From assembly GCF_003149375.1 (NCBI RefSeq), contig NZ_QFWH01000001.1, positions 291,593 through 355,592 on the forward strand: DNA of 64,000 nucleotides. The letters are read 5' to 3'. Positions 1 through 64,000 of this stretch are shown here, piece by piece. The notes under the pieces were generated by a model. It saw nothing but the letters and a program-made list of their open reading frames with translations. It ran no database searches and had not been told where the DNA came from. This stretch comes from Vampirovibrio chlorellavorus. GTDB taxonomy: Bacteria > Cyanobacteriota > Vampirovibrionia > Vampirovibrionales > Vampirovibrionaceae. The position numbers were made by a program, and so were the translations under genes. Every line of letters starts with the position of its first letter. Position 1 is the stretch's first letter.

Positions 1-673
1 GCAGCGCGTCTCACTGAAAAAAAGGGTATTCAGGGGTTTGATGCAATCTTCTAATCATCATCATTTCAACCTTTCTTCACTGCCTGTTGCAGACTGATCT
101 TAAACTCTGACTCCCCACTGTGAAGGGTGTGTGAATATAGACAGTGTGAATCGATTTTTCCGGTGGAATGCCCGATTCGGAAAGGCTGCTTACACTTCTG
201 TTATACAGTTTTTAGCCATCCCATGCAAATAGTTTAAGCAACTACGTGTTTAGTATGTAAAACTTTCCAGATCCTGTACCAGCGGGGCTTTTGGGGACTT
301 GACACCAAGCGCGGCCATGGTGTGCCAATTTTCACAGTTTGCTTGGGCATTGAGGGGGGTGGTCAGGTCTGCTTTTTGTAACAAACCGGTCTTTTTTGAG
401 GATTTCCGCTTGATCGAACGTGATGCATTTGCTCCACAAAATCCACGAAGGGTAAGCGGATACCCAGGGCTTATCAGGATGCTCAAGCGCTGCTTTTGTG
501 ACCCATAGATGGCCTTGAAAGCCTTGAGCTGTGTGGATATAGACAGGCGGGGAATATTTTTTTTGAGCCTGATGCCGTTTACTGTTAGGGCGTTTATTTT
601 TAGGTCGTACGGTTCTCTCTGGTTCATCGCTGAATGATTACAAAAACAGAATAGAATAGAAGAGGGTTACGCC

Positions 674-1225
674 ATGCTAATTCTACGGAATGTGGCCAGA
701 ACCGGGGCGCTTGCCTTGGGTTTGCTGGCGGTGGTATCGGCTTATGCCGGGGCGGAAGGTTTATCCGGGCAGGTGCGGCAGGATACGGTGTCTTATCCCG
801 GAGCCATCACCAAATCCATGACCATGACCCCGGGGCCGGGCACTTTTAGCGCCGATCACCTGCGCTTTGGACGACAGGTGGCCATTACGCTGTATAATCC
901 CAACCCCTATCCCATGCGCTTTGACACGGTGCAGCGGATTGGGAAGGAATATTCCTGGGTGGTCCCGGCCAATAGTTACCGTACCGTATCCTTTCGGTAC
1001 TACAACCCGGTTAGCGACGAGGTTCGCTTCCTGAGTTATCAGGATCCTGACAGCCTGCTGGTAACGCAGGGCACGGTGACCCAGCGGCCTGCGGCGGTGG
1101 CCGTGGAACCGCCTGCCGTCAAGGTTGAAGAGGCTCAGGAGAATACGCAGATTACGCCTGCCCAGCCTCAAGCCCAGGAGCCCATGAAAACCGAGTCCAA
1201 ATCAGCTGTCAGAGGCTATTGGTAA
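674..1225 (+). CDS. secreted hypothetical protein with an N-terminal signal peptide and a Pro/Gln-rich C-terminus
   Basis: 183-aa ORF. Hydrophobic N-terminus (LALGLLAVVSAYAGA). No family recognised. A terminator hairpin follows. Confidence 0.5.
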   Translation: MLILRNVARTGALALGLLAVVSAYAGAEGLSGQVRQDTVSYPGAITKSMTMTPGPGTFSADHLRFGRQVAITLYNPNPYPMRFDTVQRIGKEYSWVVPANSYRTVSFRYYNPVSDEVRFLSYQDPDSLLVTQGTVTQRPAAVAVEPPAVKVEEAQENTQITPAQPQAQEPMKTESKSAVRGYW

Positions 1226-1242
1226 GGCCTGAACATAAAATT

Positions 1243-1285
1243 ATCCCCCGGAAGCGGTTGCTTTCAGGGGATAGTTTTGTGTGTT
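1243..1285. terminator. putative bidirectional rho-independent terminator between ORF 674..1225 and cydB
   Basis: Stem TATCCCC ... GGGGATA followed by GTTTTGTGTGTT on the plus strand. An AT run sits on the opposite side for the convergent cydB transcript. Confidence 0.65.
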
Positions 1286-1305
1286 CGGGGTGAGTGGGGA
1301 GTCGG

Positions 1306-2346
1306 TTAATAGCTTTTGGCGTCCAGTTTAACCTTGCCCCGAAAGATCCAGTAGATGCTGATGGTGTAGGCCGTGACCATGGGAATGGCCAAAATGGCGA
1401 TGATCAGCATGATGCCCAGCGTTTTTTGAGAGGAGGCCGCGTTGTAGATGGTCAGGCCCCATTCCGGGTGCGGGTTGGAAGGCACCATGTAAGGGAAAAC
1501 CCCCAGCCCAAACAAGGCCATTAATAAGGCAATATTGAGGCAGGAAAAGGCAAAGGCCCGCAAATCCCGGCCATAGTAAATATCCCGGGGAATGGCGGCG
1601 ATGGCCAGCATGTTCAGCAGCGCCAATACGAAAAAGCCGGGCTGATTGCGCACATGCTCGGTCATTTGCGGCACATACAGCAGGGTGGCCATGGTGGTAG
1701 TCACGTAGCAAATGACAAAAAAGGCGATGGTGTTTTTAATCCAGCCCCGGGCCTGGGCTTGCAGCTCACCGTCTGTTTTCATCACCACGTAAATGGAGGC
1801 GTGCATGGCAAACAGGGCCATGGTGGTCAAGCCCACCAGCAAGGCGTAGGGGTTCAGCAGGCTTAAAAAAGTGCCCGAAAACTCGCCTTGGGCGTCCAGT
1901 GGAATGCCCAGGGCGATATTGCCCAAAGCCACCCCGAACAGCAGGGCGCTGGTGGCGCTGCTAATGGAAAAGCTGGCGTCCCAGGCCTGCCGCCACCAGG
2001 ACATGGGCTCTTTACTGCGGAACTCAATGGCCACCGCCCGGAAGATCAGCATGACCAGCAGAATCATAAAGGGCAAATAAAAGCCGGAAAACACCGTGGC
2101 ATACACATCGGGGAAGGCCGCAAACAGGGCGCCCCCGCCGGTGACCAGCCACACTTCATTGCCGTCCCACACCGGGCCGATGGAATTGAGCATGAGCCTG
2201 CGGTGTTCATCGGTTTTGGTCAGCAAGTGCAGGATGCCCACGCCCAGGTCAAAGCCATCCAGCATGGCGTAACCCGTCAGCAACATGCCCACCAGTAAGA
2301 ACCAGATTAAATTCAGATCCAGCGCTTCAAAGAACATTGATATCAC
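1306..2346 (-). CDS. cydB: cytochrome bd ubiquinol oxidase subunit II
   Basis: 346-aa polytopic membrane protein with a CydB-like N-terminus (MLDGFDLGVGIL). Overlaps cydA by 20 nt, the usual cydAB arrangement. Confidence 0.9.
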   Translation of the reverse strand: MISMFFEALDLNLIWFLLVGMLLTGYAMLDGFDLGVGILHLLTKTDEHRRLMLNSIGPVWDGNEVWLVTGGGALFAAFPDVYATVFSGFYLPFMILLVMLIFRAVAIEFRSKEPMSWWRQAWDASFSISSATSALLFGVALGNIALGIPLDAQGEFSGTFLSLLNPYALLVGLTTMALFAMHASIYVVMKTDGELQAQARGWIKNTIAFFVICYVTTTMATLLYVPQMTEHVRNQPGFFVLALLNMLAIAAIPRDIYYGRDLRAFAFSCLNIALLMALFGLGVFPYMVPSNPHPEWGLTIYNAASSQKTLGIMLIIAILAIPMVTAYTISIYWIFRGKVKLDAKSY

Positions 2347-3721
2347 CCTCCCGGCTTTGTGCGGTTAAGCGAGGATCCAGGTGGGTGGAATCATGTTCCA
2401 GAAACACCGGTCCCTTTTTGATTTTTTGATTGAGTAAATAGATGAACAAAATGAACAACAGGGTGTACACGCTTGAAAACAGGATGATAGAGGCCAGAAT
2501 ATCATCGGCCTTGACCACCGGGGAAATGCCCTGCGAGGTTCTGAGCAGTCCATAGACAATCCAGGGTTGGCGGCCAATTTCCGCGGCGGCCCAACCCGCC
2601 TGATTGGCAATCTGGGGCAACATAACGGCAAATACAAAGAGCCACAACACCGGTTTGCAGGTGTACAAGGTACCTTTGAATTTGAGAAACACGCCCAGCA
2701 CGCTGAGACCAATCAGGGTCATGCCAATGGCGATCATCAGGTGATACATCTGGAAGGTGATGTTGACGGGCGGGCGTTCCGTTTTGGGAAACTTGCCCAG
2801 CCCAACCAGCGGCTTCTGGAAGTCGTTGTGGGTCAGGAAGCTGAGTCCGCCCGGAATGGCCAGACCATGCGTTTTTTCCGCTTTTTCATCCACCCAGCCA
2901 AATAAGTACAAATCGGCGGTTTTGTAGGGGTGATAATGCCCTTCCATAGCGGCCAGCTTGGCCGGTTGGTGCTTGGCCACCACCAGGGCCGATTCGTGAC
3001 CGGTTACCAGCTGCAGGAAAGAGGCGATGAGAGCCACGCTCAAGCCAATGTTCATGCCGGCTTTGGCCACTTCCAGATGCTTTTGCTTAATGAGATAAAA
3101 GGCGCTGATACTGAGCAGTAAAAACGCTCCGGCCAGCCAAGCGCCAGTAATAACGTGACTGAGCCGTTCTACGGAGGAGGGGTTGAATACCATGGCCCAA
3201 AAGTCGGTAATTTCCGCCCGCATGGCCCCGTTATGGCTGACCAGATGAAACCCGGCGGGGGTTTGCTGCCAGGAGTTGGCCACTACAATCCATACGGCAC
3301 TAAAGTGGGCGCCCAGACAGACTAAAACAGTGGAGAGAAAGTGCATTTGCTTGCTGACCTTGTTCCAGCCAAACAGCAGCACGGCCAAAAAGCCTGACTC
3401 CAGAAAGAAGGCGAACAGTCCTTCCGCGGCCAGCGCGCTCCCGAAGACATCGCCCACAAACCGGGAATAGTTGGCCCAGTTGGTGCCGAATTGAAATTCC
3501 ATGACGATGCCGGAGGCCACCCCGATTCCGAAAATCAGGGCGAAAATGGACACCCAGAAGTGGGTCATCTGATGATAGACTTCCCGGCCTGTTTTGAGGT
3601 ACAGGCCTTCCATAATGACCAATAGCAGGCCCAGGCCAATGCTAAAGACCGGGAAGATGTAGTGAAAGCTGATGGTTAAGGCAAATTGAACACGGGATAA
3701 CATTACAGGATCCAGAGCCAT
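2327..3721 (-). CDS. cydA: cytochrome bd ubiquinol oxidase subunit I
   Basis: 464-aa membrane protein with a CydA-like N-terminus ([19 protein letters not shown]) and Q-loop region. Sits directly upstream of cydB. Confidence 0.9.
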
Positions 3722-3929
3722 GCTGAAGCCCTCCAGGAGTGTTTGCAGGGGGTAAATAAGCAGATGAATTACTACTATGGCTAGAGTGTAGCGCTAAGAT
3801 CCCGGCTGAACATTGCGAATTCTTACACTTTGATCGGCAGGCGAATTGCCCGAGTGGGGGGTAGCCATTCGGGTAGTCTTGCCGGAATTCTTGCTTGCGT
3901 GCTTCCAATGTACGTGATAAATCACTTAT

Positions 3930-4280
3930 ATGTTTGAAGTCATGGTTGAAAAACACTTTGCCGCTGCGCACCATTTGCTCAATTATCGGGGCAAATGCGA
4001 AAATCCTCACGGGCATAACTACGTGGTTCAGGTGTTTGCCCGCAAGGATACCCTGGACAAAGCCAACGTGGCCTTTGATTTCACGGTACTCAAGGCCGAG
4101 CTGAACCAGATTGTCGATGATCTGGATCATCAGGATTTGAATGTGGTATTCAACGGGGAAAGTCCCAGCGCGGAATATATCGCCCGTTACGTGTACCAGC
4201 GCATCCAGAAAAACGTGCCTGAGATCACCAAGGCCGTTGTATTTGAAACCCCCACCCAGTCCGCCTGCTATTTTGAGTAG
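3930..4280 (+). CDS. queD: 6-carboxy-5,6,7,8-tetrahydropterin synthase
   Basis: 116 aa with the CENPHGHNY zinc/catalytic motif typical of QueD/PTPS. Confidence 0.85.
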   Translation: MFEVMVEKHFAAAHHLLNYRGKCENPHGHNYVVQVFARKDTLDKANVAFDFTVLKAELNQIVDDLDHQDLNVVFNGESPSAEYIARYVYQRIQKNVPEITKAVVFETPTQSACYFE

Positions 4281-4484
4281 AGCCCTTTCCGGGACCAGAG
4301 CCATCTTTGGGTCGATGAGCGCCATTCTGACTTTGATTTAAAGGGCGCTTTCAGGGCGCTGTTGGAGTGCGTCCAGTTTAAAAAGCAGTAGTTTCGATGC
4401 GCGAATCAGTCCAGACTGGATGTCAAATCCGGCGGGCAGCAGCCCTGCAGGTTCTGGGTTGACTCAGGGCCGGAGCGTTAGGCT

Positions 4485-4889
4485 CTAGGAGGCTTCCGGC
4501 AGGCTTCTGTTCAGCCATTTTTCCGGGGCCACCACGTTGGCGTGGCTCCAGAAATTTTCCAGCTGGTAAAATTCCCGCTCGTTGCGGTGCATGACGTGAA
4601 TGACCACATCACCGTAGTCGAGTAAGCACCAGCGATAGGTTTTATCCAGTTCCGATCCGATGCGTACCTGTCCGTGTTTTCGAAATGCTTTGTCTATTTC
4701 ATCGGCGATGGTGCGAATTTGCGCGGGGCTGTCGCCTGTGCAAATTACAAAATAGTCTGCCAGATAAGAAACTTTTCCCGTATCCAGTACCAGCGTTTCC
4801 GATGCCTTCTTGGCTTCCGCCAGATTTGCGGCCAGCACGGCCAATTCAAAAGCGCTCATGGTGTTTTGTGGAGTCTGGGTCAAAAGCAT
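4485..4889 (-). CDS. rsfS: ribosome silencing factor RsfS (Iojap)
   Basis: Core LVLDTGKVSYLADYFVICTGDSPAQIRTIADEI matches RsfS. Sits next to yqeK as in many bacteria. The start may be the internal Met at 4859. Confidence 0.8.
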   Translation of the reverse strand: MLLTQTPQNTMSAFELAVLAANLAEAKKASETLVLDTGKVSYLADYFVICTGDSPAQIRTIADEIDKAFRKHGQVRIGSELDKTYRWCLLDYGDVVIHVMHRNEREFYQLENFWSHANVVAPEKWLNRSLPEAS

Positions 4890-4921
4890 TTCTCCTATGC
4901 GTTGCTAAACAGGTTACTAAC

Positions 4922-5554
4922 TCATAATTGCTTTTCCGCACGTAACTTTAACACAAAGTCATTGCGGGCCTCGATGGTTCGGGGATGAATGGCCTGATGC
5001 TTCTCAATGAGAAACTGGATGGTGGAATCCAGGATATATAACATGGTGAAGTCCAGGCTATAGGGGTTTCTGAAGTCCAGCGAGGATGTCACTTTCTGGA
5101 CGTACAGGGGATTGCGGGTGTTCCCCTCGATTTTATCGGCAATATAAACGATTTTCTCCACCCGGCTCATGCCAGCCCGACCGGTGGTATGGAATCGTAT
5201 GGCGTCTAAAATTTCCGGCTCCTGTAAATCCAGGGCCTCACGCACCATTTCGGCACCCACAAAGGGGTGTAAGGTTTGCGGGGTCTTGCGATCCATCTCG
5301 TCCAGCGGGATCTGATGCTGTTGGCAGTAGGCGAGCAGTTCGCTGGCCGGCATCAGTTTGGCGGCATCGTGCAACAGACCTGCCAGGATGGCCTGATCCT
5401 TCTCAAGGGAGGGAAGATTAAACTTCTCGGCCAGCTCAGCTGCCTTATCCATGGCGCCTAAAGAATGCTCAAAGCGCTCAGCGGTCAACTGCTGACTTAA
5501 CCAAGCCTTGGCCTGTTCCAAATCAAGCACGGTAGAAGTTTGAATCAAGGGCAT
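4922..5554 (-). CDS. yqeK: HD-domain bis(5'-nucleosyl)-tetraphosphatase, YqeK family
   Basis: HD motif (LLHDAAK) and YqeK-like length (210 aa). Conserved yqeK-rsfS pairing. Confidence 0.75.
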   Translation of the reverse strand: MPLIQTSTVLDLEQAKAWLSQQLTAERFEHSLGAMDKAAELAEKFNLPSLEKDQAILAGLLHDAAKLMPASELLAYCQQHQIPLDEMDRKTPQTLHPFVGAEMVREALDLQEPEILDAIRFHTTGRAGMSRVEKIVYIADKIEGNTRNPLYVQKVTSSLDFRNPYSLDFTMLYILDSTIQFLIEKHQAIHPRTIEARNDFVLKLRAEKQL

Positions 5555-5664
5555 CCTTTTATAGGGTTAGACACTTTCACTTTTGTATTATAACTGTTCC
5601 ATCAAAGAAGCGCCATCCTCCAGATGGTTAAATCCGGTCTGCGCAGGTCATTGAGCCCTCTCAT

Positions 5665-6495
5665 CTATCGGGTGGCGAACGGTTGCAAGGGCTCCCCGTT
5701 ATGGGAGAACACTTCGTTAATCCGTTCTACCTTCCGGCAAACCCCGGTTTTCACTTCAATCGTAAATTTCACGGCGTTTACTTGCAGGATGTCGTCCGGG
5801 CCTACGTCCAGGCGAGTGGGTAAATGGGACTTTAGCCGTTGCAGAGAGCCGCTGGCCTCCATCCCAATCACGCTGTTGTAGGAGCCGTTAAAGCCGGTGT
5901 CTGTAATGTAACCCATGCGGTTGTTCAGGATTTTGGAATCGGCGGTTTGCACGTGGGTATGGGTTCCGGTCATGGCGCTAACGCCCAGTGAGGAGGCGTG
6001 CCAGGCCATGGCGATTTTTTCGGCGGTGGCTTCGGCGTGGAAATCCAGGAAGATGATGGGGGTGACGGCCAGCATGTCGTACACCAGCTCTTCAAACTGC
6101 TCCCAAGGGGAGTTGTAGTTGCCCATAAACACCTGACCAATCAGGTTGATGACGCCCACTTCGCAGCCCGCCACTTCAAAAATCCGGGCCCCACGTCCGG
6201 GAGAAGCCGCCGGGAAGTTGTAAGGCCGCAGCAGATTGACTTCATCAATGAAGTTAAAAACCTCTTTTTGATCCCAAATGTGGTTGCCGCTGGTAAAAAT
6301 GTCTACGCCCGCCTCGCGCATTTCATCGTAGTGTTTGCGAATCATGCCGAAGCCGTGGGAGATGTTTTCGCCATTGGCGATCACCACGTCCGGGCGTTCG
6401 CTCAGGCTGTCCAAGTAGGCTTTGACGGCAGTTCGGCCTGGTTTCCCGACGAGATCGCCGAAAAACAGGAGTTCAATATGTGTTTTGGAATCCAT
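5665..6495 (-). CDS. YmdB-like metallophosphoesterase (TIGR00282 family)
   Basis: N-terminal LFFGDLVGKPGR and GNH metallophosphoesterase motifs. 276 aa. Confidence 0.75.
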   Translation of the reverse strand: MDSKTHIELLFFGDLVGKPGRTAVKAYLDSLSERPDVVIANGENISHGFGMIRKHYDEMREAGVDIFTSGNHIWDQKEVFNFIDEVNLLRPYNFPAASPGRGARIFEVAGCEVGVINLIGQVFMGNYNSPWEQFEELVYDMLAVTPIIFLDFHAEATAEKIAMAWHASSLGVSAMTGTHTHVQTADSKILNNRMGYITDTGFNGSYNSVIGMEASGSLQRLKSHLPTRLDVGPDDILQVNAVKFTIEVKTGVCRKVERINEVFSHNGEPLQPFATR

Positions 6496-6658
6496 AACGC
6501 TTTGAGGGCCTTAAAAAGGGGCTGTGGGGCAGAGGGAATTAAACTTGTGAAAAAATAATTTTAATCTTAACCCAAGTGAGCGGGGGTCACAAGTGAGCCG
6601 CTTGGGACATGCCTCCGGCTTACTTGAAGCGGGTGTTTTTCCGGTGAAAAGAAGTGCT

Positions 6659-6691
6659 TAAAAAGGCAGTCTGCCTTGGGGGCAGACTGCG
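6659..6691 (-). terminator. rho-independent terminator downstream of recA
   Basis: On the minus strand, a 10-bp stem GGCAGTCTGCC/GGCAGACTGC is followed by TTTTT (plus strand: aaaaaggcagtctgccttgggggcagactgc). Confidence 0.7.
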
Positions 6692-6757
6692 GATAGGGAG
6701 ACAGGATAGCGTGTGGTGATAGTAGAGCAACAGTTTTATGGAACCGGGAAGTCAGCG

Positions 6758-7870
6758 TTAGTTGTCTCCGGCGTCCACACTGGCAGCTGTGGCGACGCCG
6801 CCAGCTTGATTGGCCAGTGCGGCCGTGCGCAGTGCGGCGATTTTAGCCCGCACTTCCCCGTCAATTTTTTTCATCACTTCCGGGTTGTCTTTCAGGAAGT
6901 CACGGGCCTTTTCACGGCCTTGCCCGATTTTTTCATCGTTGTAGCTGTACCAGGTACCGGCCTTTTTGACGATGTCCATATCGGTGGCCACATCCAGCAC
7001 GCAGCCTTCCGAGGAAATGCCCTGGCCGAACAGAATGTCAAATTCGCACACCCGGAACGGCGGAGCCACTTTGTTTTTGACCACCCGAACCTTGACCCGG
7101 TTGCCGTATTCTTCCCCGTCTTTTTTCAGGGTTTCTACCCGGCGAATGTCTAAACGCACACTGGCGTAGAATTTGAGGGCGTTCCCCCCGGTGGTGGTTT
7201 CCGGGTTGCCGTACATAACCCCGATTTTTTGGCGCAACTGGTTAATAAAGACCACCGTGGTGCGGGTTTTTCCCACGATGGCAGTCAGTTTCCGCAGGGC
7301 TTGAGACATTAAACGGGCCTGCAAACCCACGTGGGAATCGCCCATTTCGCCTTCGATTTCCGCCTTGGGTACCAGAGCGGCCACGGAGTCAATGACTACA
7401 ATGTCCACCGCGCCGGAGCGCACCAGTTGTTCGGTGATTTCAAGGGCCTGTTCCCCGGTGTCGGGTTGGCTCACCAGCAGTTCATCGATTTTTACCCCGA
7501 TTTTAGCGGCGTATTCGGGATCCAGGGCATGCTCGGCATCCACGAAAGCGGCAATACCCCCGTTTCTCTGTGCTTCGGCAATGACGCTCAAGGTCAAGGT
7601 GGTTTTCCCACTGGATTCCGGGCCGTAAATCTCTACCACACGGCCCCGGGGTAATCCGCCAACGCCCAGGTTCAAGTCTAACGCCAAGGCTCCGGTGGGA
7701 ATGGCATCGAGCCCCACCACCTGACGGTCACCCAGTTTCATGATGGCCCCTTTGCCAAAATCTTTCTCGATCTTGTCCAGGGTGTAGCTCAGGACCTTCC
7801 GGCGTTCCTCAAGGGAAGCATCTTCCAGATTGGCGCTGGTTTTGGCGGATTCTTTGTCTTTAACGGCCAT
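6758..7870 (-). CDS. recA: recombinase RecA
   Basis: Walker [11 protein letters not shown]1/L2 regions and a 370-aa length leave no doubt. Confidence 0.95.
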
Positions 7871-8170
7871 ACGGGTTTCCTTTTCAATCGGGTTGGGAAT
7901 CGATAAATCAAATGCTGGGGCGGGCTTTGGACTGCCCTGTCTGTGCTTCGCCTGCTCTCAACGGAACACTCTCTCGCAGAACATCATGGTACGAAATTGC
8001 GGTCTTGCTGCCTATGCCATTGCAGGCAAACGTTACACACGGCTATTTCGTTTTTTGCACAAAAATAGTATACCTCGAAACTTTGTTCTATGGAAATTAT
8101 TTTCGATAAATTGGCGATAAGGGGCCAAAAGGCTGCGATTCCATAACTACAGACTTTTGGGAGGCGGGCG

Positions 8171-8941
8171 TTACTCGCCGCTGATGAGCCCACCCAGGAG
8201 ATTGCCTCCCAGACCGCCCAGGCCTTTGCTTTGCTCGCTGTTACCCGTCACAGCAGCTGATAAGATGCGGTTGGCCAGTCGGCTGAAGGGCAGAACTTGC
8301 AACCACACCTTGCCCGGGCCTTTTAGATGGGCAAAAAACAGCCCTTCACCCCCAAACAGCATATTTTTCACGCCTTTGGCTAGTTGAATGTCATAGGAAA
8401 CATTCTCGGTCATGGCCACCAGACACCCGGTATCCACCCGCAGGCTTTGCCCGGCGGCTAGCTCAAACGGAATGATTCCGCCCCCCGAGTGAATATAGGC
8501 CTGCCCTCGTCCGCTTAGCTTCTGCAAAATAAAGCCTTCGCCCCCAAAAAAGCCAGCGCCCAGCTTGCGGGTAAAGGCAATGCTCACATCCACTTCCGTG
8601 TCCGAGCAAAGGTAGGAATCCCGCTGGCAGAGCAGGGTGCCAGTTTCCGCCAAATGGATTGGCATGATTTTACCTGGATAAGGCGCGGCAAAGGCCACTT
8701 GCCCGGCCTGTCCCTGTGCGGTGAAGGTGGTGATGAAAAAACTGTCCCCGGAAACCGCCCGTTTCAGGCCCGACATCAGGGCGCCCACCATGCCGCCCTC
8801 CTTGTTGGTGCCAACTTGGGTGTTCATCTCAATGCTGTCGCTCATGTACAGCATGGCGCCCGCTTCGGCCCGTACTGTTTCGCCCGGGGCCAGTGAGAGG
8901 GCCACTGCCTGAATGTCGTCTCCGATGATTTGATGTTGCAT
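8171..8941 (-). CDS. AIM24 family protein (TIGR00266/DUF124)
   Basis: 256 aa with Gly-rich beta-repeat signatures of the AIM24 family. Confidence 0.65.
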   Translation of the reverse strand: MQHQIIGDDIQAVALSLAPGETVRAEAGAMLYMSDSIEMNTQVGTNKEGGMVGALMSGLKRAVSGDSFFITTFTAQGQAGQVAFAAPYPGKIMPIHLAETGTLLCQRDSYLCSDTEVDVSIAFTRKLGAGFFGGEGFILQKLSGRGQAYIHSGGGIIPFELAAGQSLRVDTGCLVAMTENVSYDIQLAKGVKNMLFGGEGLFFAHLKGPGKVWLQVLPFSRLANRILSAAVTGNSEQSKGLGGLGGNLLGGLISGE

Positions 8942-8967
8942 GGGGATAAACGCTCCTGGGGATGCTG

Positions 8968-11115
8968 CTAATGATGACTGGTAATGCCTTGGGTGATTTC
9001 TATTTGCCAGTTTTCGCCGGGCTGCAGGCTGAATTTCCAGTTGGGGAAAATGGCGCTGGACTGATAGACCTTTTCAAAACCCGTTTCCGACTGGGACACG
9101 GTTTCGATGGGGAAGCGCCACACGCTACCCAGCCGGTTCCAGATTAAATGGTAATCGACATCCAGCCATTCATCCCGCAGGCCGATGCCGTACACTTCCT
9201 TGAGGGCTTCCTTGGCAATCAGTTTCTTGCTGCGCAGTTTTGTTTTGTGGTCAACCGTTTCCAGAACGGCTACTTTGCTGGCCTGGGTGATGCCTTGAGC
9301 GGGCTTGGGAGAGGATTGCGGCAGGTAGTAGTAGCGATCGGGGGCATCGCCAGCCAGCAGGTTCACGTTAAACTCCACGGCAAACCACAGGGCTGCCTGC
9401 TGTGGCGATTGATTGGTCAGGGTGTAGCGAATGACCGTCTGGGCCTGAGTGGGGTCCGATACGATCAATTGTTTCTCCACCCGGATGGCGGTGGGTTGAT
9501 CGTGAATCCAGACCGTACCTTCCCGGCTGAGGGTGACGGTGTGTCCGTCAATATGGCTTTGGTAGCGGCCCGTGACAAAATCCCCCTGCTCCGGGTAAGT
9601 GGATTGCGCCACCGAATCCAGGGTCGTGCCTTCCCCCCAGAAGTGATCCAGCAAGCTGACCCGACGGTGCCAATCGTAATGGAGATGTTGCTCCAACCGG
9701 CTCCCGGAGCCGCTGGCGTTCTCCTTCAGTTGGTCGTGGTAGGGTTCATAGCGCCTGGCCAAGGTGTCCAACAGGTTAAAGTTCTTGAGCCGATAGTCCA
9801 GTTCAAACAGGCTGCCCCCTTCGTGCGGGTGTAAATACAGATTTTGGGCGGTGCTTTCTATCAAAATTTCCGGTTGGCCGTCGCAATTCAGGTCTCGTGT
9901 TTCGATGTGGGTAAAGCGGGGGCCGTGTTGAGCGGTGTCTACAATGTTTTCCGCCTTGATTAAATGCTGATAGTTGGCCGTGCGCAGGTTGGTGAGGTAC
10001 AGGCCCCCAAAAACCCCGTGCCAGAAAATATCGTTGGATTGCCCTTTCCAAAGCTCATCCAGCGCTTCCTGATGGTGAATGCCCTTTTCCTGCGCTAGAC
10101 GATGGATTTTTTCGCTGACATATAGCATTTTTTTGTGGATATTATTGGCCTCCGGGTATTTCACCAGAAAATTCCGCCAGAATCCGGCCTGAAAAAAGCG
10201 CTGTTGCTCCGGAGGAGCGGACTTCAATGCCTGCTGGTAAGCGTTCCACTGTTTGGCGGGCAAGGCCCACTCCATCATTTCACTGTAGCTGGCCGTAGGC
10301 AGGTAAACGCGCCCCAAGGGTGGGGTTTGGGCTACATACTGCGAAGGGGTAATGGGTTTGATCCAGTCCTGATTGGCGCTGAGCGCCTTAAAAAATCGAT
10401 CCAGCCATTTTTCCTTAAAAACCAGCCGATGAGAGCCGGGCCAGACCCCGAATTTTTCGCCGTCATCAAAGTAAATGGCCGCCTTTTGCCCATCTGCACT
10501 GGCCACGCTGCCCAGATAATCAATGATGGCTTGGGGGGAGGCGTAAGGAATCTGGTAGCGCAGGGTTTTGTCCACCGGGAAAATATCCACGGTCTTGCCC
10601 TGCTCTTCGCTGGTGTAACGCCCGTAAAGGGCCTGTTCTTCCAGCCCTGCCGCCTTGAAGTGGCTATCATCCAGAAACAGGTAGCGAATACCGGCTTGGG
10701 CAATGGGCTGAACCAGGTGCGGTTCCCATACTCGCTCTGCCAGCCAGAGTCCGTCAGGCCGTTGCCCGGTCAGGGCCTCGACCCGGTCGGTCAGTTTCTC
10801 GATTTGGCCCTGTTTGTCCCGGTCTGGAATGATGGCCAGCACCGGTTCGTAATAGGCTCCGCCGATCATTTCCACCTGTCCCCGCTGGATCAGGCATCGC
10901 AGTTGATCGATGAGGCCGGGGTGCCGATCAAACAGCCAGTCCAGCAAGTACCCGGTGTAGTGAATGCTCATGCCCACATTGGGATAAGCCTCCAACACGT
11001 CCAGAAAAGGTTGATAGCATTTGCGAAAGGCTTCTTCCACCACATGATCCCAGTTGTCCACTGGTTGGTGGTTATGAACGCCTAAAATCAGGTTGATTGA
11101 ATTGCCCATTACCAA
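8968..11115 (-). CDS. glycoside hydrolase family 57 protein (alpha-amylase/4-alpha-glucanotransferase-like)
   Basis: GH57 N-terminal catalytic region (LGVHNHQPVDNW ... SIHYTGYLLDWL). 715 aa. Adjacent to a second GH57 gene. Confidence 0.75.
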   Translation of the reverse strand: MVMGNSINLILGVHNHQPVDNWDHVVEEAFRKCYQPFLDVLEAYPNVGMSIHYTGYLLDWLFDRHPGLIDQLRCLIQRGQVEMIGGAYYEPVLAIIPDRDKQGQIEKLTDRVEALTGQRPDGLWLAERVWEPHLVQPIAQAGIRYLFLDDSHFKAAGLEEQALYGRYTSEEQGKTVDIFPVDKTLRYQIPYASPQAIIDYLGSVASADGQKAAIYFDDGEKFGVWPGSHRLVFKEKWLDRFFKALSANQDWIKPITPSQYVAQTPPLGRVYLPTASYSEMMEWALPAKQWNAYQQALKSAPPEQQRFFQAGFWRNFLVKYPEANNIHKKMLYVSEKIHRLAQEKGIHHQEALDELWKGQSNDIFWHGVFGGLYLTNLRTANYQHLIKAENIVDTAQHGPRFTHIETRDLNCDGQPEILIESTAQNLYLHPHEGGSLFELDYRLKNFNLLDTLARRYEPYHDQLKENASGSGSRLEQHLHYDWHRRVSLLDHFWGEGTTLDSVAQSTYPEQGDFVTGRYQSHIDGHTVTLSREGTVWIHDQPTAIRVEKQLIVSDPTQAQTVIRYTLTNQSPQQAALWFAVEFNVNLLAGDAPDRYYYLPQSSPKPAQGITQASKVAVLETVDHKTKLRSKKLIAKEALKEVYGIGLRDEWLDVDYHLIWNRLGSVWRFPIETVSQSETGFEKVYQSSAIFPNWKFSLQPGENWQIEITQGITSHH

Positions 11116-11183
11116 TTCCCCTCCGGTTGAAGCGTCGTTCCCCGTTGAGAAACAGTGTGCCAGAAACGGGTATGTTCCTGAGA

Positions 11184-12902
11184 CTACACCGTCTGTAATT
11201 CAGCAGGATAGGATGTGGGAGCGGGCAGGTTGGTGGTTTCAAACCAACGGAAATCCAGATCGGGGAAGGGGTTATCCACTTCCTTGCTGGCGGCCAGTTG
11301 CTCTTCGTTGATTTGATCCTTTTCAATCATCTCGCACAGCTGGTTGAAAAAGGCCACGTGCTTTTCAAAGCGCTCCACGGCGTAGTCTTTGGCCTGGAAT
11401 GTGGTTACCAGGAAGGGCCAGTCGCTGCTTTCCAGCAGTAAAAGCTCTCTTAAGGCCTGATTAAGCACTTCGATTTTGAGTGCGTCCGTTTCATTGGCGT
11501 GCTTCTGAACCAGCTTGCGCAGGCGGACTTCGCACTGGTGAATGGTGGGCCACATCCAGGCGGTGTGCTGGTTGTTCCACACCCAATAGTGACCACCCTG
11601 ACCCCATGTGCTTTCCGGCAATTCAATGGCTTGTTGCGGCGGATAATGCTCCAGGTACTGGCTGGAGGTTTCCACATCCACGCCTTCGCAGGCATGCAGC
11701 ATTTTAATGACGTGCTTCAGCCAGGTGACGCCTTCAAACCACCAGTGACCATACAATTCGGTATCAAAGGACACCATAACCAGCTTGGGCTCGCCGGTTT
11801 TGTGGTACTGCTCTTTCAAAATGTCGTACACCAGCGATACAAAGTGATCGGCGTGCATTTTGGTTTGGTTTTGAGCCAAAACGGGGTCATACAGCATTTT
11901 GTCGCCTAATTCGGCGTCTTTACTGGTTAAGCGCCAGTATTTCATGCCGGAATTAGCATCCTTGCGGTGGAACTCCCGGTACAATCCGTCGCCTGGGTAG
12001 CCGTGGGCCGCCGACCACACCTGAAAGCTGGCCCGGTTGTTGCGGCCAATCACCGCTACGGGATAATCTTTCAGCCAGTAGGCTTCGTGCGTGGTCAACC
12101 CAGTTTGGCCACGGTTGGGCAGCGGAATGTACTGAATATCCCGGTACACGCCAAAATCCCGGCGAATTTCGCTGCTGACGCTGCCTTCAATGGCATGGTA
12201 TTCGGTAAAGAAGTGCTTGATGCCATGCTCGAACAGGAAGGCTTCAATGGCCGGGCGCAAGGTGGGCTTTCCGGTTTCCGGATCGACATGCTCTTGGGCA
12301 GGCCGGTAGGCGCATTCGGGCAGCCAGATGCCTTTAGGCGCTCTGCCGAAGTGGCGTTTGTAGGATTCCACGCCCACCTTGATTTGGGCCTGAATGCTCT
12401 CATCGGTGCCCAGGAGGGGTAAAAAGCCGTGGGTGGCCCCGGAGGTGGTGATTTCAATGCAGTCCGCGTCTTGCAGTTCTTTAAACGCGTTGACCAGATT
12501 TTTCTGGTACTTGACGGTAAAGTCTTCCAGAATTTTGGAATAATACTGTTGGTAGTAGCCTGCCAAAAAGCTGAGATGCTCGGAATGGGGCACCTTGGGA
12601 TCGGGATAGCGCTCCACATCTTCATCAATCACCGCAATGCGGCCTTTGACAAACTTGATGAAGCCTTCTTGCAGATGCTCGTCGGCCAACTGTTCGGTGA
12701 GAATGGGGGTTAAGCCCACGGTAATTCCGGCTTTAATGCCCTCTTCCCGTAGTTCGTTCAGCGCGTTGAGCAGGGGAATATAAGTTTCCAACATGCAGTC
12801 ATAAAGGTTTTCTTCCCCAAAAGGCCACATCCCGGCTTTCCGATAAAACGGCAGGTGGCTGTGTAGCATTAGAACGAAAGAACCGTAATGTTTCATAATC
12901 AT
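11184..12902 (-). CDS. GH57-type 1,4-alpha-glucan branching enzyme
   Basis: N-terminal HSHLPF motif and overall similarity to the GH57 GlgB-type (TK1436-like) enzymes. 572 aa. Confidence 0.7.
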   Translation of the reverse strand: MIMKHYGSFVLMLHSHLPFYRKAGMWPFGEENLYDCMLETYIPLLNALNELREEGIKAGITVGLTPILTEQLADEHLQEGFIKFVKGRIAVIDEDVERYPDPKVPHSEHLSFLAGYYQQYYSKILEDFTVKYQKNLVNAFKELQDADCIEITTSGATHGFLPLLGTDESIQAQIKVGVESYKRHFGRAPKGIWLPECAYRPAQEHVDPETGKPTLRPAIEAFLFEHGIKHFFTEYHAIEGSVSSEIRRDFGVYRDIQYIPLPNRGQTGLTTHEAYWLKDYPVAVIGRNNRASFQVWSAAHGYPGDGLYREFHRKDANSGMKYWRLTSKDAELGDKMLYDPVLAQNQTKMHADHFVSLVYDILKEQYHKTGEPKLVMVSFDTELYGHWWFEGVTWLKHVIKMLHACEGVDVETSSQYLEHYPPQQAIELPESTWGQGGHYWVWNNQHTAWMWPTIHQCEVRLRKLVQKHANETDALKIEVLNQALRELLLLESSDWPFLVTTFQAKDYAVERFEKHVAFFNQLCEMIEKDQINEEQLAASKEVDNPFPDLDFRWFETTNLPAPTSYPAELQTV

Positions 12903-12991
12903 CCATCCACACCAACATTGCCGCCCATCTTACACGATACAGGCATGCTTTGCAAAGTTGAGGTTATGGCTGAGCTGGATGGGGTGGGTTT

Positions 12992-15247
12992 CTAAATGGC
13001 GGGCTGGCTGTAAAGGCGGCTGTAGTTCCAGTAGCTGGTAAATACTTTTTTGATGTAATCCCGGCTTTGATCGTAGGGGATTTTTTCCACGAACATATCC
13101 GGATCGCTGTTAAAGCCGTTACTAGCCTGTACCCAGCGTTTCATGGCGTTGGGGCCGCCATTGTAGGCGCCCACGGCGGGCATGGAGTTTCCGCTAAACA
13201 GCTCGTGCAGGTGTGCTAAATAGCGTGAGCCTAACTGAATGTTGATGGCCGGGGTAAATAAATCAGGGGTTTGAAAGCCCCCTAAGCCTTCCCAGCCAGC
13301 CACTTCTCTGGCCGTGGAGGGCAATAGCTGCATCAGGCCCCGGGCGTTGGAGGTGCTAATGGCAAATTCGTTGAAGTAGCTCTCTTCCCGCATCAGCGAT
13401 TGAATCAGGAAAGGGTCCAGCCGGTTTTTACTGCCCGCTTGTCGGATGAATTCAGCAAAATAGACCGGGTAAAGCAGCTTCAGTTCATCCCGGGTGCCTG
13501 CGGGTTGAATGGCGGTGCGTCCACTATTGATGAAGGAGTCCTTGACCTGCTGATCCAGGCCATCCCGAATGGCCCGAAGCCCCTTGGCCCGGTCGCCGGA
13601 GACCTGGGCTGCCCAGCTCTCGATGCTGGCTGGCACGGTGCCCATGGTTTCGGTGGCCAGCAGTTTCAGGTCTTCGGTGGCCCCAATGCGTTGCAGTTCC
13701 TTGGCGGCGTTGCGAAGGTACCAGCCGGTTTGTCCGGCTCCAAAGGCATCGGGCTTGGGCAGGATGTCCAGACTGTTTAAATCGGTATTGGTGGGGGGGT
13801 AGTCGCTTCGATTGCTCAGGGTGGGCCAGCCCGGATCGGGGCGGTTCTGGGTGAGAACCCGCAGGCGTCCTGAGGCCCGGAAGGCGTAATAGTTGGCCGG
13901 ATATAGCTCGGTCAGGCGTTGATAGGCCCGGGTGGCCTCATTGGGCTGGCTTTTTTCCAGCAACTTGCCCACCCAGAAAAGCACTTTGGGGGCGGCTTTA
14001 CTGTAGGGGTACTGGGCCAGATACTTTTGCCCCTCCTCAATGAACCGGGCCTGTTGCCCGGAGGATAACAAGGGCCACAGCAGTTGCCAGCCGCTTTCCG
14101 GGGCGTAATCCCCCTGCGAGTACTGGCTGACAATTTGCCGGTACAGCGCAGGCGCTTGGGCTTCATCCAGTTGGGCCAGCTTCCACAGGACGTAATCGCC
14201 CCCGACGCTGGGTAATTTGGACTGAATGGTTTTGAGCAAGGCCATTTGCTGGCTGGCACCACTTGTGTGGGCCAGTAGGGCGTCGATGGCCGCCCGGGTT
14301 TCATCGGTGGTCTTGGCGAATGACAGGCCATCAATCAGGGTTTGCATCCCCGCCTGGGTTTGTCCGGCTTGCAACTGGGTTTTTCCAAGTGCCAGCCAGG
14401 TACTTTGCCGCTCTCCCTGCGTGAGGTGGGTTAGCGCTTTTTTAAGTTCCTCGGATCGGTTGGCAGCGGCTATGCCGATCAGCGTATGCTCCTCTGGGGT
14501 GGGCTTGGGCAGTATTTTCTCCAGCAAATCAGCCGCCTCTCCACTGAATTTGCAGTCCGGGCATTTCTTTAGGTAGCTCTTCAGCAGCTCGGCGGCCTCT
14601 GTCCTGGTTGTCTCCGATTTGTTTTTCAACGCGCCCAGATAATACAGGCTGCCAATGGCGTAGTCGGTGTTGGGGTAATCCGTTCGGACGCTCTTAAACG
14701 TCTTTTCGGCTGCGTCCCATTCGCTCCCCCGAAACTGGGATTGCCCAATGCGATAGATGGCCGTCGCCATCAGGGGACTGTGGGCATGGCTTTTCAGCAG
14801 GCTGTTCAGCTTTTTTTGCACGGCCCATTCGTTGCCTTGTCCTGCGTAGGCTTCCGCCTCATGTAGCCATAAAAAGTCCTGAAGTCCTGGATAAACTGGT
14901 TCTATTCGCTTGAATTGAGAGAGCGCCGCTTCATAATTGCTTTCCTGCAGGTTTTTTAGGGCGTCCCGGTACAGAGAGCGGGCGGTTTCCCGATCCACAT
15001 CCACGGTGGCCACAAAAATCTTCTGTTCCCCGCTTAGTGGCAGTAACACCTCGCGCATGGGTTCCGGTAGCCAGTCGGCTTGCCGGGTGAACCAGATATA
15101 GGCCAACAGCACCGTGATAACCCCCAGCCCGGCAAAGGCAAAGGAATACAGGCTCCGCCTGTTGGCTGTGTCTGTTTTCTGGTTTATGGCTGTGGGTGGT
15201 TTTAATTTGCTCATGGATAAGCGAATGCACTGACTTGGGGATAACAT
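12992..15247 (-). CDS. soluble lytic murein transglycosylase (Slt70-like) with an N-terminal membrane anchor
   Basis: C-terminal SLT domain (EESYFNEFAISTSNARGLMQLLPSTA) preceded by a long superhelical/TPR-like region. 751 aa. Confidence 0.75.
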   Translation of the reverse strand: MLSPSQCIRLSMSKLKPPTAINQKTDTANRRSLYSFAFAGLGVITVLLAYIWFTRQADWLPEPMREVLLPLSGEQKIFVATVDVDRETARSLYRDALKNLQESNYEAALSQFKRIEPVYPGLQDFLWLHEAEAYAGQGNEWAVQKKLNSLLKSHAHSPLMATAIYRIGQSQFRGSEWDAAEKTFKSVRTDYPNTDYAIGSLYYLGALKNKSETTRTEAAELLKSYLKKCPDCKFSGEAADLLEKILPKPTPEEHTLIGIAAANRSEELKKALTHLTQGERQSTWLALGKTQLQAGQTQAGMQTLIDGLSFAKTTDETRAAIDALLAHTSGASQQMALLKTIQSKLPSVGGDYVLWKLAQLDEAQAPALYRQIVSQYSQGDYAPESGWQLLWPLLSSGQQARFIEEGQKYLAQYPYSKAAPKVLFWVGKLLEKSQPNEATRAYQRLTELYPANYYAFRASGRLRVLTQNRPDPGWPTLSNRSDYPPTNTDLNSLDILPKPDAFGAGQTGWYLRNAAKELQRIGATEDLKLLATETMGTVPASIESWAAQVSGDRAKGLRAIRDGLDQQVKDSFINSGRTAIQPAGTRDELKLLYPVYFAEFIRQAGSKNRLDPFLIQSLMREESYFNEFAISTSNARGLMQLLPSTAREVAGWEGLGGFQTPDLFTPAINIQLGSRYLAHLHELFSGNSMPAVGAYNGGPNAMKRWVQASNGFNSDPDMFVEKIPYDQSRDYIKKVFTSYWNYSRLYSQPAI

Positions 15248-15400
15248 AAGGGATGAAACTCTAAGCGCTTCTGGTAGTCCATAGATGGGGAACCCTGGGC
15301 CTCATACGTTATAGCGTCCTGAAAGGTCAGCCTTGGGGCTTGTTATATAATATATTATTACGGAAAGCGCTTTTCCTGAAACTTTTGGAGGATTGTCACA

Positions 15401-16036
15401 GTGTTGATTCCATTTTTGAGGTCGCTGTCCTGGCAATCTCTCCGGCCACAGTTTGTTGCTTGCCTGTTTGCGGGTCTGAGCCTGACTGCTTTTTGGCTTG
15501 CTCTTTTCAGTACGCCGGTCTTTGCGGATTCCGTGGAATGGCAAACCCTGAAACAGGGCAAGGTGGTGGTCAAGCAATATACGGCTCCCAACACGGTGCC
15601 TTCGGTGGAGGCGAGAATACTGATTCCCAAACCGCCGGAAAAAGTCTGGACGGTGGTCAGTGATCCTGAAACCCTTCTGGAGTCTGAGCGGAAGGTAAAA
15701 CAGGTTAAAGTGCTGTCTCGATCCGCCAACAAACAGAACGTCTCTTTTAGTGTCATCATGACCAGTTTGTTTCCGGCCTTTAACTACATTTTGCTGCAAG
15801 AGTTATCGCCGCCGTATCTGATTAATTTTCATCGGGTCAGCGGCAGTTTTAAGGACATTCAGGGGGCCTGGCGGCTCATCCCGGCAGACAATGGCACCAA
15901 AACCATTTTGAGCTACACATTGAAACTGGATCCCGGCCCGTTAGTGCCCCGCAGCTTATTGCTGACCGCCGTGAAGTCCGATCTGCCAAATTTTATGAAT
16001 AACGCCAAAACATCCATCAATAAAAATCTTCCTTAA
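15401..16036 (+). CDS. secreted SRPBCC (START/polyketide-cyclase-like) domain protein
   Basis: Signal-like N-terminus and SRPBCC-like core. 211 aa. First gene of the plus-strand block leading into the synthase. Confidence 0.55.
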   Translation: MLIPFLRSLSWQSLRPQFVACLFAGLSLTAFWLALFSTPVFADSVEWQTLKQGKVVVKQYTAPNTVPSVEARILIPKPPEKVWTVVSDPETLLESERKVKQVKVLSRSANKQNVSFSVIMTSLFPAFNYILLQELSPPYLINFHRVSGSFKDIQGAWRLIPADNGTKTILSYTLKLDPGPLVPRSLLLTAVKSDLPNFMNNAKTSINKNLP

Positions 16037-16154
16037 GTGGGCGATGCGGGGCATGCTGCCAAGGTGTTGTTTATGGGGCTCAATCTCGGATGTCTGATGG
16101 ATTTGATGTTTAACAGCTTGTTTGTATCAGGGGCTTTCAGGTAGGCTGATCAGT

Positions 16155-16772
16155 ATGAGATCATCCAATGTTCTAAAATTTCCCGGCGGTAAGTCCAGCG
16201 ATTGGAGCCTTAAGCTGTTTGCCGTGCTTTTCCTGTTTTTTGTGGGGTACATGATCACCCTGGAAATGGGATTTTCCGGTAACGGCTTCATGCTCATCAT
16301 CCTGCTGGGGGTGTTGTATCAGTTTTTTGTGCGGCAGGGGGGGCGGTATCAGTCTTACTTGCAGCAAAATCGCCTGCTGCTCATCATCCTGCTGGTTGTC
16401 TTTTTACTGGCCTTTCAATGGAAGATGTTCCTGGTTTTGCTCATGGCTGGTGCTTATTGGCTGCTGGTGGGGCGTTCCGGACGAGAGGCCCCCTACTTTA
16501 TCCGCTTTCACATTTTAACCGGCCTGATTTTGAACGCTTTTGTGCTGTTGGCCTATTTTCTGATTTTCTCGGGCTTGCAATTGCTATTGTCTGTATTCAG
16601 GTTGTGCGGGTTAACCGTTTTGGTGATTGGTTTAGGCAGTGGGCTGACAATGTTGCCACTGGCCTTTCTGGGTATTTTTGGCCTGGTGGCTCTCTGGTTG
16701 TCCTGGAATGTCTTGCTGGGGCGGACACCCTACATCATCTGGGTGACGGCCAATGTCCGGCACTGGGTGTAA
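16155..16772 (+). CDS. polytopic membrane protein of unknown function
   Basis: At least 5 predicted TM helices. Start placed at MRSSNV (16155) rather than 16122. Immediately upstream of the synthase. Confidence 0.45.
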   Translation: MRSSNVLKFPGGKSSDWSLKLFAVLFLFFVGYMITLEMGFSGNGFMLIILLGVLYQFFVRQGGRYQSYLQQNRLLLIILLVVFLLAFQWKMFLVLLMAGAYWLLVGRSGREAPYFIRFHILTGLILNAFVLLAYFLIFSGLQLLLSVFRLCGLTVLVIGLGSGLTMLPLAFLGIFGLVALWLSWNVLLGRTPYIIWVTANVRHWV

Positions 16773-16936
16773 TTTTTAAGGCAGGCTGCCCACCCTCTTT
16801 TTTTAAAAAAGACCGGCTTTACATCTCCTCCGTTTGGAGGGTGTCTCATTCTGGCGACACAGGGATGATAACTCTAGGCTGGCCGGATTGTACCGAGTTA
16901 GTGAGTGGTGGAAGAAGTTGTAGGAAACCTGTCTTG

Positions 16937-19780
16937 ATGAATGGCGCTTTTAAAAAATTGTTGGCTCTGATTGTCTTGGCGGTAGGCGTTTGTGCCGTAC
17001 TCTTTGTGTTCTGGCAAATTCCTACCCAGGATTCAGCCTCAGCGGCCTTTTCTTCTGGCGCTTCCATTGCCGATTACGCCTCCACCTACTCCGGTGTTCT
17101 GTCTCGCCCGCTGTTCCCGGAAAAATCCCTTTTCCTGCCCTTGATGCTGCAAGTGCTTTGGTCTTGCTTGCTGGTGGTGGGCATTGTGGTCTCCTCTATC
17201 TTTTTCCCGGCGGCACGGCGCTGGATTATGTTGCTGACGGTTCTTACCAGTGTTCGCCATCTGTTGTGGCGGGGCATTGAAACACTGGATTTCAGCTCTC
17301 CGCTTTCCGTTTTTATTTCCGTCCTGATCTACGGGGCGGAGTTGACCGCCTTTTTTGCCATGGTCATCGGTTATTTTCAGGTGTGGGGACAAACCGATCA
17401 TCAGGCCATCAGCATCAGCCGGTTTACCCCGGAGCAATTACCCAGCGTGGATATTATGGTGTGTACCTACGGGGAACCGGTCAGCGTTTTGTATCGTTCT
17501 CTGGTGGGGTGTCAGGCCATTGATTATCCCAAGAAGACAGTTTATTTGTGCGATGACGGCAACCGACCGGAAATGAAAGAGCTGGCCGAGAAGCTGAAAG
17601 TCACCTACATCAGCCGGGCAGAAAATACTCATGCCAAGGCCGGTAATTTAAACAACGCCATGCGCTACAGTGCCGGGGAGCTGGTACTGGTGTTTGACGC
17701 GGATCACGTGCCCTGTAAAAACTTTTTGAATGAGACGGTGGGATTCTTTCTGGATGAGCGGATGGGCTTTGTACAAACGCCCCAGCACTTTTTCACCGAT
17801 GACCCGTTCCAGCGCAATCTACTGGCGGCTAAGGAAATTAACAACGAGCAGGATTTGTTTTTCCACGTCATTCAGCCGGGCAACGATTACTGGGGCGCTG
17901 CCTTTTTCGCCGGAAGCGGGGCCTTGTTCCGTCGGGCCGCCCTGCAAAGCGTGGGCGGGTTCGCTGTAGAAACCATTACCGAAGATGTGCATACCGGTAT
18001 GCGCATTCATGGGCAGGGTTGGAAGTCCCTGTACTACAACCGGGATTTGGCCGCGGGCATGGCCCAGGATAGCTTTGCCGATGTCATTAAGCAGCGGTTG
18101 CGGTGGGCCCGGGGCATGACCCAGATCTACTGTCTGGAGAACCCGCTGTTCGCCCGGGGCCTCAGTCTGGCCCAGCGACTGTGTTACTTTACGGGCATTT
18201 GGTACTTTTTCCACGGGCTGCCCCGTCTCATCTTTATGGTGGCGCCGCTCTTCTTTCTGCTGTTTGGCTACAAAACCGTCAACTCCGGTTTTGTGGAAGT
18301 CCTGATTTACTATGTGCCCAGCTTTTTGGCCACCACCCTGGGGTATACCATCGTTTCCCGGGGGGTGCGGCACAGTTTTTGGTCGGAGGTGTATGAAACC
18401 TGTTTTTGTATTTACCTCAGCCTGACCACCTTCCTCACCTTTCTCTCGCCTACCCGGGCCAAGTTTCGGGTGACACCCAAGGGGGGGCTGACCGAAAAAC
18501 TGAATTTCAACTGGCGTATTGTATTCCCGCAGGTCATGATTGCCGCCCTGACCGTGGTGGGCATTGGTATGGCCATCATTCGGGGCATCCAGACACCGGA
18601 GTATGCCGGGGGGATTTACACCAACCTGGTTTGGGCCCTGTATAATCTGGTGCTGTTGCTGGGCGCTATTTACGTGGCTCAGGAGCGTCCCCAGTTTCGC
18701 ATCACCCCGCGTATTTTTCGCCGCATTCGGTGTGAGCTGAAATTGCTGGATAACTCCATCGCCGTGGGGTATACCACCAACATCAGTGAAAGTGGCGTGG
18801 CGGTGGTCTTTGATGAGCCGGTGCCCCTTTCTGGAACCGTGCTGCTCAAAATTATGGATTGGGATATCAACGAGACCACCATTTTGTCCGTGCAGGTGGT
18901 GCGCAGCATTGTGGATGAAAACAACCGTCATTACGTTGGCTTTCAGGTGGTCAACCGCACCGAGGAGCAGCATCAAAAACTGGTGCGCCACATGTTTGGC
19001 TTCGCCGAGATTTGGGCCGAGGATTACGTGTACACCCACACCTCCAAATCTTTCTGGCAATTAATGATGACCCCATTCCGCCTGAGTTCGGCGGTGGAAG
19101 CCCCCTTGCGCCGGGGAGCGCCCCGTTTTCAGGCCACTCTGTCCTGTGTTTTGAATGTGAACAACCAGTTTGTGGTGGGTTTTTCCAATGAAATCAGTGA
19201 ATCGGGTGTTTCCGTTTATTTAAAGAAAGGCCCGCAACTGCAAGTGGAACAGCCTGTCCGTATCCGCATTCAGTGGCAATCGGGAGATATCAGCGAGCTA
19301 TCCGCCGTGGTCCGCCGGATTGAGGATGTGGGCGGTGGCCAGTTGAAAGCGGGACTGGAATTTTCCCAGTTGACCAACGAGCAACGGGTGGATCTGGCCC
19401 GACAAATTTATCGCCCCAAAGAGCGCTTGATTCGGGTGGCGCCTTCGGTCAGCAAGTTTATGAACTGTACCCTCATTCCGGTGGATGGCTCCGCACCGGT
19501 GGCCGGTATGACCCAAGAGGTCAGCGAGCTGGGCGTGATTGTGCATTTAAAAGCGCGCACCGATTTGCAGATTCGTCAAAAAGTCTGGATTCAGCTCTCC
19601 TGGGATGGTCAGCAGGCCGAAAAATACCCGGGAGAAGTCATTGACGTGTCGGTTTACTATGGCAACCATGTGGCCCTGGTTTACTTTGACGGACTGGATA
19701 TGAAAACGCTGGATCTGTTGAGCGCCCGCCTGCACGAGCCGCCGGAAAGCAAGGCTTTTAAAACCCTGATGGCGGAATAA
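16937..19780 (+). CDS. bcsA: processive GT2 beta-glycan (cellulose-type) synthase, BcsA-like, with three C-terminal PilZ domains
   Basis: GT2 motifs (DDG, DADH, QTPQHF, QRLRWARG = QxxRW) and flanking TM helices. Three RxxxR/(D/N/E)xSxxG PilZ units: RRIR..NISESG, RRGAPR..NEISESG, RPKER..QEVSELG. Start moved to 16937 (MNGAFKK, TM helix) because the 16418 start overlaps the upstream gene. Confidence 0.85.
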   Translation: MNGAFKKLLALIVLAVGVCAVLFVFWQIPTQDSASAAFSSGASIADYASTYSGVLSRPLFPEKSLFLPLMLQVLWSCLLVVGIVVSSIFFPAARRWIMLLTVLTSVRHLLWRGIETLDFSSPLSVFISVLIYGAELTAFFAMVIGYFQVWGQTDHQAISISRFTPEQLPSVDIMVCTYGEPVSVLYRSLVGCQAIDYPKKTVYLCDDGNRPEMKELAEKLKVTYISRAENTHAKAGNLNNAMRYSAGELVLVFDADHVPCKNFLNETVGFFLDERMGFVQTPQHFFTDDPFQRNLLAAKEINNEQDLFFHVIQPGNDYWGAAFFAGSGALFRRAALQSVGGFAVETITEDVHTGMRIHGQGWKSLYYNRDLAAGMAQDSFADVIKQRLRWARGMTQIYCLENPLFARGLSLAQRLCYFTGIWYFFHGLPRLIFMVAPLFFLLFGYKTVNSGFVEVLIYYVPSFLATTLGYTIVSRGVRHSFWSEVYETCFCIYLSLTTFLTFLSPTRAKFRVTPKGGLTEKLNFNWRIVFPQVMIAALTVVGIGMAIIRGIQTPEYAGGIYTNLVWALYNLVLLLGAIYVAQERPQFRITPRIFRRIRCELKLLDNSIAVGYTTNISESGVAVVFDEPVPLSGTVLLKIMDWDINETTILSVQVVRSIVDENNRHYVGFQVVNRTEEQHQKLVRHMFGFAEIWAEDYVYTHTSKSFWQLMMTPFRLSSAVEAPLRRGAPRFQATLSCVLNVNNQFVVGFSNEISESGVSVYLKKGPQLQVEQPVRIRIQWQSGDISELSAVVRRIEDVGGGQLKAGLEFSQLTNEQRVDLARQIYRPKERLIRVAPSVSKFMNCTLIPVDGSAPVAGMTQEVSELGVIVHLKARTDLQIRQKVWIQLSWDGQQAEKYPGEVIDVSVYYGNHVALVYFDGLDMKTLDLLSARLHEPPESKAFKTLMAE

Positions 19781-20000
19781 AGCAGCCTTTCCGTGGATGG
19801 AATGCTAAATAATAATAAAAACAAGTATAATGATGAGATAAGTATAAAAGCGTAAGTCAGTAACGTAAGTCAGATCAGTAGTTTCGAGTGTCATTACTTT
19901 TTGTGTTCAGTGACCTGACCGCTTAGATGTGAGTACACCGGGTAAAGCGCATAGCGAACTGGGGACAGCCTCCCCTGGAATAACGGGACAGACGAGTAAG

Positions 20001-23000
20001 ATGAAAAAAGAATTGGTTGGAATAACCTTGGCTCTGAGTATTGGTCTTGGCGTTAGCGCTCAGGCCATCACACCGGCGACCATTACCGGTACCGGGGCGA
20101 TGCAGTGGCGTTATCCTCAGGCTGATTCAAATCCGTTGCCGGAGGACGCCTCGCAAGAAGCCATTGAGTTTCAGGGCCTGGCTCTGGAAGATTCACACCG
20201 GTATCAGCGGCTGTATGAGAGCCCTCAGGAGGGTCAGTTGCTGGCCTTGGCCAAAACGCCCAATCGGCCAGCCACCAAAGCATCGGGCGGCGGTAGTTCC
20301 GTTTTAAAGCAGGGGATTTCCAACTACAACCGGGGTTTTGTGGCCAAGGCCATTCCGTTGTTTGAGCAAGCCACCCGCCAAAATCCACAAAGCGAAGAAG
20401 CCTTTTTATGGCTGGCCCGTGCTTACCAAAAGCAGGGTACACCCGCCGATTTCACCAAGGCCAAAGCCGCCTATCAGCAAGTGCTACAGTTGAATCCCAA
20501 GCAGGTGGAAGCCTTGTCCAATCTGGGTGAAATGTGGAGTTGGGACCCGGCCATGCGGGCCGAGGCGGTAACCTTGCTGCAACGGGCCTCGCAATTGAAC
20601 CCCCGAGAGGCCGGTATTTCTAAAAAACTGGCGCAGGCTTTGTTCTGGCAGGGCAACGCCATGGATGCCCTGCGTTATGCGGCGCCCATTGCCACGATTT
20701 ATCGTGATGACAAAAAATTTATGGCCGATTACGCGCAAATGCTGTCTTTGACCGGCCATGCCGAAGAAGCCCTGAAAATTTATAGCACGCTGCTACAGAG
20801 TGAAGGCGGGCGGCAAAACGCGAGCCTGAGCATTCAGCAGGCCCGGGCCTTGCTGGGCAGTGGTCAAAAACAAAAGGCCCAAGCTCTGTATGAGGCCATT
20901 ACCCGGGATATTGCCAAAACCCCTTTGGCCAACGACGCGGACACCATTCAGTCTTTATCGTCCCTGGCCTTTGATTTGGGCCTGTATGCCGAATCCTTTC
21001 AGTGGGATCAAACCTTACCGGCTGCCGTTCAGCGGACCAAGGACACCCAGTTGCGTCAGGCCCGGGCCTTAACCCGCCTGTTTCGGGTGCCGGAGGCCAT
21101 TGATCGGTTTCATCGCCTGTATGAAGCGGGACTCCTGAATGCCGGTGAAAAACTGGAGTACGCCGAGTACCTCCGCACGCTGAACTTGTCCCCCGACGCC
21201 ATGCCTGCCCCTGAGCTGGTGGAAAAACTGTACACCGAAGCCGCTGCCGAATCGCCAGACGACCCGGAAGTCGCTTTACGCATTGGCAGGCTATACGCGG
21301 AGCAAAATCGCTTTGATGAGGCGTTGAAGCGCTATCAGCAGGCATTAAGCCATCCGGCCTTGCAAAACAGCGCCAGCGTGCAAAAGGAATTTCTGGATTT
21401 CATCAAGACGGACAAATCCCAGCCCGCTGTGGTGGAAGACTTGTTTAAAAACCTGATAGCCCAGAACCCGGATGACGTGGCGACCAAGAGCGCCTATGCC
21501 GAGTTCTTGTCCTGGCAACCGGATCGTCGGGCGGAAGCCTTGCGCTTGTACGTGGAATTGGGCAAAACCGATATTGCTAACACGGAAGCGTGGGAAAGCC
21601 GGATTGAGGAAGTGCTGAAGTGGCACAAACCCACCACGGCCATGATCCCTGTGTATCAGGAAATTGTGAACCTGTACCCGCAGAACAAGGCCATCTGGAT
21701 GGCGGTGGCCCGGGCTTACCGCAATGACAAGAACTATTACACCGAATCGGTAGAAACCTACAGCAAGCTGGTCAAGCGTTACCCGGACGATGGCACCATC
21801 AAGCGGGAGTGGCTGGGTTTGCTGCTCTCCAGTGAGCGGCATCGGGCCGAGAACCTGCGTTTACTGAAAAAAATGACCGAAGAAGACACGACCGATTTGG
21901 ACATTCTGGCGGCTTACGGCAAGTTGCTCTCCTATGAGCATAAGCTGGGTGAGGCCATGGACGCCTTTGAATCGGTTCTCAGCCGGAATCCGGAGCATCG
22001 GGAAGCTCTGGTGGGCAAGGGATATGTCATCTTGTGGAGCGGTCGCAAGTTGGAAGCCAAAAAATTCTTTCAGGATTTGCGCCAGCAGTATCCTGATGAC
22101 GTGGATGTGGCCATTGGTCTGGCCCAGACTGAAAAAATGATGGGCCGCTACGATCAGGCCATGAAAATCATTCAGCAAATCAAGCCCCTGATGGATCAAA
22201 ATCAGGCCGGTTCGGATGCGGTAAAAGCGCCGGAATCCGGTTTTATGCCGCTTCTGGACGCGGGGGCGTCTTACGTGCTGGTAGGCAATACGTCTATCGA
22301 GCGTGATTCCTTTCAACGCAATTTGAAGCCGGACTTCCTGATTGAGCCGGTAGGGGTTGTGGATCAGTGCGCTTCCGTGGAGGGCAGTTTGCCGCATGGG
22401 AATGCGGGCCTGCCCAAACCGCCGTCTCGACCGGTTGGCTTGCCCATTGGCCAGCAAGAAGCGTCGCGGGTATTGATCGCCGATGCCAGCGCCGATGAGG
22501 TGCAATCCTTGCGCTCGGAAATTGACGCCTTTAGCGATGCGGTGGAAACCCTCAAATTGCTTCAGCAAAGTGCCCGTCGGCAGTTGAACACGCTCAACCA
22601 GAATATTCGGAGTACGCAGGACGCCGTTCCCGATCAGATGAGTCTACAGGCCCCCGATGAGTCGGGTATGAGTGGCACGTATGTGGCGGATTTTTCCGGT
22701 GTGGGCAATCGGTCCGATAATTCGGAAGGCACGGCCAGTCAGACTGCGGGCAACGCGGTTGGCCGCAGTGGCATGACCAGAGCTTATGGTGCCTACACGG
22801 CGCTGGATTATGACACTAACCCCCTCTTATCGGGATTGGGTCGCTTCAGGAATGATGATCTGGATGACCTGGAGCGCGGGTTGGCCAACGATTTGCGGCC
22901 CATGATCCGCTCCGGGTTTTTATACTCCCGTCAGGGTGGGAACGCTACCACCAACCGGCTTTCCAGTTGGGGATTTCCCAGCCAGTTAAGCCTGTCCCTG

Positions 23001-24005
23001 ACCCCGCAAATTCGGGTTCGGGCCGCCTTTCGGCCCGGTCGCTTCTATCTACCCAATGGGGTTGCGCCGGATAGTACCGCCGGGTTTGAGTATGGCTTTG
23101 GCAGCACCATTAAATACTGGGATCGCTTCACTTTGGATGGGGATGTGGCCTTTACCCGCTTTAGCCAGAGTGACAGCACCAACGTGACTTTTCAGGCCCA
23201 GGCCCAATACGATTTTACCGATAGCATCCGGGCCAAGGTGGGCATGAGCCGTTTGCCGCAGTACACCTCCCTGTTGACCCTGACTGGTTTAAGACCCGGT
23301 CTGGGCGCCTTCCGGGGTGATCTGATCGGTCAGGCCCGTGAAAACAGTATTTACGCTGAACTCAATACCAACCCTTTCAGTCAAAATGTGGACTGGAATC
23401 TGGGCTATGCCTGGGCTTGGGTGAATGGTTCCAAAGTCCCCACCAACTACAAGAATCAGGCCTTCACCTCGCTGGGCTATACCTGGCATTACGCGGCCAA
23501 GCATCAGGTGCGCGTGGGCTATGAGTTCCTCTATTTTGGCTACAGCAAAAATGCTACCAACGGCTTCTTTGACACAACCGCCGCTGGCGTCACAGATCCG
23601 GTGGTCAACCTGAGGCCGGTGACCCTGGCGAATTCAAACTATGTGTTTGGCGGTTATTACAGTCCCAAGCTGTTTATTATGAACGCAGGCCGTCTGGATT
23701 TTCGGGGTAGTTTGTTCAACAAGTTTCTGGAATACAAATTCGGTGGCAGCATCGGGGCGCAAACCGTCCGTCTGGGCCATGGCATTCGGGAAGAGGGCAA
23801 CGGTACCTCTCTCAGCACGGCCTTTGATGCCAACGTGATTTTGAACTTTACGGACTGGCTGGCCGCTTACGGCGATGTGGATTATCTGGACGCGGGCGGA
23901 CAGTTTAACCGCTGGCGCTTTGGTGGTGGCCTGATCGTTCGACCGCACATCGACGCGCTCTCGCCCATCATTGGTACCAAACCGGCCAAGATGTCTTCCA
24001 AATAA
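20001..24005 (+). CDS. BcsC-like outer-membrane export protein (N-terminal TPR array plus C-terminal beta-barrel)
   Basis: Signal peptide MKKELVGITLALSIGLGVSAQA. About 800 aa of TPR-type repeats. C-terminal roughly 400 aa is rich in alternating aromatic/Gly beta-strand patterns (GYEFLYFGY, LGYAWAWVNG). Directly follows the synthase. Confidence 0.7.
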   Translation: MKKELVGITLALSIGLGVSAQAITPATITGTGAMQWRYPQADSNPLPEDASQEAIEFQGLALEDSHRYQRLYESPQEGQLLALAKTPNRPATKASGGGSSVLKQGISNYNRGFVAKAIPLFEQATRQNPQSEEAFLWLARAYQKQGTPADFTKAKAAYQQVLQLNPKQVEALSNLGEMWSWDPAMRAEAVTLLQRASQLNPREAGISKKLAQALFWQGNAMDALRYAAPIATIYRDDKKFMADYAQMLSLTGHAEEALKIYSTLLQSEGGRQNASLSIQQARALLGSGQKQKAQALYEAITRDIAKTPLANDADTIQSLSSLAFDLGLYAESFQWDQTLPAAVQRTKDTQLRQARALTRLFRVPEAIDRFHRLYEAGLLNAGEKLEYAEYLRTLNLSPDAMPAPELVEKLYTEAAAESPDDPEVALRIGRLYAEQNRFDEALKRYQQALSHPALQNSASVQKEFLDFIKTDKSQPAVVEDLFKNLIAQNPDDVATKSAYAEFLSWQPDRRAEALRLYVELGKTDIANTEAWESRIEEVLKWHKPTTAMIPVYQEIVNLYPQNKAIWMAVARAYRNDKNYYTESVETYSKLVKRYPDDGTIKREWLGLLLSSERHRAENLRLLKKMTEEDTTDLDILAAYGKLLSYEHKLGEAMDAFESVLSRNPEHREALVGKGYVILWSGRKLEAKKFFQDLRQQYPDDVDVAIGLAQTEKMMGRYDQAMKIIQQIKPLMDQNQAGSDAVKAPESGFMPLLDAGASYVLVGNTSIERDSFQRNLKPDFLIEPVGVVDQCASVEGSLPHGNAGLPKPPSRPVGLPIGQQEASRVLIADASADEVQSLRSEIDAFSDAVETLKLLQQSARRQLNTLNQNIRSTQDAVPDQMSLQAPDESGMSGTYVADFSGVGNRSDNSEGTASQTAGNAVGRSGMTRAYGAYTALDYDTNPLLSGLGRFRNDDLDDLERGLANDLRPMIRSGFLYSRQGGNATTNRLSSWGFPSQLSLSLTPQIRVRAAFRPGRFYLPNGVAPDSTAGFEYGFGSTIKYWDRFTLDGDVAFTRFSQSDSTNVTFQAQAQYDFTDSIRAKVGMSRLPQYTSLLTLTGLRPGLGAFRGDLIGQARENSIYAELNTNPFSQNVDWNLGYAWAWVNGSKVPTNYKNQAFTSLGYTWHYAAKHQVRVGYEFLYFGYSKNATNGFFDTTAAGVTDPVVNLRPVTLANSNYVFGGYYSPKLFIMNAGRLDFRGSLFNKFLEYKFGGSIGAQTVRLGHGIREEGNGTSLSTAFDANVILNFTDWLAAYGDVDYLDAGGQFNRWRFGGGLIVRPHIDALSPIIGTKPAKMSSK

Positions 24006-24051
24006 ATTTAGTATATAATAATTATGTACTTGGTAAGCGTTCGATCAGTAA

Positions 24052-24381
24052 GTGACGATGAACTCAAAGCCGTTTGAAATTATGCGTTGGGAGTCTCCCG
24101 ATTCCCCTAGTCTTGAGTTTTTGACCCGCATGATGCATCGAGAGGGGTTGCAGCCTTCTCAAAGTGAATTGGCAGGCCACAGCCGCTCTCTGGAAATGAA
24201 ATTTCATCAGACCAGAGTGCTGGTCGTGGTGCAAGGCCAGTTACAGTTTGCCTTTCCGGGCTATGGCGTGATTGATGTGGAACCCGGCGATATTCTGGAA
24301 ATCAACCCCCACGTGCTGCATGATGTGACGGTGAAGGGTTCTCAAACTGCCGTATTGCTTCAATCCTTGCGAGACTTATGA
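24052..24381 (+). CDS. small cupin-domain protein
   Basis: 109 aa. Two-motif cupin pattern (VLVVVQGQLQF ... GDILEINPHVLHDV). Confidence 0.5.
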   Translation: MTMNSKPFEIMRWESPDSPSLEFLTRMMHREGLQPSQSELAGHSRSLEMKFHQTRVLVVVQGQLQFAFPGYGVIDVEPGDILEINPHVLHDVTVKGSQTAVLLQSLRDL

Positions 24382-24432
24382 TCGATCAGGGCAAACTTGC
24401 CTTGATTATTGACCACCCTGATTAAAAGCCAC

Positions 24433-24470
24433 AAAAAACGGGAGCGCCGGTCAGGGCACTCCCGCTTTGC
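24433..24470. terminator. bidirectional terminator between the cupin gene and glnA
   Basis: Stem CGGGAG ... CTCCCG flanked by AAAAAA (plus) and TTTTTT (minus). glnA ends 22 nt away. Confidence 0.7.
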
Positions 24471-24491
24471 TTGAAAAGCCTGCCAGTCAGT

Positions 24492-25883
24492 TTAGTAGCG
24501 GGCCATGTACCGGTTGATTTCCCAGGGGGTCACATCGGTGCGATAAGCGTCCCACTCAATGGTTTTGGCTTTAATGTACTCGTGGAAGATATGCTCGCCC
24601 AAGGCTTCTTTGGCCACGCTGCTGTTTTTCATCTCTTCCAGGGCTTCATACAGGCTACCCGGCAAGGCTGGGATTTTTTGCTCCCGGCGCTCATCGGCGG
24701 ATAGCTTGTAGATGTTGGCGGTCACTGGGCTGGGGGGCTCAATCTTGTTCTTTACCCCATCCAGGCCCGCCAGCAACATGGCGGCAAAAGCGATGTAGGG
24801 GTTGGCCGCCGGATCGGGAGAACGCAGTTCCACGCGGGTGGCGTTGCCCCGTTTGGCCGGTACGCGCAACAGGGCGCTACGGTTGGCCGCGGACCATGCC
24901 ACGTAAACCGGGGCTTCATAACCTGGCACCAACCGTTTGTAGCTGTTTACCAGCGGGTTGGTAATGGCCGTAATACCCCGAATGTTCTTTAGCAGGCCGC
25001 CAATAAAGTGCAGGGAGGTTTCTGACAGTTGATAGTCGCCTTTTTCATCGTAAAAAGCGTTACCGCCCGCCACTTTGGCCAGCGACTGGTTGCAGTGCAT
25101 CCCGGAACCATTGACCCCAAAGACCGGCTTGGGCATAAAGGAGGCATGCAGGCCATGTTTGGCGGCAATTTGGCGGGTAATAATTTTGACGGTGGTGACG
25201 TTGTCAGCCTGAGACAGCGCATCGGAGTATTTAAAGTCAATTTCGTGCTGACCGCTGGCCACTTCGTGGTGATCGGCCTCCATTTCAAAGCCCAGACGCT
25301 CCAGGGTGTCCACGATTTCGCCCCGAACGATTTCACCCAGATCATCCGGCCCGATGTCGTAGTATCCGGCGGCATCATGGGTTTCGGTAGAGGGGGTACC
25401 ATCCTCGTTGCGCTTAAACAGGAAAAACTCCAGTTCAGGGCCAACGTTGTAGATGTAGCCCAGTTTTTGGGCTTCTTGCAGCACCCGCTTCAGGTTATTC
25501 CGGGGGCAACCATCAAACGGGGTGCCGTCCGGGTTGTAAATGTCGCAAATCACCCGACCGACCACCCGATCGCCCTCGGTTTGAGGCATCACAGAGAAGG
25601 TGCTGAGATCCGGGTAAAAGTACATATCGGAAGTTTCAATGGTGCGAAAGCCGGCGATGGAGGAGCCATCCAGCATAATTTCATTGTTCAGGGCCTTTTC
25701 CAGCTGATCCACATGGATACCCATGCTTTTGGGCATGCCGTGGATGTCCACGAATTGCAGCCGGATCAGTTTAACTTTTTTCTCTTTGGCCTCTTTTAAA
25801 ATATCTGCCACGGAGCGAGAGGGCCGTCCAGTCGGCACGGGGAGTTCGAGGTTCATCATTCCAGATTCCTTAATTAAACACAC
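24492..25883 (-). CDS. glnA: glutamine synthetase type I
   Basis: GS-I signature regions throughout the roughly 455-aa body. The start is probably MMNLELP near 25859. Confidence 0.9.
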
Positions 25884-25943
25884 GTAACGGTCTAGAATCG
25901 CTGAGAGTACCTGCGGAAATTTAGCGCTCTATGGACGACTATT

Positions 25944-25957
25944 GTATCTTAAAGTAC
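25944..25957 (-). promoter_or_regulatory. NtcA-type binding motif GTA-N8-TAC upstream of glnA
   Basis: Exact GTATCTTAAAGTAC. On the glnA strand, TAAATT (TAN3T) lies about 20 nt downstream, which is the canonical NtcA-activated promoter geometry of cyanobacterial glnA. Confidence 0.5.
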
Positions 25958-26089
25958 CCTGCCCTGCTATTAAGGTGAAGGGTTCGCAATGTTTGAGACC
26001 GGTTCGCCTTTGTTTGAGCTGCACGCAGTTTTGCAAACGTGTTTTCAGGGCAGCCTCCACTTAACAAATTGCAGGCGCTGATCCATCAA

Positions 26090-26788
26090 TCAATAAGTCA
26101 AAATGGTGCGTTGATCCACAAAAACCGGAAAAGGATCGCTCTCCAGGGTGTTTTGTCCCTGTTGAACTTGCAGGGAGAGTGTTTTTTGATCGGGAGAGAG
26201 TTTGATGTTGGCAATGAGTGGGTCCGGTTTTTGGGGATCGGCTTTGGATAAGGGGCTGGGGGTGCCTTCTTTTGCCAGATTGATATCGGGCAGGCTGACT
26301 GGATGGGCCTCAAAGACCAGTAGGCGTTTATTGCGCTGGGTTAAGCTAAAGCACTTGTGGGAGGGTTTGCTGGGGTCGCTTGCCGGTTGGCAGGGGCTGG
26401 GCTGTAGAAGGTAAATGCCTGTGGGGATAGGGCCCTGGTTGGTCTGAAATGCCATGGGAATGCGGATTAAAGGATAGGGGCTGGCTGGCGGGTCCTTGGG
26501 GCCCGTTTTGGATTCGTTTGGGGCTTGGCTGGCGCCCGGTGTTTCCTTGGCGGCTTTTTTTTCGAAGGGCCAAAACCACTTTTTGCCCTCGTCTTTTTCC
26601 GGTTTTGTGCTGACGTCTTTTTCCGGCGTGGTTTGTTTTTGGGGAAAATAGACCGGTTCCGGCCAGTTTTCTTCGGGGCTATTGGCAAAGCCCACCGGGC
26701 CAATACACGCACACACCAAAATAATTAAAGTTTTACTGCCAATGGACCGATAAAAAGCCTGACCCCCTGAAATCGGTGAGTGTTGCAT
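26090..26788 (-). CDS. Pro-rich secreted/lipoprotein of unknown function
   Basis: Signal peptide with LVCAC lipobox-like segment, then a Pro/Lys-rich low-complexity body. Start set at 26788 (MQHSPISGG). Confidence 0.45.
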   Translation of the reverse strand: MQHSPISGGQAFYRSIGSKTLIILVCACIGPVGFANSPEENWPEPVYFPQKQTTPEKDVSTKPEKDEGKKWFWPFEKKAAKETPGASQAPNESKTGPKDPPASPYPLIRIPMAFQTNQGPIPTGIYLLQPSPCQPASDPSKPSHKCFSLTQRNKRLLVFEAHPVSLPDINLAKEGTPSPLSKADPQKPDPLIANIKLSPDQKTLSLQVQQGQNTLESDPFPVFVDQRTILTY

Positions 26789-26789
26789 T

Positions 26790-26927
26790 ATGAAACTGGA
26801 TAAGCAGCAAATTATTCTGATCACAACCAAGTACCTGTCCTATTTCATCAATATCATTATTATTGCGGCCATTGCTGGTGTTGTGGCCGGATGGATTTAT
26901 ATGCTGTACCAGTCGGCCATCAGCTAA
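26790..26927 (+). CDS. possible 45-aa hydrophobic micro-protein (not in the ORF track)
   Basis: ATG at 26790 gives MKLDKQQIILITTKYLSYFINIIIIAAIAGVVAGWIYMLYQSAIS, one TM helix. Divergent from the lipoprotein gene. No homology evidence. Confidence 0.25.
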   Translation: MKLDKQQIILITTKYLSYFINIIIIAAIAGVVAGWIYMLYQSAIS

Positions 26928-27103
26928 CTGCTGTTACTTACCGTTGGGTTTATTTTCAGTGTAATTGGATTGAGTGCTTTTGCCATCCGATAACTGAAGG
27001 AAGGGCTGGGGTATAATGGGCCTGTTGGAATTTGCGATGGTACGGCATAAGTCAGCGTTTAGGCTTTTCCTGATTGCCCTTGGGTCGTGCCCTGGATGGA
27101 AAC

Positions 27104-28405
27104 ATGCTGGATATTAAACTGATTCGAGAAAACCCCGATGCTGTTAATCAGGCCCTGAAACGCCGGAAGCCGGATTTGTCCGTGGATGCCATACTGGCCC
27201 TGGACGCTCGGCGTCGGGAGTTGCTTCAGGAAGAAGAGTCTTTGAGAAGTCAACGTAATCAGATTACCCAGCAAATTGCCCAGGCCAAAAAAGAAGGTCG
27301 CGACACCGAGGCGATTCAGCAGCAAACCCGTGCCCTGGCTGATCGGATTAAGGACATTGAAGCCCAAAAGGAAGCGCTGGCGGAGCAACAATCTGCCTTG
27401 TTGCTGGAAATTCCCAATATGCCCTTGCCAGAAACGCCCGATGGGGCCGATGAGTCCGAAAATGTGGTGCTACGAACCTGGGGCGATGAATTCAAATCCC
27501 GTTACTGCCCGGACACGTTGCCGCATTATGAAATTGGGGCCAATCTGGGCATTCTGGACTTTGAGCGAGGCGTCAAAATCGCCCAGTCCCGCTTTTCGGT
27601 GATGCGGGGGGAAGGCTCCCGGCTGGAGCGGGCCCTGATTAACTTTATGCTGGATACGCATACCGAGCGGGGTTACGAGGAAGTGTTGCCGCCCTTTCTG
27701 GTCAACCGGCAAGCCATGACCGGTACGGGCCAGCTGCCCAAGTTTGAAGCCGATATGTTCCGCTGCAAGGATGACGAGTTGTTCCTGATTCCCACGGCGG
27801 AAGTGCCGGTGACCAACCTGTACGCCGGAGAATTGCTGTCCGAGGATCAACTGCCCCTGAACATGACGGCCTATACCCCGTGCTTCCGTCGGGAAGCGGG
27901 CAGTGCGGGCAAAGATACCCGTGGGTTGATTCGTCAGCACCAATTCGACAAGATTGAGCTGGTCAAGCTGTGCAGGCCGGAGGACAGCCCTGCGGAGCAT
28001 CTGAAATTGCTGGAAGATGCCGAAATGATCCTGCAAAAGCTGGAGTTGCCCTATCGAGTAGTGGCCCTCTGCGCTGGAGATATCGGGTTTTCCGCCGCCC
28101 GGTGCTTTGATATCGAGGTGTGGATGCCTGCGCAGGGCGTTTATCGGGAAATTTCCAGTTGCAGCACTTTTACAGACTTTCAGGCCCGTCGTATTGGCCT
28201 GAAATACCGCTCTGAAGCCACTGGTAAGCCTGCGTTTGTGCATACCATCAACGGTTCCGGCTTGGCCGTGGGTCGTACCTTGGCCGCCATTCTGGAAAAT
28301 TATCAAATCAGTCATCAGGAGGTAGCCATTCCTGAGGTGCTGCGCCCATACTTCAGGAACGGTTCAACCCGACTGTGCGCCCCAAGAAGCAAGGAACTGG
28401 TATGA
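27104..28405 (+). CDS. serS: seryl-tRNA synthetase
   Basis: N-terminal coiled-coil arm plus class II motifs (FRREAGSAGKDTRGL, GSGLAVGRTLAAILE). Start MLDIKLIRENP at 27104. Confidence 0.9.
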   Translation: MLDIKLIRENPDAVNQALKRRKPDLSVDAILALDARRRELLQEEESLRSQRNQITQQIAQAKKEGRDTEAIQQQTRALADRIKDIEAQKEALAEQQSALLLEIPNMPLPETPDGADESENVVLRTWGDEFKSRYCPDTLPHYEIGANLGILDFERGVKIAQSRFSVMRGEGSRLERALINFMLDTHTERGYEEVLPPFLVNRQAMTGTGQLPKFEADMFRCKDDELFLIPTAEVPVTNLYAGELLSEDQLPLNMTAYTPCFRREAGSAGKDTRGLIRQHQFDKIELVKLCRPEDSPAEHLKLLEDAEMILQKLELPYRVVALCAGDIGFSAARCFDIEVWMPAQGVYREISSCSTFTDFQARRIGLKYRSEATGKPAFVHTINGSGLAVGRTLAAILENYQISHQEVAIPEVLRPYFRNGSTRLCAPRSKELV

Positions 28406-29550
28406 GCATTCCTCCACAAGCATCTTCTCCTGACGTCTCCGGATCATCCTCTGGCCCTGTCTCGGGCGGGATAGACCTGGATATCTTTCTGAGAATGGCT
28501 GTGGCCCAGGGTGTCTCCGATATCCACGTTCGGGCGGGGGCCGCCCCGGTGATGCGTAAGGATGGCGACATGTTGCCAACCAAAATGCCACCGCTGTCGG
28601 AGTTGGACATTCAAAATTTCGCCAAAAGCATTATTCCCGAAAAAACCCTGCCCCGGCTTAAAAATCGGACGGATTTTGACTTCAGCTTTATGCTGGATAA
28701 CAGCTGTCGCTTCCGGGTCAACCTGTTTTACGAAATGGGGCGGCTGGGGCTGGTGATGCGTTTGATCCCCCTGCAAATTCCCACGCTGGATGATTTGGGG
28801 CATCCTCCGGTGATTAGCCGTTTTGCGGACTTGCACAAGGGGCTGGTGCTGGTCACCGGCCCTACCGGCTCGGGGAAGTCCACCACGTTGGCCGCCTTGC
28901 TCAATACCATTAACCGTACCCGGTACAAGCACATCGTCACTCTGGAAGACCCGGTGGAGTACGTTTACCAGAGCGACAAGAGCGTGGTCACCCAGCGACA
29001 GTTGGGGATGGACACAGACACCTTTCCCAATGGCATCAAGTACGCCTTGCGGCAGGACCCCGATGTCATTCTAATAGGCGAGATGCGGGATCGGGAAACC
29101 ATGATGGCCGCCTTGCACGCGGCGGAGACCGGTCACGTGGTCTTTTCGACCCTTCACACCACGGATTCGGTGCAGACCATAAACCGGATCATCAATGCCT
29201 TTGAGCCTTACGAGCGTGACTCCATCCGTAACCAATTGGCGGGCGTGCTGCAAGGTACAGTTTCTCAGCGTTTGGTTAAAAAAGCCGAAGGCAAGGGCCG
29301 GGTGGCTGTGTCTGAAGTTATGGTGGTTTCACCGGCCATTCGCGATTATATTTTGCGGGATGAAATGGGCGAAATTTATCAGTTGTTGAACAATGCCGAG
29401 TTTGAGGGGGCCCACAGCCTCAACCATTCTCTGCATAATGCGTTTCGCAATGGTTTGATTACGCCCGAAGACGCGCTGGAGACCTCCGAGAACCCGACCG
29501 AGCTTCAACAGATGCTACGCGGGGCGTTCCACGGCAGTTCCACTTTTTGA
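28402..29550 (+). CDS. pilT: type IV pilus retraction ATPase PilT
   Basis: Walker A GPTGSGKSTT, Asp box, Walker B and His box of the PilT/GspE family. ATG overlaps the serS stop (ATGA). Confidence 0.85.
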   Translation: MSIPPQASSPDVSGSSSGPVSGGIDLDIFLRMAVAQGVSDIHVRAGAAPVMRKDGDMLPTKMPPLSELDIQNFAKSIIPEKTLPRLKNRTDFDFSFMLDNSCRFRVNLFYEMGRLGLVMRLIPLQIPTLDDLGHPPVISRFADLHKGLVLVTGPTGSGKSTTLAALLNTINRTRYKHIVTLEDPVEYVYQSDKSVVTQRQLGMDTDTFPNGIKYALRQDPDVILIGEMRDRETMMAALHAAETGHVVFSTLHTTDSVQTINRIINAFEPYERDSIRNQLAGVLQGTVSQRLVKKAEGKGRVAVSEVMVVSPAIRDYILRDEMGEIYQLLNNAEFEGAHSLNHSLHNAFRNGLITPEDALETSENPTELQQMLRGAFHGSSTF

Positions 29551-29826
29551 GGAAGGCCTTGAGGAAGGCCTAAGGTTGAGCTTTCAGGGTGTTGACGGAT
29601 TCTATTGACGGTAAGGACTTCCTTTTCCCGGTCAAAACCGCTACAATTAATATAGTAATAAGCTGTTTGAGGCGGTTAATCCACTTGTAATGGCGTATTA
29701 CATTGGCCCGAAGCCGGCGTGCTTTTTGTTCATGAGCCTTCCGGCTTTGGTTTCGTCTCAAATGGTTTTGTGAAAGTCGTTTTTAGAGTTGAGTTAGCAG
29801 ATTTAGCCAATCAGGGAGAAATCAGC

Positions 29827-31803
29827 ATGGTGTTTGTACCCCGGATTCAGCGTTTGTTGAGCGTTTTGTTGGCTTGCGCGTTGATGGCTGTCAGTGGGTT
29901 TGGTGGCGGCACCAGTGCATTCGCTGCCAGCCGCCATCAGTCGGCTCAGTCCAGTTTGCTCAGCATTTCGGGGGTTCAGGTGAGCCCGGATGGCAGCGGG
30001 CTTGTTCTGGAGGCCAACCGTGTTTTTACCGGGGTGGAAACCCGGAATTTTACGGTTTTAAAACTGCCCTCTCCCTACCGCATTGTGCTGGATATTCCCA
30101 ACGCCCGGTTGGCCGGTGGGCAAAACGTCTTCCGCATTAATCAACAGGGTATTGACCGGGTTGAACTCAGTGATACGCAAAGTCCTTTTTACAGTTCGGT
30201 TCGGGCCACCATTTATGTGGACAACAATCAGACCCTGGCCCGACTGACCCCGGAATTTGAAGGAAAAACCCTCAAGGTGCTGGGCTTGGCGCCGGCATCA
30301 CTTTCCCCGGCCCAGATCGCCTCCACCAGTTTTGTGGCCAAGCCCGCCGTGCAAGCGGGCAAGGTGGCTCAGCCCTTGCCTCCTGTGGCCAAGCCTGCCG
30401 TGAAGATACCCGCTCAGCCGCCTGTTTTGGCGACGCTTCCTCCCAAGCCGGAAACGCAAACCCCGGCCGTGCAAACCACCATTCTCAATACGCCGGTCCC
30501 TGCCGGGACGGCCATCATTGAAAGCATCCAGGTGCGGGACAACAAGTTGTTCATTCAGTCGGTGGCAGGCACGACCTTGCGCATCAAGAAGCGCTTTACC
30601 CTGAGCGATCCCAGTCGTCTGGTGCTGGAGCTGGAGGGTGCTGTATTGCGCAGTCGTCAGTTGCTGGAACCCATTAGCACCCGACTGCCTGAAATGCGTC
30701 AGGTTCGGGTGGGTCAATTTGATGAGAATACGGTTCGTGTTGTGATTGAGTCCAGCGATCCTGACCAGCTGGAGGCCATTTACAATGGCGGCGAGAGAAA
30801 TCTGCTGGCCCTGACCCCGGATTCTGGAACCTCTATCACCAAGCTCTCGGCGAATACCCAGTTGGGTGAGGTGCAAAGTATCGACCTGCGACGGGAAGGG
30901 GGCAATACCATTCTGCGGTTGGCTGCCAGCACCCCCATTGTGCATCGTTTCCTGAAGAAAGACGATCGGCTGGTGCTGGACTTGCTGAATCAGGCCGCTC
31001 ATCCCACCAACATCAACTTTGATGCCCGTCAGTACCCTGAAATTGAGAAAATGCGTCTGGAGCCCCTGACCGAAGGTCAGCCCAACAGCAAATTGGCCAT
31101 TCAGCTGGTGCAGGCCGATACCCGGATCATTCCCTCCATTTCCGATGATGGCAAAGTGCTGGAACTGCAAATCTCCGCCGATCGCGTGGCGAAAAGCACG
31201 GGCGCTTTCCCCAATCTGGCGGGCTTGGCTGCTGCCGGCAAGGCCCCTTTTCCCGCCCGAATCGTGGTGGACGCCGGCCATGGCGGTAAAGATTTTGGAG
31301 CCATGCGGGGGGGCGTGAACGAGAAAGACCTGAACTTGTCTTTGGCTTTGATGTTGCGAGATGCGCTGGAGGCCAAAGGGTTTAAAGTGTTTATGACCCG
31401 CAGCACGGATGAGTTTTTGCCCTTGCCTAAAATTACGGCCATTACCAACCAGATTCGTCCGGATCTGTTTATCAGCATTCACCACAATGCCTCGGTTAAT
31501 GCGGCGGCCAATGGCATAGAAACTTACTACTATACGCCCCAAAGCATTGCCTTGGCCCGAAGCGTGCATAACCGGGAGATTAACGCGGTGAGCGCCCGGG
31601 ATGGCGGGGTCAAGAAGGCCATGTTTTACGTGATTCACCACACCAACGTACCGGCTATTTTGTGTGAGGTGGGTTATGTGTCCAACCCTAATGAGCTGAC
31701 GGCCTTACAGACCTATGAGCGTAAGTCCAAAACCGCTCGATCCATTGCGGATGGTGTTGTAGACTATTTGAAAACCCGAGTGTCCGCCAACGCAGTAAAG
31801 TAG
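29827..31803 (+). CDS. N-acetylmuramoyl-L-alanine amidase (AmiC-like) with N-terminal AMIN domains
   Basis: C-terminal Amidase_3 motifs (VVDAGHGGKD ... FISIHHNAS). Two AMIN-like beta domains. Signal peptide from MVFVPRIQRLLSVLLACALMA at 29827. Confidence 0.8.
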   Translation: MVFVPRIQRLLSVLLACALMAVSGFGGGTSAFAASRHQSAQSSLLSISGVQVSPDGSGLVLEANRVFTGVETRNFTVLKLPSPYRIVLDIPNARLAGGQNVFRINQQGIDRVELSDTQSPFYSSVRATIYVDNNQTLARLTPEFEGKTLKVLGLAPASLSPAQIASTSFVAKPAVQAGKVAQPLPPVAKPAVKIPAQPPVLATLPPKPETQTPAVQTTILNTPVPAGTAIIESIQVRDNKLFIQSVAGTTLRIKKRFTLSDPSRLVLELEGAVLRSRQLLEPISTRLPEMRQVRVGQFDENTVRVVIESSDPDQLEAIYNGGERNLLALTPDSGTSITKLSANTQLGEVQSIDLRREGGNTILRLAASTPIVHRFLKKDDRLVLDLLNQAAHPTNINFDARQYPEIEKMRLEPLTEGQPNSKLAIQLVQADTRIIPSISDDGKVLELQISADRVAKSTGAFPNLAGLAAAGKAPFPARIVVDAGHGGKDFGAMRGGVNEKDLNLSLALMLRDALEAKGFKVFMTRSTDEFLPLPKITAITNQIRPDLFISIHHNASVNAAANGIETYYYTPQSIALARSVHNREINAVSARDGGVKKAMFYVIHHTNVPAILCEVGYVSNPNELTALQTYERKSKTARSIADGVVDYLKTRVSANAVK

Positions 31804-31810
31804 CCACTGA

Positions 31811-32677
31811 ATGAATCAACCCCTGCCATTTTCTCCCCAGCACACCGCTCAAAATCCGATTGGGGTATTTGATTCCGGGCTGGGGGGGCTGCGGGTTCTG
31901 GATCGTCTGATGCAAACCTTGCCTGACGAGCGATTTGTGTACCTCGGCGATACCTTGCACATGCCCTATGGGGAGAAAACCCAGGCTCAGGTGACCGAAT
32001 ATCTGTCCGCCTCCCTGCACTGGCTGTTTGAGCGGCATCAGGTCAAGATGATGGTGGTGGCCTGTAATACCGCGGCATCGGTGGCTCCCCAATTGTTCAG
32101 CCGTTATCCGGGTGTGCCTTTTGTGGATCCGGTGACGCCCATTTGCCGATGGCTGGCCACTACTAGGCAGTATCGCACCGTGGGGGTGATGGCCACGCCG
32201 GCCACGGTGGCGTCCAACCGGTATCAGATTTTGCTGGATGACTTGAACGCCCCTGTTTTGCTTTCACAGGTGGGATGCGATCATCTGGCCTCCCTGATTG
32301 AAGCGGGACAAGGGGAAACGCCTGCCTGTCATGCTTTATTGCGCCAGTATTTGCGTCCATTGCAGGATCGGGGGGCGGAGGCCATTGTGCTGGGTTGCAC
32401 CCATTACCCCTATGTCATGGATCAGGTGGCCGCTCTGTCACCCAACGCGGATGTTCTGGATCCGGCGGTATTTATGGCCCTGGATGCCAAGCGGTTGCTG
32501 GCTGAGCATCAGCTGGCCAATCCGCAGGTGACCGGTCGTCCCATTGCGGAGGTGGATTATTTTGTCACCGCCGAACCGGATCGTTTCTATGAAACCAGTC
32601 GCCGCATGCCCTTTCAGGCTTTGGCCATGAAGCACCCCACGGTGGTCAGTATTCCGGCGCTCTCTCTGCCCTCTTAA
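31811..32677 (+). CDS. murI: glutamate racemase
   Basis: VFDSGLGGL and CNTA catalytic motifs. 288 aa. Confidence 0.85.
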   Translation: MNQPLPFSPQHTAQNPIGVFDSGLGGLRVLDRLMQTLPDERFVYLGDTLHMPYGEKTQAQVTEYLSASLHWLFERHQVKMMVVACNTAASVAPQLFSRYPGVPFVDPVTPICRWLATTRQYRTVGVMATPATVASNRYQILLDDLNAPVLLSQVGCDHLASLIEAGQGETPACHALLRQYLRPLQDRGAEAIVLGCTHYPYVMDQVAALSPNADVLDPAVFMALDAKRLLAEHQLANPQVTGRPIAEVDYFVTAEPDRFYETSRRMPFQALAMKHPTVVSIPALSLPS

Positions 32678-32703
32678 CGGTGCTTCTTGTTTTGAACCTC
32701 AGG

Positions 32704-32837
32704 CAAGGCAGCCTTCCCCAGACGTTTGTAAAACGGCGTGCCGCTTACACAGACTATGGATTTGCTTTTGCGAAGTTGCCCGGCATCCATCTTGAACTCG
32801 CTGTACTCGAACAATTACAAACGTCTGGGGAAGGCTG
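32704..32837. repeat. long inverted repeat with 23-bp perfect arms and an 84-bp spacer in a convergent intergenic region
   Basis: Left arm cagccttccccagacgtttgtaa (32709..32731). Right arm is its exact reverse complement, ttacaaacgtctggggaaggctg (32816..32838). Imperfect extension brings each arm to about 36 bp. A GGTTTT run follows the right arm. Confidence 0.7.
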
Positions 32838-32865
32838 TCTGGCCTGGTTTTAATCAGATCCGCCG

Positions 32866-34011
32866 TTAATGCTTGGCCGGGGGTGGTGTGGCGGCGCTGG
32901 CATCCTCTTTTTGGGCCGCTTCGCTGTTATGGCCCACTGCTAATGGATTGCCAGCGGGTGAGTGGCCACTGGTTTCTGCGCTCACCTCGGCGGCAGCCGC
33001 TTTTGCCCCGGGTACGGGCTTTAATATGTTGGATAACCAGGCTTCAATCTGTAGACCCACCCCGGGCTGATTGCCCAGCATTTCGGCCCCTTCCCCGATT
33101 TTTTCGTAAACCTGCAAGGTTTTGGGGCCGGTAATCCAGTTATACATGTGCTGGGCCTGGCTGTGTGATTCCTTGAAGTCATGGTTACTGAGGATCAGGG
33201 TGGGGTTGCCGTATTCCAGTAACCCCCGGCTGGCGTCGATGCCCTTGAACTCAATACCGGGGGACAGAAGCACCAGCGCTTTGACCTCGGTACTGTTTTT
33301 ACCGGCAAACGTTGCCACGTTGGCTCCCAGTTTTTCCCCGATGAGCGCCACTTGGCTCCCGTCCACCTCCGGGTAATCTTCTCCTTTTTTAAAATACTGA
33401 ATCACCTGGATGATATCGCGATGCAGGTTTTTCCACTGCTCGGGCTGCAGCAAGCGCCAACTGACCCGACGCTTCCAGGTGGTGATGGTGCTTTTGCCGT
33501 GGCCCCGCAGGTCCATGGCGTAAACGGCATAACCGGCTTTGGTCAGGGTGGCCGGTAAGTCGCTCCAGGCCAGATGATCCCGGTTGAGGCCGTGCAGTAA
33601 AATAACCAGCGGGTACTTGGGGCCCTGATACGCTTCACTGTCGGGGATGTCATTTTCTCCCGGCTCGCTCAGGCTGGGATCGTATAAACGACCGTAGATG
33701 ACCAGTTGATCCGAAAGCGGGATGGAAACTTCCTCAAAGGGTAGGTCATGCATGGCTTTGGGCAGTAGCATGCGCTCATCGGCAGGCTCGGCCGGCTCAG
33801 CGTTTTCCTCGGCGGTAGCCTCTTCGGTTGTGGCTTCTTCTCCTTTGTTGCCATGGGCTTTGTCAGTGGGGGCGGGTTTGTCCCAGGGCATGGGGGGCAG
33901 TTTCATTTCGCAGCCGCTCCAGGTGATGGAGCTCATTAATAGCAGGAGTAGGGGCAAGAACCGTTGTAGAAAACGGCGAGATGCTTGAGAGGTGGTCGTC
34001 AATTTTTTCAT
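32866..34011 (-). CDS. secreted alpha/beta-hydrolase-fold protein
   Basis: Lipoprotein-type signal (LLLLMSSITWSGC). Hydrolase core HGLNRDHLAW ... DLRGHGKS. The nucleophile-elbow position reads GEKLG rather than GxSxG. Confidence 0.55.
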   Translation of the reverse strand: MKKLTTTSQASRRFLQRFLPLLLLLMSSITWSGCEMKLPPMPWDKPAPTDKAHGNKGEEATTEEATAEENAEPAEPADERMLLPKAMHDLPFEEVSIPLSDQLVIYGRLYDPSLSEPGENDIPDSEAYQGPKYPLVILLHGLNRDHLAWSDLPATLTKAGYAVYAMDLRGHGKSTITTWKRRVSWRLLQPEQWKNLHRDIIQVIQYFKKGEDYPEVDGSQVALIGEKLGANVATFAGKNSTEVKALVLLSPGIEFKGIDASRGLLEYGNPTLILSNHDFKESHSQAQHMYNWITGPKTLQVYEKIGEGAEMLGNQPGVGLQIEAWLSNILKPVPGAKAAAAEVSAETSGHSPAGNPLAVGHNSEAAQKEDASAATPPPAKH

Positions 34012-35342
34012 GCCACAGGCTCCTGAGAATAGGTTTTGGGCAAAACAATGGCAAACACGCTGCCTTGTCCGGGAACGCTGGACAGCAGCTCCACGCTGCC
34101 GCCGTGGGCTTGCAGGATTTTTCGGCTATGGGCCAGCCCCAGACCGGTACCGCTGCCCTTGGTGGAAAAGTAGGGGGTGAATAATTTCTGGCTGTTTTGC
34201 GGGGTAATGCCGGTTCCCTGATCCGTGATCTTGACCCACACCTGGGAGTCGAGGGGGTTACTTTCCACTTGCACGGTGACCTGTGTGCCGGGTTTGGATG
34301 CTTCCAAGGCGTTTTTAAGCAGGTTGAGCAAGGCTTGGCGGAGCTTGTCGGCATCCAGCGTTAACCATTCCATCAGGCCGGTTTCCGGGCCGCTCAGGGT
34401 GATTTGCTGTTCCTGATAGGAGGGCTGGTAAAACTCACAAATATCCCGAACCAACTGGTAGAGTTCAACCGGTTTTGGATTGAGTTGCAAGGGACGAGAG
34501 TAGTTGGTCAGCTCCGATAAAATGCCTTCCAGGCTGCTGGTGGCTTGGCGGATGAGCGATAAATTTTTGAGCAGTAGGGCTTTTTTATCACTGTCGGCGA
34601 TGAGATTTAATTGCCCCAAATGATCTTCGGTCAGTTTGGCGTACAGATCGATGAGGCCCAGCGGATTTCGGATTTCATGGGCGATTACCGAGGAAAGCTG
34701 GCCGATGGCTGCCAGCCGTTCGGTGTCCACGTTCCGTTTGTTTAAAATTTGCACCTGATCCAGGGCCACGGTCAGCTCCCGGTTGCGATTTTCCAGACCA
34801 TGCACCAGCGAGGTGATCAACATGTTCAGCTTGTCATCGTAGCGCCTGTCCACGGGCGTTTCTTTCAGCAGGGTGTCCAGTTCGGGCTGCTGCAAGTGGG
34901 CAATCAGGTGCCCGGCCAGGGTGCGGGTATCCCCCGGATGAAACGTCCATCCCCCTTCGTACATGCGATAGGTGGGGTGGGTGGCTGCCGACCAGTATAA
35001 GGTGGCGCAGAGTCGATTGGTCAGCACAATGAGAAAACCGGTTTGATCGCAAATGCCGCTTTCCACCGGAAACAGATCGGGTTGATTGAAGCGGAAGAGT
35101 GGCAGCTCTGGAATATCAGCCAGGGCGTGGGCCATGGTCTCAAAGACCTCGTCGTCCAGGGTGCGGGTCATCACAAAGCCCGGCATGCGGTAGTCCCGCA
35201 CCATGCGGGTAATACAGCTATACAGACTCTGAAAAGTCTCTCGGGAATACATGCCCGTGGAGGAGCATAGATGCCCAAACAGTCCATCCAGCTGGATTTT
35301 TTTAACGCCTTGCTTCAAATCACTCACTCGCCATACAGTCAA
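34008..35342 (-). CDS. sensor histidine kinase
   Basis: H-box HEIRNPL. N/G1/G2 boxes (LLKNALEAS, DQGTGI, GSGTGLGLA). 444 aa. 4-nt overlap with the upstream hydrolase gene. Confidence 0.8.
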   Translation of the reverse strand: MTVWRVSDLKQGVKKIQLDGLFGHLCSSTGMYSRETFQSLYSCITRMVRDYRMPGFVMTRTLDDEVFETMAHALADIPELPLFRFNQPDLFPVESGICDQTGFLIVLTNRLCATLYWSAATHPTYRMYEGGWTFHPGDTRTLAGHLIAHLQQPELDTLLKETPVDRRYDDKLNMLITSLVHGLENRNRELTVALDQVQILNKRNVDTERLAAIGQLSSVIAHEIRNPLGLIDLYAKLTEDHLGQLNLIADSDKKALLLKNLSLIRQATSSLEGILSELTNYSRPLQLNPKPVELYQLVRDICEFYQPSYQEQQITLSGPETGLMEWLTLDADKLRQALLNLLKNALEASKPGTQVTVQVESNPLDSQVWVKITDQGTGITPQNSQKLFTPYFSTKGSGTGLGLAHSRKILQAHGGSVELLSSVPGQGSVFAIVLPKTYSQEPVA

Positions 35343-35439
35343 GACGAAATCCCCAAGCGGGTGGGCCGGGGGATTTCATCGTGTTTGATCTCATTATAAC
35401 TGGTGTCAGGAACCGTGTGGGGTTTCAAACCCGTGCAGC

Positions 35440-36153
35440 TTATCCGGCCATTTGAGAAGGGTTGGAACCGCCATCCACCAGACCGTATTTCAGGGCGTAC
35501 AGCACCGCCTGGGTGCGATCGTTGACCTGCAACTTCTGGAAGATGTTGTTGACGTGCGTTTTAACCGTGGTTTCGCTGATGACCAGTTTATCGGCCACGC
35601 CTTTGTAGGTAATGCCATCGGTCAGCAGTTTCAGCACTTCTTTTTCACGAGAGGTGAGATAGCCGAGCAGGGCTTGCTTGGTGGGATCCACCCGGTTGGA
35701 TTTACCCATGCGGCTCTGGAACTCATCAAAAAACTTGGTGGCCAGAATGGGCGGCAGATACACTTTTCCGTTCAGGACTTCCTCGATGGCCGCAATCAAC
35801 TGAGAGGTGACCATGGTTTTGAGGATGTAGCCTTTGGCCCCGTGTTTCATGGCCCGGAAGATCAGATCCGACTCATCGTAGCCGGTCAGAGCCAGGATTT
35901 TTAGGTTGGGGTTGATGGCCATAATTTGCTGAATGGCCGCAACGCCATCCACTTCGGGCATATTGATGTCCATCAGCACGATGTCCACATTGGCTTCGGC
36001 CAGACGCTTGACGGCATCTTCGCCGTTGGTGGCGATACCGGCCAAATGGTAATCCGATTGTAATTCCAGCAACTGTTTAATGCCCGCGCTGTGATTGGCG
36101 TTATCATCCACGATAAACACAGTGGTTTCCGAGGATTGCATCCGTCTCATCAT
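35440..36153 (-). CDS. NarL/FixJ-family response regulator
   Basis: Receiver domain (VFIVDDN ... DIVLMDINMP) plus C-terminal LuxR-type HTH (LTSREKEVLKLLTDGITYKGVADKL). Confidence 0.85.
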   Translation of the reverse strand: MMRRMQSSETTVFIVDDNANHSAGIKQLLELQSDYHLAGIATNGEDAVKRLAEANVDIVLMDINMPEVDGVAAIQQIMAINPNLKILALTGYDESDLIFRAMKHGAKGYILKTMVTSQLIAAIEEVLNGKVYLPPILATKFFDEFQSRMGKSNRVDPTKQALLGYLTSREKEVLKLLTDGITYKGVADKLVISETTVKTHVNNIFQKLQVNDRTQAVLYALKYGLVDGGSNPSQMAG

Positions 36154-36507
36154 ATGAATCGTTTTCTCCTAAAGCTCCCTGACACACACACTTCCACAAA
36201 GTTAAAAAATGGATCAAACCGGGATTACTGTTTCATACCGAATCCGTGATGCGCTTAATGAGGGGGCACCACAAATAGCCTACCGATTCCGTCTTTCACA
36301 CTCGTTTGATTAAAGTAATCTTGTTAGTATCATATCTCAGCTTTTTAAAGCCGCTCATCATCTGAAGGTTGGATATTCCCGGCTGAAGGGTCAATTTTTT
36401 GGGGGAGTCTCATCGGCCAAAGGGTGGACGATGATCCGCCGCATCCGGGCAGGCGTCCTATAATAGAGGTAGTTGCTTTGTAGGAGGCCGTGAGAGGAGC
36501 AGGCGCA

Positions 36508-36879
36508 ATGGGGTACGAGGTGATTAACAAAACCCGGCAGACCGTGGTGGCCAACCAGGTGCAAAAGGCGGATTCCTATTTCAAACGGCTGGTGGGCCTG
36601 ATGGGCAAGCCGGGTATTCCGCCGGGCTTTGGGCTGTGGATTGTCCCTTGTCAGGACATTCATTCCTTTTTTATGCGCTTTGAGTTTGACGCTCTTTTTC
36701 TGGATGCCAATGGCACGGTGCTGTACCTGCTGGAGGGCATGAAGCCCTGGCGGGTGTCTCGCTTTGTGAAGGGGGGTAAGGTGGTGCTGGAATTGCCGGC
36801 GGGAGCCATTGCCCAAAGTGTCACGCAAATTGGTGATGAGCTGGAATTACGGCCATCGGGAGCCGCTCAGACCGGTTAA
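36508..36879 (+). CDS. DUF192 family protein
   Basis: Core GLMGKPGIPPGFGLWIVPCQDIHSFFMRF is typical of DUF192. Confidence 0.55.
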   Translation: MGYEVINKTRQTVVANQVQKADSYFKRLVGLMGKPGIPPGFGLWIVPCQDIHSFFMRFEFDALFLDANGTVLYLLEGMKPWRVSRFVKGGKVVLELPAGAIAQSVTQIGDELELRPSGAAQTG

Positions 36880-37056
36880 TGGGGGCGTTTGGTGGATGTG
36901 AGCGCAAGCCCATGCGGCTTGCAGCCGGTTGTTGTTATGAAGGCCCTGAATCGTCCAAAGCACCGCGTATAAAGCGCCTGCATAAATCAGGGTGGAGGAC
37001 TGGAGTAAGCTCAGCATCTTGATTGTTTCTCTCCCACGCTATGAGTCAGTACGTTA

Positions 37057-37467
37057 TTAAATAAAATGGTCGCTTAGGTTCTGCGGCGGTTGAGTCCAAA
37101 GCAAGTCCAGTACCTGAGTCGGAATGCCCTTTCCCTGATACAGATTGCGCTGCAGGTGGGTCAACTCCCGCTGCTCCACCACGCTGATTGAGCGTGTGTA
37201 TTCTTTGAGCTTCAGGCTGGTAATGCGGTGAACGGACGGGCTGTCGTGGAACGTGGTCAGGCAGTCCAGTTCCTGTTGCTCGGTGGGGCTGAGTTTTTGT
37301 TGAGCCTTTTTGCGGGTCAGACGGGCAATGTCCCAGACCGCCGGGCTGCTGCTGTAGTGCATCAGGGCTTCCAGTTCGGCCATGTTTTGCTTGAACTGGC
37401 TGGTAAAGCGCAAAAATATACGTTGCCATCGGCTGGCTTCCGGCAGTTGCGCCATTAAGGCCGCCAT
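37057..37467 (-). CDS. hypothetical helical protein of about 136 aa
   Basis: The long ORF 37057..37920 overlaps mazG and has a junk-like N-terminus. Only the C-terminal part from MAALMAQ (37467) looks protein-like. A terminator for mazG lies between the two. Confidence 0.3.
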   Translation of the reverse strand: MAALMAQLPEASRWQRIFLRFTSQFKQNMAELEALMHYSSSPAVWDIARLTRKKAQQKLSPTEQQELDCLTTFHDSPSVHRITSLKLKEYTRSISVVEQRELTHLQRNLYQGKGIPTQVLDLLWTQPPQNLSDHFI

Positions 37468-37738
37468 ACGACGGGCCACTCCGGTGGGCGGGGTGATGGG
37501 ACTGAAAATGTTGCCGGGAAGGTCTGTTTTTCTTTGTGTGGCGGGTGGTGTGATCAGGGCGGGGTGAGGCATGCAACGGGCTCCTGTTACCCCCCGCGGT
37601 TTCCCTTGGCTTTTAGATCTTAGGGGGGCTCGTGAACGGCTGTACACAAAAACGGGTTGGATCCGACCGGTTGAGAGTGGACTGGTACGCTTTGATTGGA
37701 TTAGACAATGGATTGGCTTGAAATGTTCCAAAAAACAA

Positions 37739-37775
37739 GCGGCAGAGCTTGTTTTGCCCCGCTTGTCGAATTTGG
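37739..37775 (-). terminator. rho-independent terminator downstream of mazG
   Basis: Minus-strand hairpin ACAAGCGG ... CCGCTTGT followed by TTTTTT. Confidence 0.7.
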
Positions 37776-37864
37776 GTTCGGGGGCGCTGGGTACTGTTAA
37801 GGTAATCGGTTCAGGGCATTTTGCAATGTGTAGGACGTGGGAAACTCTGCCCTGAAAAATGAAG

Positions 37865-38746
37865 CTAGAGCAGACTGGTTCTTTGCTTGGCCTCTCGCCA
37901 CAGGGCGTCCCAGCTTTCAAAATCGAGGTTGGCCATGGCGGCTTCCAAAGATTCCGCCTGGGGGTAGCGCTCTAAAATCAGGGCTTCCATGGCCTGAAAG
38001 CGCTGGGTGAATTTGGCCGTTGCCTTGGTCAGGGCCACTTCCGGATCGATTTTGAAATGCCGGGCCAGATTGACGCTGGCAAAGTAAATATCCCCCATTT
38101 CCGATTCCAGTCGCTCGAATGCTTCCGCTGGAATCGGTTGAGTGCTTGGCAGGGCGTCCACTTCCGCCCGGAATTCCTGGTATTCGCTCATCACACACGC
38201 CCACAGGGAATCCAGATTGGGCCATTCAAAACCCACTTTAACCGCTTTTTGGCTGGTTTCCAGGGCTCGGCTCAGGGCCGGTTGGCTTTTGGAAATGCCT
38301 TCCAGAATGCTGGTCTGCTTGGCATGCCCCTTTTCAGCTTGCTTGATGGCCTCCCAGTTGCTGACCACGGCCTCGGCATTGTCTACGGAGACAGTGCCAA
38401 AAACGTGCGGGTGACGACGGATCAGCTTTTCGGCAATGGCATCGCAGACTTGCTGAAAGTCAAAGGTGCCAGCGTCCTGGGCCAGTTGACTGTGTAGCAC
38501 CACTTGCAGCAACACGTCGCCCAGTTCCTCTTTTAATGCTGAATAATCGCCGCTTTGCTGGGTTTCATCAATGGCCTCCACCGCTTCGTAAGCCTCTTCC
38601 AGCATAAAGCGTTTCAGGCTGCTGTGGGTTTGCTTGAGATCCCAGGGACAACCGTGTTCCGGGTGACGAAGCTGGGCCACTACTTGCAGCAGTTTATCAA
38701 TGCCTTGGGCTTGTTGTACTTGGGCGAGAATGGTGTCTTGAGTCAT
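37865..38746 (-). CDS. mazG: nucleoside triphosphate pyrophosphohydrolase MazG
   Basis: Two MazG EExxE/helical repeats (EEAYEAVEAID, EMGDIYFASVNLARH). 293 aa. Confidence 0.85.
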   Translation of the reverse strand: MTQDTILAQVQQAQGIDKLLQVVAQLRHPEHGCPWDLKQTHSSLKRFMLEEAYEAVEAIDETQQSGDYSALKEELGDVLLQVVLHSQLAQDAGTFDFQQVCDAIAEKLIRRHPHVFGTVSVDNAEAVVSNWEAIKQAEKGHAKQTSILEGISKSQPALSRALETSQKAVKVGFEWPNLDSLWACVMSEYQEFRAEVDALPSTQPIPAEAFERLESEMGDIYFASVNLARHFKIDPEVALTKATAKFTQRFQAMEALILERYPQAESLEAAMANLDFESWDALWREAKQRTSLL

Positions 38747-38865
38747 ACGGCGGCGATTCCTGAGGCGTGAGGGCCGGGGGAGCGGCCTGTTTTCCGGCTC
38801 TGGCTCCGGGGCTTATGGGCGGAGTATAATATTGAGCAAACATAGCATTCACAAGGAGTCTTGTC

Positions 38866-39861
38866 ATTTACGACGATTTTATAGCCGCAGTCGGCCAGGC
38901 CAAAACCATTTTTGTCACTGCCCATGTGGGCCCGGATGGGGATACTCTGGGCTCTATGCTGGCTATCAAGTTCGCCTTTGCCAAGGCCTGCCCCCATATT
39001 AAGCGCATTGATTGCGTGATTTCCGGCAAAATGCCCGATACCTACCGTTTTTTACCGGGCATTCAGGAGGTGTTGCGCATGGAAACGGCCACCACCTTGC
39101 TGAGTCAATACGACATGGCCATTTCGGTGGATTGCGGCTCCGCGGATCGTCTGGGGCTGGCTCGGCCCATTTTTGAAGGGGCCAAGGTCTCCGTGAACAT
39201 CGATCACCATGTCAGCAACGATCGCTTTGGCACCATCAATGTTGTTGAGCCGACTGCCGCGGCCAGCGCCGAGGTGGCTTTTCATATCTTCAAGGCCATG
39301 GCTATTCCGCTGGATGCCAGTATCGCTACTTGTCTATACACTGGGATTGTGACCGATACGGGCGGCTTTAAGTACAGTAATACCACCGTGCGAGTGATGG
39401 AAACCGCCGCCAGCCTGATCGCCGCCGGGGCCGATCCGGAATACATTTTTAAGCAATTGTACGAAGAGCAACCCTTGTGTCAGGTGATGTTGCAGGCCGA
39501 TGCCATGTTGCAGACCCAGTTTAACGCCGATAAAACCATCGGCTGGACGGTAGTCTCTCGGGAGCTTTTAGGCCGTCACGGGGCTTTGGATGAGCATCTG
39601 GACGGCATGGTGGAAACCATTCGCCGGGTGGATACCGTGCTGGTGGCCGTGGTGTTCAAGGAAACCGAGCAGGGGCAGACCAAAATCAGCATCCGCAGCG
39701 ATTCCCACGATATTGACGTAGCCGCCGTGATGGGGTTGTTTGGGGGCGGGGGGCATAAAATGGCCGCTGGCTGTACCATGGAATTTTCCATCGCCGAGGC
39801 CCCGGCCAGATTATTGCCGATTTTGGAAGAGCGGGTTCGCCAGAAGCTCTTGGTTTCTTAA
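38866..39861 (+). CDS. nrnA: DHH-family nanoRNase/pAp phosphatase NrnA
   Basis: DHH motifs (HVGPDGDTLGS, DHH, GGGH). The conserved N-terminus continues upstream of the tracked GTG (38926) to about 38866, where only non-canonical codons are available. Confidence 0.65.
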   Translation: MYDDFIAAVGQAKTIFVTAHVGPDGDTLGSMLAIKFAFAKACPHIKRIDCVISGKMPDTYRFLPGIQEVLRMETATTLLSQYDMAISVDCGSADRLGLARPIFEGAKVSVNIDHHVSNDRFGTINVVEPTAAASAEVAFHIFKAMAIPLDASIATCLYTGIVTDTGGFKYSNTTVRVMETAASLIAAGADPEYIFKQLYEEQPLCQVMLQADAMLQTQFNADKTIGWTVVSRELLGRHGALDEHLDGMVETIRRVDTVLVAVVFKETEQGQTKISIRSDSHDIDVAAVMGLFGGGGHKMAAGCTMEFSIAEAPARLLPILEERVRQKLLVS

Positions 39862-39872
39862 AAAACTTGCGC

Positions 39873-41429
39873 CTAGGCGGACAAACAATCCTGCACGGTT
39901 GCCAGCAAACGGCCGTCCTCAATCTGGCGCACCAGCAGGGCTACATCCCCGGCCAGGGTGCGATCCACGGTCAAGGGCGGAATAATTTCCCGAATTTTTT
40001 GGTACACCCGCCATACCCCGTGGCCGGGTTGCAGGTTGCCCCGATACTCCAGACCTTCGGCGGCGGCCAGTAATTCGGCGGCCAGCACCCAGCGGGTATG
40101 CTCCAGAATTTTAGCGGCCTTGCGGGCGGCAATGGCTCCCATGCTCACGTGATCCTCTTTATCGTTGGAGGTGGGAATGGTATCCACCACCGCCGGGTGG
40201 GCCAGAATTTTATTTTCCGAAACCAGGGACGCCGCCGTGTAGTGAATGATCATCAGGCCCGAATTCAAACCTTCTTGCTGCTTTCCGGCCAAAAAGGCGG
40301 GTAGCTCACTGAAAGCCGGATTCATCAGCTTATCAATGCGCCGCTCGCTGATACTGCCCAATTCGCACAAAGCCAGTCCCAATTGCTCCATGGCCATGGC
40401 CACGGGCTCCCCGTGAAAATTGCCCTGAGAGATGATATCGCCATTGGGAAAAACCAGCGGGTTATCAGTGGCCGAATTGATCTCGATTTCCAGCGTTTTC
40501 CGGGCTGAGGCGATCAACTCTCGAGCGGCCCCATGCACTTGCGGAATGCAGCGCAACGAGTAGGCGTCCTGCACTTTGGCGCAATCCCGATGCGATTCCA
40601 TAATCTCGCTACCGGCCAGTAAATTCCGAATAATAGCCGCCGATTGGGCATGTCCGGCATGGGCTCGAACCTGTGCCACTCGGGCATCAAAGGGTTTTTG
40701 GCTGCCTTTTACAGCCTCAATGGTCATGGCCCCGGCCACTTCCGCCACGGCCAGCAGCGATTCCGCCTGTAACAGGGTCAGCGCTCCCACCGCTGTCATC
40801 ATCTGGGTGCCATTCAGCAGGGCCAGCCCTTCTTTGGCTTTCAGCGTTAAAGGCTGGATATTAGCTCGTTTCAACGCCTCCGCACCGGGTAACCAATCGC
40901 CTTGGTAATAGGCCTTGCCTTCGCCCATCAGCACCAGCGTCATATGGGCCAGGGGCGCCAAGTCCCCACTGGCCCCCAAAGAACCCTGGGAGGGAATGCT
41001 GGGATAAACCCCGGCATTCAGTAAAGCCAGCAAGGTTTCCACCACCACCGGGCGAACCCCGGAAAAGCCTTTGGCCAGGGTATTGGCCCGGAGCAGCATC
41101 ATGGCCCGCACCACCGGAAATTCCAGAACAGGGCCAGTCCCAGCGGCATGGCTGCGCACCAGATTAGCCTGCAACTGGTCCACCTGCTCGGCGGAAATAG
41201 AGACGTGACTGAGTGCCCCAAACCCTGTGTTGACGCCATACACCATTTTGCCCGACTTCAGGACATCCTCCACCACTTGCCGGGAGGCTTGCAATTTGGC
41301 CAAACAGTCATCGGCCAGCGCAATCCTGATGGCAGCGTTCAAGCTGGCCTCTTGCAAGCCTTCCAGAGTCAGGCTGTCGCCGTTAAGCGGCAAAATTGTG
41401 TTTGTAAGGGTCATAAGCACTTTTCCCAC
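39873..41429 (-). CDS. hutH: aromatic amino acid ammonia-lyase, HAL/PAL family
   Basis: MIO-forming Ala-Ser-Gly triad in GSLGASGDLAPLAH. 518 aa. Annotated as a probable histidine ammonia-lyase, but hutU lies 22 kb away, so a PAL/TAL function is not excluded. Confidence 0.75.
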   Translation of the reverse strand: MGKVLMTLTNTILPLNGDSLTLEGLQEASLNAAIRIALADDCLAKLQASRQVVEDVLKSGKMVYGVNTGFGALSHVSISAEQVDQLQANLVRSHAAGTGPVLEFPVVRAMMLLRANTLAKGFSGVRPVVVETLLALLNAGVYPSIPSQGSLGASGDLAPLAHMTLVLMGEGKAYYQGDWLPGAEALKRANIQPLTLKAKEGLALLNGTQMMTAVGALTLLQAESLLAVAEVAGAMTIEAVKGSQKPFDARVAQVRAHAGHAQSAAIIRNLLAGSEIMESHRDCAKVQDAYSLRCIPQVHGAARELIASARKTLEIEINSATDNPLVFPNGDIISQGNFHGEPVAMAMEQLGLALCELGSISERRIDKLMNPAFSELPAFLAGKQQEGLNSGLMIIHYTAASLVSENKILAHPAVVDTIPTSNDKEDHVSMGAIAARKAAKILEHTRWVLAAELLAAAEGLEYRGNLQPGHGVWRVYQKIREIIPPLTVDRTLAGDVALLVRQIEDGRLLATVQDCLSA

Positions 41430-41510
41430 ACGTTACAGAGTACCTTTGACCTGATTGTATTATGAGGGCATCGTTTTATGCGACTGGGGTCAGGCGATTC
41501 ATACAAACGT

Positions 41511-41541
41511 AACGACCAAAACCCAGTAGGCTTTGGTCGTT
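41511..41541 (-). terminator. hairpin downstream of the Gly/Pro-rich gene
   Basis: 10-bp stem AACGACCAAA/TTTGGTCGTT with weak U-tracts on both strands. Confidence 0.4.
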
Positions 41542-41571
41542 ACCGTGTTTTGACGTATGGAGGCTGATGAT

Positions 41572-43401
41572 CTAGGCGGCCGGTCTGGCTTGCTGGCTCA
41601 TCAGCTTGGTGCCTGCGGCGATACCCGCACCCACGGCCATGGTTCCGGCCAGGAAGGGGCAAACGGCAGCGCCTGTGACCATTGCTCCGGCACCCACCGC
41701 GCTGATCACCGGGTGATCTTTCACGAAGCCGCCAAACTGTTGAATGGCTTGATTGGCGCTGAGTTGCAGGCTTTGCTGGATTTGTGCGGCGGTGCGACCA
41801 TTTTGCTGGGCACGCTGCACGGACTGGGCTTGAACTTGCTGTGCAGTGACACCGGGGGCACCCATGAAGATCTTGTCCAGAACTTTCTCGTTGGCCGCCC
41901 GCAAGGCATCCCCGTTCAACTGACCATCAATAGCCAGGTCATTCTGCAGCAGGGACAGTGTTTCAGGGTCGATATTGGTGTCCTGGTTTCCAAAGGAGCG
42001 TCCATCCAGTGAATTCGCGTTCCCCAGGGTAATGGCCAGAATATCGCCATCGACACTGCCGTCACCGCTGAACAGGGTAGCGTGACCTGCCAAACGGTAT
42101 ACGGCCTGCTCATACCGGCTTAGTCCCGATTGTTGTTCCAGGGTCCCAATATCACTGGTAATATTGAGTGGCTGGTTTATTTCCTGCAGCACGGCTTCCC
42201 GGTTGGGATTGTTGACCATTTTGGCCACTCGGGCGTCAATGGCCTGATGGTAAGCCTGTAGCTTTTCGGGCGAAATATCGCCGCGAGCTGCCATCTGATC
42301 CGCAAAGTCGTGATCCAGATTGGAGCCGGTGATCATCCCGTACCGGGCTTTTTCATCGGCGGCATACTGCTGAATCATGGTTACTTCATCCGGAGTAAAG
42401 TTGTTGGGGTTGTTCAATACGTTGCCATAAATCCGGGCCGAGCCAGACACGCCATTGGCGCTGGTGCCAGCGGAAATATGAGCGCGGCCACCCATGTGCA
42501 TGATGGCGGCATCACGTCCGGATACGCCATTGAAGGCTTGCTTGCCGCCCCGAACGTTGGCATAGTCAGCTCCACCATTGGGATTGGCTTTCAGGTCGCT
42601 GTAATTCAGGGCCCGACGCTGCTCAATGGTCATACTATCGGCAGAGCCAATGCCATTTGTTGGTGGAATCGTGCCTGGCGCACCAGCAGCACCTCCCGGA
42701 GGAACAGCGCCAGGAGCGCCAGCACCGGGAATATCGGCAGCTCCGCCGCCACCGGGACAGCCACGTTTTTTACCACCCGGGGGCACTACAGCACCACCCG
42801 GAGCGCCCGGCACATTGGGTGCTAGGCCACCATAACCACCACCGGCAGGAGGCGTCGCGCCACCATAACCTGGCGGTGTAGCCGGTGCGGGAGGCGTTGC
42901 GCCACCATAGCCCGGCGGTGTCACCGGTGCAGGAGACGTTGCGGCACCATAACCACCACCGGCAGGAGGGGGCGGGTCACCAGAGCCCGGCGGTGTCACC
43001 GGTGCAGGAGACGTTGCGCCAGCATAACCCGGAAGACCCGGAAGACTTGGAAGGGCAGGTAGGCTGCCGGTAATGGCAGCACCACCGGGTGCAGCAGCAC
43101 CTGAGCCCAGATCAGCGCCTGCCACTGCCTTTGTGGCATCGGCACCAACTGGGGCCTTTGAAGCATCGGCACTGCCTGTACCGGCCTGCGGTTGTTTGGA
43201 GCCCAGTTCCCTCTCAAGAAATGGCATTAATTGCACCAGGATTTGGACTATGGACATTATGTTGAACGAACTACCGGCAGCAGCACTGCTCACAGTAGAA
43301 GTGACATCCACTTGAGGAGCAAGAGATAAAGGGACACTGGCGGCCATTAAGGGCAGGCGGCCAGCCAAAGGTCTGGCTTGAAGGCTAAGGGGTTGCATCA
43401 T
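41572..43401 (-). CDS. large Gly/Pro-repeat secreted protein with a C-terminal glycine-zipper hydrophobic tail
   Basis: 609 aa. N-terminal hydrophobic leader. About 150 aa of GYGGAT(S/P)PAP(V/A)TPP 14-aa repeats. Then a roughly 330-aa domain with no family I recognise, and a C-terminal AVGAGAMVTGAAVCPFLAGTMAVGAGIAAG segment. Confidence 0.55.
   Translation of the reverse strand: MMQPLSLQARPLAGRLPLMAASVPLSLAPQVDVTSTVSSAAAGSSFNIMSIVQILVQLMPFLERELGSKQPQAGTGSADASKAPVGADATKAVAGADLGSGAAAPGGAAITGSLPALPSLPGLPGYAGATSPAPVTPPGSGDPPPPAGGGYGAATSPAPVTPPGYGGATPPAPATPPGYGGATPPAGGGYGGLAPNVPGAPGGAVVPPGGKKRGCPGGGGAADIPGAGAPGAVPPGGAAGAPGTIPPTNGIGSADSMTIEQRRALNYSDLKANPNGGADYANVRGGKQAFNGVSGRDAAIMHMGGRAHISAGTSANGVSGSARIYGNVLNNPNNFTPDEVTMIQQYAADEKARYGMITGSNLDHDFADQMAARGDISPEKLQAYHQAIDARVAKMVNNPNREAVLQEINQPLNITSDIGTLEQQSGLSRYEQAVYRLAGHATLFSGDGSVDGDILAITLGNANSLDGRSFGNQDTNIDPETLSLLQNDLAIDGQLNGDALRAANEKVLDKIFMGAPGVTAQQVQAQSVQRAQQNGRTAAQIQQSLQLSANQAIQQFGGFVKDHPVISAVGAGAMVTGAAVCPFLAGTMAVGAGIAAGTKLMSQQARPAA
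42859..43017. repeat. 42-bp tandem DNA repeats inside the Gly/Pro-rich gene
   Basis: Units gccaccata(a/g)cc(t/c)ggcggtgt(a/c)(g/a)ccggtgc(g/a)gga(g/g)(g/a)cgttgc repeated 3 to 4 times. They encode the 14-aa peptide repeat. Confidence 0.7.
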
Positions 43402-43559
43402 ATTGCTCGCGCTCTCTATTAAAATTCGTGCAAAAGGAAAACTGGAAATACAAAAAGAAAACTATCAAAATATACTCTCAATGTAATAAAAACAATCAAA
43501 TGAGCGTAATTGTGCCCTTCTGCCAGAAGATTAAGTTTTTTTAACATCCCCTACAACCG

Positions 43560-43588
43560 AAAAAAGGCCTAAAATGCGGTCTGGCCTT
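43560..43588 (-). terminator. terminator downstream of ORF 43629..43949
   Basis: Minus-strand hairpin AGGCC ... GGCCT followed by TTTTTT (plus: aaaaaaggcctaaaatgcggtctggcct). Confidence 0.6.
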
Positions 43589-43628
43589 ATATCTGGGAGT
43601 GTATGTATTTATATATAGGTGATGAGGC

Positions 43629-43949
43629 TTAGCGAACCCAAAACAGGGCCAGCATTTTCCAAACAGCCTTTAGTCCCGTAAACAAATAATGAATGGAAAA
43701 GCACAAGCCCACATGCCCGAAGCCTTCCCCCAAAATTTGGGCAGGCACAATGCCCGTTGTGATCAACCATTGACTCATGCCGGTTTGATCGATCAGATAG
43801 TGCCCTAACAAGGGAAACAGGGGCACAAATAAGAAACTTTTCAGGGCAATTTTGCTGTATCGGAAACTCAAGGCCACCCGACGAGAAGCATCAGAGGCCT
43901 CTGTTTCCTGGTTGGAAACGGTTAAAGAAAGCGATTTTGCATTAGCCAA
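43629..43949 (-). CDS. small membrane protein of unknown function
   Basis: 106 aa, two predicted TM helices. Lies directly downstream of fur on the same strand. Confidence 0.4.
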   Translation of the reverse strand: MANAKSLSLTVSNQETEASDASRRVALSFRYSKIALKSFLFVPLFPLLGHYLIDQTGMSQWLITTGIVPAQILGEGFGHVGLCFSIHYLFTGLKAVWKMLALFWVR

Positions 43950-43989
43950 GTTTTGTACCTTCCATCGATAGCAGCGGAATCAAAAAAAT

Positions 43990-44391
43990 TTAAGGGGTTT
44001 GCATACAACTGGCGCAGAGCCCAAACACTTCAAAATTGTGGTAATCCACCCGGAACTTGCCTTTCAGTTCACTGAGAACGGGCTGAAACGGGCAGCTGTC
44101 CAGCATCTGCACTTTTTCGCACCGGGTGCAAATCAGGTGGTGATGATGCATGTGCTGATTGTTCAATTCATAGCGCACCTGGCCATCATTAAAATTGAGC
44201 GGCTTAATGCGAGCCTCCGAGACCAGCTGGTTCAAGGCCCGGTATACACTGGTCAAACTGACTTTTTTGGCACCGGGGGCTCGATTGATCCAGTCCATGA
44301 CATCGGGTGCCGTGGCGTGGTTTAGCTGCTGAAGGGCTTCCAGCACAGCCTGAGTGGATTTGGCTGGACGATTGGAGGTGACTACGCTCAT
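43990..44391 (-). CDS. fur: Fur-family metalloregulator (Fur/Zur)
   Basis: 133 aa. DNA-binding helix region plus HHHLICTRCEKV ... C metal-site motifs. Confidence 0.8.
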   Translation of the reverse strand: MSVVTSNRPAKSTQAVLEALQQLNHATAPDVMDWINRAPGAKKVSLTSVYRALNQLVSEARIKPLNFNDGQVRYELNNQHMHHHHLICTRCEKVQMLDSCPFQPVLSELKGKFRVDYHNFEVFGLCASCMQTP

Positions 44392-44491
44392 GAAATGAAA
44401 ACCATTTTTATTTGTGGCCGAATGTTAGCATAAACATTCTGGACACGCTCGTGGATTTTATTCGTTTGACAAACCGGTGTCTCTACTTAAA

Positions 44492-44510
44492 AATGAAAAT
44501 CATTTTCATT
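44492..44510. promoter_or_regulatory. Fur-box-like 9-1-9 perfect palindrome between fur and the divergent operon
   Basis: AATGAAAATCATTTTCATT, which resembles the (GATAATGATAATCATTATC) Fur/Zur operator class. A second degenerate copy sits at 44395..44418 over the fur start. Confidence 0.5.
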
Positions 44511-44574
44511 TTGTGCCCTTGCGGAACCTTTTTATAAAAGCTCACCAAAATCCAACGGACAATTACCAATTATC

Positions 44575-45405
44575 ATGGTTACCTTCACGCCCGGCCTTAA
44601 CGGACTCTATCCAGCCACCGCTCTAAACCCGGGGCTTCCTTCCGCCTGGAAGCAGGCAACAGGTGTTTCTCCCCTGGCGGTATCCGCAATAGCGGGTGCA
44701 GGTCAGACTCCAAAGGCCCAGTCACCGGTCTTGAATGCCCATGTCAGCCATCAAAATTCGACCCTGCTGCATGTGGGTAAGGGCGCCGCTTTGATTACTG
44801 GCGCTCTTCTGCTAAAAAAATTGCCCGCACGGACGGTTTCCCATTTTCGGCTGTTTTCCACGGACTGGAAGGAGTGGGCCAAGGTGCTTCTGGCCATTGG
44901 CGGATTGGGAGAAGCTCAAAAGGCCATCCACTGGAAGCCCCCCGTTTGGCTCAGCGCCATGTTCAACGTGGCCGTGGTCACGCCGCTTGTTACCAAACTG
45001 AACCTGCAAAATGTTTTGCACGGGGTTATCCTCTCCCCTCTGGTGGGGGGATTGGCTGGGCTGAATCATTATCTGGGAGAAAAAGCGGAACAGCCCGCTC
45101 AGACATATCTGCATTTACCGGCCACCGCCACGCGCATTCTGCTATCGGCCCTGACCACCCTGACCGGTCTGGCGATCTTGCCCGCGGTGGGCAAAGCCAT
45201 TCCCCTGCCTGCCAAATCCTGGCCGGGCCAAAGTACAGCGCAAGCCACCGCGGCATCGGATACTGCGGCCCGGGCCGGAGCCGGTACCATTTGCGCCAAC
45301 GGGTGCTGTGCCAGCCTGATTTGCGCCAATGAGGCCGTGCAAATGGGCTCCGCCATGCTGGGTTCGCATCAGGCCCGTCAGCACGACAGAAAGACGCAGC
45401 CATGA
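44575..45405 (+). CDS. membrane-associated protein of unknown function with a Cys-rich C-terminus
   Basis: 276 aa. Hydrophobic segments. C-terminal ICANGCCASLICANEAV. First gene downstream of the Fur-like box. Confidence 0.4.
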   Translation: MVTFTPGLNGLYPATALNPGLPSAWKQATGVSPLAVSAIAGAGQTPKAQSPVLNAHVSHQNSTLLHVGKGAALITGALLLKKLPARTVSHFRLFSTDWKEWAKVLLAIGGLGEAQKAIHWKPPVWLSAMFNVAVVTPLVTKLNLQNVLHGVILSPLVGGLAGLNHYLGEKAEQPAQTYLHLPATATRILLSALTTLTGLAILPAVGKAIPLPAKSWPGQSTAQATAASDTAARAGAGTICANGCCASLICANEAVQMGSAMLGSHQARQHDRKTQP

Positions 45406-45719
45406 TCATCCCAAGCCAACTCAGCCGTGCAACTTATCTGCTTTCATCCACAGGGGAGCAGCGCAGGCTACAGTTCGGGCATGCCCCCAGGCCCCAACCC
45501 AAAGATACCCGGGAGTGGTTGAAAACTTTCGCCCTGGACTTGTTCATGCCCCACAAGGTTATTCCCAATAAACCCGACCCCGAAGCCCCACCGCACCCGC
45601 TGGCTGATAAAAACGTGCTGCAAAAAGTAGGCCTATGGTTTCAGGCATTGGTGGCAGGTTTTTTTAAGGACATAAAACACATGTGGGAACAGTGCCGCCC
45701 TGCGCCCAAGCCCCGGTAG
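45402..45719 (+). CDS. hypothetical protein
   Basis: 105 aa. Start overlaps the previous stop (ATGA). No family recognised. Confidence 0.3.
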   Translation: MIIPSQLSRATYLLSSTGEQRRLQFGHAPRPQPKDTREWLKTFALDLFMPHKVIPNKPDPEAPPHPLADKNVLQKVGLWFQALVAGFFKDIKHMWEQCRPAPKPR

Positions 45720-45799
45720 ACTGGCCATAGCCTTCCGAACGGAAAAGACACCGTTAGATAGAAGATCCTTACTTTGACAAAACACACTGAAAGGTTTTT

Positions 45800-46231
45800 A
45801 TGATTTCCTCCATTGCTCACCGCCCGGTTTATACTCCCAATCCGCTTCGGACAGGAACTCCATCCCGATCCCTGCCCCAGAGCAGTGTGCGATTTGGGCA
45901 CGGCCCCGGGCACGTCCATGCCGATGGGCAGGCTTGCAGTGACAAGAACTGCACCGAAGGCCAAAAGGGAGAGCGTCAATCCCGTTTTCAGCAGTTTTTT
46001 GACTGGGTGAAAGCCACTTGGCAGAAGTTCAAGGACTTTTGCGCCAGCCTGTTTGGGCAATCGAAGCCGCAAGAGACCACCACGACTGCCGCAAGCACCC
46101 CCGCGGTCACGGCAACCCCTGCGCCTGCCGAGCAGCCAGCAACACAGACGTCGCATAAGCATGAGAGCCACACCGGCCATGATCACAAACACGGCCAATG
46201 CTGTGGCAAAAAACACAGCCACAGCCATTAA
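45800..46231 (+). CDS. His/Cys-rich putative metal-binding protein
   Basis: 143 aa. GHVHADGQACSDKNC segment and C-terminal HKHESHTGHDHKHGQCCGKKHSHSH tail. Third gene of the putatively Fur-controlled operon. Confidence 0.45.
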   Translation: MISSIAHRPVYTPNPLRTGTPSRSLPQSSVRFGHGPGHVHADGQACSDKNCTEGQKGERQSRFQQFFDWVKATWQKFKDFCASLFGQSKPQETTTTAASTPAVTATPAPAEQPATQTSHKHESHTGHDHKHGQCCGKKHSHSH

Positions 46232-46238
46232 ATAATAG

Positions 46239-46283
46239 GCAATAAAAACACCCCAGACAGGATTCGAACCTGTGACCTACCGC
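46239..46283 (-). repeat. 45-bp direct repeat of the 3' half of tRNA-Arg (att-like site)
   Basis: gcaataaaaacaccccagacaggattcgaacctgtgacctaccgc is identical to 48217..48261, which covers the T-arm and acceptor 3' strand of the intact tRNA. Confidence 0.8.
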
Positions 46284-46362
46284 CTAGCGGTCTAACGGGC
46301 AAAGGTTTCGGGGTTTTCTGTAAACATGGTAAAAGACTCTTGCTGTAAGAAGGGTTTGGCTT

Positions 46363-47670
46363 CTATTCTACTTGCTCTGAAGAGGTTGCCTTCGCCTGAG
46401 TTGTTTTTGACTTGATACGCCCAATGCCTAGTTCATGAAAAAGCGGGATTTGTTGCTTATGGTTGATGATCCTATTCCTGACGTGATCACCCATCGGCAA
46501 TTCATGGGCCTGAGCCTTCCAAACATCCTCAAAGCGAGCGGCCATTTCTAGCGCCGTTTGGACCACAAGCCGAACGGGCAAGTCTGCCCTTTTGGCAAAA
46601 GCCTCGAATGAGGCCTGTGATATTTCCAGCATGTTTTTGGTTTTAGCCAGAGAAAGCCCCATCTCAGGTTCATTAATATAAGCGATAGTAGACACCAGAT
46701 CGTAGGCAGGAGAGAGCTTGGGATGGCGTCGATCGGGATATATTAAGGACCAATTCTTCAGGTGGGCATCCCCGTTCCCTATCGCAAGGTTAAAGACCAG
46801 CAAGCGCACGTATTCCAGTAAGGCTTCTTCTCCTGCTTCTAACCAAAGCAATTTCCCAATATTTTCATAGCTCACCTTTTTATACTTATCTCTGGGATAA
46901 ATGCCAAAAACCTGAGCCATATCTTCGATATGAATCCGCCGCTCATTGTCTCCCCGGTCAAATCGTTTAATGGCCAAAGACTGCCCAAAATCCTGAGCGT
47001 TCATGACCCCTTTTGGCAATCCCTCTATCTTGTCAGAGGCCACAAGCTTCACCTCTGGCACGATTAGCCCCATCGCTTTTGCCAATTGCATCATACTATA
47101 TTCATTCTCAGGAACACCGTTCCACTTCGCAGAAGGCAACTTGATGATCCAATGCCCACCCATCCCATTCACCGGAATGGTAAGGCCTCCCTGGGTTTCC
47201 TCAATCGCTGAGAACTTCATCTGAACCCCGGCCAATGAGAAGTGAAACACCTGCTTGGCCGGTTGATCACTCGGCACTACAGGCATTTCATCGGTTTGGG
47301 GCAAGTACATGGGCTGGGTTCTTGACTCCCGGACCGTTAAGGCGCCGGGCAAGTCGCTCCCTAACAACTTCAACAGGAAAAATTCCCGTTCCGGGTTAAT
47401 ATCTCCTTGTTTGGCCAGATACTCTCTCATGTGGCCTTCTGGCAGTAAGTTTGAAAAAAATGGGGGTAACTTGGTGCGAATCGGTCGCCTGTCTGGCAAC
47501 TTCAGACCCCCTAAAGAATTTTTAAACGAAAGGGATAGCGTGGGCCTTTCCGGATCACGCACATAACGTTCATCGAAAGCAAACAGGTTATTATCACCGG
47601 GCAGTCGCGTGAGATGCCCGATTAACTGCTCATACAAGAACACTTCAAGGATAGTGATTTCGGTCATCAC
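46363..47670 (-). CDS. hipA: HipA-family serine/threonine kinase toxin
   Basis: 435 aa. HipA N-terminal domain. C-terminal kinase core with GDAHLKNWSL catalytic motif. Confidence 0.85.
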   Translation of the reverse strand: MMTEITILEVFLYEQLIGHLTRLPGDNNLFAFDERYVRDPERPTLSLSFKNSLGGLKLPDRRPIRTKLPPFFSNLLPEGHMREYLAKQGDINPEREFFLLKLLGSDLPGALTVRESRTQPMYLPQTDEMPVVPSDQPAKQVFHFSLAGVQMKFSAIEETQGGLTIPVNGMGGHWIIKLPSAKWNGVPENEYSMMQLAKAMGLIVPEVKLVASDKIEGLPKGVMNAQDFGQSLAIKRFDRGDNERRIHIEDMAQVFGIYPRDKYKKVSYENIGKLLWLEAGEEALLEYVRLLVFNLAIGNGDAHLKNWSLIYPDRRHPKLSPAYDLVSTIAYINEPEMGLSLAKTKNMLEISQASFEAFAKRADLPVRLVVQTALEMAARFEDVWKAQAHELPMGDHVRNRIINHKQQIPLFHELGIGRIKSKTTQAKATSSEQVE

Positions 47671-47966
47671 TCAAGCTCCTCACTACTTTCTGAAAGCAGC
47701 ATCTCAGGAAGAGACTTTTCCTCTTGTCCTGATGAGGCAGGCATCATCAGGCTTTGGATGACAGGCGTTAGCTCTCTGGGAACAATGAGCAGATCTAGGC
47801 CCAAAAGGCGGGCCATATCGATCAGGCTGCTAAGCCTGAGATCCACCTCTCCTTTTTCAATTTTGGAGATATGGCTTTGCGGCATGCCTAGCTTTTGACC
47901 TAAAGCGGCCTGACTAAGACCGATGCGTTTTCTTGCTCGGCTCAGTATCTGTATCAACTCGTTCAT
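47667..47966 (-). CDS. hipB: HipB-like XRE-family HTH antitoxin
   Basis: HTH LSQAALGQKLGMPQSHISKIEKG. ATGA overlap with hipA. Start placed at MNELIQ (47966) so that the operator repeats lie upstream. Confidence 0.7.
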   Translation of the reverse strand: MNELIQILSRARKRIGLSQAALGQKLGMPQSHISKIEKGEVDLRLSSLIDMARLLGLDLLIVPRELTPVIQSLMMPASSGQEEKSLPEMLLSESSEELE

Positions 47967-47982
47967 GACTGGATTATATAGT

Positions 47983-48086
47983 ATGGCATATTTTTTATCA
48001 ATATTATATGCCATGCTATATAAACTGCCTGAATTGTTTTATACGCTATGACATATAAATATAAAAAATTATCTGCAATGGCATAT
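47983..48086. promoter_or_regulatory. candidate HipB operator array
   Basis: ATGGCATAT at 47983 and 48078. Inverted copy ATATGCCAT at 48006. Degenerate copy ATGACATAT at 48057. All sit in an AT-rich region upstream of hipB. Confidence 0.4.
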
Positions 48087-48226
48087 AAAAGCCTGCATCC
48101 GCTATCTGTGAAAAGGGGAAATCCTTCTAATGCCTGAGCCTCAAAAAATCTGCCCCGATTACACAGGCATTACACAAGGTTGTAAGCTCTCCAGGCCCTA
48201 ACACCCTAAAATCCTTGCAATAAAAA

Positions 48227-48300
48227 CACCCCAGACAGGATTCGAACCTGTGACCTACCGCTTAGAAGGCGGTTGCTCTATCCAACTGAGCTACTGAGGC
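48227..48300 (-). tRNA. tRNA-Arg (anticodon UCU)
   Basis: Reverse complement folds as a cloverleaf. Acceptor GCCTCAG/CTGGGGT. D-arm GCTCAGTTGGATAGAGC. Anticodon stem ACCGC/GCGGT with loop CTTCTAA. T-arm ACAGGTTCGAATCCTGT. Close to E. coli argU. No encoded CCA. Confidence 0.85.
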
Positions 48301-48422
48301 GTGTCGATAAATAGTAGTTCTATGGTAACAAAAACCGACACGCCTGATAATAGCCTCGACTACAAATAAAACTCACGTCTGCGGACAGCCTCCCCAAGTA
48401 CGCCCAGCCTTGCCTGTAAAGC

Positions 48423-48638
48423 CTAAAAGCCCAAAGCCGCTGTGAATAGGGTTGTCACCGAGGCAAAAATGGTGGTCATCAGGTTATTAAAACTGGGCGG
48501 GGCCACCAATAAACCGGCCAAAACAACGGCCACGGCAATCACCATGGCGCCCACATACTCCACCACCCCTTGCCCCCGAAAGCTCTTCTTCTGCTTGCCA
48601 CACACAATCGCAACCCTCATCACCTTTGGGGTGTCCAT
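48423..48638 (-). CDS. Flp/Fap-family type IVb prepilin
   Basis: G-QGVVEYVGAMVIAVAVV matches the Flp G/xxxEY cleavage motif and hydrophobic stem. The real start is probably MRVAIV at 48620. Confidence 0.55.
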   Translation of the reverse strand: MDTPKVMRVAIVCGKQKKSFRGQGVVEYVGAMVIAVAVVLAGLLVAPPSFNNLMTTIFASVTTLFTAALGF

Positions 48639-48729
48639 CCTTTTGGCAGGACGTACGGAGCGGACAACCCCAAGGCATTTATACCACTAGAGGATATATG
48701 CCTTCGGCAATGCTCATTAAAACCAATGG

Positions 48730-49086
48730 TTAAGAAGCATAAAGCATATTCTTGAGCTTGCGGTAAAAATTCTCGTGGGGGCCAATCAATAACACCACCA
48801 CACTGTCCGTTTCCGGAGATAACTGGTAGGCAATGCGGAACTCTTTGCCCTTGTAAGTGATGTGATGGGAAAAAACGGTGGTTAAAGGCTGAGACAAACG
48901 CTCACCCAGACGTTCCGGATTTTGACAAAGCCGTAATAAGGCATCTCGAATCAGGATTCGCAGCGGTTTGTCCAGATTTTTCTGGGCCTTATCCGCCGTC
49001 CGGGTTAAATAAAGCGTCCATTCACGCTCAGGTTGTATGCTTTCCGGGGGTAAGGCCGAGAAGCCATCGCTTAGCAAGGCGCTCAT
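48730..49086 (-). CDS. relE: RelE/ParE-family type II toxin
   Basis: Core LRILIRDALLRLCQNPERLGERLSQPLTTVFSHHITYKGKEFRIAYQLSPETDSVVVLLIGPHENFY is characteristic of RelE/StbE. It carries an N-terminal extension of about 25 aa. Confidence 0.7.
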   Translation of the reverse strand: MSALLSDGFSALPPESIQPEREWTLYLTRTADKAQKNLDKPLRILIRDALLRLCQNPERLGERLSQPLTTVFSHHITYKGKEFRIAYQLSPETDSVVVLLIGPHENFYRKLKNMLYAS

Positions 49087-49089
49087 GGT

Positions 49090-49299
49090 TTATAAATCCC
49101 CAAAAGCATCGCTCATCGATAATATTCGACCACTGCGCGAGTCGTCCAGACTGCTCAACAGCATGGAAATCTGCTCCACATCGGTCACAATCTCCAGGGT
49201 TTCCATCCGGGAGGCTCCCACGGCATCCACCGCGGCCGCCGCTACCGAGGAAAACCATGAATGACCATCTGCCTTGATATGTCCGTTGGATAAGGGCAT
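49090..49299 (-). CDS. candidate antitoxin partner of the RelE-like toxin
   Basis: ORF ends 3 nt before the toxin ATG. The C-terminus ...RILSMSDAFGDL resembles RelB/DinJ-type tails. The start is ambiguous: 49299 gives 69 aa, and the full ORF runs to 49521. Confidence 0.3.
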   Translation of the reverse strand: MPLSNGHIKADGHSWFSSVAAAAVDAVGASRMETLEIVTDVEQISMLLSSLDDSRSGRILSMSDAFGDL

Positions 49300-49572
49300 T
49301 GTAATTTCCCCACATTCAATCACGCATGCATTAAAACAAATTTTGTCATTTTGATGCCCCCTTCTCAGCCGATCAAAGTCGCTTTCAGGATTAAAAAACA
49401 AGGGGCGGTGGTACCTATCAGGAAGCACTCCTTCGGTCATCACCCTTAGGCCAGTGGGTGGTTTCGCTCCTGTAAATAGAGGAGATATGCCAGCGTAGCG
49501 CTCAAGTTTTGGCCACTCCACCCGATAGCGCTATCATACCCATCCGAACGGAAAGAGGAGCGAGCGCCCCTT

Positions 49573-50010
49573 ATGAATGCTGCCAACCCTTACGCCAGAC
49601 AGGCTGAGACCTACAAGAAGAATCAGATTGAAACGGCCACCCCGGAAGAAATCCTGATTATGCTCTATGAGGGGGCCATTCGGTTTTTGCTGGTCGCCAA
49701 AAAGGCCGATGAAGAAAAAAATCTGGAAAAATACAGTAAAAACATCATCAAGGCCCAGCACATCATCCAGGAATTCATGAACAGTCTGGATTTGGAAATC
49801 GGGGGCGAAATGGCCGTCAACCTGTACCGCCTGTACGACTACTTACACTACCGGCTGGTGCAAGGTAACATTAAAAGAGATATCGCCATGCTGGATGAAG
49901 TCATCGATCATCTCAGAAAACTGAAAGGGACCTGGGAAGAGGCCATTGTTATCGCCAAGCGGCAAAGGGAAGCGTTACCGGATGAACCCGAAACCACCGT
50001 GCAAGTATAA
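49573..50010 (+). CDS. fliS: flagellar export chaperone FliS
   Basis: NPY ... TATPEEILIMLYEGAIRFL ... IKAQHIIQEF ... LYDYLHYRLVQGNIKRD aligns along the whole FliS family. Confidence 0.85.
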   Translation: MNAANPYARQAETYKKNQIETATPEEILIMLYEGAIRFLLVAKKADEEKNLEKYSKNIIKAQHIIQEFMNSLDLEIGGEMAVNLYRLYDYLHYRLVQGNIKRDIAMLDEVIDHLRKLKGTWEEAIVIAKRQREALPDEPETTVQV

Positions 50011-50050
50011 CTTTGAAGAGGCCGACGGGCTATTGAATCAGCTGGAAATA

Positions 50051-50365
50051 ATGACTCAAACCATACTTCAGCATAGCATTGGAGACGATCTGCCCAGGCT
50101 CAACCAGTTAATTCTGGAGCGGGAGCGAATTATCGAGGCTTGCCAGGTCCTCGATACAGACGCCTTCACGCTGGCACAAAAAGCGCACCTTCGGGTCAGG
50201 CTGGAGTCCTGCCAGGCACTGGATCTGGAGATTGAGCAGAACATGAATGACTTTAAAACGCGTATGGGCCAACAGCTTCGGCATCTCAGGCAAAGTCAAA
50301 ATCTGCTTGGGAAGTACCAAAGTCCCGCAGGTAGCGGTCAGGAAACCCATAACGAGGACGCCTAG
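50051..50365 (+). CDS. small helical protein, possibly FliT/FlgN-like
   Basis: Follows fliS. About 105 aa from MTQTILQ. All-helical composition. Assignment rests on position only. Confidence 0.3.
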   Translation: MTQTILQHSIGDDLPRLNQLILERERIIEACQVLDTDAFTLAQKAHLRVRLESCQALDLEIEQNMNDFKTRMGQQLRHLRQSQNLLGKYQSPAGSGQETHNEDA

Positions 50366-50398
50366 CCATAAAAACGCCTTTTAAGGTACTATGGAAGC

Positions 50399-50764
50399 AT
50401 GGTATCGCTCATCCCGGTTCTTGTTGTAGAAGATGATCCCCACTGGCAAGAGGGGATTCAGGTTTTGCTGCAGCAAAGTGGTCGGTTTCAGGCCGTATCC
50501 ATTGTTGATCATTACGAAGACGCCCTGAGCGCATTTACGCAGTATCAGCCACAGCTGGTTCTGCTGGACTGGCAGATTATTGGAGAGAAAGACGGGCTGG
50601 ACGTCGGGCATAAACTGCTTCAGCTCGGCCTGGCCTCTCATCAAATCGTCCTGATTAGCGCGGCCAATCCGCAATCCATCCCCAGCCACCCGTTTCTGTA
50701 TATCCCTAAAAATCAAATCTCGGACCAACTTTTGCCCCTGCTGGACGCTTTATTTCCCGCGTAA
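50399..50764 (+). CDS. stand-alone CheY-like receiver domain protein
   Basis: VLVVEDDP ... LVLLDWQI ... receiver motifs. 121 aa. No output domain. Confidence 0.7.
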   Translation: MVSLIPVLVVEDDPHWQEGIQVLLQQSGRFQAVSIVDHYEDALSAFTQYQPQLVLLDWQIIGEKDGLDVGHKLLQLGLASHQIVLISAANPQSIPSHPFLYIPKNQISDQLLPLLDALFPA

Positions 50765-51073
50765 ATTTCAGCGCTTGCGTCCTTATTTTGTCTTTGCTAT
50801 ATATAATGCTCCCACCTTAAATGGCTAAAATTGCAGGTTCTATGCAATTTGAGTTTACCTCTCAAGCGTTACACATCAGGCTGTTACGAGCCTATCTGGG
50901 TAAAAGTCCAGAGATAAAACCATTTAAGGCAAATCCCCCGGTTCCAAGTCAGTGGATTGTTTTGGCAATCCGGGCTGGCCTGCAGCTTTAGGGAACCAAG
51001 CAACCAAAACCGTTCAAAAAACGGAAGCACGCATCACAAACGGAACAAAAGAACGGAATAAAAGAAAGGATCA
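50765..51073 (+). promoter_or_regulatory. rplJ promoter and probable L10 leader region
   Basis: 309-bp untranslated leader with TATATAAT -10-like box near 50800. L10(L12)4 autoregulatory leaders are well known upstream of rplJ. The RNA structure was not verified. Confidence 0.3.
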
Positions 51074-51610
51074 GTGGCTGCCGTGGGAAAACTGGCCCAA
51101 AAACAAGAGACCGTAGAAGTACTCAAGGAGCACTTGGGGAAAGCCACCATCGCTGTCGTGGCTGACTATCGCGGTTTGACTGTGTCCGAGCTGACCCAGC
51201 TTCGCCGGGAACTCTACAAAGAGAAAGCTCAGTTCACGGTTGCAAAAAACACGTTGGCAATCCATGCCATCAAAGACACCGAACTGGACGCCTTGAAGGA
51301 TTCGCTGAAAGGTCCGACCGCTCTGCTCATTGGGCAGGCCGATCAGGTTGCCCCGGTGAAAATCCTGACCGAGTTCTTTAAAAAGAACAAAAAGTCCAAT
51401 CAAATCCGGGCCGGTGTCCTGGACAGCAAGCTTCTGAGTCCGGCTGAAGTGGATCAGCTGGCAAAGCTCCCGCCACTCGAAGAGCTTCGCGGAAAACTGG
51501 TGGGTGCTATCAATTCTCCGTTGAGCGGTATTGTTTCGGCAATCAGCAGCCCGCAGCGCGGTCTGGTGAACGTGCTGGATCAGTATGCGAAACGTTTGCA
51601 GGAAGCGTAA
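51074..51610 (+). CDS. rplJ: 50S ribosomal protein L10
   Basis: GTG start after AAGGA. KATIAVVADYRGLTVSELTQLRREL core. Confidence 0.9.
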   Translation: MAAVGKLAQKQETVEVLKEHLGKATIAVVADYRGLTVSELTQLRRELYKEKAQFTVAKNTLAIHAIKDTELDALKDSLKGPTALLIGQADQVAPVKILTEFFKKNKKSNQIRAGVLDSKLLSPAEVDQLAKLPPLEELRGKLVGAINSPLSGIVSAISSPQRGLVNVLDQYAKRLQEA

Positions 51611-51696
51611 ATTTACGGGCCGTTCTCCCCAGATTTACCCCTCCCTGTTACAAGGTGTTACCAAGTCAACAATCAAAATAATGAGGTTCCATTTCA

Positions 51697-52086
51697 ATGC
51701 CTGTTGAATTAGATGACAAGACAAGTAAGATTTTTGAAGAAATCAAAACCTTGAGCTTCTTGCAAACCGCCAATCTGGTAAAAGCGTTCGAAGACGAGTT
51801 CGGTATCACCGCTTCCGCTCCCATGGCCGTTGCTGCTATGCCTGCCGCTGGTGGCGCTGCCGCTGAAGAAGAAGTGACTGATGTGACCGTTATCTTGAAA
51901 GATGCCGGTAGCAACAAGATCGCCGTTTTGAAAGAAGTGCGCGCCATCACCGGTTTGGGCTTGAAAGAAGCCAAGGATCTGGTGGACGCTGCTCCGAAGC
52001 CCATCAAAGAAGGCGTGAAAAAAGAAGACGCCGCCAAATTGAAAGAGCAGCTGGAAGCCGCTGGCGCTACCATCGAAATCAAGTAA
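51697..52086 (+). CDS. rplL: 50S ribosomal protein L7/L12
   Basis: N-terminal dimerisation helix, Ala/Glu-rich hinge. C-terminal domain [28 protein letters not shown]. Confidence 0.9.
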
Positions 52087-52094
52087 CCGCATCA

Positions 52095-52160
52095 TAGGCA
52101 AGGGAAAACCGAGACAGCCAATTCCAAGGAATGGCCACTTGGTTTTCCTTTTTGCCTATG
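52095..52160 (+). terminator. putative attenuator hairpin between rplL and rpoB
   Basis: Imperfect long hairpin (ggcaagggaaaacc ... ggttttcctttttgcc) followed by a T-rich run. Partial terminators at this position are classical. Confidence 0.4.
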
Positions 52161-52297
52161 AAATTTTGCGTTTCCGTATGTCCTTGATATAGTGGGATAT
52201 TGTTTGACCCCTATTATATTTTTGATCGTGACCTGATTCAGTCTCTAGCGCGCAATCCACCACTCTAACTACGTTTTCAATTACGACGAGGTTCACA

Positions 52298-55200
52298 ATG
52301 GCAGCAAAGACCATGCGTTCAACCCTTCCAGGTATTGGGTCTCTCCCCCTGGAGCAACTACCAGATTTGGCTGAAATTCAAAAGAATTCTTTTAACTGGT
52401 TTATTACCGAAGGTCTTAAAGAAGAGCTTTTATCCTTCTCTCCAATTCGTGACTACACCGGCCGTCTAGAGCTTTACTTCCTGCCAGAATACAGTTTCGA
52501 CAAGCCCAAGCACACTGTGGAAAGTGCCCGGCTTCATGACACCACCTATGCTCGTCAACTCAGAATTATGTTGCGCCTGGTCAACCGGGATACCGGTGAG
52601 ATCAAGGAGCAGGAAGCCTATATCGGCGAAATTCCCATGATGACCGATCGTGGGACTTTCATCATTAACGGCGCCGAGCGGGTGATTGTTTCCCAGATCG
52701 TCCGTTCCCCCGGGATTTATTACAAGAAAGATCAGGCCTTGAACGGTAAGCGTATCTTTAACGCTACCATGATCCCCAATCGGGGCGCCTGGTTGAAGTT
52801 TGAAACCGATATCAACGACGTCATCTACGTCAAGATTGACAAAAACCGCAAGATTTTGGCCACTACCCTCTTGCGTGCCTTGGGTCTTTCCGTCGCGGAA
52901 ATGGAAAACCAGTTCCGTCATTTTGACTACCTCAAGAAGACTTTGGATAAGGATCCTACGGAAACCACCGAGGAAGCCTTGATCGAGGTCTACAAAAAAC
53001 TCCGTCCCGGTGATCCGCCCAGCGTTAGCGGCGGACGCTCTCTCTTGGAAAGCCGCTTCTTTGATGAAAAGCGCTATGACTTGGGCAAGGTGGGCCGCTA
53101 CAAGGTCAACAAAAAACTGGGCTTGTCCGCGCCAGATACTGTGCGGGTTTTGACCAACGAAGATATCGTTTCGGCCATCGATTACCTGATTAACCTGAAT
53201 TACGATGATGGTCAGGTGGATGACATCGATCATTTGGGGAACCGTCGGATTCGCGCGGTGGGTGAACTGCTGCAAAACCAGTTCCGGGTGGGTTTAACCC
53301 GTCTGGAGCGGATTGTTAAAGAGCGGATGACCTTGCAGGATATCGACACGTTGACCCCCAACAATCTGTTGAACCCCAAGCCTTTGCTGGCGGCCATCCG
53401 GGAGTTTTTTGGCTCTTCCCAGCTCTCCCAGTTTATGGATCAAACTAATCCATTGTCTGAGTTGACCCACAAACGACGTTTGTCTGCCTTGGGGCCTGGT
53501 GGTTTGACCCGTGAGCGGGCCGGTTTTGCGGTTCGTGATATTCACCCCAGCCACTACGGAAGAATTTGCCCGGTAGAGACACCGGAAGGGCCCAACGCCG
53601 GTTTGATTGGCTCTTTGGCCACTTATGCCCGCGTGAACGAGTATGGCTTCCTGGAAACCCCATATTGGGAAGTCAAAGACGGGAAGCTGACCGGGGAAAT
53701 CCACTTCTTGTCCGCCGATGAAGAGGACAAGTATCGTGTGGCCCCCGGTGACGCCACCCGTGCTGAGGATGGTACCTTGACTGGTTCCGCCGTTCCGGTT
53801 CGTTATCGCAACGAATTTACCATTACCGAACCCGATACCGTTGACTACGTCGGCGTTTCCCCCATCCAGATTGTCTCTGTGGGTACGGCCTTGATTCCCT
53901 TTTTGGAGCATGATGATGCCAACCGGGCCTTGATGGGCTCTAACATGCAACGGCAATCGGTGCCTTTGGTTTCCGCTGAGCGTCCCATGGTTGGAACTGG
54001 CCTGGAGCGTCGCGTGGCCATGGACTCCGGTATGTCGCTGGTTTCCGAAGTGGAAGGTAAAGTCGAGCGCGTGACCGGTGAGAGCATTGACATCCGTGGC
54101 AAAGACGGGAAGCTCCACTCTTACCCCATGATCAAGTACCTGCGCAGTAACCAGGATACCTGCTTAAACCACCGTCCCATTGTCCGGGTGGGTGATTCCG
54201 TGGACGCCGGACAGGTCATTGCCGACGGCGCCGCCAGTCAGCAAGGCGAACTGGCACTGGGTCGCAACATTATGGTGGCCTTCATGCCTTGGGAAGGCTA
54301 CAACTTTGAAGATGCCATCCTAATCAGCGAGCGCCTCATTCACGATGATGTGTACACCAGTATTCACATCGAGAAATTGGAAGTAGACGCCCGTACCACT
54401 AAGCTGGGGCCGGAGGAAATCACCCGGGAGATTCCCAACGTGGGTGAAGACGCCCTGCGCAACCTGGATGAGCGCGGTATCGTGCGGGTTGGTGCCCGGA
54501 TGTTCGCCGGTGACATTCTGGTCGGCAAGATTACCCCCAAGGGTGAATCCGAGCATCCGCCGGAAGAGAAGCTGCTGCGGGCCATTTTTGCCGAGAAGGC
54601 ACGTGATGTGAGAGACAACTCTCTCCGTGTTCCCCACGGAGAAGGTGGCCGGGTGGTTGATGTGAAGGTCTTTGACCGCGAAAAAGGTGATGAATTGCCG
54701 CCCGGGGCCAATACCGTGGTTCGAGTCTACTTGGCCCAGAAGCGTAAAATCAGCGTGGGCGACAAGGTGGCAGGACGTCACGGAAACAAGGGGATTGTTT
54801 CCAAGATCCTACCCATTGAAGATATGCCCTTCATGCCGGATGGCACCCCCATTGATATCGTTTTGAACCCGCTGGGCGTACCGTCTCGTATGAACGTGGG
54901 TCAAACCTATGAGACTCTGTTGGGCTTAGCGGCTCACTTGACTGGCAAGCACTACGAAGTGCCTCCGTTCGATGAAATGTACGGGGAAGAAGCCTCTCGT
55001 ACGGCCGTTACCAAAGAATTGCAAACTGCCATTGATGACGCCGGCATCGACTGGATTTTCAGCGATGGGAAAGCGGTCTTGTATGATGGACGGAACGGCG
55101 AGCCCTTCGCCAACCGGGTCGCCATTGGTCGCATGTACGTTATGAAACTGGTCCACCTGGTAGACGACAAGATCCACGCCCGTAGCACCGGCCCTTACAG

Positions 55201-55600
55201 CTTGGTAACCCAGCAGCCGTTGGGTGGTAAGGCTCAATTTGGTGGTCAGCGCTTCGGGGAGATGGAAGTATGGGCCCTGGAAGCATACGGCGCCGCCTAT
55301 ACCCTGCAGGAAATGCTAACCATCAAGTCTGATGATGTGGTGGGTCGTTCCCGGGCTTATGAGGCCATCGTCAAAGGTGAGAACCTGAATCGACCCAGTA
55401 TTCCTGAGTCTTTCAAGGTACTGGTTCGTGAAATTCATAGTATTGGCCTGGATATTACAGTGAAAAAACGACTGAAAGACGGTCGTGAGGTTGAAATCGA
55501 TTTGATGGCGGATGAAGCGGCTCGTGCCCCCAAGCGCGAATTTGCCTCCGCTGGCAACGAACTGCTCAACTTCTTCTCTGCCAATTCCGATTCGATTTAA
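52298..55600 (+). CDS. rpoB: DNA-directed RNA polymerase subunit beta
   Basis: 1100 aa with all conserved beta-subunit blocks (rifampicin-cluster region, [21 protein letters not shown]). Confidence 0.95.
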
Positions 55601-55612
55601 AGGAGCACCACT

Positions 55613-57331
55613 GTGGTAAGCACCAATATTGACCAGTTTGATTTCATCAAAATCGGGATTGCCTCGCCCGAGCGCGTAATGAATTGGTCTCACGGCGAGG
55701 TGATGAAGCCCGAGACCATTAACTACCGAACCCTGAAGCCCGAGCGGGATGGCCTGTTTTGCGAGCGTATCTTTGGTCCTTCCAAGGACTGGGAGTGCTA
55801 TTGCGGCAAGTACAAGCGGGTTCGCCACCGAGGCATCGTTTGCGAACGTTGCGGCGTCGAGGTGACTGAATCCAAGGTGCGCCGTCACCGCATGGGCCAT
55901 ATTAAATTGGCCGCACCGGTTACCCATATCTGGTTCCTGAAAGGGATTCCCAGCTACTTGGGCCTGATTCTGGATATGTCCCTGAAGGATTTGGAGCAAG
56001 TGATTTACTTCAACTCCTACGTGGTTCTGGATCCGGGAAATACCGAACTGAAGGCCAACCAGTTGCTCTCGGAAGAAGATTACGAAACCATCCTGGAAGA
56101 AAACGAAGAAGCTCAGCTAGAAGTTGGTATTGGCGCAGAGGCCATCCAGATTTTGCTGTCCCGCTTGAACTTGCAGGAAATGAGTGATGCCCTGAAGCAA
56201 GAGCTGGAAGAAATTACCGGCTCCAGCCAAAAGCGGGTCAAACCGTTGAAGCGTCTGCGCTTGGTGGAATCCCTGCTGCAGAGTGGTACCAACCCTTCCT
56301 GGATGGTCATGGACGTATTGCCTGTGATCCCCCCGGACTTGCGCCCCATGGTGCAGCTGGATGGTGGTCGTTTTGCCACTTCCGACCTGAATGATCTGTA
56401 CCGTCGGGTCATCAACCGGAATAACCGCTTGTCCCGTTTGCTGGAAATGGGCGCTCCGGAAATCATCGTGCGGAACGAAAAGCGGATGTTGCAGGAAGCG
56501 GTGGACGCCTTGATTGACAATGGACGTCGTGGCCGTACGGTCGTGGGCCCCAACAACCGCCCTCTGAAGTCCTTGTCCAACATTATTGAAGGAAAACAGG
56601 GTCGGTTCCGCCAAAACTTGCTGGGTAAGCGGGTTGACTACTCCGGTCGGAGTGTAATCGTGGTCGGTCCCCGGTTGAAACTGCACCAGTGCGGTTTGCC
56701 CAAGGAGATGGCCATTGAGCTGTTCAAGCCCTTTGTCATCAACAAGCTGATTGAACGTGGTGAAAGCCAGAACATCAAGTCGGCCAAAAAGACCATTGAG
56801 CGTCAGGAAACTGTGGTTTGGGACGTTCTCGAAGAGGTCATCAAGGGTCACCCTGTTCTGCTGAACCGGGCTCCAACGCTGCACCGTCTGGGGATTCAGT
56901 CCTTTGAGCCGGTTTTGGTGGAAGGGCGCGCCATCCAGCTCCACCCGCTGGTTTGTACCGCTTTCAACGCCGACTTTGATGGTGACCAGATGGCCGTTCA
57001 CGTACCCCTGTCGGTGGAAGCCCAGACGGAAGCCCGCATGCTGATGATGGCTACCAACAACGTATTGCAGCCTTCAACCGGCAAACCGATTATTACTCCC
57101 TCCCAGGATATGGTTTTGGGCATTTACTACCTGACCCTGGACAACCCCCACGCCACTAAAGGCGCAGGTATGAAATTCTTTAGCTTTGAAGACGCCCTGG
57201 CGGCTTTTGAAGCGGGAGTGATTGATCTGCACGCCAAGGTGATTGTGCGTGATGAAGGTGGTCAACTCATTGAAACCACCGCAGGACGGATTATTTTCAA
57301 CAAAACCGTCCGTCAATCGGTTCTCCAGTAA
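55613..57331 (+). CDS. rpoC1: DNA-directed RNA polymerase subunit gamma (N-terminal part of beta-prime)
   Basis: Zinc-binding [35 protein letters not shown] active site. Ends with a stop 25 nt before rpoC2. Confidence 0.9.
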
Positions 57332-57356
57332 GCATTGAACGAGGTAACAGGCACCT

Positions 57357-60300
57357 ATGAGCATCCTATCGCCCAACAAATCCCAGAAAAAGCAGTTGGA
57401 CTTCATCAACAAGGTGGTTGACAAGAAGGAGTTGAACCGCTTGCTGGCCAAGGTTTATGCCGAAATGGGCATGGCTAAAACCGGTACGCTGGCCAATAAC
57501 CTGAAGGATTTGGGCTTCCGCTACGCTACCAAAGCTGGCGTCACCATTTCCATTGACGATTTAAGCGTTCCTGAAGCAAAGAAAAGTCTGATCAATGACG
57601 CCGAGGCCGAGATTGAGCGGGCTACCCAGCGCTTCATGAAGGGCGAGATCACCGAGGTGGAACGTTATACCAAGGTTATCGACACCTGGAGCGAAACCAC
57701 TGAAAAATTAACCAAGTCCGTGGTCGACAACTTCGACCGCTTGAACCCGGTATACATGATGGCTTTCTCCGGTGCCCGGGGGAACATCAGTCAGGTTCGT
57801 CAGTTGGTGGGGATGCGGGGCCTGATGGCGGACGCACAGGGGCAGATCATTGACTTGCCCATTAAATCCAACTTCCGGGAAGGCTTGAGCGTAACCGAGT
57901 ACATCATTTCCAGCTACGGTGCCCGGAAAGGTCTGGTAGACACCGCCTTGAAAACCGCTGACTCCGGATACCTGACCCGTCGTCTGGTAGATGTCGCTCA
58001 GGACGTGATTATTCAGGAAGCCGATTGCGGTACCACCAACGGGATCCCTATGCGGGCCATCATGGAAGGTGAATCCGAGATCATGTCCCTGGTGGATCGG
58101 GTGATCAGTCGGGCCGCCGCGGTGAACGTGGTGAATGAAGATGGGGAAGTCCTGGTCCCCGCCGGTGAAATCATTACCTTGGCCTTGGCCGATGTGATTG
58201 AGAAATCCAATATCAAAGAAATCCTGATGCGTTCGGTGCTGACTTGCGAAAGCCAGGTCGGAATTTGCCAGAAGTGCTACGGTTGGTCTCTCACCAGTAA
58301 CAAGATCGTTGATATTGGTGAAGCCATTGGGATTATCGCCGCGCAAAGTATCGGGGAGCCTGGTACTCAGCTGACCATGCGTACCTTCCACACGGGCGGT
58401 GTATTCAGCAGCTTGGGCAAACGCGAAATGTTCAAGGCCAAGAGCGATGGCGAAGTGGTCAGCAAGCTACCCACCCGGGACTTCCGGACCCGTCATGGCG
58501 ACACCGTGCAGATGACCACCCGCGATTGCACTCTGGAGATCAAGGGTGCCGACGGTAAGACCAGCAAGTACAACCTGCCTTTCAACACCCAGGTCATGGT
58601 GGCAGCTGGCGACAAGGTGAAAAAAGATCAGATTATCGCCTCGTTTGAACCCACTGCGGGCCGTAAAACGGAGCGGGCTACCAAGGATATTACCGGTAGC
58701 ATGAGCGGAGAAGTCTGGTTTGATGGCTTTGACGCCGATGAAAAACGGGATCGTCAAGGCAACATCAGCCGGACCGCCAACCGCCCCGGTACCATCTGGG
58801 TTCTGGGTGGCGACGTTTACAACTTGCCCACTGGGGCCAAGCACATGGTTCAGGATGGACAAGTGCTGAACGTCGGTGAGATCATCGCTGAAACCCACGT
58901 GGTCAGTGAGCATGGTGGTGAAGTCCGTATTCCCGCTGATCTCGAAATCGAAGAACACAAGGTCGGCAAGGAAACCGTTAAGAAAATCATCAACGGTAAA
59001 GACCTCACCATCATCATTGCCAGCATTTCCCCTAGCAATGCCGAATTGGTGCAGACCAAGAAAGAACAGTTGTGGAAAGTGGGCGACGATGAGGAGACCT
59101 ACATCGTCAAATCCCCACAGGGCACTTCTCTGGAAAACGGCAGTGTGGTCGCCGAGCTGATTGATGAAAGCATGGCCGTTCCCACCAGTGGCCAAATCCG
59201 CTACCTGGATGTGGAAGTCGATGAGCAGCGTATTTTGACCCAAACGGGCAAAATCCTGTTCTTGCCGGAAGAAATCCATCAGGTCAGCAAGGATATCTCC
59301 CTGAAAGTGCCCGGTATCGAATCTGGCATGGAAGTGACCGCGGGTACCGAGATCATCAAGGGTATTACCTGTCAGACGGACGGTATCGTGGAAATTGTGG
59401 AAGAAAACGACATTGTCCGCGAGGTCGTGGTGCGTCCCGGCAAGTTGTTCCGTGTGGACGATATCAGCACCCTGAACGTGGATGATGGTACCGTGGTCAG
59501 CAAAGGCACCGAGGTCGCCCCGGGTATTAAGGCCACCGAAGATTGCGTGGTGACCGTCAACTTCCAGATTGAAGTCCCGGAAGATGATGATGAGGACATT
59601 GAGGACACCAGCGATCTGGAATACGCCGAAGTGCTGTTGCGTCCTTACCAGGAATTCATTATCGAGCCCCGCAAAGTCAAGATTGATTTTGAATCCACCG
59701 ATCCTGACAACATTACCATCGTGCCGGTGACCCAATTGCAGGTGAAGGATGGCGACAAAATTCGCCATATCGAAGGCGCCCCCATTTTGAGAACCAGTCT
59801 GGTTCTGCAAATGAAAGGGTATCTGGAGCGCCTGAAGGCCGTCGCCGAGATCAAGGATGGCAGCAAAAAAGAGGGTGATAACCTGAAGGTGGTGGTTCTG
59901 GAGAACCTGACCATCCGTCGGGAAAATCCTTCCGGATTCAGCTCCCAGAAAACCGCCACCCAGACCCAACTGCTGGTGGAAGATGGCCAGGTGATCGACA
60001 AACGCTCCCCTGTGGTCAAAACGCAGGTTATTACCCACACCAAGGGTCGGGTTAGCCTCGGCAACGCGGCCAATGACAAGGACGTGCGTCGGGTACTGTT
60101 GATTACCGACGATCATGAAACTGTGATCGAGACCAGCACCAAGCCAACCGTTAAAGTGGGCGACTTTGTGACCATGGATCAGGAAATCGCTGCGGTGGAT
60201 AAAACCCCCATTTCCGGACAAGTGACTGCGGTTGACGCCAAGTCCGTGACCATCCGGGAATCCCAGCCCTACCTGATTTCCGGTGGTACCTTGCTGCAAG

Positions 60301-61304
60301 TTGAAAACCGGGCCCTGACCCAACGGGGCGACTTGATTGCCTCGCTGATCTTTGAACGGCAAAAGACCGGGGATATTGTTCAGGGTCTTCCTCGGGTTGA
60401 AGAATTGCTGGAAGGACGGAAGCCCAAGGAGTCCGCCATTATCGCTCCCGTGGACGGTACGGTGGAAATCATCTGGGAAGAGGACGTCCAGCGTTTATAC
60501 CTGACCAGCATCAACGGCCGGGAAGAGATCTCCATTCCGGTTGGCTCCAACATCGTGGTGGAAAACAAACAGGCGGTCAAAGCGGGTCAAGCCCTGACCG
60601 ATGGCCCCATCAACCCCCACGATATTCTGGTTGTCTCCGGCATTGAAGCCGTCCGGGAATACCTGGTGGAAGAAGTTCAGCGGGTTTACCGGTCTCAGGG
60701 TGTAGAGATCGCCGACAAGCACATTGAAGTCATTGTTCGTCAGATGACCAAGAAGGTTCGTGTGGACGAAGCCGGGGATACCACCCTGTTGGGCGGCGAA
60801 CTGGTGGACGAAAAAGCGGGTGCAGAAGCCAACCGTGTTATTGAAGGCAAGGAAGGCAAGCTGCCTGCCGAGTATCACCCGGTTCTGCTGGGTATCACCA
60901 AGGCCAGCTTGAATACCGAGAGCTTCATTTCCGCTGCCTCTTTCCAGGAAACCACCCGGGTTCTGACCGAAGCGGCCGTGGAAGGCAAGCGCGACTTCCT
61001 GCGTGGCTTGAAGGAAAACGTGATTATTGGCCGTCTCATCCCGGCCGGTACCGGTTTCCCTCACTTCAAGGACGAGCGTGCCGATATGTTCGACGACGCC
61101 GAACAGGCTTTGGCCGCCAAGTCCTCGCTGCGTAAACCGTCGGCCATTCTGGAAGAGATTGAAAGCATGTTCGGTTCACCGGAAATCTCGGAAGAGACTA
61201 TGGAAAGCCTGCTCATCGACGATTCCTCCATGCATGTCGAGACCATCGGCGGCGTTGAAGGCGAAGACGAAGACTACTCCAGCGACGCGATTCTGGACGA
61301 CTAG
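57357..61304 (+). CDS. rpoC2: DNA-directed RNA polymerase subunit beta-prime (C-terminal part)
   Basis: Own RBS and ATG. Trigger loop, bridge helix region and a large lineage-specific insertion. 1315 aa, as in cyanobacterial rpoC2. Confidence 0.9.
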   Translation: MSILSPNKSQKKQLDFINKVVDKKELNRLLAKVYAEMGMAKTGTLANNLKDLGFRYATKAGVTISIDDLSVPEAKKSLINDAEAEIERATQRFMKGEITEVERYTKVIDTWSETTEKLTKSVVDNFDRLNPVYMMAFSGARGNISQVRQLVGMRGLMADAQGQIIDLPIKSNFREGLSVTEYIISSYGARKGLVDTALKTADSGYLTRRLVDVAQDVIIQEADCGTTNGIPMRAIMEGESEIMSLVDRVISRAAAVNVVNEDGEVLVPAGEIITLALADVIEKSNIKEILMRSVLTCESQVGICQKCYGWSLTSNKIVDIGEAIGIIAAQSIGEPGTQLTMRTFHTGGVFSSLGKREMFKAKSDGEVVSKLPTRDFRTRHGDTVQMTTRDCTLEIKGADGKTSKYNLPFNTQVMVAAGDKVKKDQIIASFEPTAGRKTERATKDITGSMSGEVWFDGFDADEKRDRQGNISRTANRPGTIWVLGGDVYNLPTGAKHMVQDGQVLNVGEIIAETHVVSEHGGEVRIPADLEIEEHKVGKETVKKIINGKDLTIIIASISPSNAELVQTKKEQLWKVGDDEETYIVKSPQGTSLENGSVVAELIDESMAVPTSGQIRYLDVEVDEQRILTQTGKILFLPEEIHQVSKDISLKVPGIESGMEVTAGTEIIKGITCQTDGIVEIVEENDIVREVVVRPGKLFRVDDISTLNVDDGTVVSKGTEVAPGIKATEDCVVTVNFQIEVPEDDDEDIEDTSDLEYAEVLLRPYQEFIIEPRKVKIDFESTDPDNITIVPVTQLQVKDGDKIRHIEGAPILRTSLVLQMKGYLERLKAVAEIKDGSKKEGDNLKVVVLENLTIRRENPSGFSSQKTATQTQLLVEDGQVIDKRSPVVKTQVITHTKGRVSLGNAANDKDVRRVLLITDDHETVIETSTKPTVKVGDFVTMDQEIAAVDKTPISGQVTAVDAKSVTIRESQPYLISGGTLLQVENRALTQRGDLIASLIFERQKTGDIVQGLPRVEELLEGRKPKESAIIAPVDGTVEIIWEEDVQRLYLTSINGREEISIPVGSNIVVENKQAVKAGQALTDGPINPHDILVVSGIEAVREYLVEEVQRVYRSQGVEIADKHIEVIVRQMTKKVRVDEAGDTTLLGGELVDEKAGAEANRVIEGKEGKLPAEYHPVLLGITKASLNTESFISAASFQETTRVLTEAAVEGKRDFLRGLKENVIIGRLIPAGTGFPHFKDERADMFDDAEQALAAKSSLRKPSAILEEIESMFGSPEISEETMESLLIDDSSMHVETIGGVEGEDEDYSSDAILDD

Positions 61305-61326
61305 GATTCATCGCATTTAAAACAGG

Positions 61327-61363
61327 AAAACCACCGCACCTTTTTCAGGGCGGTGGTTTTCTT
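61327..61363 (+). terminator. rho-independent terminator after rpoC2
   Basis: aaaaCCACCGCacctttttcaggGCGGTGGttttctt. Confidence 0.75.
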
Positions 61364-61437
61364 ATGAACAGGCCATTTAAAGACCGGCATTTTTAGAGTA
61401 AAATAGCGACCTCTCTGGTAGTTCCCCTCAAGCAGAA

Positions 61438-61974
61438 TTGATGATTCGCACTATGTCTACCACACAAATTGTTTGCTTTTCCGACAGCTTGAAGCAACTG
61501 AAACGGCGCAAGGCCATGAAGTACTTCCACGAGGGGTACCGGGCCCAGTTGCAGCGGGATTACTACAAGGCCATTGAAAAGTACCAGGAGTCCATTGAGG
61601 TCTACCCGACGGCAGAAGCCCACACTTTTTTGGGCTGGACCTACAGTTTTTTAGGCGAGCTGGAAAATGCCATTGAAGAATGTCAGCGGGCTATTGAAGT
61701 GGATCCTGATTTTGGTAATTCCTACAACGATATTGGCGCTTACCTCATTGCCAAAGGGAAGTATCAGGAGGCGGTGCCTTACTTGCAGCAGGCGTTGAAG
61801 GCCAAGCGCTACCGGGCCTATCATTTTGCCCACTTTAATCTGGGTCGGGCCAAAGAGTATCAGGGTGATATTATCAACGCCCTGCGTCACTACAAACAGG
61901 CCCTGGAGCTTGAACCCCGCTATCTGATTGCCTATAAGGCCATTGAGCATCTGAAAAAGTTTACGCTGAACTAG
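61438..61974 (+). CDS. TPR-repeat protein
   Basis: Three to four TPR units (AIEKYQESIEVYP ... AYHFAHFNLGRAKEYQGD). Confidence 0.55.
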   Translation: MMIRTMSTTQIVCFSDSLKQLKRRKAMKYFHEGYRAQLQRDYYKAIEKYQESIEVYPTAEAHTFLGWTYSFLGELENAIEECQRAIEVDPDFGNSYNDIGAYLIAKGKYQEAVPYLQQALKAKRYRAYHFAHFNLGRAKEYQGDIINALRHYKQALELEPRYLIAYKAIEHLKKFTLN

Positions 61975-62064
61975 ACAGGCGCTTTGCAGACTGTTATCCA
62001 GAGGCCGGAAATCCTTCAAAATAGGGTATGATAGTTAGCGTTTTGGGACTATGTGTTTTAGGGC

Positions 62065-63387
62065 ATGGGCTTTTTATCCCGATTGATTTATAACATTCTG
62101 CTTTGCCTCGGACTGGTCATCCTGAGTCCACTATGGCTGGCCTATTTGGCTAGCGTGCCCAAGGCCCGGGCTGGGCTCAAGCCCAAGCTGGGGCTTTACA
62201 CGGATGAACTTAAGAGCCAGCTGAGCCGAAAAGCCAAGCCCCGTTTGTGGTTTCACGCCGTTTCCGTGGGTGAGTTTAACGCCATTAAAACGCTGATTCC
62301 CCACTTGAGTGAGCGCTATGACGTGGTGATTTCCACCACCACGCAAACCGGGCAGGATTTGGCCTTGCGAACCTTTCCCCAGCTGATAGTCCTGTATTTC
62401 CCGTATGATTTTCCCTGGGTGATTACGAGGGTTCTTCGCTACATTCAGCCCGATTTGGTTGTTCTCACGGAAACCGAACTATGGCCTAATTTTATCCATG
62501 AGGTCACCCGGGTACGGGGTGTGCCCCTGATTTTGATCAATGGCCGCTTGTCGCAGCGCTCCTTTAAAAGTTATCAGTGGATTACGCCGCTCATCAAGCC
62601 CTGTCTGCATGAGGTGACGCACCTGTACATGCAATCTCAGGCCGATGCCGATCGCATGGTGCGCTTGGGGCAGCTGGCCCCGGAGCAGTGGACGGTGGCG
62701 GGGAATTTGAAGTTTGATCTCATTCCCACTGTGGATGAGGATAAGCAGGCGCAATTGGCTCACCTGCTCAATATTCATCGGGGGGATACGGTACTGACCT
62801 TTGCCAGTACACACTCCGGGGAGGACTTGCCTTTGCTGGAGAGTTACCTGAGCCTGAAAAAAGATTTCCCGGAACTCAAGCTCATTCTGGCCCCTCGTCA
62901 CCCGGAGCGTTTGGCCGAAATTAAAACCATTCTGAATAATAAGGCGGTTGCTTATGCGGTGCGCAGTCAGCTATCCGCAACCCATCCCAATCAGCAGGAC
63001 GTTTTGGTGCTGGATTCGATTGGGGAATTGCTGACCGTGTACAGCCTGTCCAGCATTGCGGTGATGGGGGGGAGCTTCATCGAACGGGGTGGGCAAAACC
63101 CCTTGGAGCCTCTTAGTCAGGGCATTCCCGTTATTTTTGGCCCGCACATGCACAATTTTAGTGAAATCAGCCGATTGGTGATAGAAGGTGGGGCGGGGAC
63201 TCAGGTTCATACGCAGGATGAGCTGATCAACGCCGTGACCAGTTTGCTGACCCAGCCCGAAATTTACCAGATGGTTTCCGAAAAGGGATTGCAGCTCATC
63301 GAAAACAACCGGGGGGCCAAAGCCATTATTCTGAAAGCCATTGAGAACCACTTGCCTGCTGAAAGACTCCGGGAAAGCATTCCCTGA
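62065..63387 (+). CDS. waaA: 3-deoxy-D-manno-octulosonic acid (Kdo) transferase
   Basis: N-terminal membrane anchor then WFHAVSVGEFNAIKTLIPHL and the GT30 fold. 440 aa. Confidence 0.8.
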   Translation: MGFLSRLIYNILLCLGLVILSPLWLAYLASVPKARAGLKPKLGLYTDELKSQLSRKAKPRLWFHAVSVGEFNAIKTLIPHLSERYDVVISTTTQTGQDLALRTFPQLIVLYFPYDFPWVITRVLRYIQPDLVVLTETELWPNFIHEVTRVRGVPLILINGRLSQRSFKSYQWITPLIKPCLHEVTHLYMQSQADADRMVRLGQLAPEQWTVAGNLKFDLIPTVDEDKQAQLAHLLNIHRGDTVLTFASTHSGEDLPLLESYLSLKKDFPELKLILAPRHPERLAEIKTILNNKAVAYAVRSQLSATHPNQQDVLVLDSIGELLTVYSLSSIAVMGGSFIERGGQNPLEPLSQGIPVIFGPHMHNFSEISRLVIEGGAGTQVHTQDELINAVTSLLTQPEIYQMVSEKGLQLIENNRGAKAIILKAIENHLPAERLRESIP

Positions 63388-63533
63388 CCGGCGGTTGCTC
63401 CGATCCGCTGGCCCAGATAAATCTTGCGGCCATGTGCAGACTGGGGGAGGGTGTTGCAAATCAGGGGAGATAAATCTCCCAACTTTGGTTAAACTAGGGG
63501 TATCGTTTCAAGCGGAGCATGAGGGGAGTTTTT

Positions 63534-64000
63534 ATGGCCATGACCGAAGCAGCGCACACTGTCGCCTTAACCGGAGCGCCCACCGGCACGCAAAAAGTCT
63601 GCAAATCCTGGCTGACGGAAGCGGCCTATCGCATGCTGCTGAACAATCTGGATCCGGCGGTGGCCGAAGATCCCCAAGCGCTGGTGGTCTATGGCGGCAC
63701 GGGTAAGGCGGCCCGCAACCCGGCCTGTCTGGCCAAAATTCTGGAGACCCTGAAAACGCTGGAAAACGATGAAACCCTGCTGGTACAATCCGGCAAACCG
63801 GTGGGCGTCATGAAGTCTCACCCCGATGCGCCCCGGGTGCTGATCGCCAATTCCAATCTGGTGCCCGCCTGGGCCAACTGGGAGCAGTTTCGGGAATATG
63901 AGCGCATGGGCCTGACCATGTACGGTCAAATGACCGCCGGAAGCTGGATTTACATTGGCAGCCAAGGCATTGTGCAAGGCACGTACCTTACTTTTGCCGA
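63534..64000 (+). CDS. hutU: urocanate hydratase, 5' fragment truncated by the window end
   Basis: RBS GAGGGGAG then [12 protein letters not shown] ... [12 protein letters not shown] ... [19 protein letters not shown] ... [23 protein letters not shown] are urocanase hallmarks. There is no stop within the window. Confidence 0.8.

Follow-up and report, generated by a model that had tools for sequence, protein, structure and literature searches.

The window, that is, the whole stretch of 64,000 nucleotides of Vampirovibrio chlorellavorus DNA that was analysed, contains on its minus strand a complete open reading frame (ORF) for a protein of 609 aa (41572..43401, including the stop codon at 41572..41574), which is preceded by an AT-rich intergenic region and followed by hutH. 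This protein and a tandem 42-bp array within its gene had been pointed out in a sequence-only reading of the same DNA, and both are confirmed here. The ORF is real and coding along its full length: the frame is uninterrupted in more than 10 relatives, where all indels are multiples of three, the same N-terminus and an open ORF are present in loci L001, L002, L003, L004, L007, L008, L009, L011 and L012, and dN/dS is below 1 across all segments of the protein. In several genomes the publicly annotated product is cut down to 353 aa and starts at Met257 (P0001, P0002, P0003 and P0010). The gene belongs to the single-copy core of the Vampirovibrionales, is syntenic and located directly upstream of hutH, and no paralogues of its product were found in the window or in the related loci compared. 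The full protein has no Trp, a pI of 5.57 and 2 Cys, both within Cys-Pro dipeptides, and can be divided into five modules, namely N-terminus, amphipathic helix, linker, all-α domain and tail. Strongly conserved and uncharacterised, it could plausibly act at the cell surface or in predation.

The upstream intergenic region of 227 bp (43402..43628, minus strand), presumed to hold the promoter and the 5' UTR, has a GC content of 35-42%, against 55-70% inside the gene. This AT-richness, already remarked on in the sequence-only reading, is found equally in all 8 orthologous loci (35-40% GC). Two elements are invariant within the region. The first one, TTGTTTTTAT (43486..43495, minus strand), is identical in 8 loci, including those with proteins down to ~47% identity. 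The second one, TAGAGAG[CT]GC (43409..43418, minus strand), identified by comparison of orthologous loci, ends 7 nt before the ATG in the window copy, occurs as one exact copy only in the window and is probably a ribosome-binding or translational control site. At the other end, a terminator-like hairpin with a 16-bp stem lies 29 nt past the stop codon, between the gene and hutH (41509..41543, minus strand). The possession of its own conserved promoter/UTR elements and of a terminator implies a dedicated regulation of the gene. More specific assignments were rejected, including a regulon signature (neither upstream motif is enriched in the window), a riboswitch or other known RNA in the 5' region (Rfam returns nothing at E<=1) and regulation by Fur (no Fur box upstream of the 609-aa gene, best 10/19). 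A 15/19 Fur box is present in the Fur/276-aa promoter.

Immediately upstream, the window encodes a conserved small membrane protein of 106 aa with an invariant ILGEGFGHVGLCFS.HY motif (43629..43949, minus strand). This protein is found between Fur and the 609-aa gene in all Vampirovibrio loci and is missing at the homologous positions in L021 and L024, and any link between the functions of the two genes is putative. FliS/FliT are encoded ~5 kb away in Vampirovibrio only, being unlinked in L021 and L024. No consistent secretion-system partner was detected in the gene neighbourhoods, and no ABC/MFP genes are present within +/-10 kb at any of the loci compared.

The N-terminal module (residues 1-44; 43270..43401, minus strand), delimited from the N-terminal alignment, composition and the AF2 model, starts with MMQPLSLQARPL and is polar, charge-poor and disordered in the model. 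In the alignment MQP is nearly invariant, and orthologues retain the consensus MQPLSLQxRxL. Both position and composition of the module are conserved in 68 family members, whose first 30 aa contain 2.6% D/E, 5% K/R and 52% S/T/N/Q/P/G. This segment provides no conserved counterpart of the hydrophobic leader proposed in the sequence-only reading, and the hydrophobic element is instead an internal amphipathic helix at residues 45-66 (43204..43269, minus strand). This Met/Gln/Leu-rich helix (SFNIMSIVQILVQLMPFLEREL) shows KD windows of 1.2-1.5, is placed by AF2 at residues 49-66 with low confidence, and has an equivalent at residues ~45-65 family-wide, in which as many as 12 of 20 residues are Met. 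Its role as a signal-anchor transmembrane segment was rejected because it is amphipathic and Gln-rich across the family.

The secretion signal that the same reading had assumed is also missing. Signal peptides were judged by hydropathy and by reading of the sequence, looking for a basic n-region, a hydrophobic h-region of 7-15 residues and a cleavage site, RR motif or lipobox, and this revealed no Sec, Tat or lipoprotein signal at the N-terminus, with neither a twin-arginine motif nor a lipobox readable. Residues 16-28 are moderately hydrophobic (KD over 12 residues of 1.5 in the near-identical P0007), and in other-species orthologues the same region is polar (maximum KD over 12 residues of 0.5-1.0) and forms no h-region. 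Any secretion would therefore be non-classical. A profile of the N-terminal module gave an uninformative 0 matches against a 5.8-billion-protein database, and among 4718 ORF segments from ~400 kb of related DNA it matched orthologues only and no other cargo protein.

The helix is followed by a disordered linker (residues 67-256; 42634..43203, minus strand), recognised by its composition (G25% P20% A20% over ~190 aa) and by pLDDT values <50. The linker is hypervariable between lineages in both length and sequence, with dN/dS of 0.19-0.31. Within it, TRF detects (score 173) a tandem array of 4.7 imperfect copies of 42 bp (42845..43032, minus strand), whose units GY(G/A)GAT(S/P)PAP(V/A)TPP are encoded in frame and in register. 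The array turned out to be shorter and less regular than first described: the 14-mers cover about 66 aa (residues ~125-192) and not about 150 aa, the whole linker accounting for ~186-190 aa, and the units are not encoded exactly, as the repeats show 69% matches and 11% indels and one unit is broken by GSGDPPPPAGG. The anticipated variation in repeat number between strains does occur, with proteins of 621, 605 and 593 aa that carry identical domains and differ in copy number. The linker evolves by replication slippage of lineage-specific in-frame repeats, and for this reason lengths differ even between strains with identical domains. The repeat peptide is not reused elsewhere in the window, and two repeat arrays provide ready-made markers for strain typing (VNTR).

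The conserved all-α domain (residues 257-535; 41797..42633, minus strand) is modelled by AF2 with a pLDDT of 81 and a pTM of 0.81. It spans about 300 aa and consists of subdomains A (~276-371) and B (~406-533). Strong purifying selection acts on the domain (dN/dS 0.05-0.06), and all 52 family sequences compared share H302, G305, E339, G359, G439, H440 and D488. We read the invariant His/His/Glu/Asp set as a candidate ligand-binding, metal-binding or catalytic site. The domain lacks Cys and Trp, has a pI of 5.1 and is rich in Ala, Gly, Gln, Asn and Asp, a composition typical of secreted proteins.

In agreement with the sequence-only reading, this part of the protein belongs to no recognisable family. 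The C-terminal ~350 aa match nothing in Pfam or NCBIfam, the full protein finds no Pfam-A family at E<=1, a sequence-profile search of the PDB gave 0 matches at E<=10, and a structure search with the domain gave no fold match in PDB or BFVD. A relationship to a housekeeping enzyme was looked for by both profile and fold, and none was found. The protein and 52 relatives do not match any harpin, toxin or bacteriocin family, the protein itself matches no sorting-signal family, and PHROGs and PADLOC scans of the protein returned nothing meaningful. Three structural assignments were rejected. A haem peroxidase fold is reflected only in Foldseek hits with TM of 0.22-0.28 at best, E>4 and rmsd of 12-16 A. 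For Ca-binding of the EF-hand/dockerin type, which was judged by a profile match and by the canonical loop of 12 residues, whose ligands occupy positions 1, 3, 5 and 12, the loops GDGSVDGDIL and DLAIDGQLNGDAL are EF-like but have Ala at a ligand position and a non-acidic position 12, and no EF-hand Pfam match lies inside the domain, two relatives carrying a separate EF-hand. Finally, an internal duplication (AAIMHxGGR... vs AVYRLAGH...) receives a probability of 0.1% when the halves are compared with hhalign.

The C-terminal end, ...HPVISAVGAGAMVTGAAVCPFLAGTMAVGAGIAAGTKLMSQQARPAA, belongs to a separable connector-plus-tail module (residues 536-609; 41575..41796, minus strand; ...GR[ST]xxQI...QAxxD...K[DN]H[PA]...CP[FY]... 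in the module map). This module of ~75 aa stands alone in proteins of ~190-230 aa and is missing from some relatives that contain A+B. Residues 563-598 (41608..41715, minus strand) form a hydrophobic Gly/Ala small-residue zipper, with 19-residue Kyte-Doolittle means of up to 1.75, and are followed by 11 polar residues, including K/R, up to the C-terminus. Cys581-Pro582 (41656..41661, minus strand) are the sole invariant residues of the module in an alignment of 30 diverse tails and are nearly invariant over 52 family members, with CPF, CPY and CPC as variants. AF2 places two low-confidence helices here (pLDDT <50), at 564-577 and 582-601, which are interrupted at CP. The length of the hydrophobic element, ~36 residues, and its central invariant Cys-Pro argue for a predicted helical hairpin and not for a single span. 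Of the GxxxG-rich, membrane-active tail that had been proposed, the Gly/Ala zipper stands, whereas there is one strict GxxxG only (G593-G597), the other pairs being Ala/Gly small-xxx-small, and the zipper is split by Cys581-Pro582. A tail profile retrieved from the 5.8-billion-protein database other small tail-only proteins only, with no annotated cargo, and an NCBIfam scan at E<=10 found no sorting domain in the tail or in five tail-only proteins, nor did the scan of the whole protein.

A deep HMM search with the domain yielded 113 cluster representatives, most of them without a recognisable signal. In two remote homologues, P0093 and P0103, the A/B domain is immediately preceded by a textbook lipoprotein signal peptide, and one homologue has collagen-triple-helix repeats in its linker. 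At the other extreme, P0038 and P0128 comprise little beyond domain and tail, P0128 being almost devoid of an N-terminal extension. Relatives are present in MAGs labelled Vulcanimicrobiota and Myxococcales. The genomic contexts of distant relatives are heterogeneous and were rejected as a functional clue, a metal island appearing in 1 of ~9 independent contexts.

Taken together, these data lead us to favour, tentatively, a Sec-independently exported, membrane-inserting envelope or surface protein in which a head is carried on a stalk. Of the architecture suggested by the sequence-only reading, the linker, the unassignable domain and the membrane-active Gly/Ala tail are retained and the signal is dropped. 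In such a protein, the Cys-Pro kink would fold the tail into a helical hairpin, which may insert post-translationally into a bilayer, either that of the own envelope or possibly that of the algal prey, and self-associate via the zipper. The linker would act as an extensible spacer, and the charge-poor N-terminus and the Met/Gln-rich helix may together form a module for export, or for binding a chaperone, on a non-Sec route. Candidate routes are the T4SS and the flagellar type III apparatus, which reads N-terminal signals. V. chlorellavorus is equipped with a flagellum, type IV pili and a T4SS (PMC4451040). A location of the A/B domain outside the cytoplasm is suggested by the lipoprotein signals of P0093 and P0103, and also by the collagen-like linker of one homologue and the Cys-free, secreted-like composition. 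Against this stand the lack of a signal in most members, P0128 included, which fits a cytoplasmic tail-anchored protein equally well, the restriction of the N-terminal module to orthologues in ~400 kb of related DNA, with no other cargo, the neighbourhoods without a consistent secretion-system partner and the pLDDT <50 of the tail model. In addition, Pro/Gln-rich linkers also exist in the cytoplasm, as in ZipA and FtsK.

The main rival is a cytoplasm-facing tail-anchored inner-membrane protein, a serious alternative that the earlier reading had not contemplated. Here, the hairpin would be inserted post-translationally, leaving domain, linker and N-terminal helix in the cytoplasm as a membrane-tethered scaffold or binding protein. 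We regard this as possible, if rather unlikely. The protein has the hallmarks of the class, lacking a Sec, Tat or lipoprotein signal and having just one hydrophobic segment, which lies in the last ~50 residues, ends 11 residues before the C-terminus and is followed by K/R; P0038 and P0128, which are hardly more than domain and tail, and the core, syntenic, housekeeping-like character of the gene, with a domain dN/dS of ~0.06, point in the same direction. The lipoprotein homologues, two and remote, speak against it by putting the A/B domain outside the cytoplasm, as do the collagen-like linker in one homologue, the secreted-protein-like, Cys-free composition of the domain and the strain-level length variation of the Pro-rich stalk, a type of variation more typical of exposed proteins.

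A secreted pore-forming or membrane-damaging predation effector, in which the zipper hairpin would oligomerise in the algal plasma membrane to cause a leak or pore while the domain binds a prey target, is unlikely. Its appeal lies in the host, an obligate predator of a green alga (PMC4451040), and in the resemblance to the features that define harpins, namely Gly-rich, nearly Cys-free, Trp-free and acidic sequences without a Sec signal and with a membrane-active C-terminal helix (PMC12854069). Moreover, both insertion into membranes and killing are driven by glycine zippers in the Cdz toxins, of 5-10 kDa, with an RTX-like leader and their own adjacent T1SS genes (PMC5380434), and in the T6SS effector Tde1 (PMC10240207). 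The likeness to pore-formers and effectors noted in the sequence-only reading is nevertheless one of architecture only, as the protein and 52 relatives match no harpin, toxin or bacteriocin family and no fold. The gene is core, syntenic, single-copy and not island-borne, no secretion/immunity gene set is conserved across lineages, and few parts of the locus are as conserved as the domain (dN/dS ~0.06), whereas effectors evolve fast. Furthermore, the Vulcanimicrobiota- and Myxococcales-labelled MAGs that harbour relatives are not known alga predators, and no injectisome T3SS is reported for the organism (PMC4451040). A bolder version, in which the protein founds an unrecognised family of Sec-independent, harpin-like membrane-active proteins, with the N-terminal module as a new export signal that the flagellar type III apparatus might recognise, a CP-kinked zipper hairpin that would insert in the Chlorella membrane and a variable stalk that would set the reach, is improbable.

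Similarly improbable is an envelope metal-handling protein, probably for copper and combinable with either topology, in which the Met-rich helix and the invariant His/His/Glu/Asp would bind metal and the intramembrane Cys-Pro would play the part of the CPx motif found in heavy-metal P-type ATPases. The invariance or near-invariance of His302, His440, Glu339, Asp488 and Cys581 would suit such a function, as would the extremely Met-rich helices and the CPC of some tails. From the genomic side, paralogue P0128 lies inside a CusA/CusB, CopA, DUF305 and multicopper-oxidase island, P0051 follows msrA, a MopE Cu-binding protein is encoded ~4.5 kb away from the Myxococcales homologue, and the Vampirovibrio orthologues always follow a Fur-family gene. 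Even so, no Fur box lies upstream of the gene (10/19 at best), the 15/19 one belonging to the Fur/276-aa promoter, the metal island is 1 of ~9 independent contexts, the conserved junction is with hutH and not with metal genes, and no metal-binding Pfam domain is matched, so that the copper link is weakly supported. Finally, that only the 353-aa C-terminal product is made, with the repeat region untranslated, is suggested by the gene callers' choice of Met257 in P0001, P0002, P0003 and P0010 and is highly improbable, as the many indels among the relatives, all multiples of three, leave the long frame open in each of them, the N-terminal MQPLSLQ motif and helix are kept down to ~40% identity, the N-terminal and linker parts have dN/dS of 0.19-0.62, and TAGAGAG[CT]GC precedes the upstream ATG and not Met257.

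Within the cyanobacterial lineage, Vampirovibrio is the only predator known. It is a pest of commercial Chlorella ponds, and its attack mechanism has so far been inferred from genome annotation only (T4SS and hydrolases). None of the libraries searched contains a relative of the domain described here, by sequence or by fold, and the N-terminal leader/helix and the CP-hairpin tail are reusable modules, also present on small unannotated proteins. If exported and membrane-active, the protein would be a concrete candidate for the attachment or attack interface, possibly with a new export signal; if the harpin-like reading were true, it would be the first candidate for a Vampirovibrio contact or predation factor with a defined architecture. 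If tail-anchored or metal-handling, it would still define a new family of domains, with about 113 clusters at 50% identity.

From the perspective of known systems, bacterial tail-anchored proteins, with ElaB/YqjD and Flk as examples, share the lack of an N-terminal signal and a C-terminal hydrophobic element followed by a few basic residues, but here the element has ~36 residues and a Cys-Pro, there are lipoprotein homologues, and no sequence relationship exists. Sorting signals (PEP-CTERM, GlyGly-CTERM, MYXO-CTERM and LPXTG) likewise pair a short Cys/Pro motif with a hydrophobic stretch at the C-terminus and some basic residues; in this protein, however, the CP lies in the middle of the hydrophobic stretch and not before it, NCBIfam gives no sorting match and no sortase-like partner is encoded nearby. 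As in glycine-zipper toxins (Caulobacter CdzC/CdzD, Tde1), the hydrophobic small-xxx-small zipper of this protein may drive insertion or oligomerisation, and the 106-aa membrane neighbour, present in Vampirovibrio and missing in other lineages, formally resembles a toxin immunity gene. In contrast to Cdz, a small GxxxGxxxG protein of 5-10 kDa encoded next to type I secretion genes, the protein has 609 aa, one strict GxxxG and no adjacent ABC/MFP genes, and is encoded by a core and not an island gene.

Harpins (HrpZ, HrpN, Hpa1) are Gly-rich, aromatic-poor and acidic, with no or almost no Cys, a membrane-active C-terminal helix and no Sec signal. The protein comes near to this profile, with a linker of 25% Gly, 0 Trp, a pI of 5.57 and no Sec signal, but has 2 Cys. 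The N-terminus of HrpZ, MQSLSLNSSSL..., resembles MQPLSLQNRSL..., and Met-rich stretches of HrpN resemble the Met-rich helix. Harpin producers attack plants, and here the producer attacks a plant-type (green algal) cell. Differences include the lack of a family match (no Pfam-A family at E<=1 and none among the matches of 52 relatives), a large, folded and conserved alpha domain, a true hydrophobic hairpin, the two Cys and a host in which no Hrp injectisome is known. Finally, the TonB and TolA proteins differ in having an N-terminal transmembrane anchor and a TonB_C or TolA domain, neither of which is present here (the N-terminal helix is not transmembrane, Pfam gives no match and the anchor is C-terminal). 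Their periplasm-spanning spacers and the VNTR linkers of surface proteins nonetheless offer a parallel to the linker seen here, which is long, Pro-rich and probably extended and joins a membrane element to a globular domain, and in the VNTR linkers, as in this protein, the gain and loss of in-frame repeats changes the length between strains.

The 609-aa ORF (41572..43401, minus strand) preserves its frame through all indels among its relatives, and Nei-Gojobori dN/dS between the window ORF and three strains is 0.05-0.06 in the domain, 0.10-0.20 in the tail, 0.19-0.31 in the linker and 0.51-0.62 in the first 70 residues; the entire ORF is thus coding, with strong constraint on the domain and fast evolution in the N-terminal half. 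A first database search returned 18 relatives, one named Vampirovibrio sp., several of which comprise just 353 aa and begin at Met257. These entries are gene-caller truncations. All relatives whose DNA was retrieved keep the long frame uninterrupted, with a common MMQPLSLQ... start; it measures 621 aa in locus L001, 605 aa in L002 (V. chlorellavorus Vc_AZ_2), 593 aa in L003, 591 aa in L004/L005 and 528 aa in L007 (type strain NCIMB 11383). Public calls are shortened to the C-terminal 353 aa (L001, L002, L004 and L013; proteins P0001, P0002, P0003 and P0010) or to 478 aa (P0018) as gene callers pass over the repeat region, which is of low complexity and high GC, and the protein is therefore under-reported in V. 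chlorellavorus genome annotations. The upstream intergenic region (43402..43628) is AT-rich, as the sequence-only reading had noticed, with 35-42% GC against 55-70% within the gene. It contains two elements identical across eight loci, whose proteins go down to ~47% identity: TTGTTTTTAT (43495..43486) and TAGAGAG[CT]GC (43418..43409), the window copy of the latter ending 7 nt 5' of the ATG. Neither is enriched elsewhere within the window, and both can be read as putative gene-specific promoter or UTR control elements. Rfam gave no match in the region of the gene.

Tandem Repeats Finder places a 42-bp array at 42845..43032 (4.7 copies, 69% matches, 11% indels, score 173), whose units, in register from 43029, are GYAGATSPAPVTPP, GSGDPPPPAGGGYG, AATSPAPVTPPGYG, GATPPAPATPPGYG and GATPPAGGGYGGLA. 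The sequence-only reading, right about the ORF and its in-frame 42-bp repeats and mostly correct in its description, overstated the array: the repeats are genuine and imperfect, do not encode 14-mers exactly, and span about 66 residues instead of ~150, the whole Gly/Pro/Ala-rich linker taking up ~186 (G25%, P20%, A20%). Repeat number varies among strains, as had been anticipated. The 353-aa C-terminal parts are identical in L001, L002 and L003 (P0002), and yet L001 has an extra 16-aa unit (PGYGGATPPATPVTPG) relative to the other two, while L003 lacks a 12-aa unit (GLPGTGVPGGST) that L001 and L002 share; a single 14-aa unit distinguishes L004 from L010. Distant lineages have wholly different repeats at this position; the type strain, for example, has GGGYGANTPPV, L011 GNAGNP hexamers, P0005 KGHGKA and P0018 GGTT. 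In its behaviour the linker is a spacer prone to slippage, and its sequence is of little importance.

Residues 257-609 are modelled confidently by AlphaFold2 with an alignment (pLDDT 81, pTM 0.81) as 16 helices and no strands, the last 50 residues lying outside the model. In the full-length model, residues 1-250 are disordered except for a low-confidence helix (49-66), and the tail appears, at low confidence, as a helix (564-577), a break at Cys-Pro and a second helix (582-601). The C-terminal end is Gly/Ala-rich and hydrophobic, as first described; Kyte-Doolittle means over 19 residues reach 1.75 there. The domain likewise proved to be without a recognisable family: neither Pfam nor NCBIfam has a family that matches the protein, 52 relatives show no recurrent Pfam family (collagen repeats occur in one linker and an extra EF-hand in two), a PDB sequence-profile search gave 0 matches, and Foldseek against PDB and BFVD reached at best only E 0.76 and TM 0.28. 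The haem-peroxidase fold recurred among the Foldseek matches, never significantly, and was rejected.

Searched exhaustively with an HMM, 1.84 billion representatives yielded 113 clusters, which map onto the profile as subdomain A (HMM 20-115), a variable insert, subdomain B (HMM 150-277) and a connector-plus-tail module (HMM 280-350). The tail is separable, as some distant relatives have A and B without it and about 30 small proteins (190-230 aa) have only connector and tail, preceded by a Q/N/P/M-rich region. These small proteins constitute an unannotated family in its own right. The Melainabacteria MAG GCA_902168245.1 encodes both a full A+B+tail orthologue (L012) and a tail-only paralogue, P0110 (L018 6728..7408, 226 aa, N-terminus MMINGFNPS...). 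Across 52 diverse members only H302, G305, E339, G359, G439, H440 and D488 are invariant, with C581 and P582 nearly so, and in 30 diverse tails the sole invariant is Cys-Pro, in the variants CPF, CPY and CPC. The haem-regulatory motif consists of Cys-Pro and a hydrophobic residue after it. Both cysteines of the 609-aa protein, at residue ~211 (GKKRGCPGGGG) and C581 (VCPF), belong to Cys-Pro dipeptides, and the adjoining Fur-family protein also has SCPF (…DSCPFQP…). A GTDB genome scan found the gene solely in Vampirovibrio and Melainabacteria genomes, and the deep search extends to MAGs labelled Vulcanimicrobiota and Myxococcales; within the DNA examined, the gene is single-copy.

The protein is tentatively interpreted, at a confidence just short of probable, as an exported, membrane-inserting envelope or surface protein. 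The Cys-Pro-kinked Gly/Ala zipper would form a helical hairpin that may insert post-translationally into a bilayer and self-associate, the linker would act as a stalk that can extend, the alpha domain as a head for binding or catalysis, and the N-terminal leader and helix would direct Sec-independent export. There is no classical signal: the supposed hydrophobic leader or signal peptide is mildly hydrophobic (residues 16-28) only in V. chlorellavorus strains, and the matching region is polar in other-species orthologues. Among the 68 members that carry an N-terminal extension, residues 1-30 contain 2.6% D/E, 5% K/R and 52% S/T/N/Q/P/G, and nearly all share a Met/Gln/Leu-rich amphipathic helix at ~45-65 (e.g. 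MMTQMMAMMQNMMAMMMQML in P0036), ruled out as a transmembrane anchor by its high Gln content. A profile of this N-terminal module gave 0 matches in a large database, which carries no weight either way, and retrieved orthologues only, with no other cargo, from 4718 local ORF segments. Flagellar export machinery reads N-terminal signals, and V. chlorellavorus possesses such an apparatus as well as a T4SS (PMC4451040). A tail-anchored protein facing the cytoplasm, likewise consistent with the absence of a classical signal, is the main alternative and less likely; the strongest evidence that the A/B domain is active outside the cytoplasm comes from P0093 and P0103, remote homologues in which a textbook lipoprotein signal (...FIVTSC, ...ISMAAC) stands immediately ahead of it. 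The prey-directed pore-forming effector originally proposed is improbable; searches of PHROGs and PADLOC, and of NCBIfam with isolated tails, found no toxin, defence or sorting-signal family.

All Vampirovibrio loci have the order rpoB, L7/L12, L10, CheY-like regulator, fliT, fliS, ParE-like toxin pair, a 214-288-aa membrane protein, a Fur-family gene, a ~106-aa membrane protein, the 609-aa gene and hutH. Two other Melainabacteria lineages again have the gene immediately 5' of hutH-hutU-hutI, preceded by different genes (a two-component system in L021, msrA in L024), so that the junction with hutH is the stable one. It is probably mere collinearity, because a terminator-like hairpin with a 16-bp stem (41543..41509), 3' of the stop codon, separates the gene from hutH in the window. 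The 106-aa membrane protein (43629..43949, minus), which every Vampirovibrio locus encodes between Fur and the 609-aa gene, carries an invariant ILGEGFGHVGLCFS.HY motif (His-x3-Cys-x3-His) and has no family match, and its gene is probably co-transcribed with Fur (43990..44391, minus), since the gap is only 40 nt. Between Fur and a 276-aa multi-pass membrane protein ORF (44575..45405, plus), a Fur-box-like palindrome, AAAAATGAAAATCATTTTC (~44489..44507; 15/19 consensus, equalled in 0/300 shuffles), overlaps divergent sigma70-like promoter matches, an arrangement that points to autoregulation of Fur and to control of the 276-aa protein. A putative 143-aa ORF close to Fur (45800..46231, plus), with the His/Cys-rich tail HKHESHTGHDHKHGQCCGKKHSHSH, may encode a metal-binding peptide. 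The HipA-like kinase toxin (435 aa, ...GNGDAHLKNWS...) and HTH/HipB-like antitoxin (115 aa) at 46363..48014 (minus) are an insertion in the window strain, which L001, L004 and L013-L016 lack at the corresponding syntenic position. Every Vampirovibrionales locus examined keeps the block 48730..50764, comprising the ParE-like toxin (48730..49086, minus), which has a small upstream partner and lies next to fliS, then fliS (49573..50010, plus), fliT (49946..50365, plus) and the CheY-like regulator (50399..50764, plus); no fliD or flagellin gene adjoins fliS/fliT.

A metal-handling function, overlaid on either topology, is an improbable proposal. It is suggested by the Met-rich helix and the Fur neighbour, by the invariant His/His/Glu/Asp residues, by the mid-membrane Cys-Pro of the tail, reminiscent of the CPx motif of heavy-metal ATPases, and by the short paralogue P0128 within a copper island (CusA/CusB-type efflux, YtkA, CopA-type ATPase, DUF305, multicopper oxidase). 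Against it, the sole Fur-box-like site lies in the Fur/276-aa divergent promoter (the best upstream of the 609-aa gene scores 10/19), and of about nine independent contexts just one is a metal island. P0128 (L017 8001..9038) consists of domain and tail with hardly any N-terminal extension, and is flanked by a divergent CusAB/CopA/DUF305 copper-resistance operon and by a co-directional ArsP-type permease and multicopper oxidase.

Membership of the harpin, Cdz or Tde1 families was rejected, there being no profile match, the wrong size and no adjoining secretion or immunity gene set, and the 609-aa gene being a core gene. The domain family is an undescribed, orphan one, and in this unusual predator the protein is a candidate for an envelope or predation role. 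Harpins are Gly-rich, nearly Cys-free, aromatic-poor and acidic, without a Sec signal and with a membrane-active C-terminal helix (PMC12854069); the 609-aa protein resembles them in part, in its Gly-richness, few aromatics and acidity, with two Cys residues, as well as in having no Sec signal and a predicted membrane-active C-terminal helix. With the Cdz toxins (PMC5380434) and the T6SS effector Tde1 (PMC10240207), it has a small-residue zipper in common. A member of no described family, it would act as a stalked protein anchored by a hairpin.

What the first reader, a model, noticed from the sequence alone, without database searches (positions are those of the whole stretch)
43990..46231. Fur-type palindrome controlling a three-gene operon of unknown function ending in a His/Cys-rich protein
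A perfect 9-1-9 palindrome, AATGAAAATCATTTTCATT (44492..44510), sits between fur and a divergent operon. A weaker copy overlaps the fur start. The operon comprises a membrane protein with a CANGCCASLICAN Cys cluster, an overlapping 105-aa ORF and a 143-aa protein with a C-terminal HKHESHTGHDHKHGQCCGKKHSHSH tail. I recognise none of the three as a known Fur or Zur regulon member (no ZnuABC, COG0523 protein, siderophore receptor or similar). This looks like an uncharacterised metal-responsive module. It may be a metal storage or delivery system.
Basis: partly seen in the sequence, partly recalled or inferred. Interest (0 to 1): 0.6.

Follow-up and report, generated by a model that had tools for sequence, protein, structure and literature searches.

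The report
Zur-like repressor controlling an unknown metal module
In the algal predator Vampirovibrio chlorellavorus, a Fur-family metal sensor that looks most like a cyanobacterial zinc sensor sits back-to-back with a conserved operon it almost certainly represses; the operon encodes a membrane protein with a cysteine cluster and two small histidine-rich proteins, none belonging to any described family.

Summary
The palindrome is real; it is in fact an 11-1-11 repeat at 44490-44512. It overlaps the -10 hexamer of a TTGACA-17-AAAAAT promoter for gene A. A second copy lies 2 nt upstream of the fur start codon.

Both boxes, the -35 hexamer and an extended -10 for fur are invariant in other Vampirovibrio genomes, while the flanking sequence drifts. 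A perfect TGAAAAT[C/G]ATTTTCA sits upstream of A-family genes that are only 22-38% identical, in every locus where this regulator is divergently encoded.

- **Gene A** belongs to an unannotated family: about 100 cluster representatives, no Pfam, PDB sequence or fold match.
- **Genes B and C** are paralogues of one small-protein family. It has an xFGH motif, a His/Cys patch, a W/F amphipathic helix and a His-rich tail. A member follows gene A in most of the related loci examined and is fused to it in one protein.
- **The regulator** carries the four sensory-site positions of cyanobacterial Zur (H82, H84, C100, H118). In another lineage the fused gene is paired with a regulator most like E. coli Zur.

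My best reading is a zinc-starvation-induced, membrane-associated metal-handling module. Repression is well supported. The identity of the metal is moderately supported. The biochemical function is inferred only.

The parts
43990..44391 (-). Fur-family regulator (133 aa), Zur-like
   Evidence: Pfam FUR 69.5 bits against a cutoff of 23.1. It has two CxxC pairs (C88/C91 and C126/C129). H82, H84, C100 and H118 align to the SynZur sensory site D77/H79/C95/H115 and are invariant in 11 orthologues.
43629..43949 (-). Small membrane protein (about 106 aa, motif GEGFGHVGLCFSIHY), immediately downstream of fur on the same strand
   Evidence: Conserved downstream of the regulator in L001, L002, L003, L005, L010, L012, L031, L032 and L033. 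No Pfam match.
44394..44412 (.). Box 2: the weaker operator copy (core TGAAAACCATTTTTA, 44396-44410), 2 nt upstream of the fur ATG
   Evidence: It is invariant in the Vampirovibrio alignment and present in L012, L031, L032, L033 and L010.
44422..44430 (-). Candidate extended -10 of the fur promoter (TGCTAACAT on the minus strand, pattern TGnTAnnAT)
   Evidence: The positions giving TG, TA and AT are invariant columns G41-A51 of alignment A2, while the neighbouring columns vary. This is inferred, not mapped. The scan's alternative is GAGACA-17-TAAAAT at 44483-44455.
44466..44471 (+). -35 hexamer TTGACA of the operon promoter
   Evidence: The promoter scan gives 10 of 12 matches with a 17-nt spacer. 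TTTGACA is invariant in 5 species.
44489..44494 (+). -10 hexamer AAAAAT, overlapping the left arm of box 1
44490..44512 (.). Box 1: perfect 11-1-11 palindrome (core TGAAAATCATTTTCA, 44494-44508) covering the -10 hexamer and the expected transcription start
   Evidence: TAAAAATGAAAAT[C/G]ATTTTCA is found in 13 related loci, and L042 holds the same perfect core with a different left flank.
44575..45405 (+). Gene A: 276-aa multi-helix membrane protein with the SxDWKxWAK...WxPPxW core and a C-terminal Cys cluster (C240, C244, C245, C250)
   Evidence: The profile search finds 103 cluster representatives. C240 and C250 are invariant and C244 nearly so. The AF2 model has pLDDT 73.8 and seven helices.
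45402..45719 (+). Gene B: 105-aa small protein with an xFGH motif and an amphipathic W/F helix; its start overlaps the stop of A (ATGA)
   Evidence: It is paralogous to C (hhalign probability 85.7%). Substitutions against L004 are in excess at third codon positions.
45800..46231 (+). Gene C: 143-aa small protein with VRFGHGPGHVH, CxxxxC, an amphipathic helix and a His/Cys-rich tail
   Evidence: 9 His and 2 Cys in the last 30 residues.

Best explanation
A dedicated, autoregulated Fur-family repressor of the cyanobacterial Zur type binds two 7-1-7 operators in the 183-bp region between its own gene and the divergent A-B-C operon. I expect it to bind as a metal-loaded dimer.

Box 1 covers the -10 hexamer and the transcription start of the A-B-C promoter, so the holo-repressor excludes RNA polymerase. 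Box 2 lies just downstream of the fur promoter and throttles fur together with the small membrane-protein gene. When the sensed metal becomes scarce, the repressor loses its sensory metal and leaves the DNA, and both units are transcribed. Zinc is the most likely metal.

The induced module would consist of:
- A, a multi-pass inner-membrane protein whose C-terminal Cys3-4 cluster faces the cytoplasm.
- B and C, two paralogous cytoplasmic proteins that carry His/Cys metal-binding patches and an amphipathic helix. The helix would dock them to the membrane or to A.

I propose that the module acquires or allocates zinc at the membrane, with A as conduit or anchor and B/C as high-capacity acceptors that hand the metal on. 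Another His/Cys-binding divalent metal is possible.

What is shown: the anatomy, its conservation, and the co-occurrence and fusion of the parts. What is inferred: DNA binding, the metal identity, the topology and the biochemical role.
For: **Operator and promoter**
- The palindrome is far beyond chance.
- It overlaps the -10 hexamer of a 10/12 sigma-70 promoter.
- Box 1, box 2, the -35 hexamer and an extended -10 for fur are invariant blocks in an intergenic alignment that averages 72% identity.
- In 253 kb of related loci, the relaxed pattern TGAAAA..ATTT..A occurs only in fur-A intergenic regions.
- A perfect core stands before A genes only 22-38% identical to the window's (L010, L011, L012, L023, L031, L032, L036, L042) and before the closer orthologue in L033.

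**Functional link between A and the small proteins**
- A small xFGH/His-rich gene follows A in most of the related loci examined, including loci without fur.
- P0031 is a natural fusion of A with such a protein.
- A and B overlap by ATGA.

**Zinc**
- Among solved Fur-family structures, only SynZur (7NE9) shares the LDxCP cysteine.
- SynZur senses zinc through D77/H79/C95/H115, the C95A mutant loses DNA binding, and D77 is His in 11% of cyanobacterial Zurs (PMC9337993).
- The window protein has H82/H84/C100/H118 at those positions, invariant in 11 orthologues.
- The fusion gene in L038 has a different divergent regulator. Its best matches are E. coli Zur (NCBIfam 3.1e-18, PDB 4mtd 1.1e-13), and the EcZur ligands H77/C88/H96/E111 align.
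- The exact 19-mer occurs among the predicted Zur boxes of the zinc regulon of Mycobacterium avium subsp. paratuberculosis (PMC4298942).
- The products are rich in His and Cys.
Against: - No experiment supports any step.
- The same 15-17-mer is also the predicted iron-Fur box of Geobacter, Desulfuromonas and Desulfovibrio (PMC545781) and a Fur-like motif in Listeria.
- The RegPrecise cyanobacterial Zur box (AATGATNATCATT core) differs from this operator.
- The regulator keeps residues of the canonical inter-domain site (H25, E75 and the His run) that SynZur lacks, so iron, manganese or another metal could be sensed there.
- NCBIfam ranks it nearer to Fur and PerR than to E. coli Zur, all far below their cutoffs. 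The PDB ranking puts Nur first by a small margin.
- I could not scan the rest of the genome for boxes or for other Fur paralogues.
- About 8 of 18 A-family loci outside the genus with upstream DNA have no adjacent Fur-family gene.
- Nothing shows that A transports anything. Its fold matches no known transporter.
Confidence: 0.55

Rival explanations
1. The regulator is the organism's iron-sensing Fur, and the operon is induced by iron starvation, for example as an unusual iron or haem handling system.
For: The operator equals the consensus ATGAAAATCATTTTCAT predicted for delta-proteobacterial Fur regulons, where it includes autoregulated fur genes. The best NCBIfam match is Bacillus-type Fur at 3.2e-17, against 2.3e-7 for E. 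coli Zur. The canonical site residues H25, E75 and the His run are present.
Against: All NCBIfam scores are far below their cutoffs (63 bits against 220). The invariant Cys at the SynZur C95 position is absent from every solved Fur aligned here. His/Cys-rich tails with CC motifs are typical ligands for zinc or nickel, not iron. A second, E. coli-Zur-like regulator is paired with the fused module in L038. No iron-uptake gene lies nearby.
Confidence: 0.2
2. The module handles nickel or cobalt: a Nur-like sensor controls a His-rich nickel store or chaperone resembling Hpn, HypB or the SlyD tail, together with a membrane permease.
For: The best PDB sequence hit is S. coelicolor Nur, 3eyy, at 4.6e-13. 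The H-rich tails with CC(G/D)GK resemble the Hpn and SlyD tails (from my own knowledge). A-family promoters in L038 and L020 carry 6-5-6 TTGCAA-N5-TTGCAa palindromes just after the -10 hexamer, which is the Nur-box pattern (PMC2691836).
Against: The Nur-defining Ni-site residues H70, H72 and H126 align to non-His residues; for example H126 aligns to N119. The window operator is 7-1-7, not 6-5-6. The L038 regulator aligns best to E. coli Zur with all four zinc ligands present. Nur's lead over Fur and Zur in the PDB ranking is marginal.
Confidence: 0.12
3. The regulator is a PerR-type peroxide sensor, and the operon is an oxidative-stress response in which thiol- and His-rich proteins buffer metals while the bacterium attacks a photosynthetic prey.
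For: PerR models score close to Fur models (1.3e-14 and 2.6e-14). The predator feeds on an oxygen-evolving alga. PerR genes are often autoregulated.
Against: The scores are far below the PerR cutoffs. The operator differs from the PerR box TTATAATNATTATAA (from my own knowledge). The sensory Cys and the Zur-like partner regulator in L038 are not explained. No catalase, peroxiredoxin or Dps gene lies nearby.
Confidence: 0.06
4. The palindrome is only a fur autoregulatory site or a chance AT-rich repeat, and A, B and C are unrelated, constitutively expressed orphan genes.
For: There are no expression data. B and C evolve quickly (62-68% identity where A is 76%).
Against: Box 1 sits on the A promoter, about 100 bp from fur, and is perfectly conserved at that position across deep divergence. 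A separate box 2 serves fur. Gene order, the A-to-B overlap and the fusion protein link the genes.
Confidence: 0.04

Closest known systems
Cyanobacterial Zur (SynZur, Synechococcus WH8102, PDB 7NE9) and its znuABC/bmtA regulon
   Same: Both are Fur-family proteins with a structural Cys4 site. The sensory positions D/H-x-H ... C ... H all align, including the LD(H/S)CP motif. In both, the operator overlaps the -10 hexamer of divergent promoters. The host lineage is sister to the photosynthetic cyanobacteria.
   Different: The operator sequence differs from the RegPrecise cyanobacterial Zur box. The canonical inter-domain ligands are retained here. The controlled genes are not znuABC or a metallothionein but proteins of unknown families.
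Actinobacterial Zur boxes (Mycobacterium, Corynebacterium)
   Same: The 7-1-7 core TGAAAATNATTTTCA is identical. The window's exact 19-mer is listed among the predicted Zur boxes of the M. avium subsp. paratuberculosis zinc regulon.
   Different: The actinobacterial Zur sensory ligands (Asp/Cys in the hinge) are not the ones conserved here. The regulons there hold ribosomal paralogues, COG0523 proteins, ESX-3 and znuABC. The same core also serves iron Fur in delta-proteobacteria.
His/Cys-rich metal-binding tails: Hpn and Hpn-like proteins, the SlyD C-terminal tail, HypB, UreE (from my own knowledge)
   Same: They share composition: runs of HxH with embedded CC or CxxC, and a small size.
   Different: There is no sequence-family match. 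B and C also have the xFGH motif and an amphipathic W/F helix. They are always paired with a membrane protein and are controlled by a Fur-family repressor rather than NikR.
Zur-regulated accessory zinc proteins next to histidine catabolism genes (Acinetobacter baumannii ZigA and the hut genes; from my own knowledge)
   Same: A Zur-type regulated unit lies close to hutH (39873-41429; hutH and hutU in L004 and L005).
   Different: There is no COG0523 GTPase here. No link to hut expression has been shown, and the adjacency may be coincidental.

Membership tests
Fur family (PF01475) | Fur domain match above Pfam's gathering score | tested here: met
   69.5 bits against a cutoff of 23.1, E = 3.6e-19, covering profile positions 11-119 of 121.
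Fur family (PF01475) | Two CxxC pairs forming the structural Cys4 zinc site | tested here: met
   C88/C91 and C126/C129 align to the CxxC pairs of Nur, Fur and Zur structures.
Fur family (PF01475) | Metal-dependent binding to an AT-rich inverted repeat at the target promoter | not testable with these tools
   Only the conserved 7-1-7 site over the -10 hexamer and start site is shown. Binding needs EMSA or footprinting.
Cyanobacterial-type Zur (SynZur) | Sensory site Asp(or His)77-His79-Cys95-His115 in the dimerisation domain | tested here: met
   H82, H84, C100 and H118 align to these positions. Ligand identities come from PMC9337993. The positions are invariant in 11 orthologues.
Cyanobacterial-type Zur (SynZur) | Loss of the canonical inter-domain sensory site | tested here: not met
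   H25, E75 and H83/H85 are retained, so a second, canonical site is possible.
Cyanobacterial-type Zur (SynZur) | Operator matching the cyanobacterial Zur box NTNANAATGATNATCATTNTNAN | tested here: not met
   By my own comparison in register, only about half of the specified positions per half-site match (consensus, sequence).
Cyanobacterial-type Zur (SynZur) | Zinc-responsive regulation, and a regulon containing zinc uptake genes | not testable with these tools
   The rest of the genome could not be scanned, and there are no expression data.
Iron-responsive Fur (NCBIfam equivalogs) | Score above the curated equivalog cutoff | tested here: not met
   The best is 63 bits against a cutoff of 220 (NF051892). 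The others are lower.
Nur (nickel-responsive Fur homologue) | Ni-site His70, His72, His126 and a 6-5-6 tTGCaa-N5-ttGCAA box | tested here: not met
   The three positions align to non-His residues. The definition comes from PMC2691836. The window operator is 7-1-7.
PerR | Score above the curated PerR cutoffs | tested here: not met
   54.4 bits against 180 and 53.6 against 200.
Known metal transporters and chaperones (ZIP, CDF, NiCoT, HupE/UreJ, ZnuABC, COG0523, ZinT, metallothionein) | Sequence-profile or fold match of A, B or C to the family | tested here: not met
   No Pfam or NCBIfam hit for A, B or C. No consistent hit among 37 A-family members. The PDB profile search found nothing. The best Foldseek hit against the PDB has E = 1.3 and TM-scores are at most 0.22 when normalised by query length.

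The most novel reading that the evidence does not exclude
A plus its small xFGH/His-rich partner is a previously unrecognised two-component membrane system for acquiring or allocating zinc (or nickel/cobalt). Its fold and family have not been described. It occurs in Vampirovibrio and in related, mostly unclassified metagenomic lineages, and was recruited at least twice under different Fur-family sensors with different operators (7-1-7 and 6-5-6).
Probability: 0.3. Interest if true: 0.75.

Novelty: new variant of a known kind. Interest (0 to 1): 0.62.

Why it matters
Repression by the Fur family is textbook. Here it marks a conserved gene pair that no database describes: about 100 sequence clusters, with no Pfam family, solved relative or fold match.

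If the module is a zinc-starvation system, it would add a new type of effector to Zur regulons. It would also give a first view of metal economy in non-photosynthetic relatives of cyanobacteria, including a predator that damages commercial Chlorella cultures.

The operator and regulator pair is clean enough to test at once by EMSA and reporter assays. The natural A-to-partner fusion and the two independent pairings with Fur-family regulators give concrete hypotheses for biochemistry.

Tried and rejected
- **AF2 with a shallow alignment.** With the 12-sequence Vampirovibrio alignment the model of A was useless (pLDDT 39). An 82-sequence alignment gave a usable model.
- **Genome-collection scan.** The tool chose a narrow peptide pattern and returned only 5 loci.
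- **Metagenome scan.** My own degenerate DNA pattern for DWKxWA[KR]x18PxxW returned 27 loci, of which 11 were chance hits.
- **Third homology search.** The profile search returned essentially the same 12 proteins and was wasted.
- **Cluster look-up.** It gave no taxonomy beyond one 'Oculatellaceae cyanobacterium' label.
- **Literature.** The V. chlorellavorus genome paper does not mention iron, zinc, nickel or Fur.
- **Classifying the regulator by overall similarity.** NCBIfam and the PDB ranking do not discriminate. Only ligand-level comparison was informative.
- **The operator as evidence for zinc.** I rejected using it alone, because the same core is a predicted Fur box elsewhere.
- **Signal peptides.** I considered whether B and C are secreted. 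Neither has a hydrophobic N-terminus (read from the sequences), and the fusion to A's C-terminus argues that they sit on the same side of the membrane as that terminus.
Full report
**Observation**

The reported sequence is present at the stated coordinates. The palindrome AATGAAAATCATTTTCATT at 44492-44510 is part of a perfect 11-1-11 repeat at 44490-44512. Allowing 3 mismatches, the 64-kb window contains only this site and AATGAAAACCATTTTTATT at 44394-44412. Shuffles predict 0.03 matches.

The second site ends 2 nt before the fur start codon rather than overlapping it. The Fur-family gene (43990-44391, minus strand) has a clear Pfam FUR domain. The three plus-strand genes are A (44575-45405), B (45402-45719, overlapping A by ATGA) and C (45800-46231). 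They have no Pfam or NCBIfam match.

**Source and synteny**

A is 100% identical to a hypothetical protein of Vampirovibrio chlorellavorus. This is a non-photosynthetic relative of cyanobacteria that preys on Chlorella. Five further Vampirovibrio loci show the same layout: a small membrane-protein gene and fur on one strand, A, B and C on the other. The exceptions are that no separate C gene was called in L001 and no small-membrane gene in L004. Downstream lie a ParE toxin-antitoxin pair, fliS, rplJ/rplL and rpoB.

**Operator and promoters**

In an alignment of five intergenic regions (72% mean identity), four blocks are invariant or nearly so while the flanks vary:
- Box 1, TAAAAATGAAAATCATT[T/A]TCA.
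- TTTGACA, placed 17 nt upstream of AAAAAT.
- Box 2, TTGAAAACCATTTTT.
- A block that on the minus strand reads TGnTAnnAT, an extended -10.

The promoter scan independently reports TTGACA(44466)-17-AAAAAT(to 44494) with 10 of 12 matches. Box 1 therefore covers the -10 hexamer and the expected start site of the operon. Box 2 lies just downstream of the inferred fur promoter.

This is the classic layout of a repressor that controls a divergent target and its own gene. The binding itself is inferred, not shown.

**The A family is wide and undescribed**

An exhaustive profile search found 103 cluster representatives, 85 of them with E below 1e-10. They share two features:
- The core SxDWKxWAK...NxAxxWxPPxWL.
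- A C-terminal cluster such as C(A/S)(R/N)GCCxSxxC, CARCGGxHxxC or CGCGNxxC, followed by (N/S)E(I/V)G(E/D).

Many members carry HxHxH just before the first hydrophobic helix. No member has a consistent Pfam hit, and a profile search of PDB sequences found nothing.

A model built from 82 sequences (pLDDT 73.8, pTM 0.61) shows seven helices. Four or five of them are hydrophobic enough to span the membrane. Foldseek against the PDB gave no match (best E = 1.3).

**B and C are paralogues of one partner family**

Both proteins have four elements in the same order:
- An xFGH motif near the N-terminus.
- A His/Cys patch, lost in the window's B but present in its orthologues.
- A W/F-rich amphipathic helix.
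- In C, a His-rich tail containing CC(G/D)GK.

A profile-profile comparison gives 85.7% probability and E = 5.5e-6. Substitutions against the L004 orthologues concentrate at third codon positions (52 against 20 and 23 for B; 53 against 30 and 24 for C). Both are therefore real genes.

In related loci from a MAG and from metagenomes, one such small gene follows A in most loci. This includes several loci without an adjacent regulator. Three loci have a 200-aa Cys-rich variant instead. P0031 is a natural fusion of an A core with this partner. So the conserved core is A plus one partner, and Vampirovibrio has duplicated the partner.

Neither B nor C has a signal-peptide-like N-terminus. Together with the fusion to A's C-terminus, this places A's Cys cluster and the partners on the cytoplasmic side. 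This topology is inferred.

**The regulator and operator travel with the module**

Every locus with this regulator divergently encoded has a perfect TGAAAAT[C/G]ATTTTCA directly upstream of A: L010, L011, L012, L023, L031, L032, L033, L036 and L042. The A proteins there are as little as 22-38% identical to the window's. In 253 kb of fetched loci, the relaxed pattern occurs nowhere else.

About eight loci with upstream DNA lack an adjacent regulator.

The fusion locus L038 has a different divergent Fur-family gene and a different palindrome, TTGCAA-TAAAG-TTGCAT, immediately after its -10 hexamer. L020 has ATGCAA-GTAAA-TTGCAA at the same position. So the module has been placed under Fur-family control at least twice.

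**Which metal**

Overall similarity does not decide. NCBIfam ranks Fur, PerR and Zur models, all far below their cutoffs. The PDB ranking puts Nur, Fur and Zur structures within two orders of magnitude of each other.

The operator does not decide either:
- The exact 19-mer is among the predicted Zur boxes of the Mycobacterium avium subsp. paratuberculosis zinc regulon.
- The same core is the predicted iron-Fur box of delta-proteobacteria.
- It is also a Fur-like motif in Listeria.
- The RegPrecise cyanobacterial Zur box is different.

Ligand-level comparison is more informative. Only SynZur (7NE9) shares the LDxCP cysteine. SynZur senses zinc through D77/H79/C95/H115, the C95A mutant loses DNA binding, and D77 is His in 11% of cyanobacterial Zurs. 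The window protein has H82/H84/C100/H118 at these positions, invariant in 11 orthologues.

The nickel-site histidines of Nur are not conserved. The L038 regulator matches E. coli Zur best and aligns all four of its zinc ligands.

Against a pure SynZur-like mechanism, the canonical inter-domain residues are retained here. I put zinc at roughly 0.55-0.6, iron at 0.2, nickel or cobalt at 0.12 and peroxide at 0.06.

**Mechanism proposed**

With metal bound, the repressor occupies box 1 and box 2 and shuts off both the A-B-C operon and its own transcription unit. When the metal is scarce, both units are derepressed.

The induced products form a membrane-associated unit. It would comprise A, with its cytoplasmic Cys cluster, and B and C, which are His/Cys-rich and helix-anchored. 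The small membrane protein with EGFGHVGLCFSIHY may also belong to it. The unit would capture, import or redistribute the scarce metal.

The regulatory logic is well supported by comparative evidence. The biochemical role rests only on composition, gene linkage and analogy.

**Comparison with known systems and novelty**

[quoted passage not shown] Its membership of that subfamily is incomplete: two of the tested features were not met.

The effector genes belong to no described family. I therefore rate the finding as a new variant of a known kind: a Fur/Zur-type regulon unit with a novel effector module. There is a realistic chance that the effector is a new type of metal-handling system.

**Limits**

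- There are no expression, binding or metal data.
- The rest of the genome could not be scanned.
- The taxonomy of most family members is unknown.
- Two structure libraries were unavailable.

Noticed in passing
window 46239-48301: A 1.98-kb islet carries hipA (46363-47670, -) and hipB (47667-48014, -). It is bounded by a 49-nt direct repeat (46239-47287 region: copies at 46239-46287 and 48217-48265, 98% identical). The repeat includes the 3' half of tRNA-Arg(TCT) (48226-48301, -). No integrase is present. Relatives lack this insertion between gene C and the ParE toxin-antitoxin pair.
   Followed up: partly
window 47973-48086: Four copies of a 19-nt repeat (ATTATATAGTATGGCATAT-like, spaced 30-35 nt) overlap the start of hipB and extend upstream of it. 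They are probably HipB operators.
   Followed up: no
L038:880-1002 and L020 (about 3340-3375 in the match-oriented sequence used): A second operator type occurs upstream of A-family genes. It is a 6-5-6 palindrome, TTGCAA-TAAAG-TTGCAT or ATGCAA-GTAAA-TTGCAA, placed right after a TTGACT-17-(-10) promoter. The pattern resembles the Nur box. In L038 it is paired with a regulator most like E. coli Zur.
   Followed up: partly
P0031 / L038:999-2117: This is a natural fusion of the A-family membrane protein with the small xFGH/amphipathic-helix/His-tail partner (372 aa, ending HAGHDHDDHEHDHEHKH).
   Followed up: yes
window 41572-43401 (-): A 609-aa protein has a long Pro/Gly/Ala-rich N-terminal half and no Pfam or NCBIfam match. 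It lies between the small membrane-protein gene and hutH, and relatives have 479-528-aa proteins in the same place. It could belong to the fur-side transcription unit.
   Followed up: no
window 39873-41429 (-); L004, L005: Histidine ammonia-lyase (hutH) lies close to the module on the fur side, together with urocanase in L004 and L005. This recalls the Zur-regulated ZigA next to the hut genes in Acinetobacter baumannii (from my own knowledge). The adjacency may be coincidental.
   Followed up: no
P0003, P0073, L010:4057-4884: Several database start codons for A homologues lie upstream of or inside the operator. This gives artefactual N-termini such as ...KMKIIFIL or MIFIFK, which are translations of the palindrome. 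The true starts are downstream.
   Followed up: partly
L014, L021 and L025 (downstream of A); L041:3736-4020 and 4962-5366: Variants of the partner protein. One is a 200-aa Cys-rich form (KFCG...CCVKRF...GCC...RWIKWLA). L041 has a 134-aa Cys-rich form, plus a 94-aa protein upstream of A that combines an RFGH motif with a transmembrane helix.
   Followed up: no
L024 (about 7541-7951 in the match-oriented sequence, upstream of A): The gene upstream of A is weakly similar to the small membrane protein (E = 1.2e-13). It carries a His-rich stretch (HHHPNGIDSSGHEGHNHGH), although no Fur-family gene is nearby.
   Followed up: no
window 48423-48638 (-), 48730-49086 (-), 55613-61304 (+): General context: a Flp-type pilin-like ORF next to the tRNA, a ParE-like toxin gene, and rpoC split into two genes (572 and 1315 aa). 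I know the split as a cyanobacterial trait, which fits the assignment to Vampirovibrio.
   Followed up: no

Follow-up and report, generated by a model that had tools for sequence, protein, structure and literature searches.

A cyanobacteria-style two-gene RNA polymerase beta' subunit beside flagellar genes in Vampirovibrio chlorellavorus

INTRODUCTION

Why would a stretch of DNA that encodes flagellar and pilus proteins also carry an RNA polymerase (RNAP) beta' subunit divided between two genes? The structural literature presents the split beta' subunit and an Si3 insertion of approximately 650 residues as features that only cyanobacteria and chloroplasts possess and that may be linked to a photosynthetic way of life. 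The stretch in question (here called the window) is 64,000 nucleotides long and comes from Vampirovibrio chlorellavorus, which belongs to the class Vampirovibrionia (also known as Melainabacteria) of the phylum Cyanobacteriota. This bacterium is reportedly the first melainabacterium to have been cultured, and its flagellum, its pili, and its lack of photosynthesis were described in 2015. A sequence-only reading of the window had attributed the gene combination either to a basal or non-photosynthetic relative of cyanobacteria or to an unusual horizontal acquisition. We consider it close to certain (probability about 0.95) that the window is chromosomal DNA of V. chlorellavorus, a flagellated, non-photosynthetic predator of Chlorella with a cyanobacteria-style two-gene beta' subunit.

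RESULTS

The beta' subunit is encoded by two genes in different reading frames

The open reading frames and the junction sequence reproduce exactly what had been read from the letters: a gamma subunit of 572 residues, a stop codon (TAA, positions 57329-57331), a 25-nt spacer, and an RpoC2 of 1,315 residues (Table 1). The order rpoB-rpoC1-rpoC2, with all three genes on the forward strand, matches that of the cyanobacterial-type split RNAP, and the full set of Rpb2 domains is found in the rpoB product. The GTG start of rpoC1 lies 12 nt past the rpoB stop codon and 7 nt downstream of an AAGGAG motif that overlaps this stop codon, and the RpoC1 N terminus predicted from it agrees with the N termini of homologues (MSTSIDYFDYIKIGIAS). 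Because rpoC1 and rpoC2 occupy different frames, the split cannot be reduced to a single in-frame stop codon. The ribosome-binding site that had been assigned to rpoC2 is less convincing than its gene: Shine-Dalgarno-like sequences do precede the ATG, but they are weak, consisting only of GAGG at a distance of 12 nt and AGG at 5 nt. Translation of rpoC2 would begin by independent initiation 25 nt beyond the rpoC1 stop codon.

Scans between 49 and 62.2 kb returned 10 promoters where 9.0 were expected and 14 terminators where 16.8 were expected, both at chance level, so it is from spacing alone that we infer an rplJ-rplL-rpoB-rpoC1-rpoC2 operon. A tRNA was the sole match in an Rfam search, which detected no leader or attenuator 5' of rplJ.

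TABLE 1 Positions of the features discussed, numbered from the first nucleotide of the window
Feature	Position	Strand	Evidence or remark
PilT/PilU-family type IVa pilus retraction ATPase	28375..29550	+	TIGR01420, 434.6 bits versus cutoff of 319.1; PF00437
Flp-like candidate, 71 aa	48423..48638	-	Motif alone: G-QGVVEY, then hydrophobic helix
fliS, flagellar export chaperone	49573..50010	+	PF02561, E=2.7e-39, 134 bits; IMG 2600255622
FliT-like ORF, likely start ATG 49982 or 50051	49946..50365	+	PF05400, weak match
CheY-like single-domain response-regulator receiver	50399..50764	+	PF00072, E=1e-10; downstream of fliS and FliT-like ORF
rplJ, ribosomal protein L10	51074..51610	+	PF00466, E=9e-27; heads rplJL-rpoBC1C2 cluster
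rplL, ribosomal protein L7/L12	51697..52086	+	PF00542 and PF16320; IMG gene 2600255626 (Soo et al. 2015, Table S2)
rpoB, RNAP beta subunit, 1100 aa	52298..55600	+	TIGR02013, 1670 bits, above cutoff
rpoC1, gamma (beta'1) subunit, 572 aa, GTG start	55613..57331	+	TIGR02387
rpoC1-rpoC2 spacer, 25 nt, weak SD-like GAGG/AGG	57332..57356	+	Read from sequence
rpoC2, beta'' (beta'2) subunit, 1315 aa, ATG start	57357..61304	+	TIGR02388
Si3 insertion, RpoC2 residues ~351-1003, ~653 aa	58407..60365	+	MAFFT alignment versus Si3-less Bacillota beta'

In principle, faulty sequencing or assembly could have introduced a stop codon into what is truly one rpoC gene, as could a pseudogenizing mutation of recent date, and some close relatives do carry rpoC as a single ORF. 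We regard this explanation as extremely improbable and reject it, since the two ORFs lie in different frames with 25 nt between them and an independent assembly (Logan, SRR7132427) is 100% identical to the window from position 56965 to 64000, the junction included. Further evidence against an error comes from other genomes and annotations. Among the nearest 120 RpoC2 clusters, 118 lack the N-terminal beta' domains PF04997 and PF00623, and most are about 1,290 to 1,350 residues long; a Gastranaerophilales locus (L001) has the same split architecture with a spacer that is likewise 25 nt; and a separate assembly from 2015 carries the annotation "gamma chain" in IMG.

RpoC1 and RpoC2 are homologous to the cyanobacterial subunits along their length

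Rpb1 domains 1 and 2 and the first half of domain 3 are found in RpoC1, and the remainder of domain 3 is followed by domains 4 and 5 in RpoC2. Both proteins pass the NCBIfam models for the cyanobacterial subunits, RpoC2 by a wide margin (TIGR02388 rpoC2_cyan, 1301.3 versus a cutoff of 467.4) and RpoC1 narrowly (TIGR02387 rpoC1_cyan, 985.8 versus 975.9), and the scores under NF002729 (RpoC1) and NF002724 remain below the stricter cutoffs of these models. For RpoC1, just clearing TIGR02387 while falling short of NF002729 is what would be expected of a basal lineage. The top PDB matches of RpoC1 are cyanobacterial gamma subunits (8H3V_E, 8SYI_D, 8GZG_D), with whose C termini its own C terminus aligns, and RpoC2 aligns over its full length with 8GZG_Z, 8SYI_Z, and 8H3V_B. 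RpoC2 is 100% identical to the V. chlorellavorus protein WP_303672916.1, and a second RpoC2 (P0002) is 98% identical to it. A pattern-based scan of genome contigs gave, among the matches listed, a best match of 78% identity, from Gastranaerophilales.

The trigger loop of RpoC2 contains a large Si3 insertion flanked by FHTGGV and GDIVQGLPRVEELLE. At ~653 residues it is close in size to that of Prochlorococcus (639), with which it shares 32.7% identity across 611 aligned positions, and to that of the un-split Candidatus Obscuribacter protein (~618). Si3 measures only ~213 residues in Margulisbacteria (L037), where rpoC is un-split, and 0 in Bacillota. The alignment with 8GZG_Z continues unbroken through Si3, homologous along its length.

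The break falls at the cyanobacterial split site

The beta' sequence is broken in a conserved surface loop, after a TTxGRxIFN motif, at the position at which it is broken in oxygenic cyanobacteria. In V. chlorellavorus, Gastranaerophilales, an Obscuribacterales locus (L003), Prochlorococcus, Acaryochloris, and Leptolyngbyales, the aligned break positions fall within 1 to 3 residues of one another. The same rpoC1/rpoC2 pair follows rpoB in cyanobacterial RNAP (Synechocystis 6803, 8GZG; S. elongatus, 8SYI; 8H3V) and in the plastid-encoded RNAP; cyanobacterial RNAP has the break in the same surface loop and an Si3 of ~650 residues in the trigger loop, as here. One difference lies in the host, which is non-photosynthetic in the case of V. 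chlorellavorus. Another lies in the gamma subunit, which at 572 residues is ~50 residues shorter than the 624 to 626 residues of oxygenic cyanobacteria because it lacks a ~40-residue segment that precedes the C-terminal TTxGRxIFN in the latter.

The split had been called a hallmark of Cyanobacteria and plastids. This description is too narrow, because the split reaches Vampirovibrionia, and it is not universal within that class. Un-split rpoC genes occur in Candidatus Obscuribacter sp. MP5IB2 (L002) and in the Melainabacteria metagenome-assembled genomes (MAGs) P0105 and P0111/OGI00666.1. In these Melainabacteria, as in Margulisbacteria, rpoC is one ORF of 1,832 to 1,873 residues that spans the split site; the organisms that carry it all fall within the wider cyanobacterial lineage or its sister group. 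The un-split melainabacterial genes are homologous to rpoC1 and rpoC2 of the window and share the large Si3, differing in that they form a single ORF.

This mixed distribution bears on whether the split is shared by descent. A single ancestral split needs later re-fusions to account for the un-split genes, and these same genes could instead mean that the class started out with an un-split rpoC and that the vampirovibrionial split arose by convergence with that of oxygenic cyanobacteria. The split site lends itself to such an origin: an artificial 6-residue linker at this position leaves an active enzyme (PMC10120043), and the surface loop is thus tolerant. Against convergence, the stop codons in three Vampirovibrionia orders lie at most 1 to 3 aligned residues from the cyanobacterial stop, and gene order and Si3 are common to both groups. 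Moreover, in the RpoC1 tree described below, L002 (fused) and L003 (split) stand next to each other as close sisters within Obscuribacterales, for which a local re-fusion is a better fit than several independent splits. We therefore consider convergence unlikely, and inheritance from an ancestor that Vampirovibrionia share with oxygenic cyanobacteria would explain the split and the giant Si3 most simply.

V. chlorellavorus lies outside the oxygenic cyanobacteria

In a distance (neighbor-joining) tree built from one region of RpoC1 (555 columns), V. chlorellavorus, Gastranaerophilales, and Obscuribacterales form one clade with 100% bootstrap support. This clade is sister to the oxygenic cyanobacteria (100%), with no clustering of V. 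chlorellavorus inside the photosynthetic group; support is 90% with Margulisbacteria as the outgroup. Among approximately 60 ORFs of the window that we scanned, none encodes photosystem, chlorophyll, or carbon fixation functions.

The published V. chlorellavorus genome (Soo et al. 2015, PeerJ, PMC4451040) lacks all photosystem genes and encodes type IV pili as well as a complete flagellum; its GC content of 51.4% agrees with the 0.49 to 0.57 found in the window. It also has the same gene order: the IMG numbers of fliS (..622), fliT (..623), L7/L12 (..626), rpoB (..627), and the "gamma chain" (..628) match the succession of genes seen here. The window may represent another assembly or strain than that genome. 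The rpoC split is not a topic of the main text of the 2015 paper ("rpoC" and "RNA polymerase" have 0 occurrences). No GreA, GreB, or DksA is encoded within the 64-kb window, and these terms are absent from the supplements of that paper, which is not proof that the genes are absent. The acquisition of Si3 has been proposed to be connected with the loss of such secondary-channel factors (PMC10895346). We found no evidence contradicting the identification as V. chlorellavorus.

Taken together, the RpoC2 identity, the RpoC1 tree, and the published genome without photosystems uphold the proposal of a non-photosynthetic cyanobacterial relative. Its counterpart, horizontal acquisition, would make fliS and its neighbors an isolated remnant transferred into a photosynthetic cyanobacterium, and the surroundings of fliS are somewhat island-like, with toxin-antitoxin genes, a tRNA-Arg, and a stretch of slightly lower GC content. 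However, RpoC1 falls outside the oxygenic cyanobacteria with 100% support, RpoC2 is that of V. chlorellavorus, and the genome of this organism has the whole flagellar set, no photosystems, and a fliI phylogeny congruent with the species tree of Melainabacteria (PMC4451040). With RpoC1 outside the oxygenic clade and with a full flagellum and no photosystems on record, horizontal transfer is unnecessary; the identity of the organism refutes it, and we give it next to no credence.

The gene combination is unusual, and this is the one argument for an assembly chimera in which a cyanobacterial rpoBC contig was joined to DNA of a flagellated bacterium. Such a chimera is, in our estimation, the least credible of the explanations considered, and we reject it: IMG numbers fliS, fliT, L7/L12, rpoB, and the gamma chain consecutively in the independent 2015 assembly, GC content is even over the window, and the flanking housekeeping genes fit one genome.

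FliS and PilT are secure, and the FliT-like and Flp-like assignments are weaker

FliS and PilT, both named in the sequence-only reading, are secure. FliS passes TIGR00208 (108 bits versus a cutoff of 53.75) in addition to its Pfam match, and PilT clears its family cutoff (Table 1). The two other assignments fared less well. The putative FliT follows fliS, and IMG names the gene in this position "fliT" (Soo et al. 2015, PMC4451040); on the other hand, its PF05400 score is below threshold (23.9 bits versus a gathering score of 29.5, E=7e-5, profile positions 8 to 85 of 85), and it has no match in NCBIfam. Similarly, the proposed Flp prepilin has a G-XXXX-EY-like motif (G-QGVVEY) and a hydrophobic stretch after it but no match to an Flp family in Pfam or NCBIfam, even at E<=1, and no tad assembly genes (TadA/B/C, CpaB-type) were found within the window. 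Flp/Tad genes are present elsewhere in the V. chlorellavorus genome (Soo et al. 2015, Table S3, PMC4451040). The Flp-pilus part of the claimed co-occurrence is thus weakly founded within the window.

DISCUSSION

The cyanobacteria-style split beside flagellar genes in V. chlorellavorus is real, and the lineage, the flagellum, the pili, and the non-photosynthetic lifestyle that frame it are already known from published work. Its beta' is encoded by two adjacent genes inside a tightly spaced rplJ-rplL-rpoB-rpoC1-rpoC2 cluster. RpoC1 (gamma, beta'1) contains the clamp, the zinc finger, and the catalytic NADFDGD loop, and RpoC2 (beta'', beta'2) contains the bridge helix, the jaw, and the trigger loop, into which the ~650-residue Si3 is inserted. 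By homology to the solved cyanobacterial enzymes, both polypeptides are predicted to assemble into a six-subunit core of two alpha, beta, gamma, beta'', and omega. The flagellar genes are native to the Vampirovibrio lineage, with the oxygenic cyanobacteria as the side without them.

An open-access literature search found no paper on the split or the giant Si3 in non-photosynthetic lineages, though both may already be familiar to specialists informally or through database annotation. Nothing was found that treats rpoC1/rpoC2 in Melainabacteria, and broader searching gave only papers in which the two subjects are not linked. It seems, then, that the searchable RNAP literature does not discuss the split and the giant Si3 in non-photosynthetic lineages or the un-split rpoC of some Melainabacteria.

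On balance, we favor a history in which the split beta' and the ~650-residue Si3 are common to non-photosynthetic Vampirovibrionia, are not tied to a photosynthetic lifestyle, and may be older than oxygenic photosynthesis. Si3 would have expanded to its giant size after the divergence of Margulisbacteria, and some Melainabacteria would have re-fused rpoC while keeping Si3. The value of the locus for RNAP evolution is that a predator living heterotrophically has both "cyanobacterial" peculiarities of the enzyme, a split beta' and a giant Si3; any explanation that appeals to transcription specific to photosynthesis must therefore account for Vampirovibrionia. The mixture of split and fused rpoC among Melainabacteria provides natural comparisons, and if the history that we favor is true, pairs such as the split L003 and the fused L002 of Obscuribacterales could be used to test why beta' is split.

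Split site and Si3 of the RNA polymerase beta' genes

The division of beta' into rpoC1 and rpoC2 is real and could not be a chance ORF pattern. Our ORF list exactly reproduced the coordinates and lengths that the sequence-only reading had given for both halves. At the junction (CTC CAG TAA gcattgaacgaggtaacaggcacct ATG), rpoC1 ends in TAA and is followed, as that reading claimed, by a 25-nt spacer (57332-57356), after which rpoC2 starts in another frame; the rpoB-rpoC1 gap is 12 nt. An AAGGAG motif lies 7 nt 5' of the rpoC1 GTG and overlaps the rpoB stop. The ribosome-binding site attributed to rpoC2 itself is present but weak, a GAGG/AGG being the only SD-like signal ahead of the gene. A Gastranaerophilales MAG also has a 25-nt spacer (L001:11714-11738), of unlike sequence, and spacers of oxygenic cyanobacteria span 16-66 nt in the loci examined.

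Features of the window and the un-split rpoC used for comparison
Feature	Position	Strand	Description
BcsA-like/BcsC-like pair	16418-24005		family-2 glycosyltransferase with C-terminal PilZ domains, 1120 aa; then TPR/BcsC-like protein, 1358 aa
PilT	28375-29550		solid
HipA + HTH partner	46363-48014		in lower-GC stretch
tRNA-Arg(tct)	48226-48301		in lower-GC stretch
"Flp prepilin" candidate	48423-48638	-	71 aa; G-QGVVEY motif, hydrophobic helix
ParE-like toxin	48730-49086		small upstream ORF; in lower-GC stretch
fliS (FliS)	49573-50010		solid
rplJ, rplL			directly upstream of rpoB-rpoC1-rpoC2
rpoB	52298-55600	+	1100-aa ORF ahead of rpoC1; ORF list
rpoC1	55613-57331	+	572 aa, GTG start; ORF list
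rpoC2	57357-61304	+	1315 aa, ATG start; ORF list
un-split rpoC, Ca. Obscuribacter sp. MP5IB2	L002:1829-7339		JADYXS010000141.1

By Pfam, RpoC1 carries Rpb1 domains 1 and 2 and half of 3, and RpoC2 the remainder of 3 with 4 and 5. Both passed the NCBIfam cyanobacterial equivalogs (RpoC1, TIGR02387, 985.8 against a cut-off of 975.9; RpoC2, TIGR02388, 1301 against 467). In phmmer searches of the PDB, RpoC1 best matched cyanobacterial gamma chains (8H3V_E, 8SYI_D, 8GZG_D), and RpoC2 matched cyanobacterial beta' chains end to end (8GZG_Z, 8SYI_Z, 8H3V_B). When RpoC1 and RpoC2 were concatenated and aligned with relatives, the RpoC1 stop fell within 1-3 aligned residues of those of the Gastranaerophilales and Obscuribacterales loci, Prochlorococcus, Acaryochloris, and Leptolyngbyales.

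Relative to the Si3-less beta' of Bacillota, RpoC2 residues 351-1003 (~653) are extra; their flanks, FHTGGV and GDIVQGLPRVEELLE, place this insertion inside the trigger loop. Si3 measures 656 residues in Gastranaerophilales, 639 in Prochlorococcus, ~618 in Obscuribacterales, and only ~213 in Margulisbacteria. Between Prochlorococcus and V. chlorellavorus, Si3 is 33% identical (611 positions), whereas the core is 63% identical. The Vampirovibrionia gamma is also ~50 aa shorter than that of oxygenic cyanobacteria (product of 55613-57331 compared with 8H3V_E), lacking a ~40-residue segment N-terminal to the conserved C-terminal TTxGRxIFN motif. This appears to be a segment inserted only in oxygenic Cyanobacteriia.

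What is directly observed is the pair of ORFs in closely spaced genes, the homologous position of the break, and Si3. Both halves would be co-transcribed with rplJL-rpoB, and rpoC2 translation would probably be initiated independently of rpoC1; a promoter and terminator scan of the locus was uninformative. By analogy with solved cyanobacterial enzymes, a six-subunit core may assemble. There, the two ends created by the split lie in a surface loop, and the fold around them is that of un-split beta' (PMC10120043).

Phylogenetic placement and companion genes

Among the matches listed for GTDB species representatives, the closest RpoC1 relatives are Gastranaerophilales (78%), Ca. Obscuribacter (75%), and Obscuribacterales (74%), followed by oxygenic cyanobacteria and Bacillota (65-68%). 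For the RpoC1-equivalent region (555 columns, 20 taxa), a bootstrapped NJ tree placed the window within Vampirovibrionia (100% support), sister to oxygenic cyanobacteria (100%) with Margulisbacteria as outgroup (90%). The proposed basal, non-photosynthetic cyanobacterial relative is correct; clustering inside a photosynthetic clade together with absence of other flagellar genes was not found. Horizontal acquisition, offered as the alternative, is unnecessary as an explanation, and the published fliI phylogeny agrees with the species tree (PMC4451040). Positions 56965-64000 match a Logan assembly of SRR7132427 at 100% identity; independent assemblies and conservation in relatives rule out an assembly chimera or sequencing error.

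The genome itself is already published (Soo et al. 2015, GC 51.4%; PMC4451040), with its flagellar and pilus genes described and photosystem, chlorophyll, and carbon-fixation genes reported missing. Its supplementary tables number fliS (2600255622), fliT (..623), L7/L12 (..626), rpoB (..627), and "RNA polymerase gamma chain" (..628) in the exact gene order of 49573-57331, so both the locus and its gamma annotation have been publicly available from 2015 onwards.

FliS and PilT were confirmed. The FliT-like ORF after fliS does match Pfam FliT, but below threshold (23.9 bits against 29.5; E=7e-5). The candidate Flp prepilin has the motif and a hydrophobic helix, but no family match was found for it and no tad genes were found within the window. 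This ORF falls in a lower-GC stretch (46363-49521, ~0.49) directly adjoining fliS, which may be an integrated island beside tRNA-Arg. Elsewhere, the BcsA-like/BcsC-like pair resembles an exopolysaccharide synthase of the cellulose type under c-di-GMP control, here in an algal predator. Housekeeping loci (1306-3721, 8968-12902, and 39873-41429 on the minus strand; 63519-64000 on the plus) include cytochrome bd oxidase subunits I and II, two GH57 glucan enzymes (amylase/4-alpha-glucanotransferase-like; branching enzyme), and histidine utilisation (an aromatic amino acid lyase, probably HutH, and urocanase HutU), which fits the published aerobic heterotroph. Five ORFs of 195-609 aa had no Pfam/NCBIfam match at the thresholds used (41572-43401, 37057-37920, 45641-46228, and 26090-26830, minus; 44575-45405, plus).

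Distribution of split and un-split rpoC

The split is not universal in Vampirovibrionia. In Ca. Obscuribacter (L002), rpoC is one continuous 1832-aa frame; in its Obscuribacterales sister (L003) it is split by a 62-nt spacer. Two protein clusters near RpoC2 are likewise un-split, P0105 (1873 aa) and P0111 (1870 aa, including OGI00666.1, "Candidatus Melainabacteria bacterium"), and occur in NCBI, ENA, and JGI assemblies. All three un-split Melainabacteria forms (1832-1873 aa) keep the giant Si3. Of the 120 clusters nearest to RpoC2, the other 118 have neither of the N-terminal beta' domains PF04997/PF00623.

An un-split gene beside a split sister points to either natural re-fusion or repeated splitting in this class. 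Independent splitting is possible. Most simply read, the gene was split once, in the ancestor shared by Vampirovibrionia and Cyanobacteriia, and was occasionally re-fused later. Re-fusion is plausible, since joining the halves by an artificial six-residue linker gives an active enzyme (PMC10120043). A Margulisiibacteriota MAG (L037:3915-7485) has an un-split rpoC with the short Si3. In a comparison covering Margulisbacteria, Vampirovibrionia, and Cyanobacteriia, this places the origin of both the split and the enlarged Si3 after the divergence of Margulisbacteria and no later than the Vampirovibrionia/Cyanobacteriia ancestor.

Structural papers call the split and Si3 unique to cyanobacteria and chloroplasts and link them with photosynthetic organisms (PMC10895346, PMC10120043); the terms Melainabacteria, Vampirovibrionia, and Sericytochromatia are absent from both. 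We found no paper in the open-access literature naming Melainabacteria together with rpoC1 and rpoC2. How the split and Si3 are distributed among relatives that do not photosynthesise is the one angle here that is mildly new.
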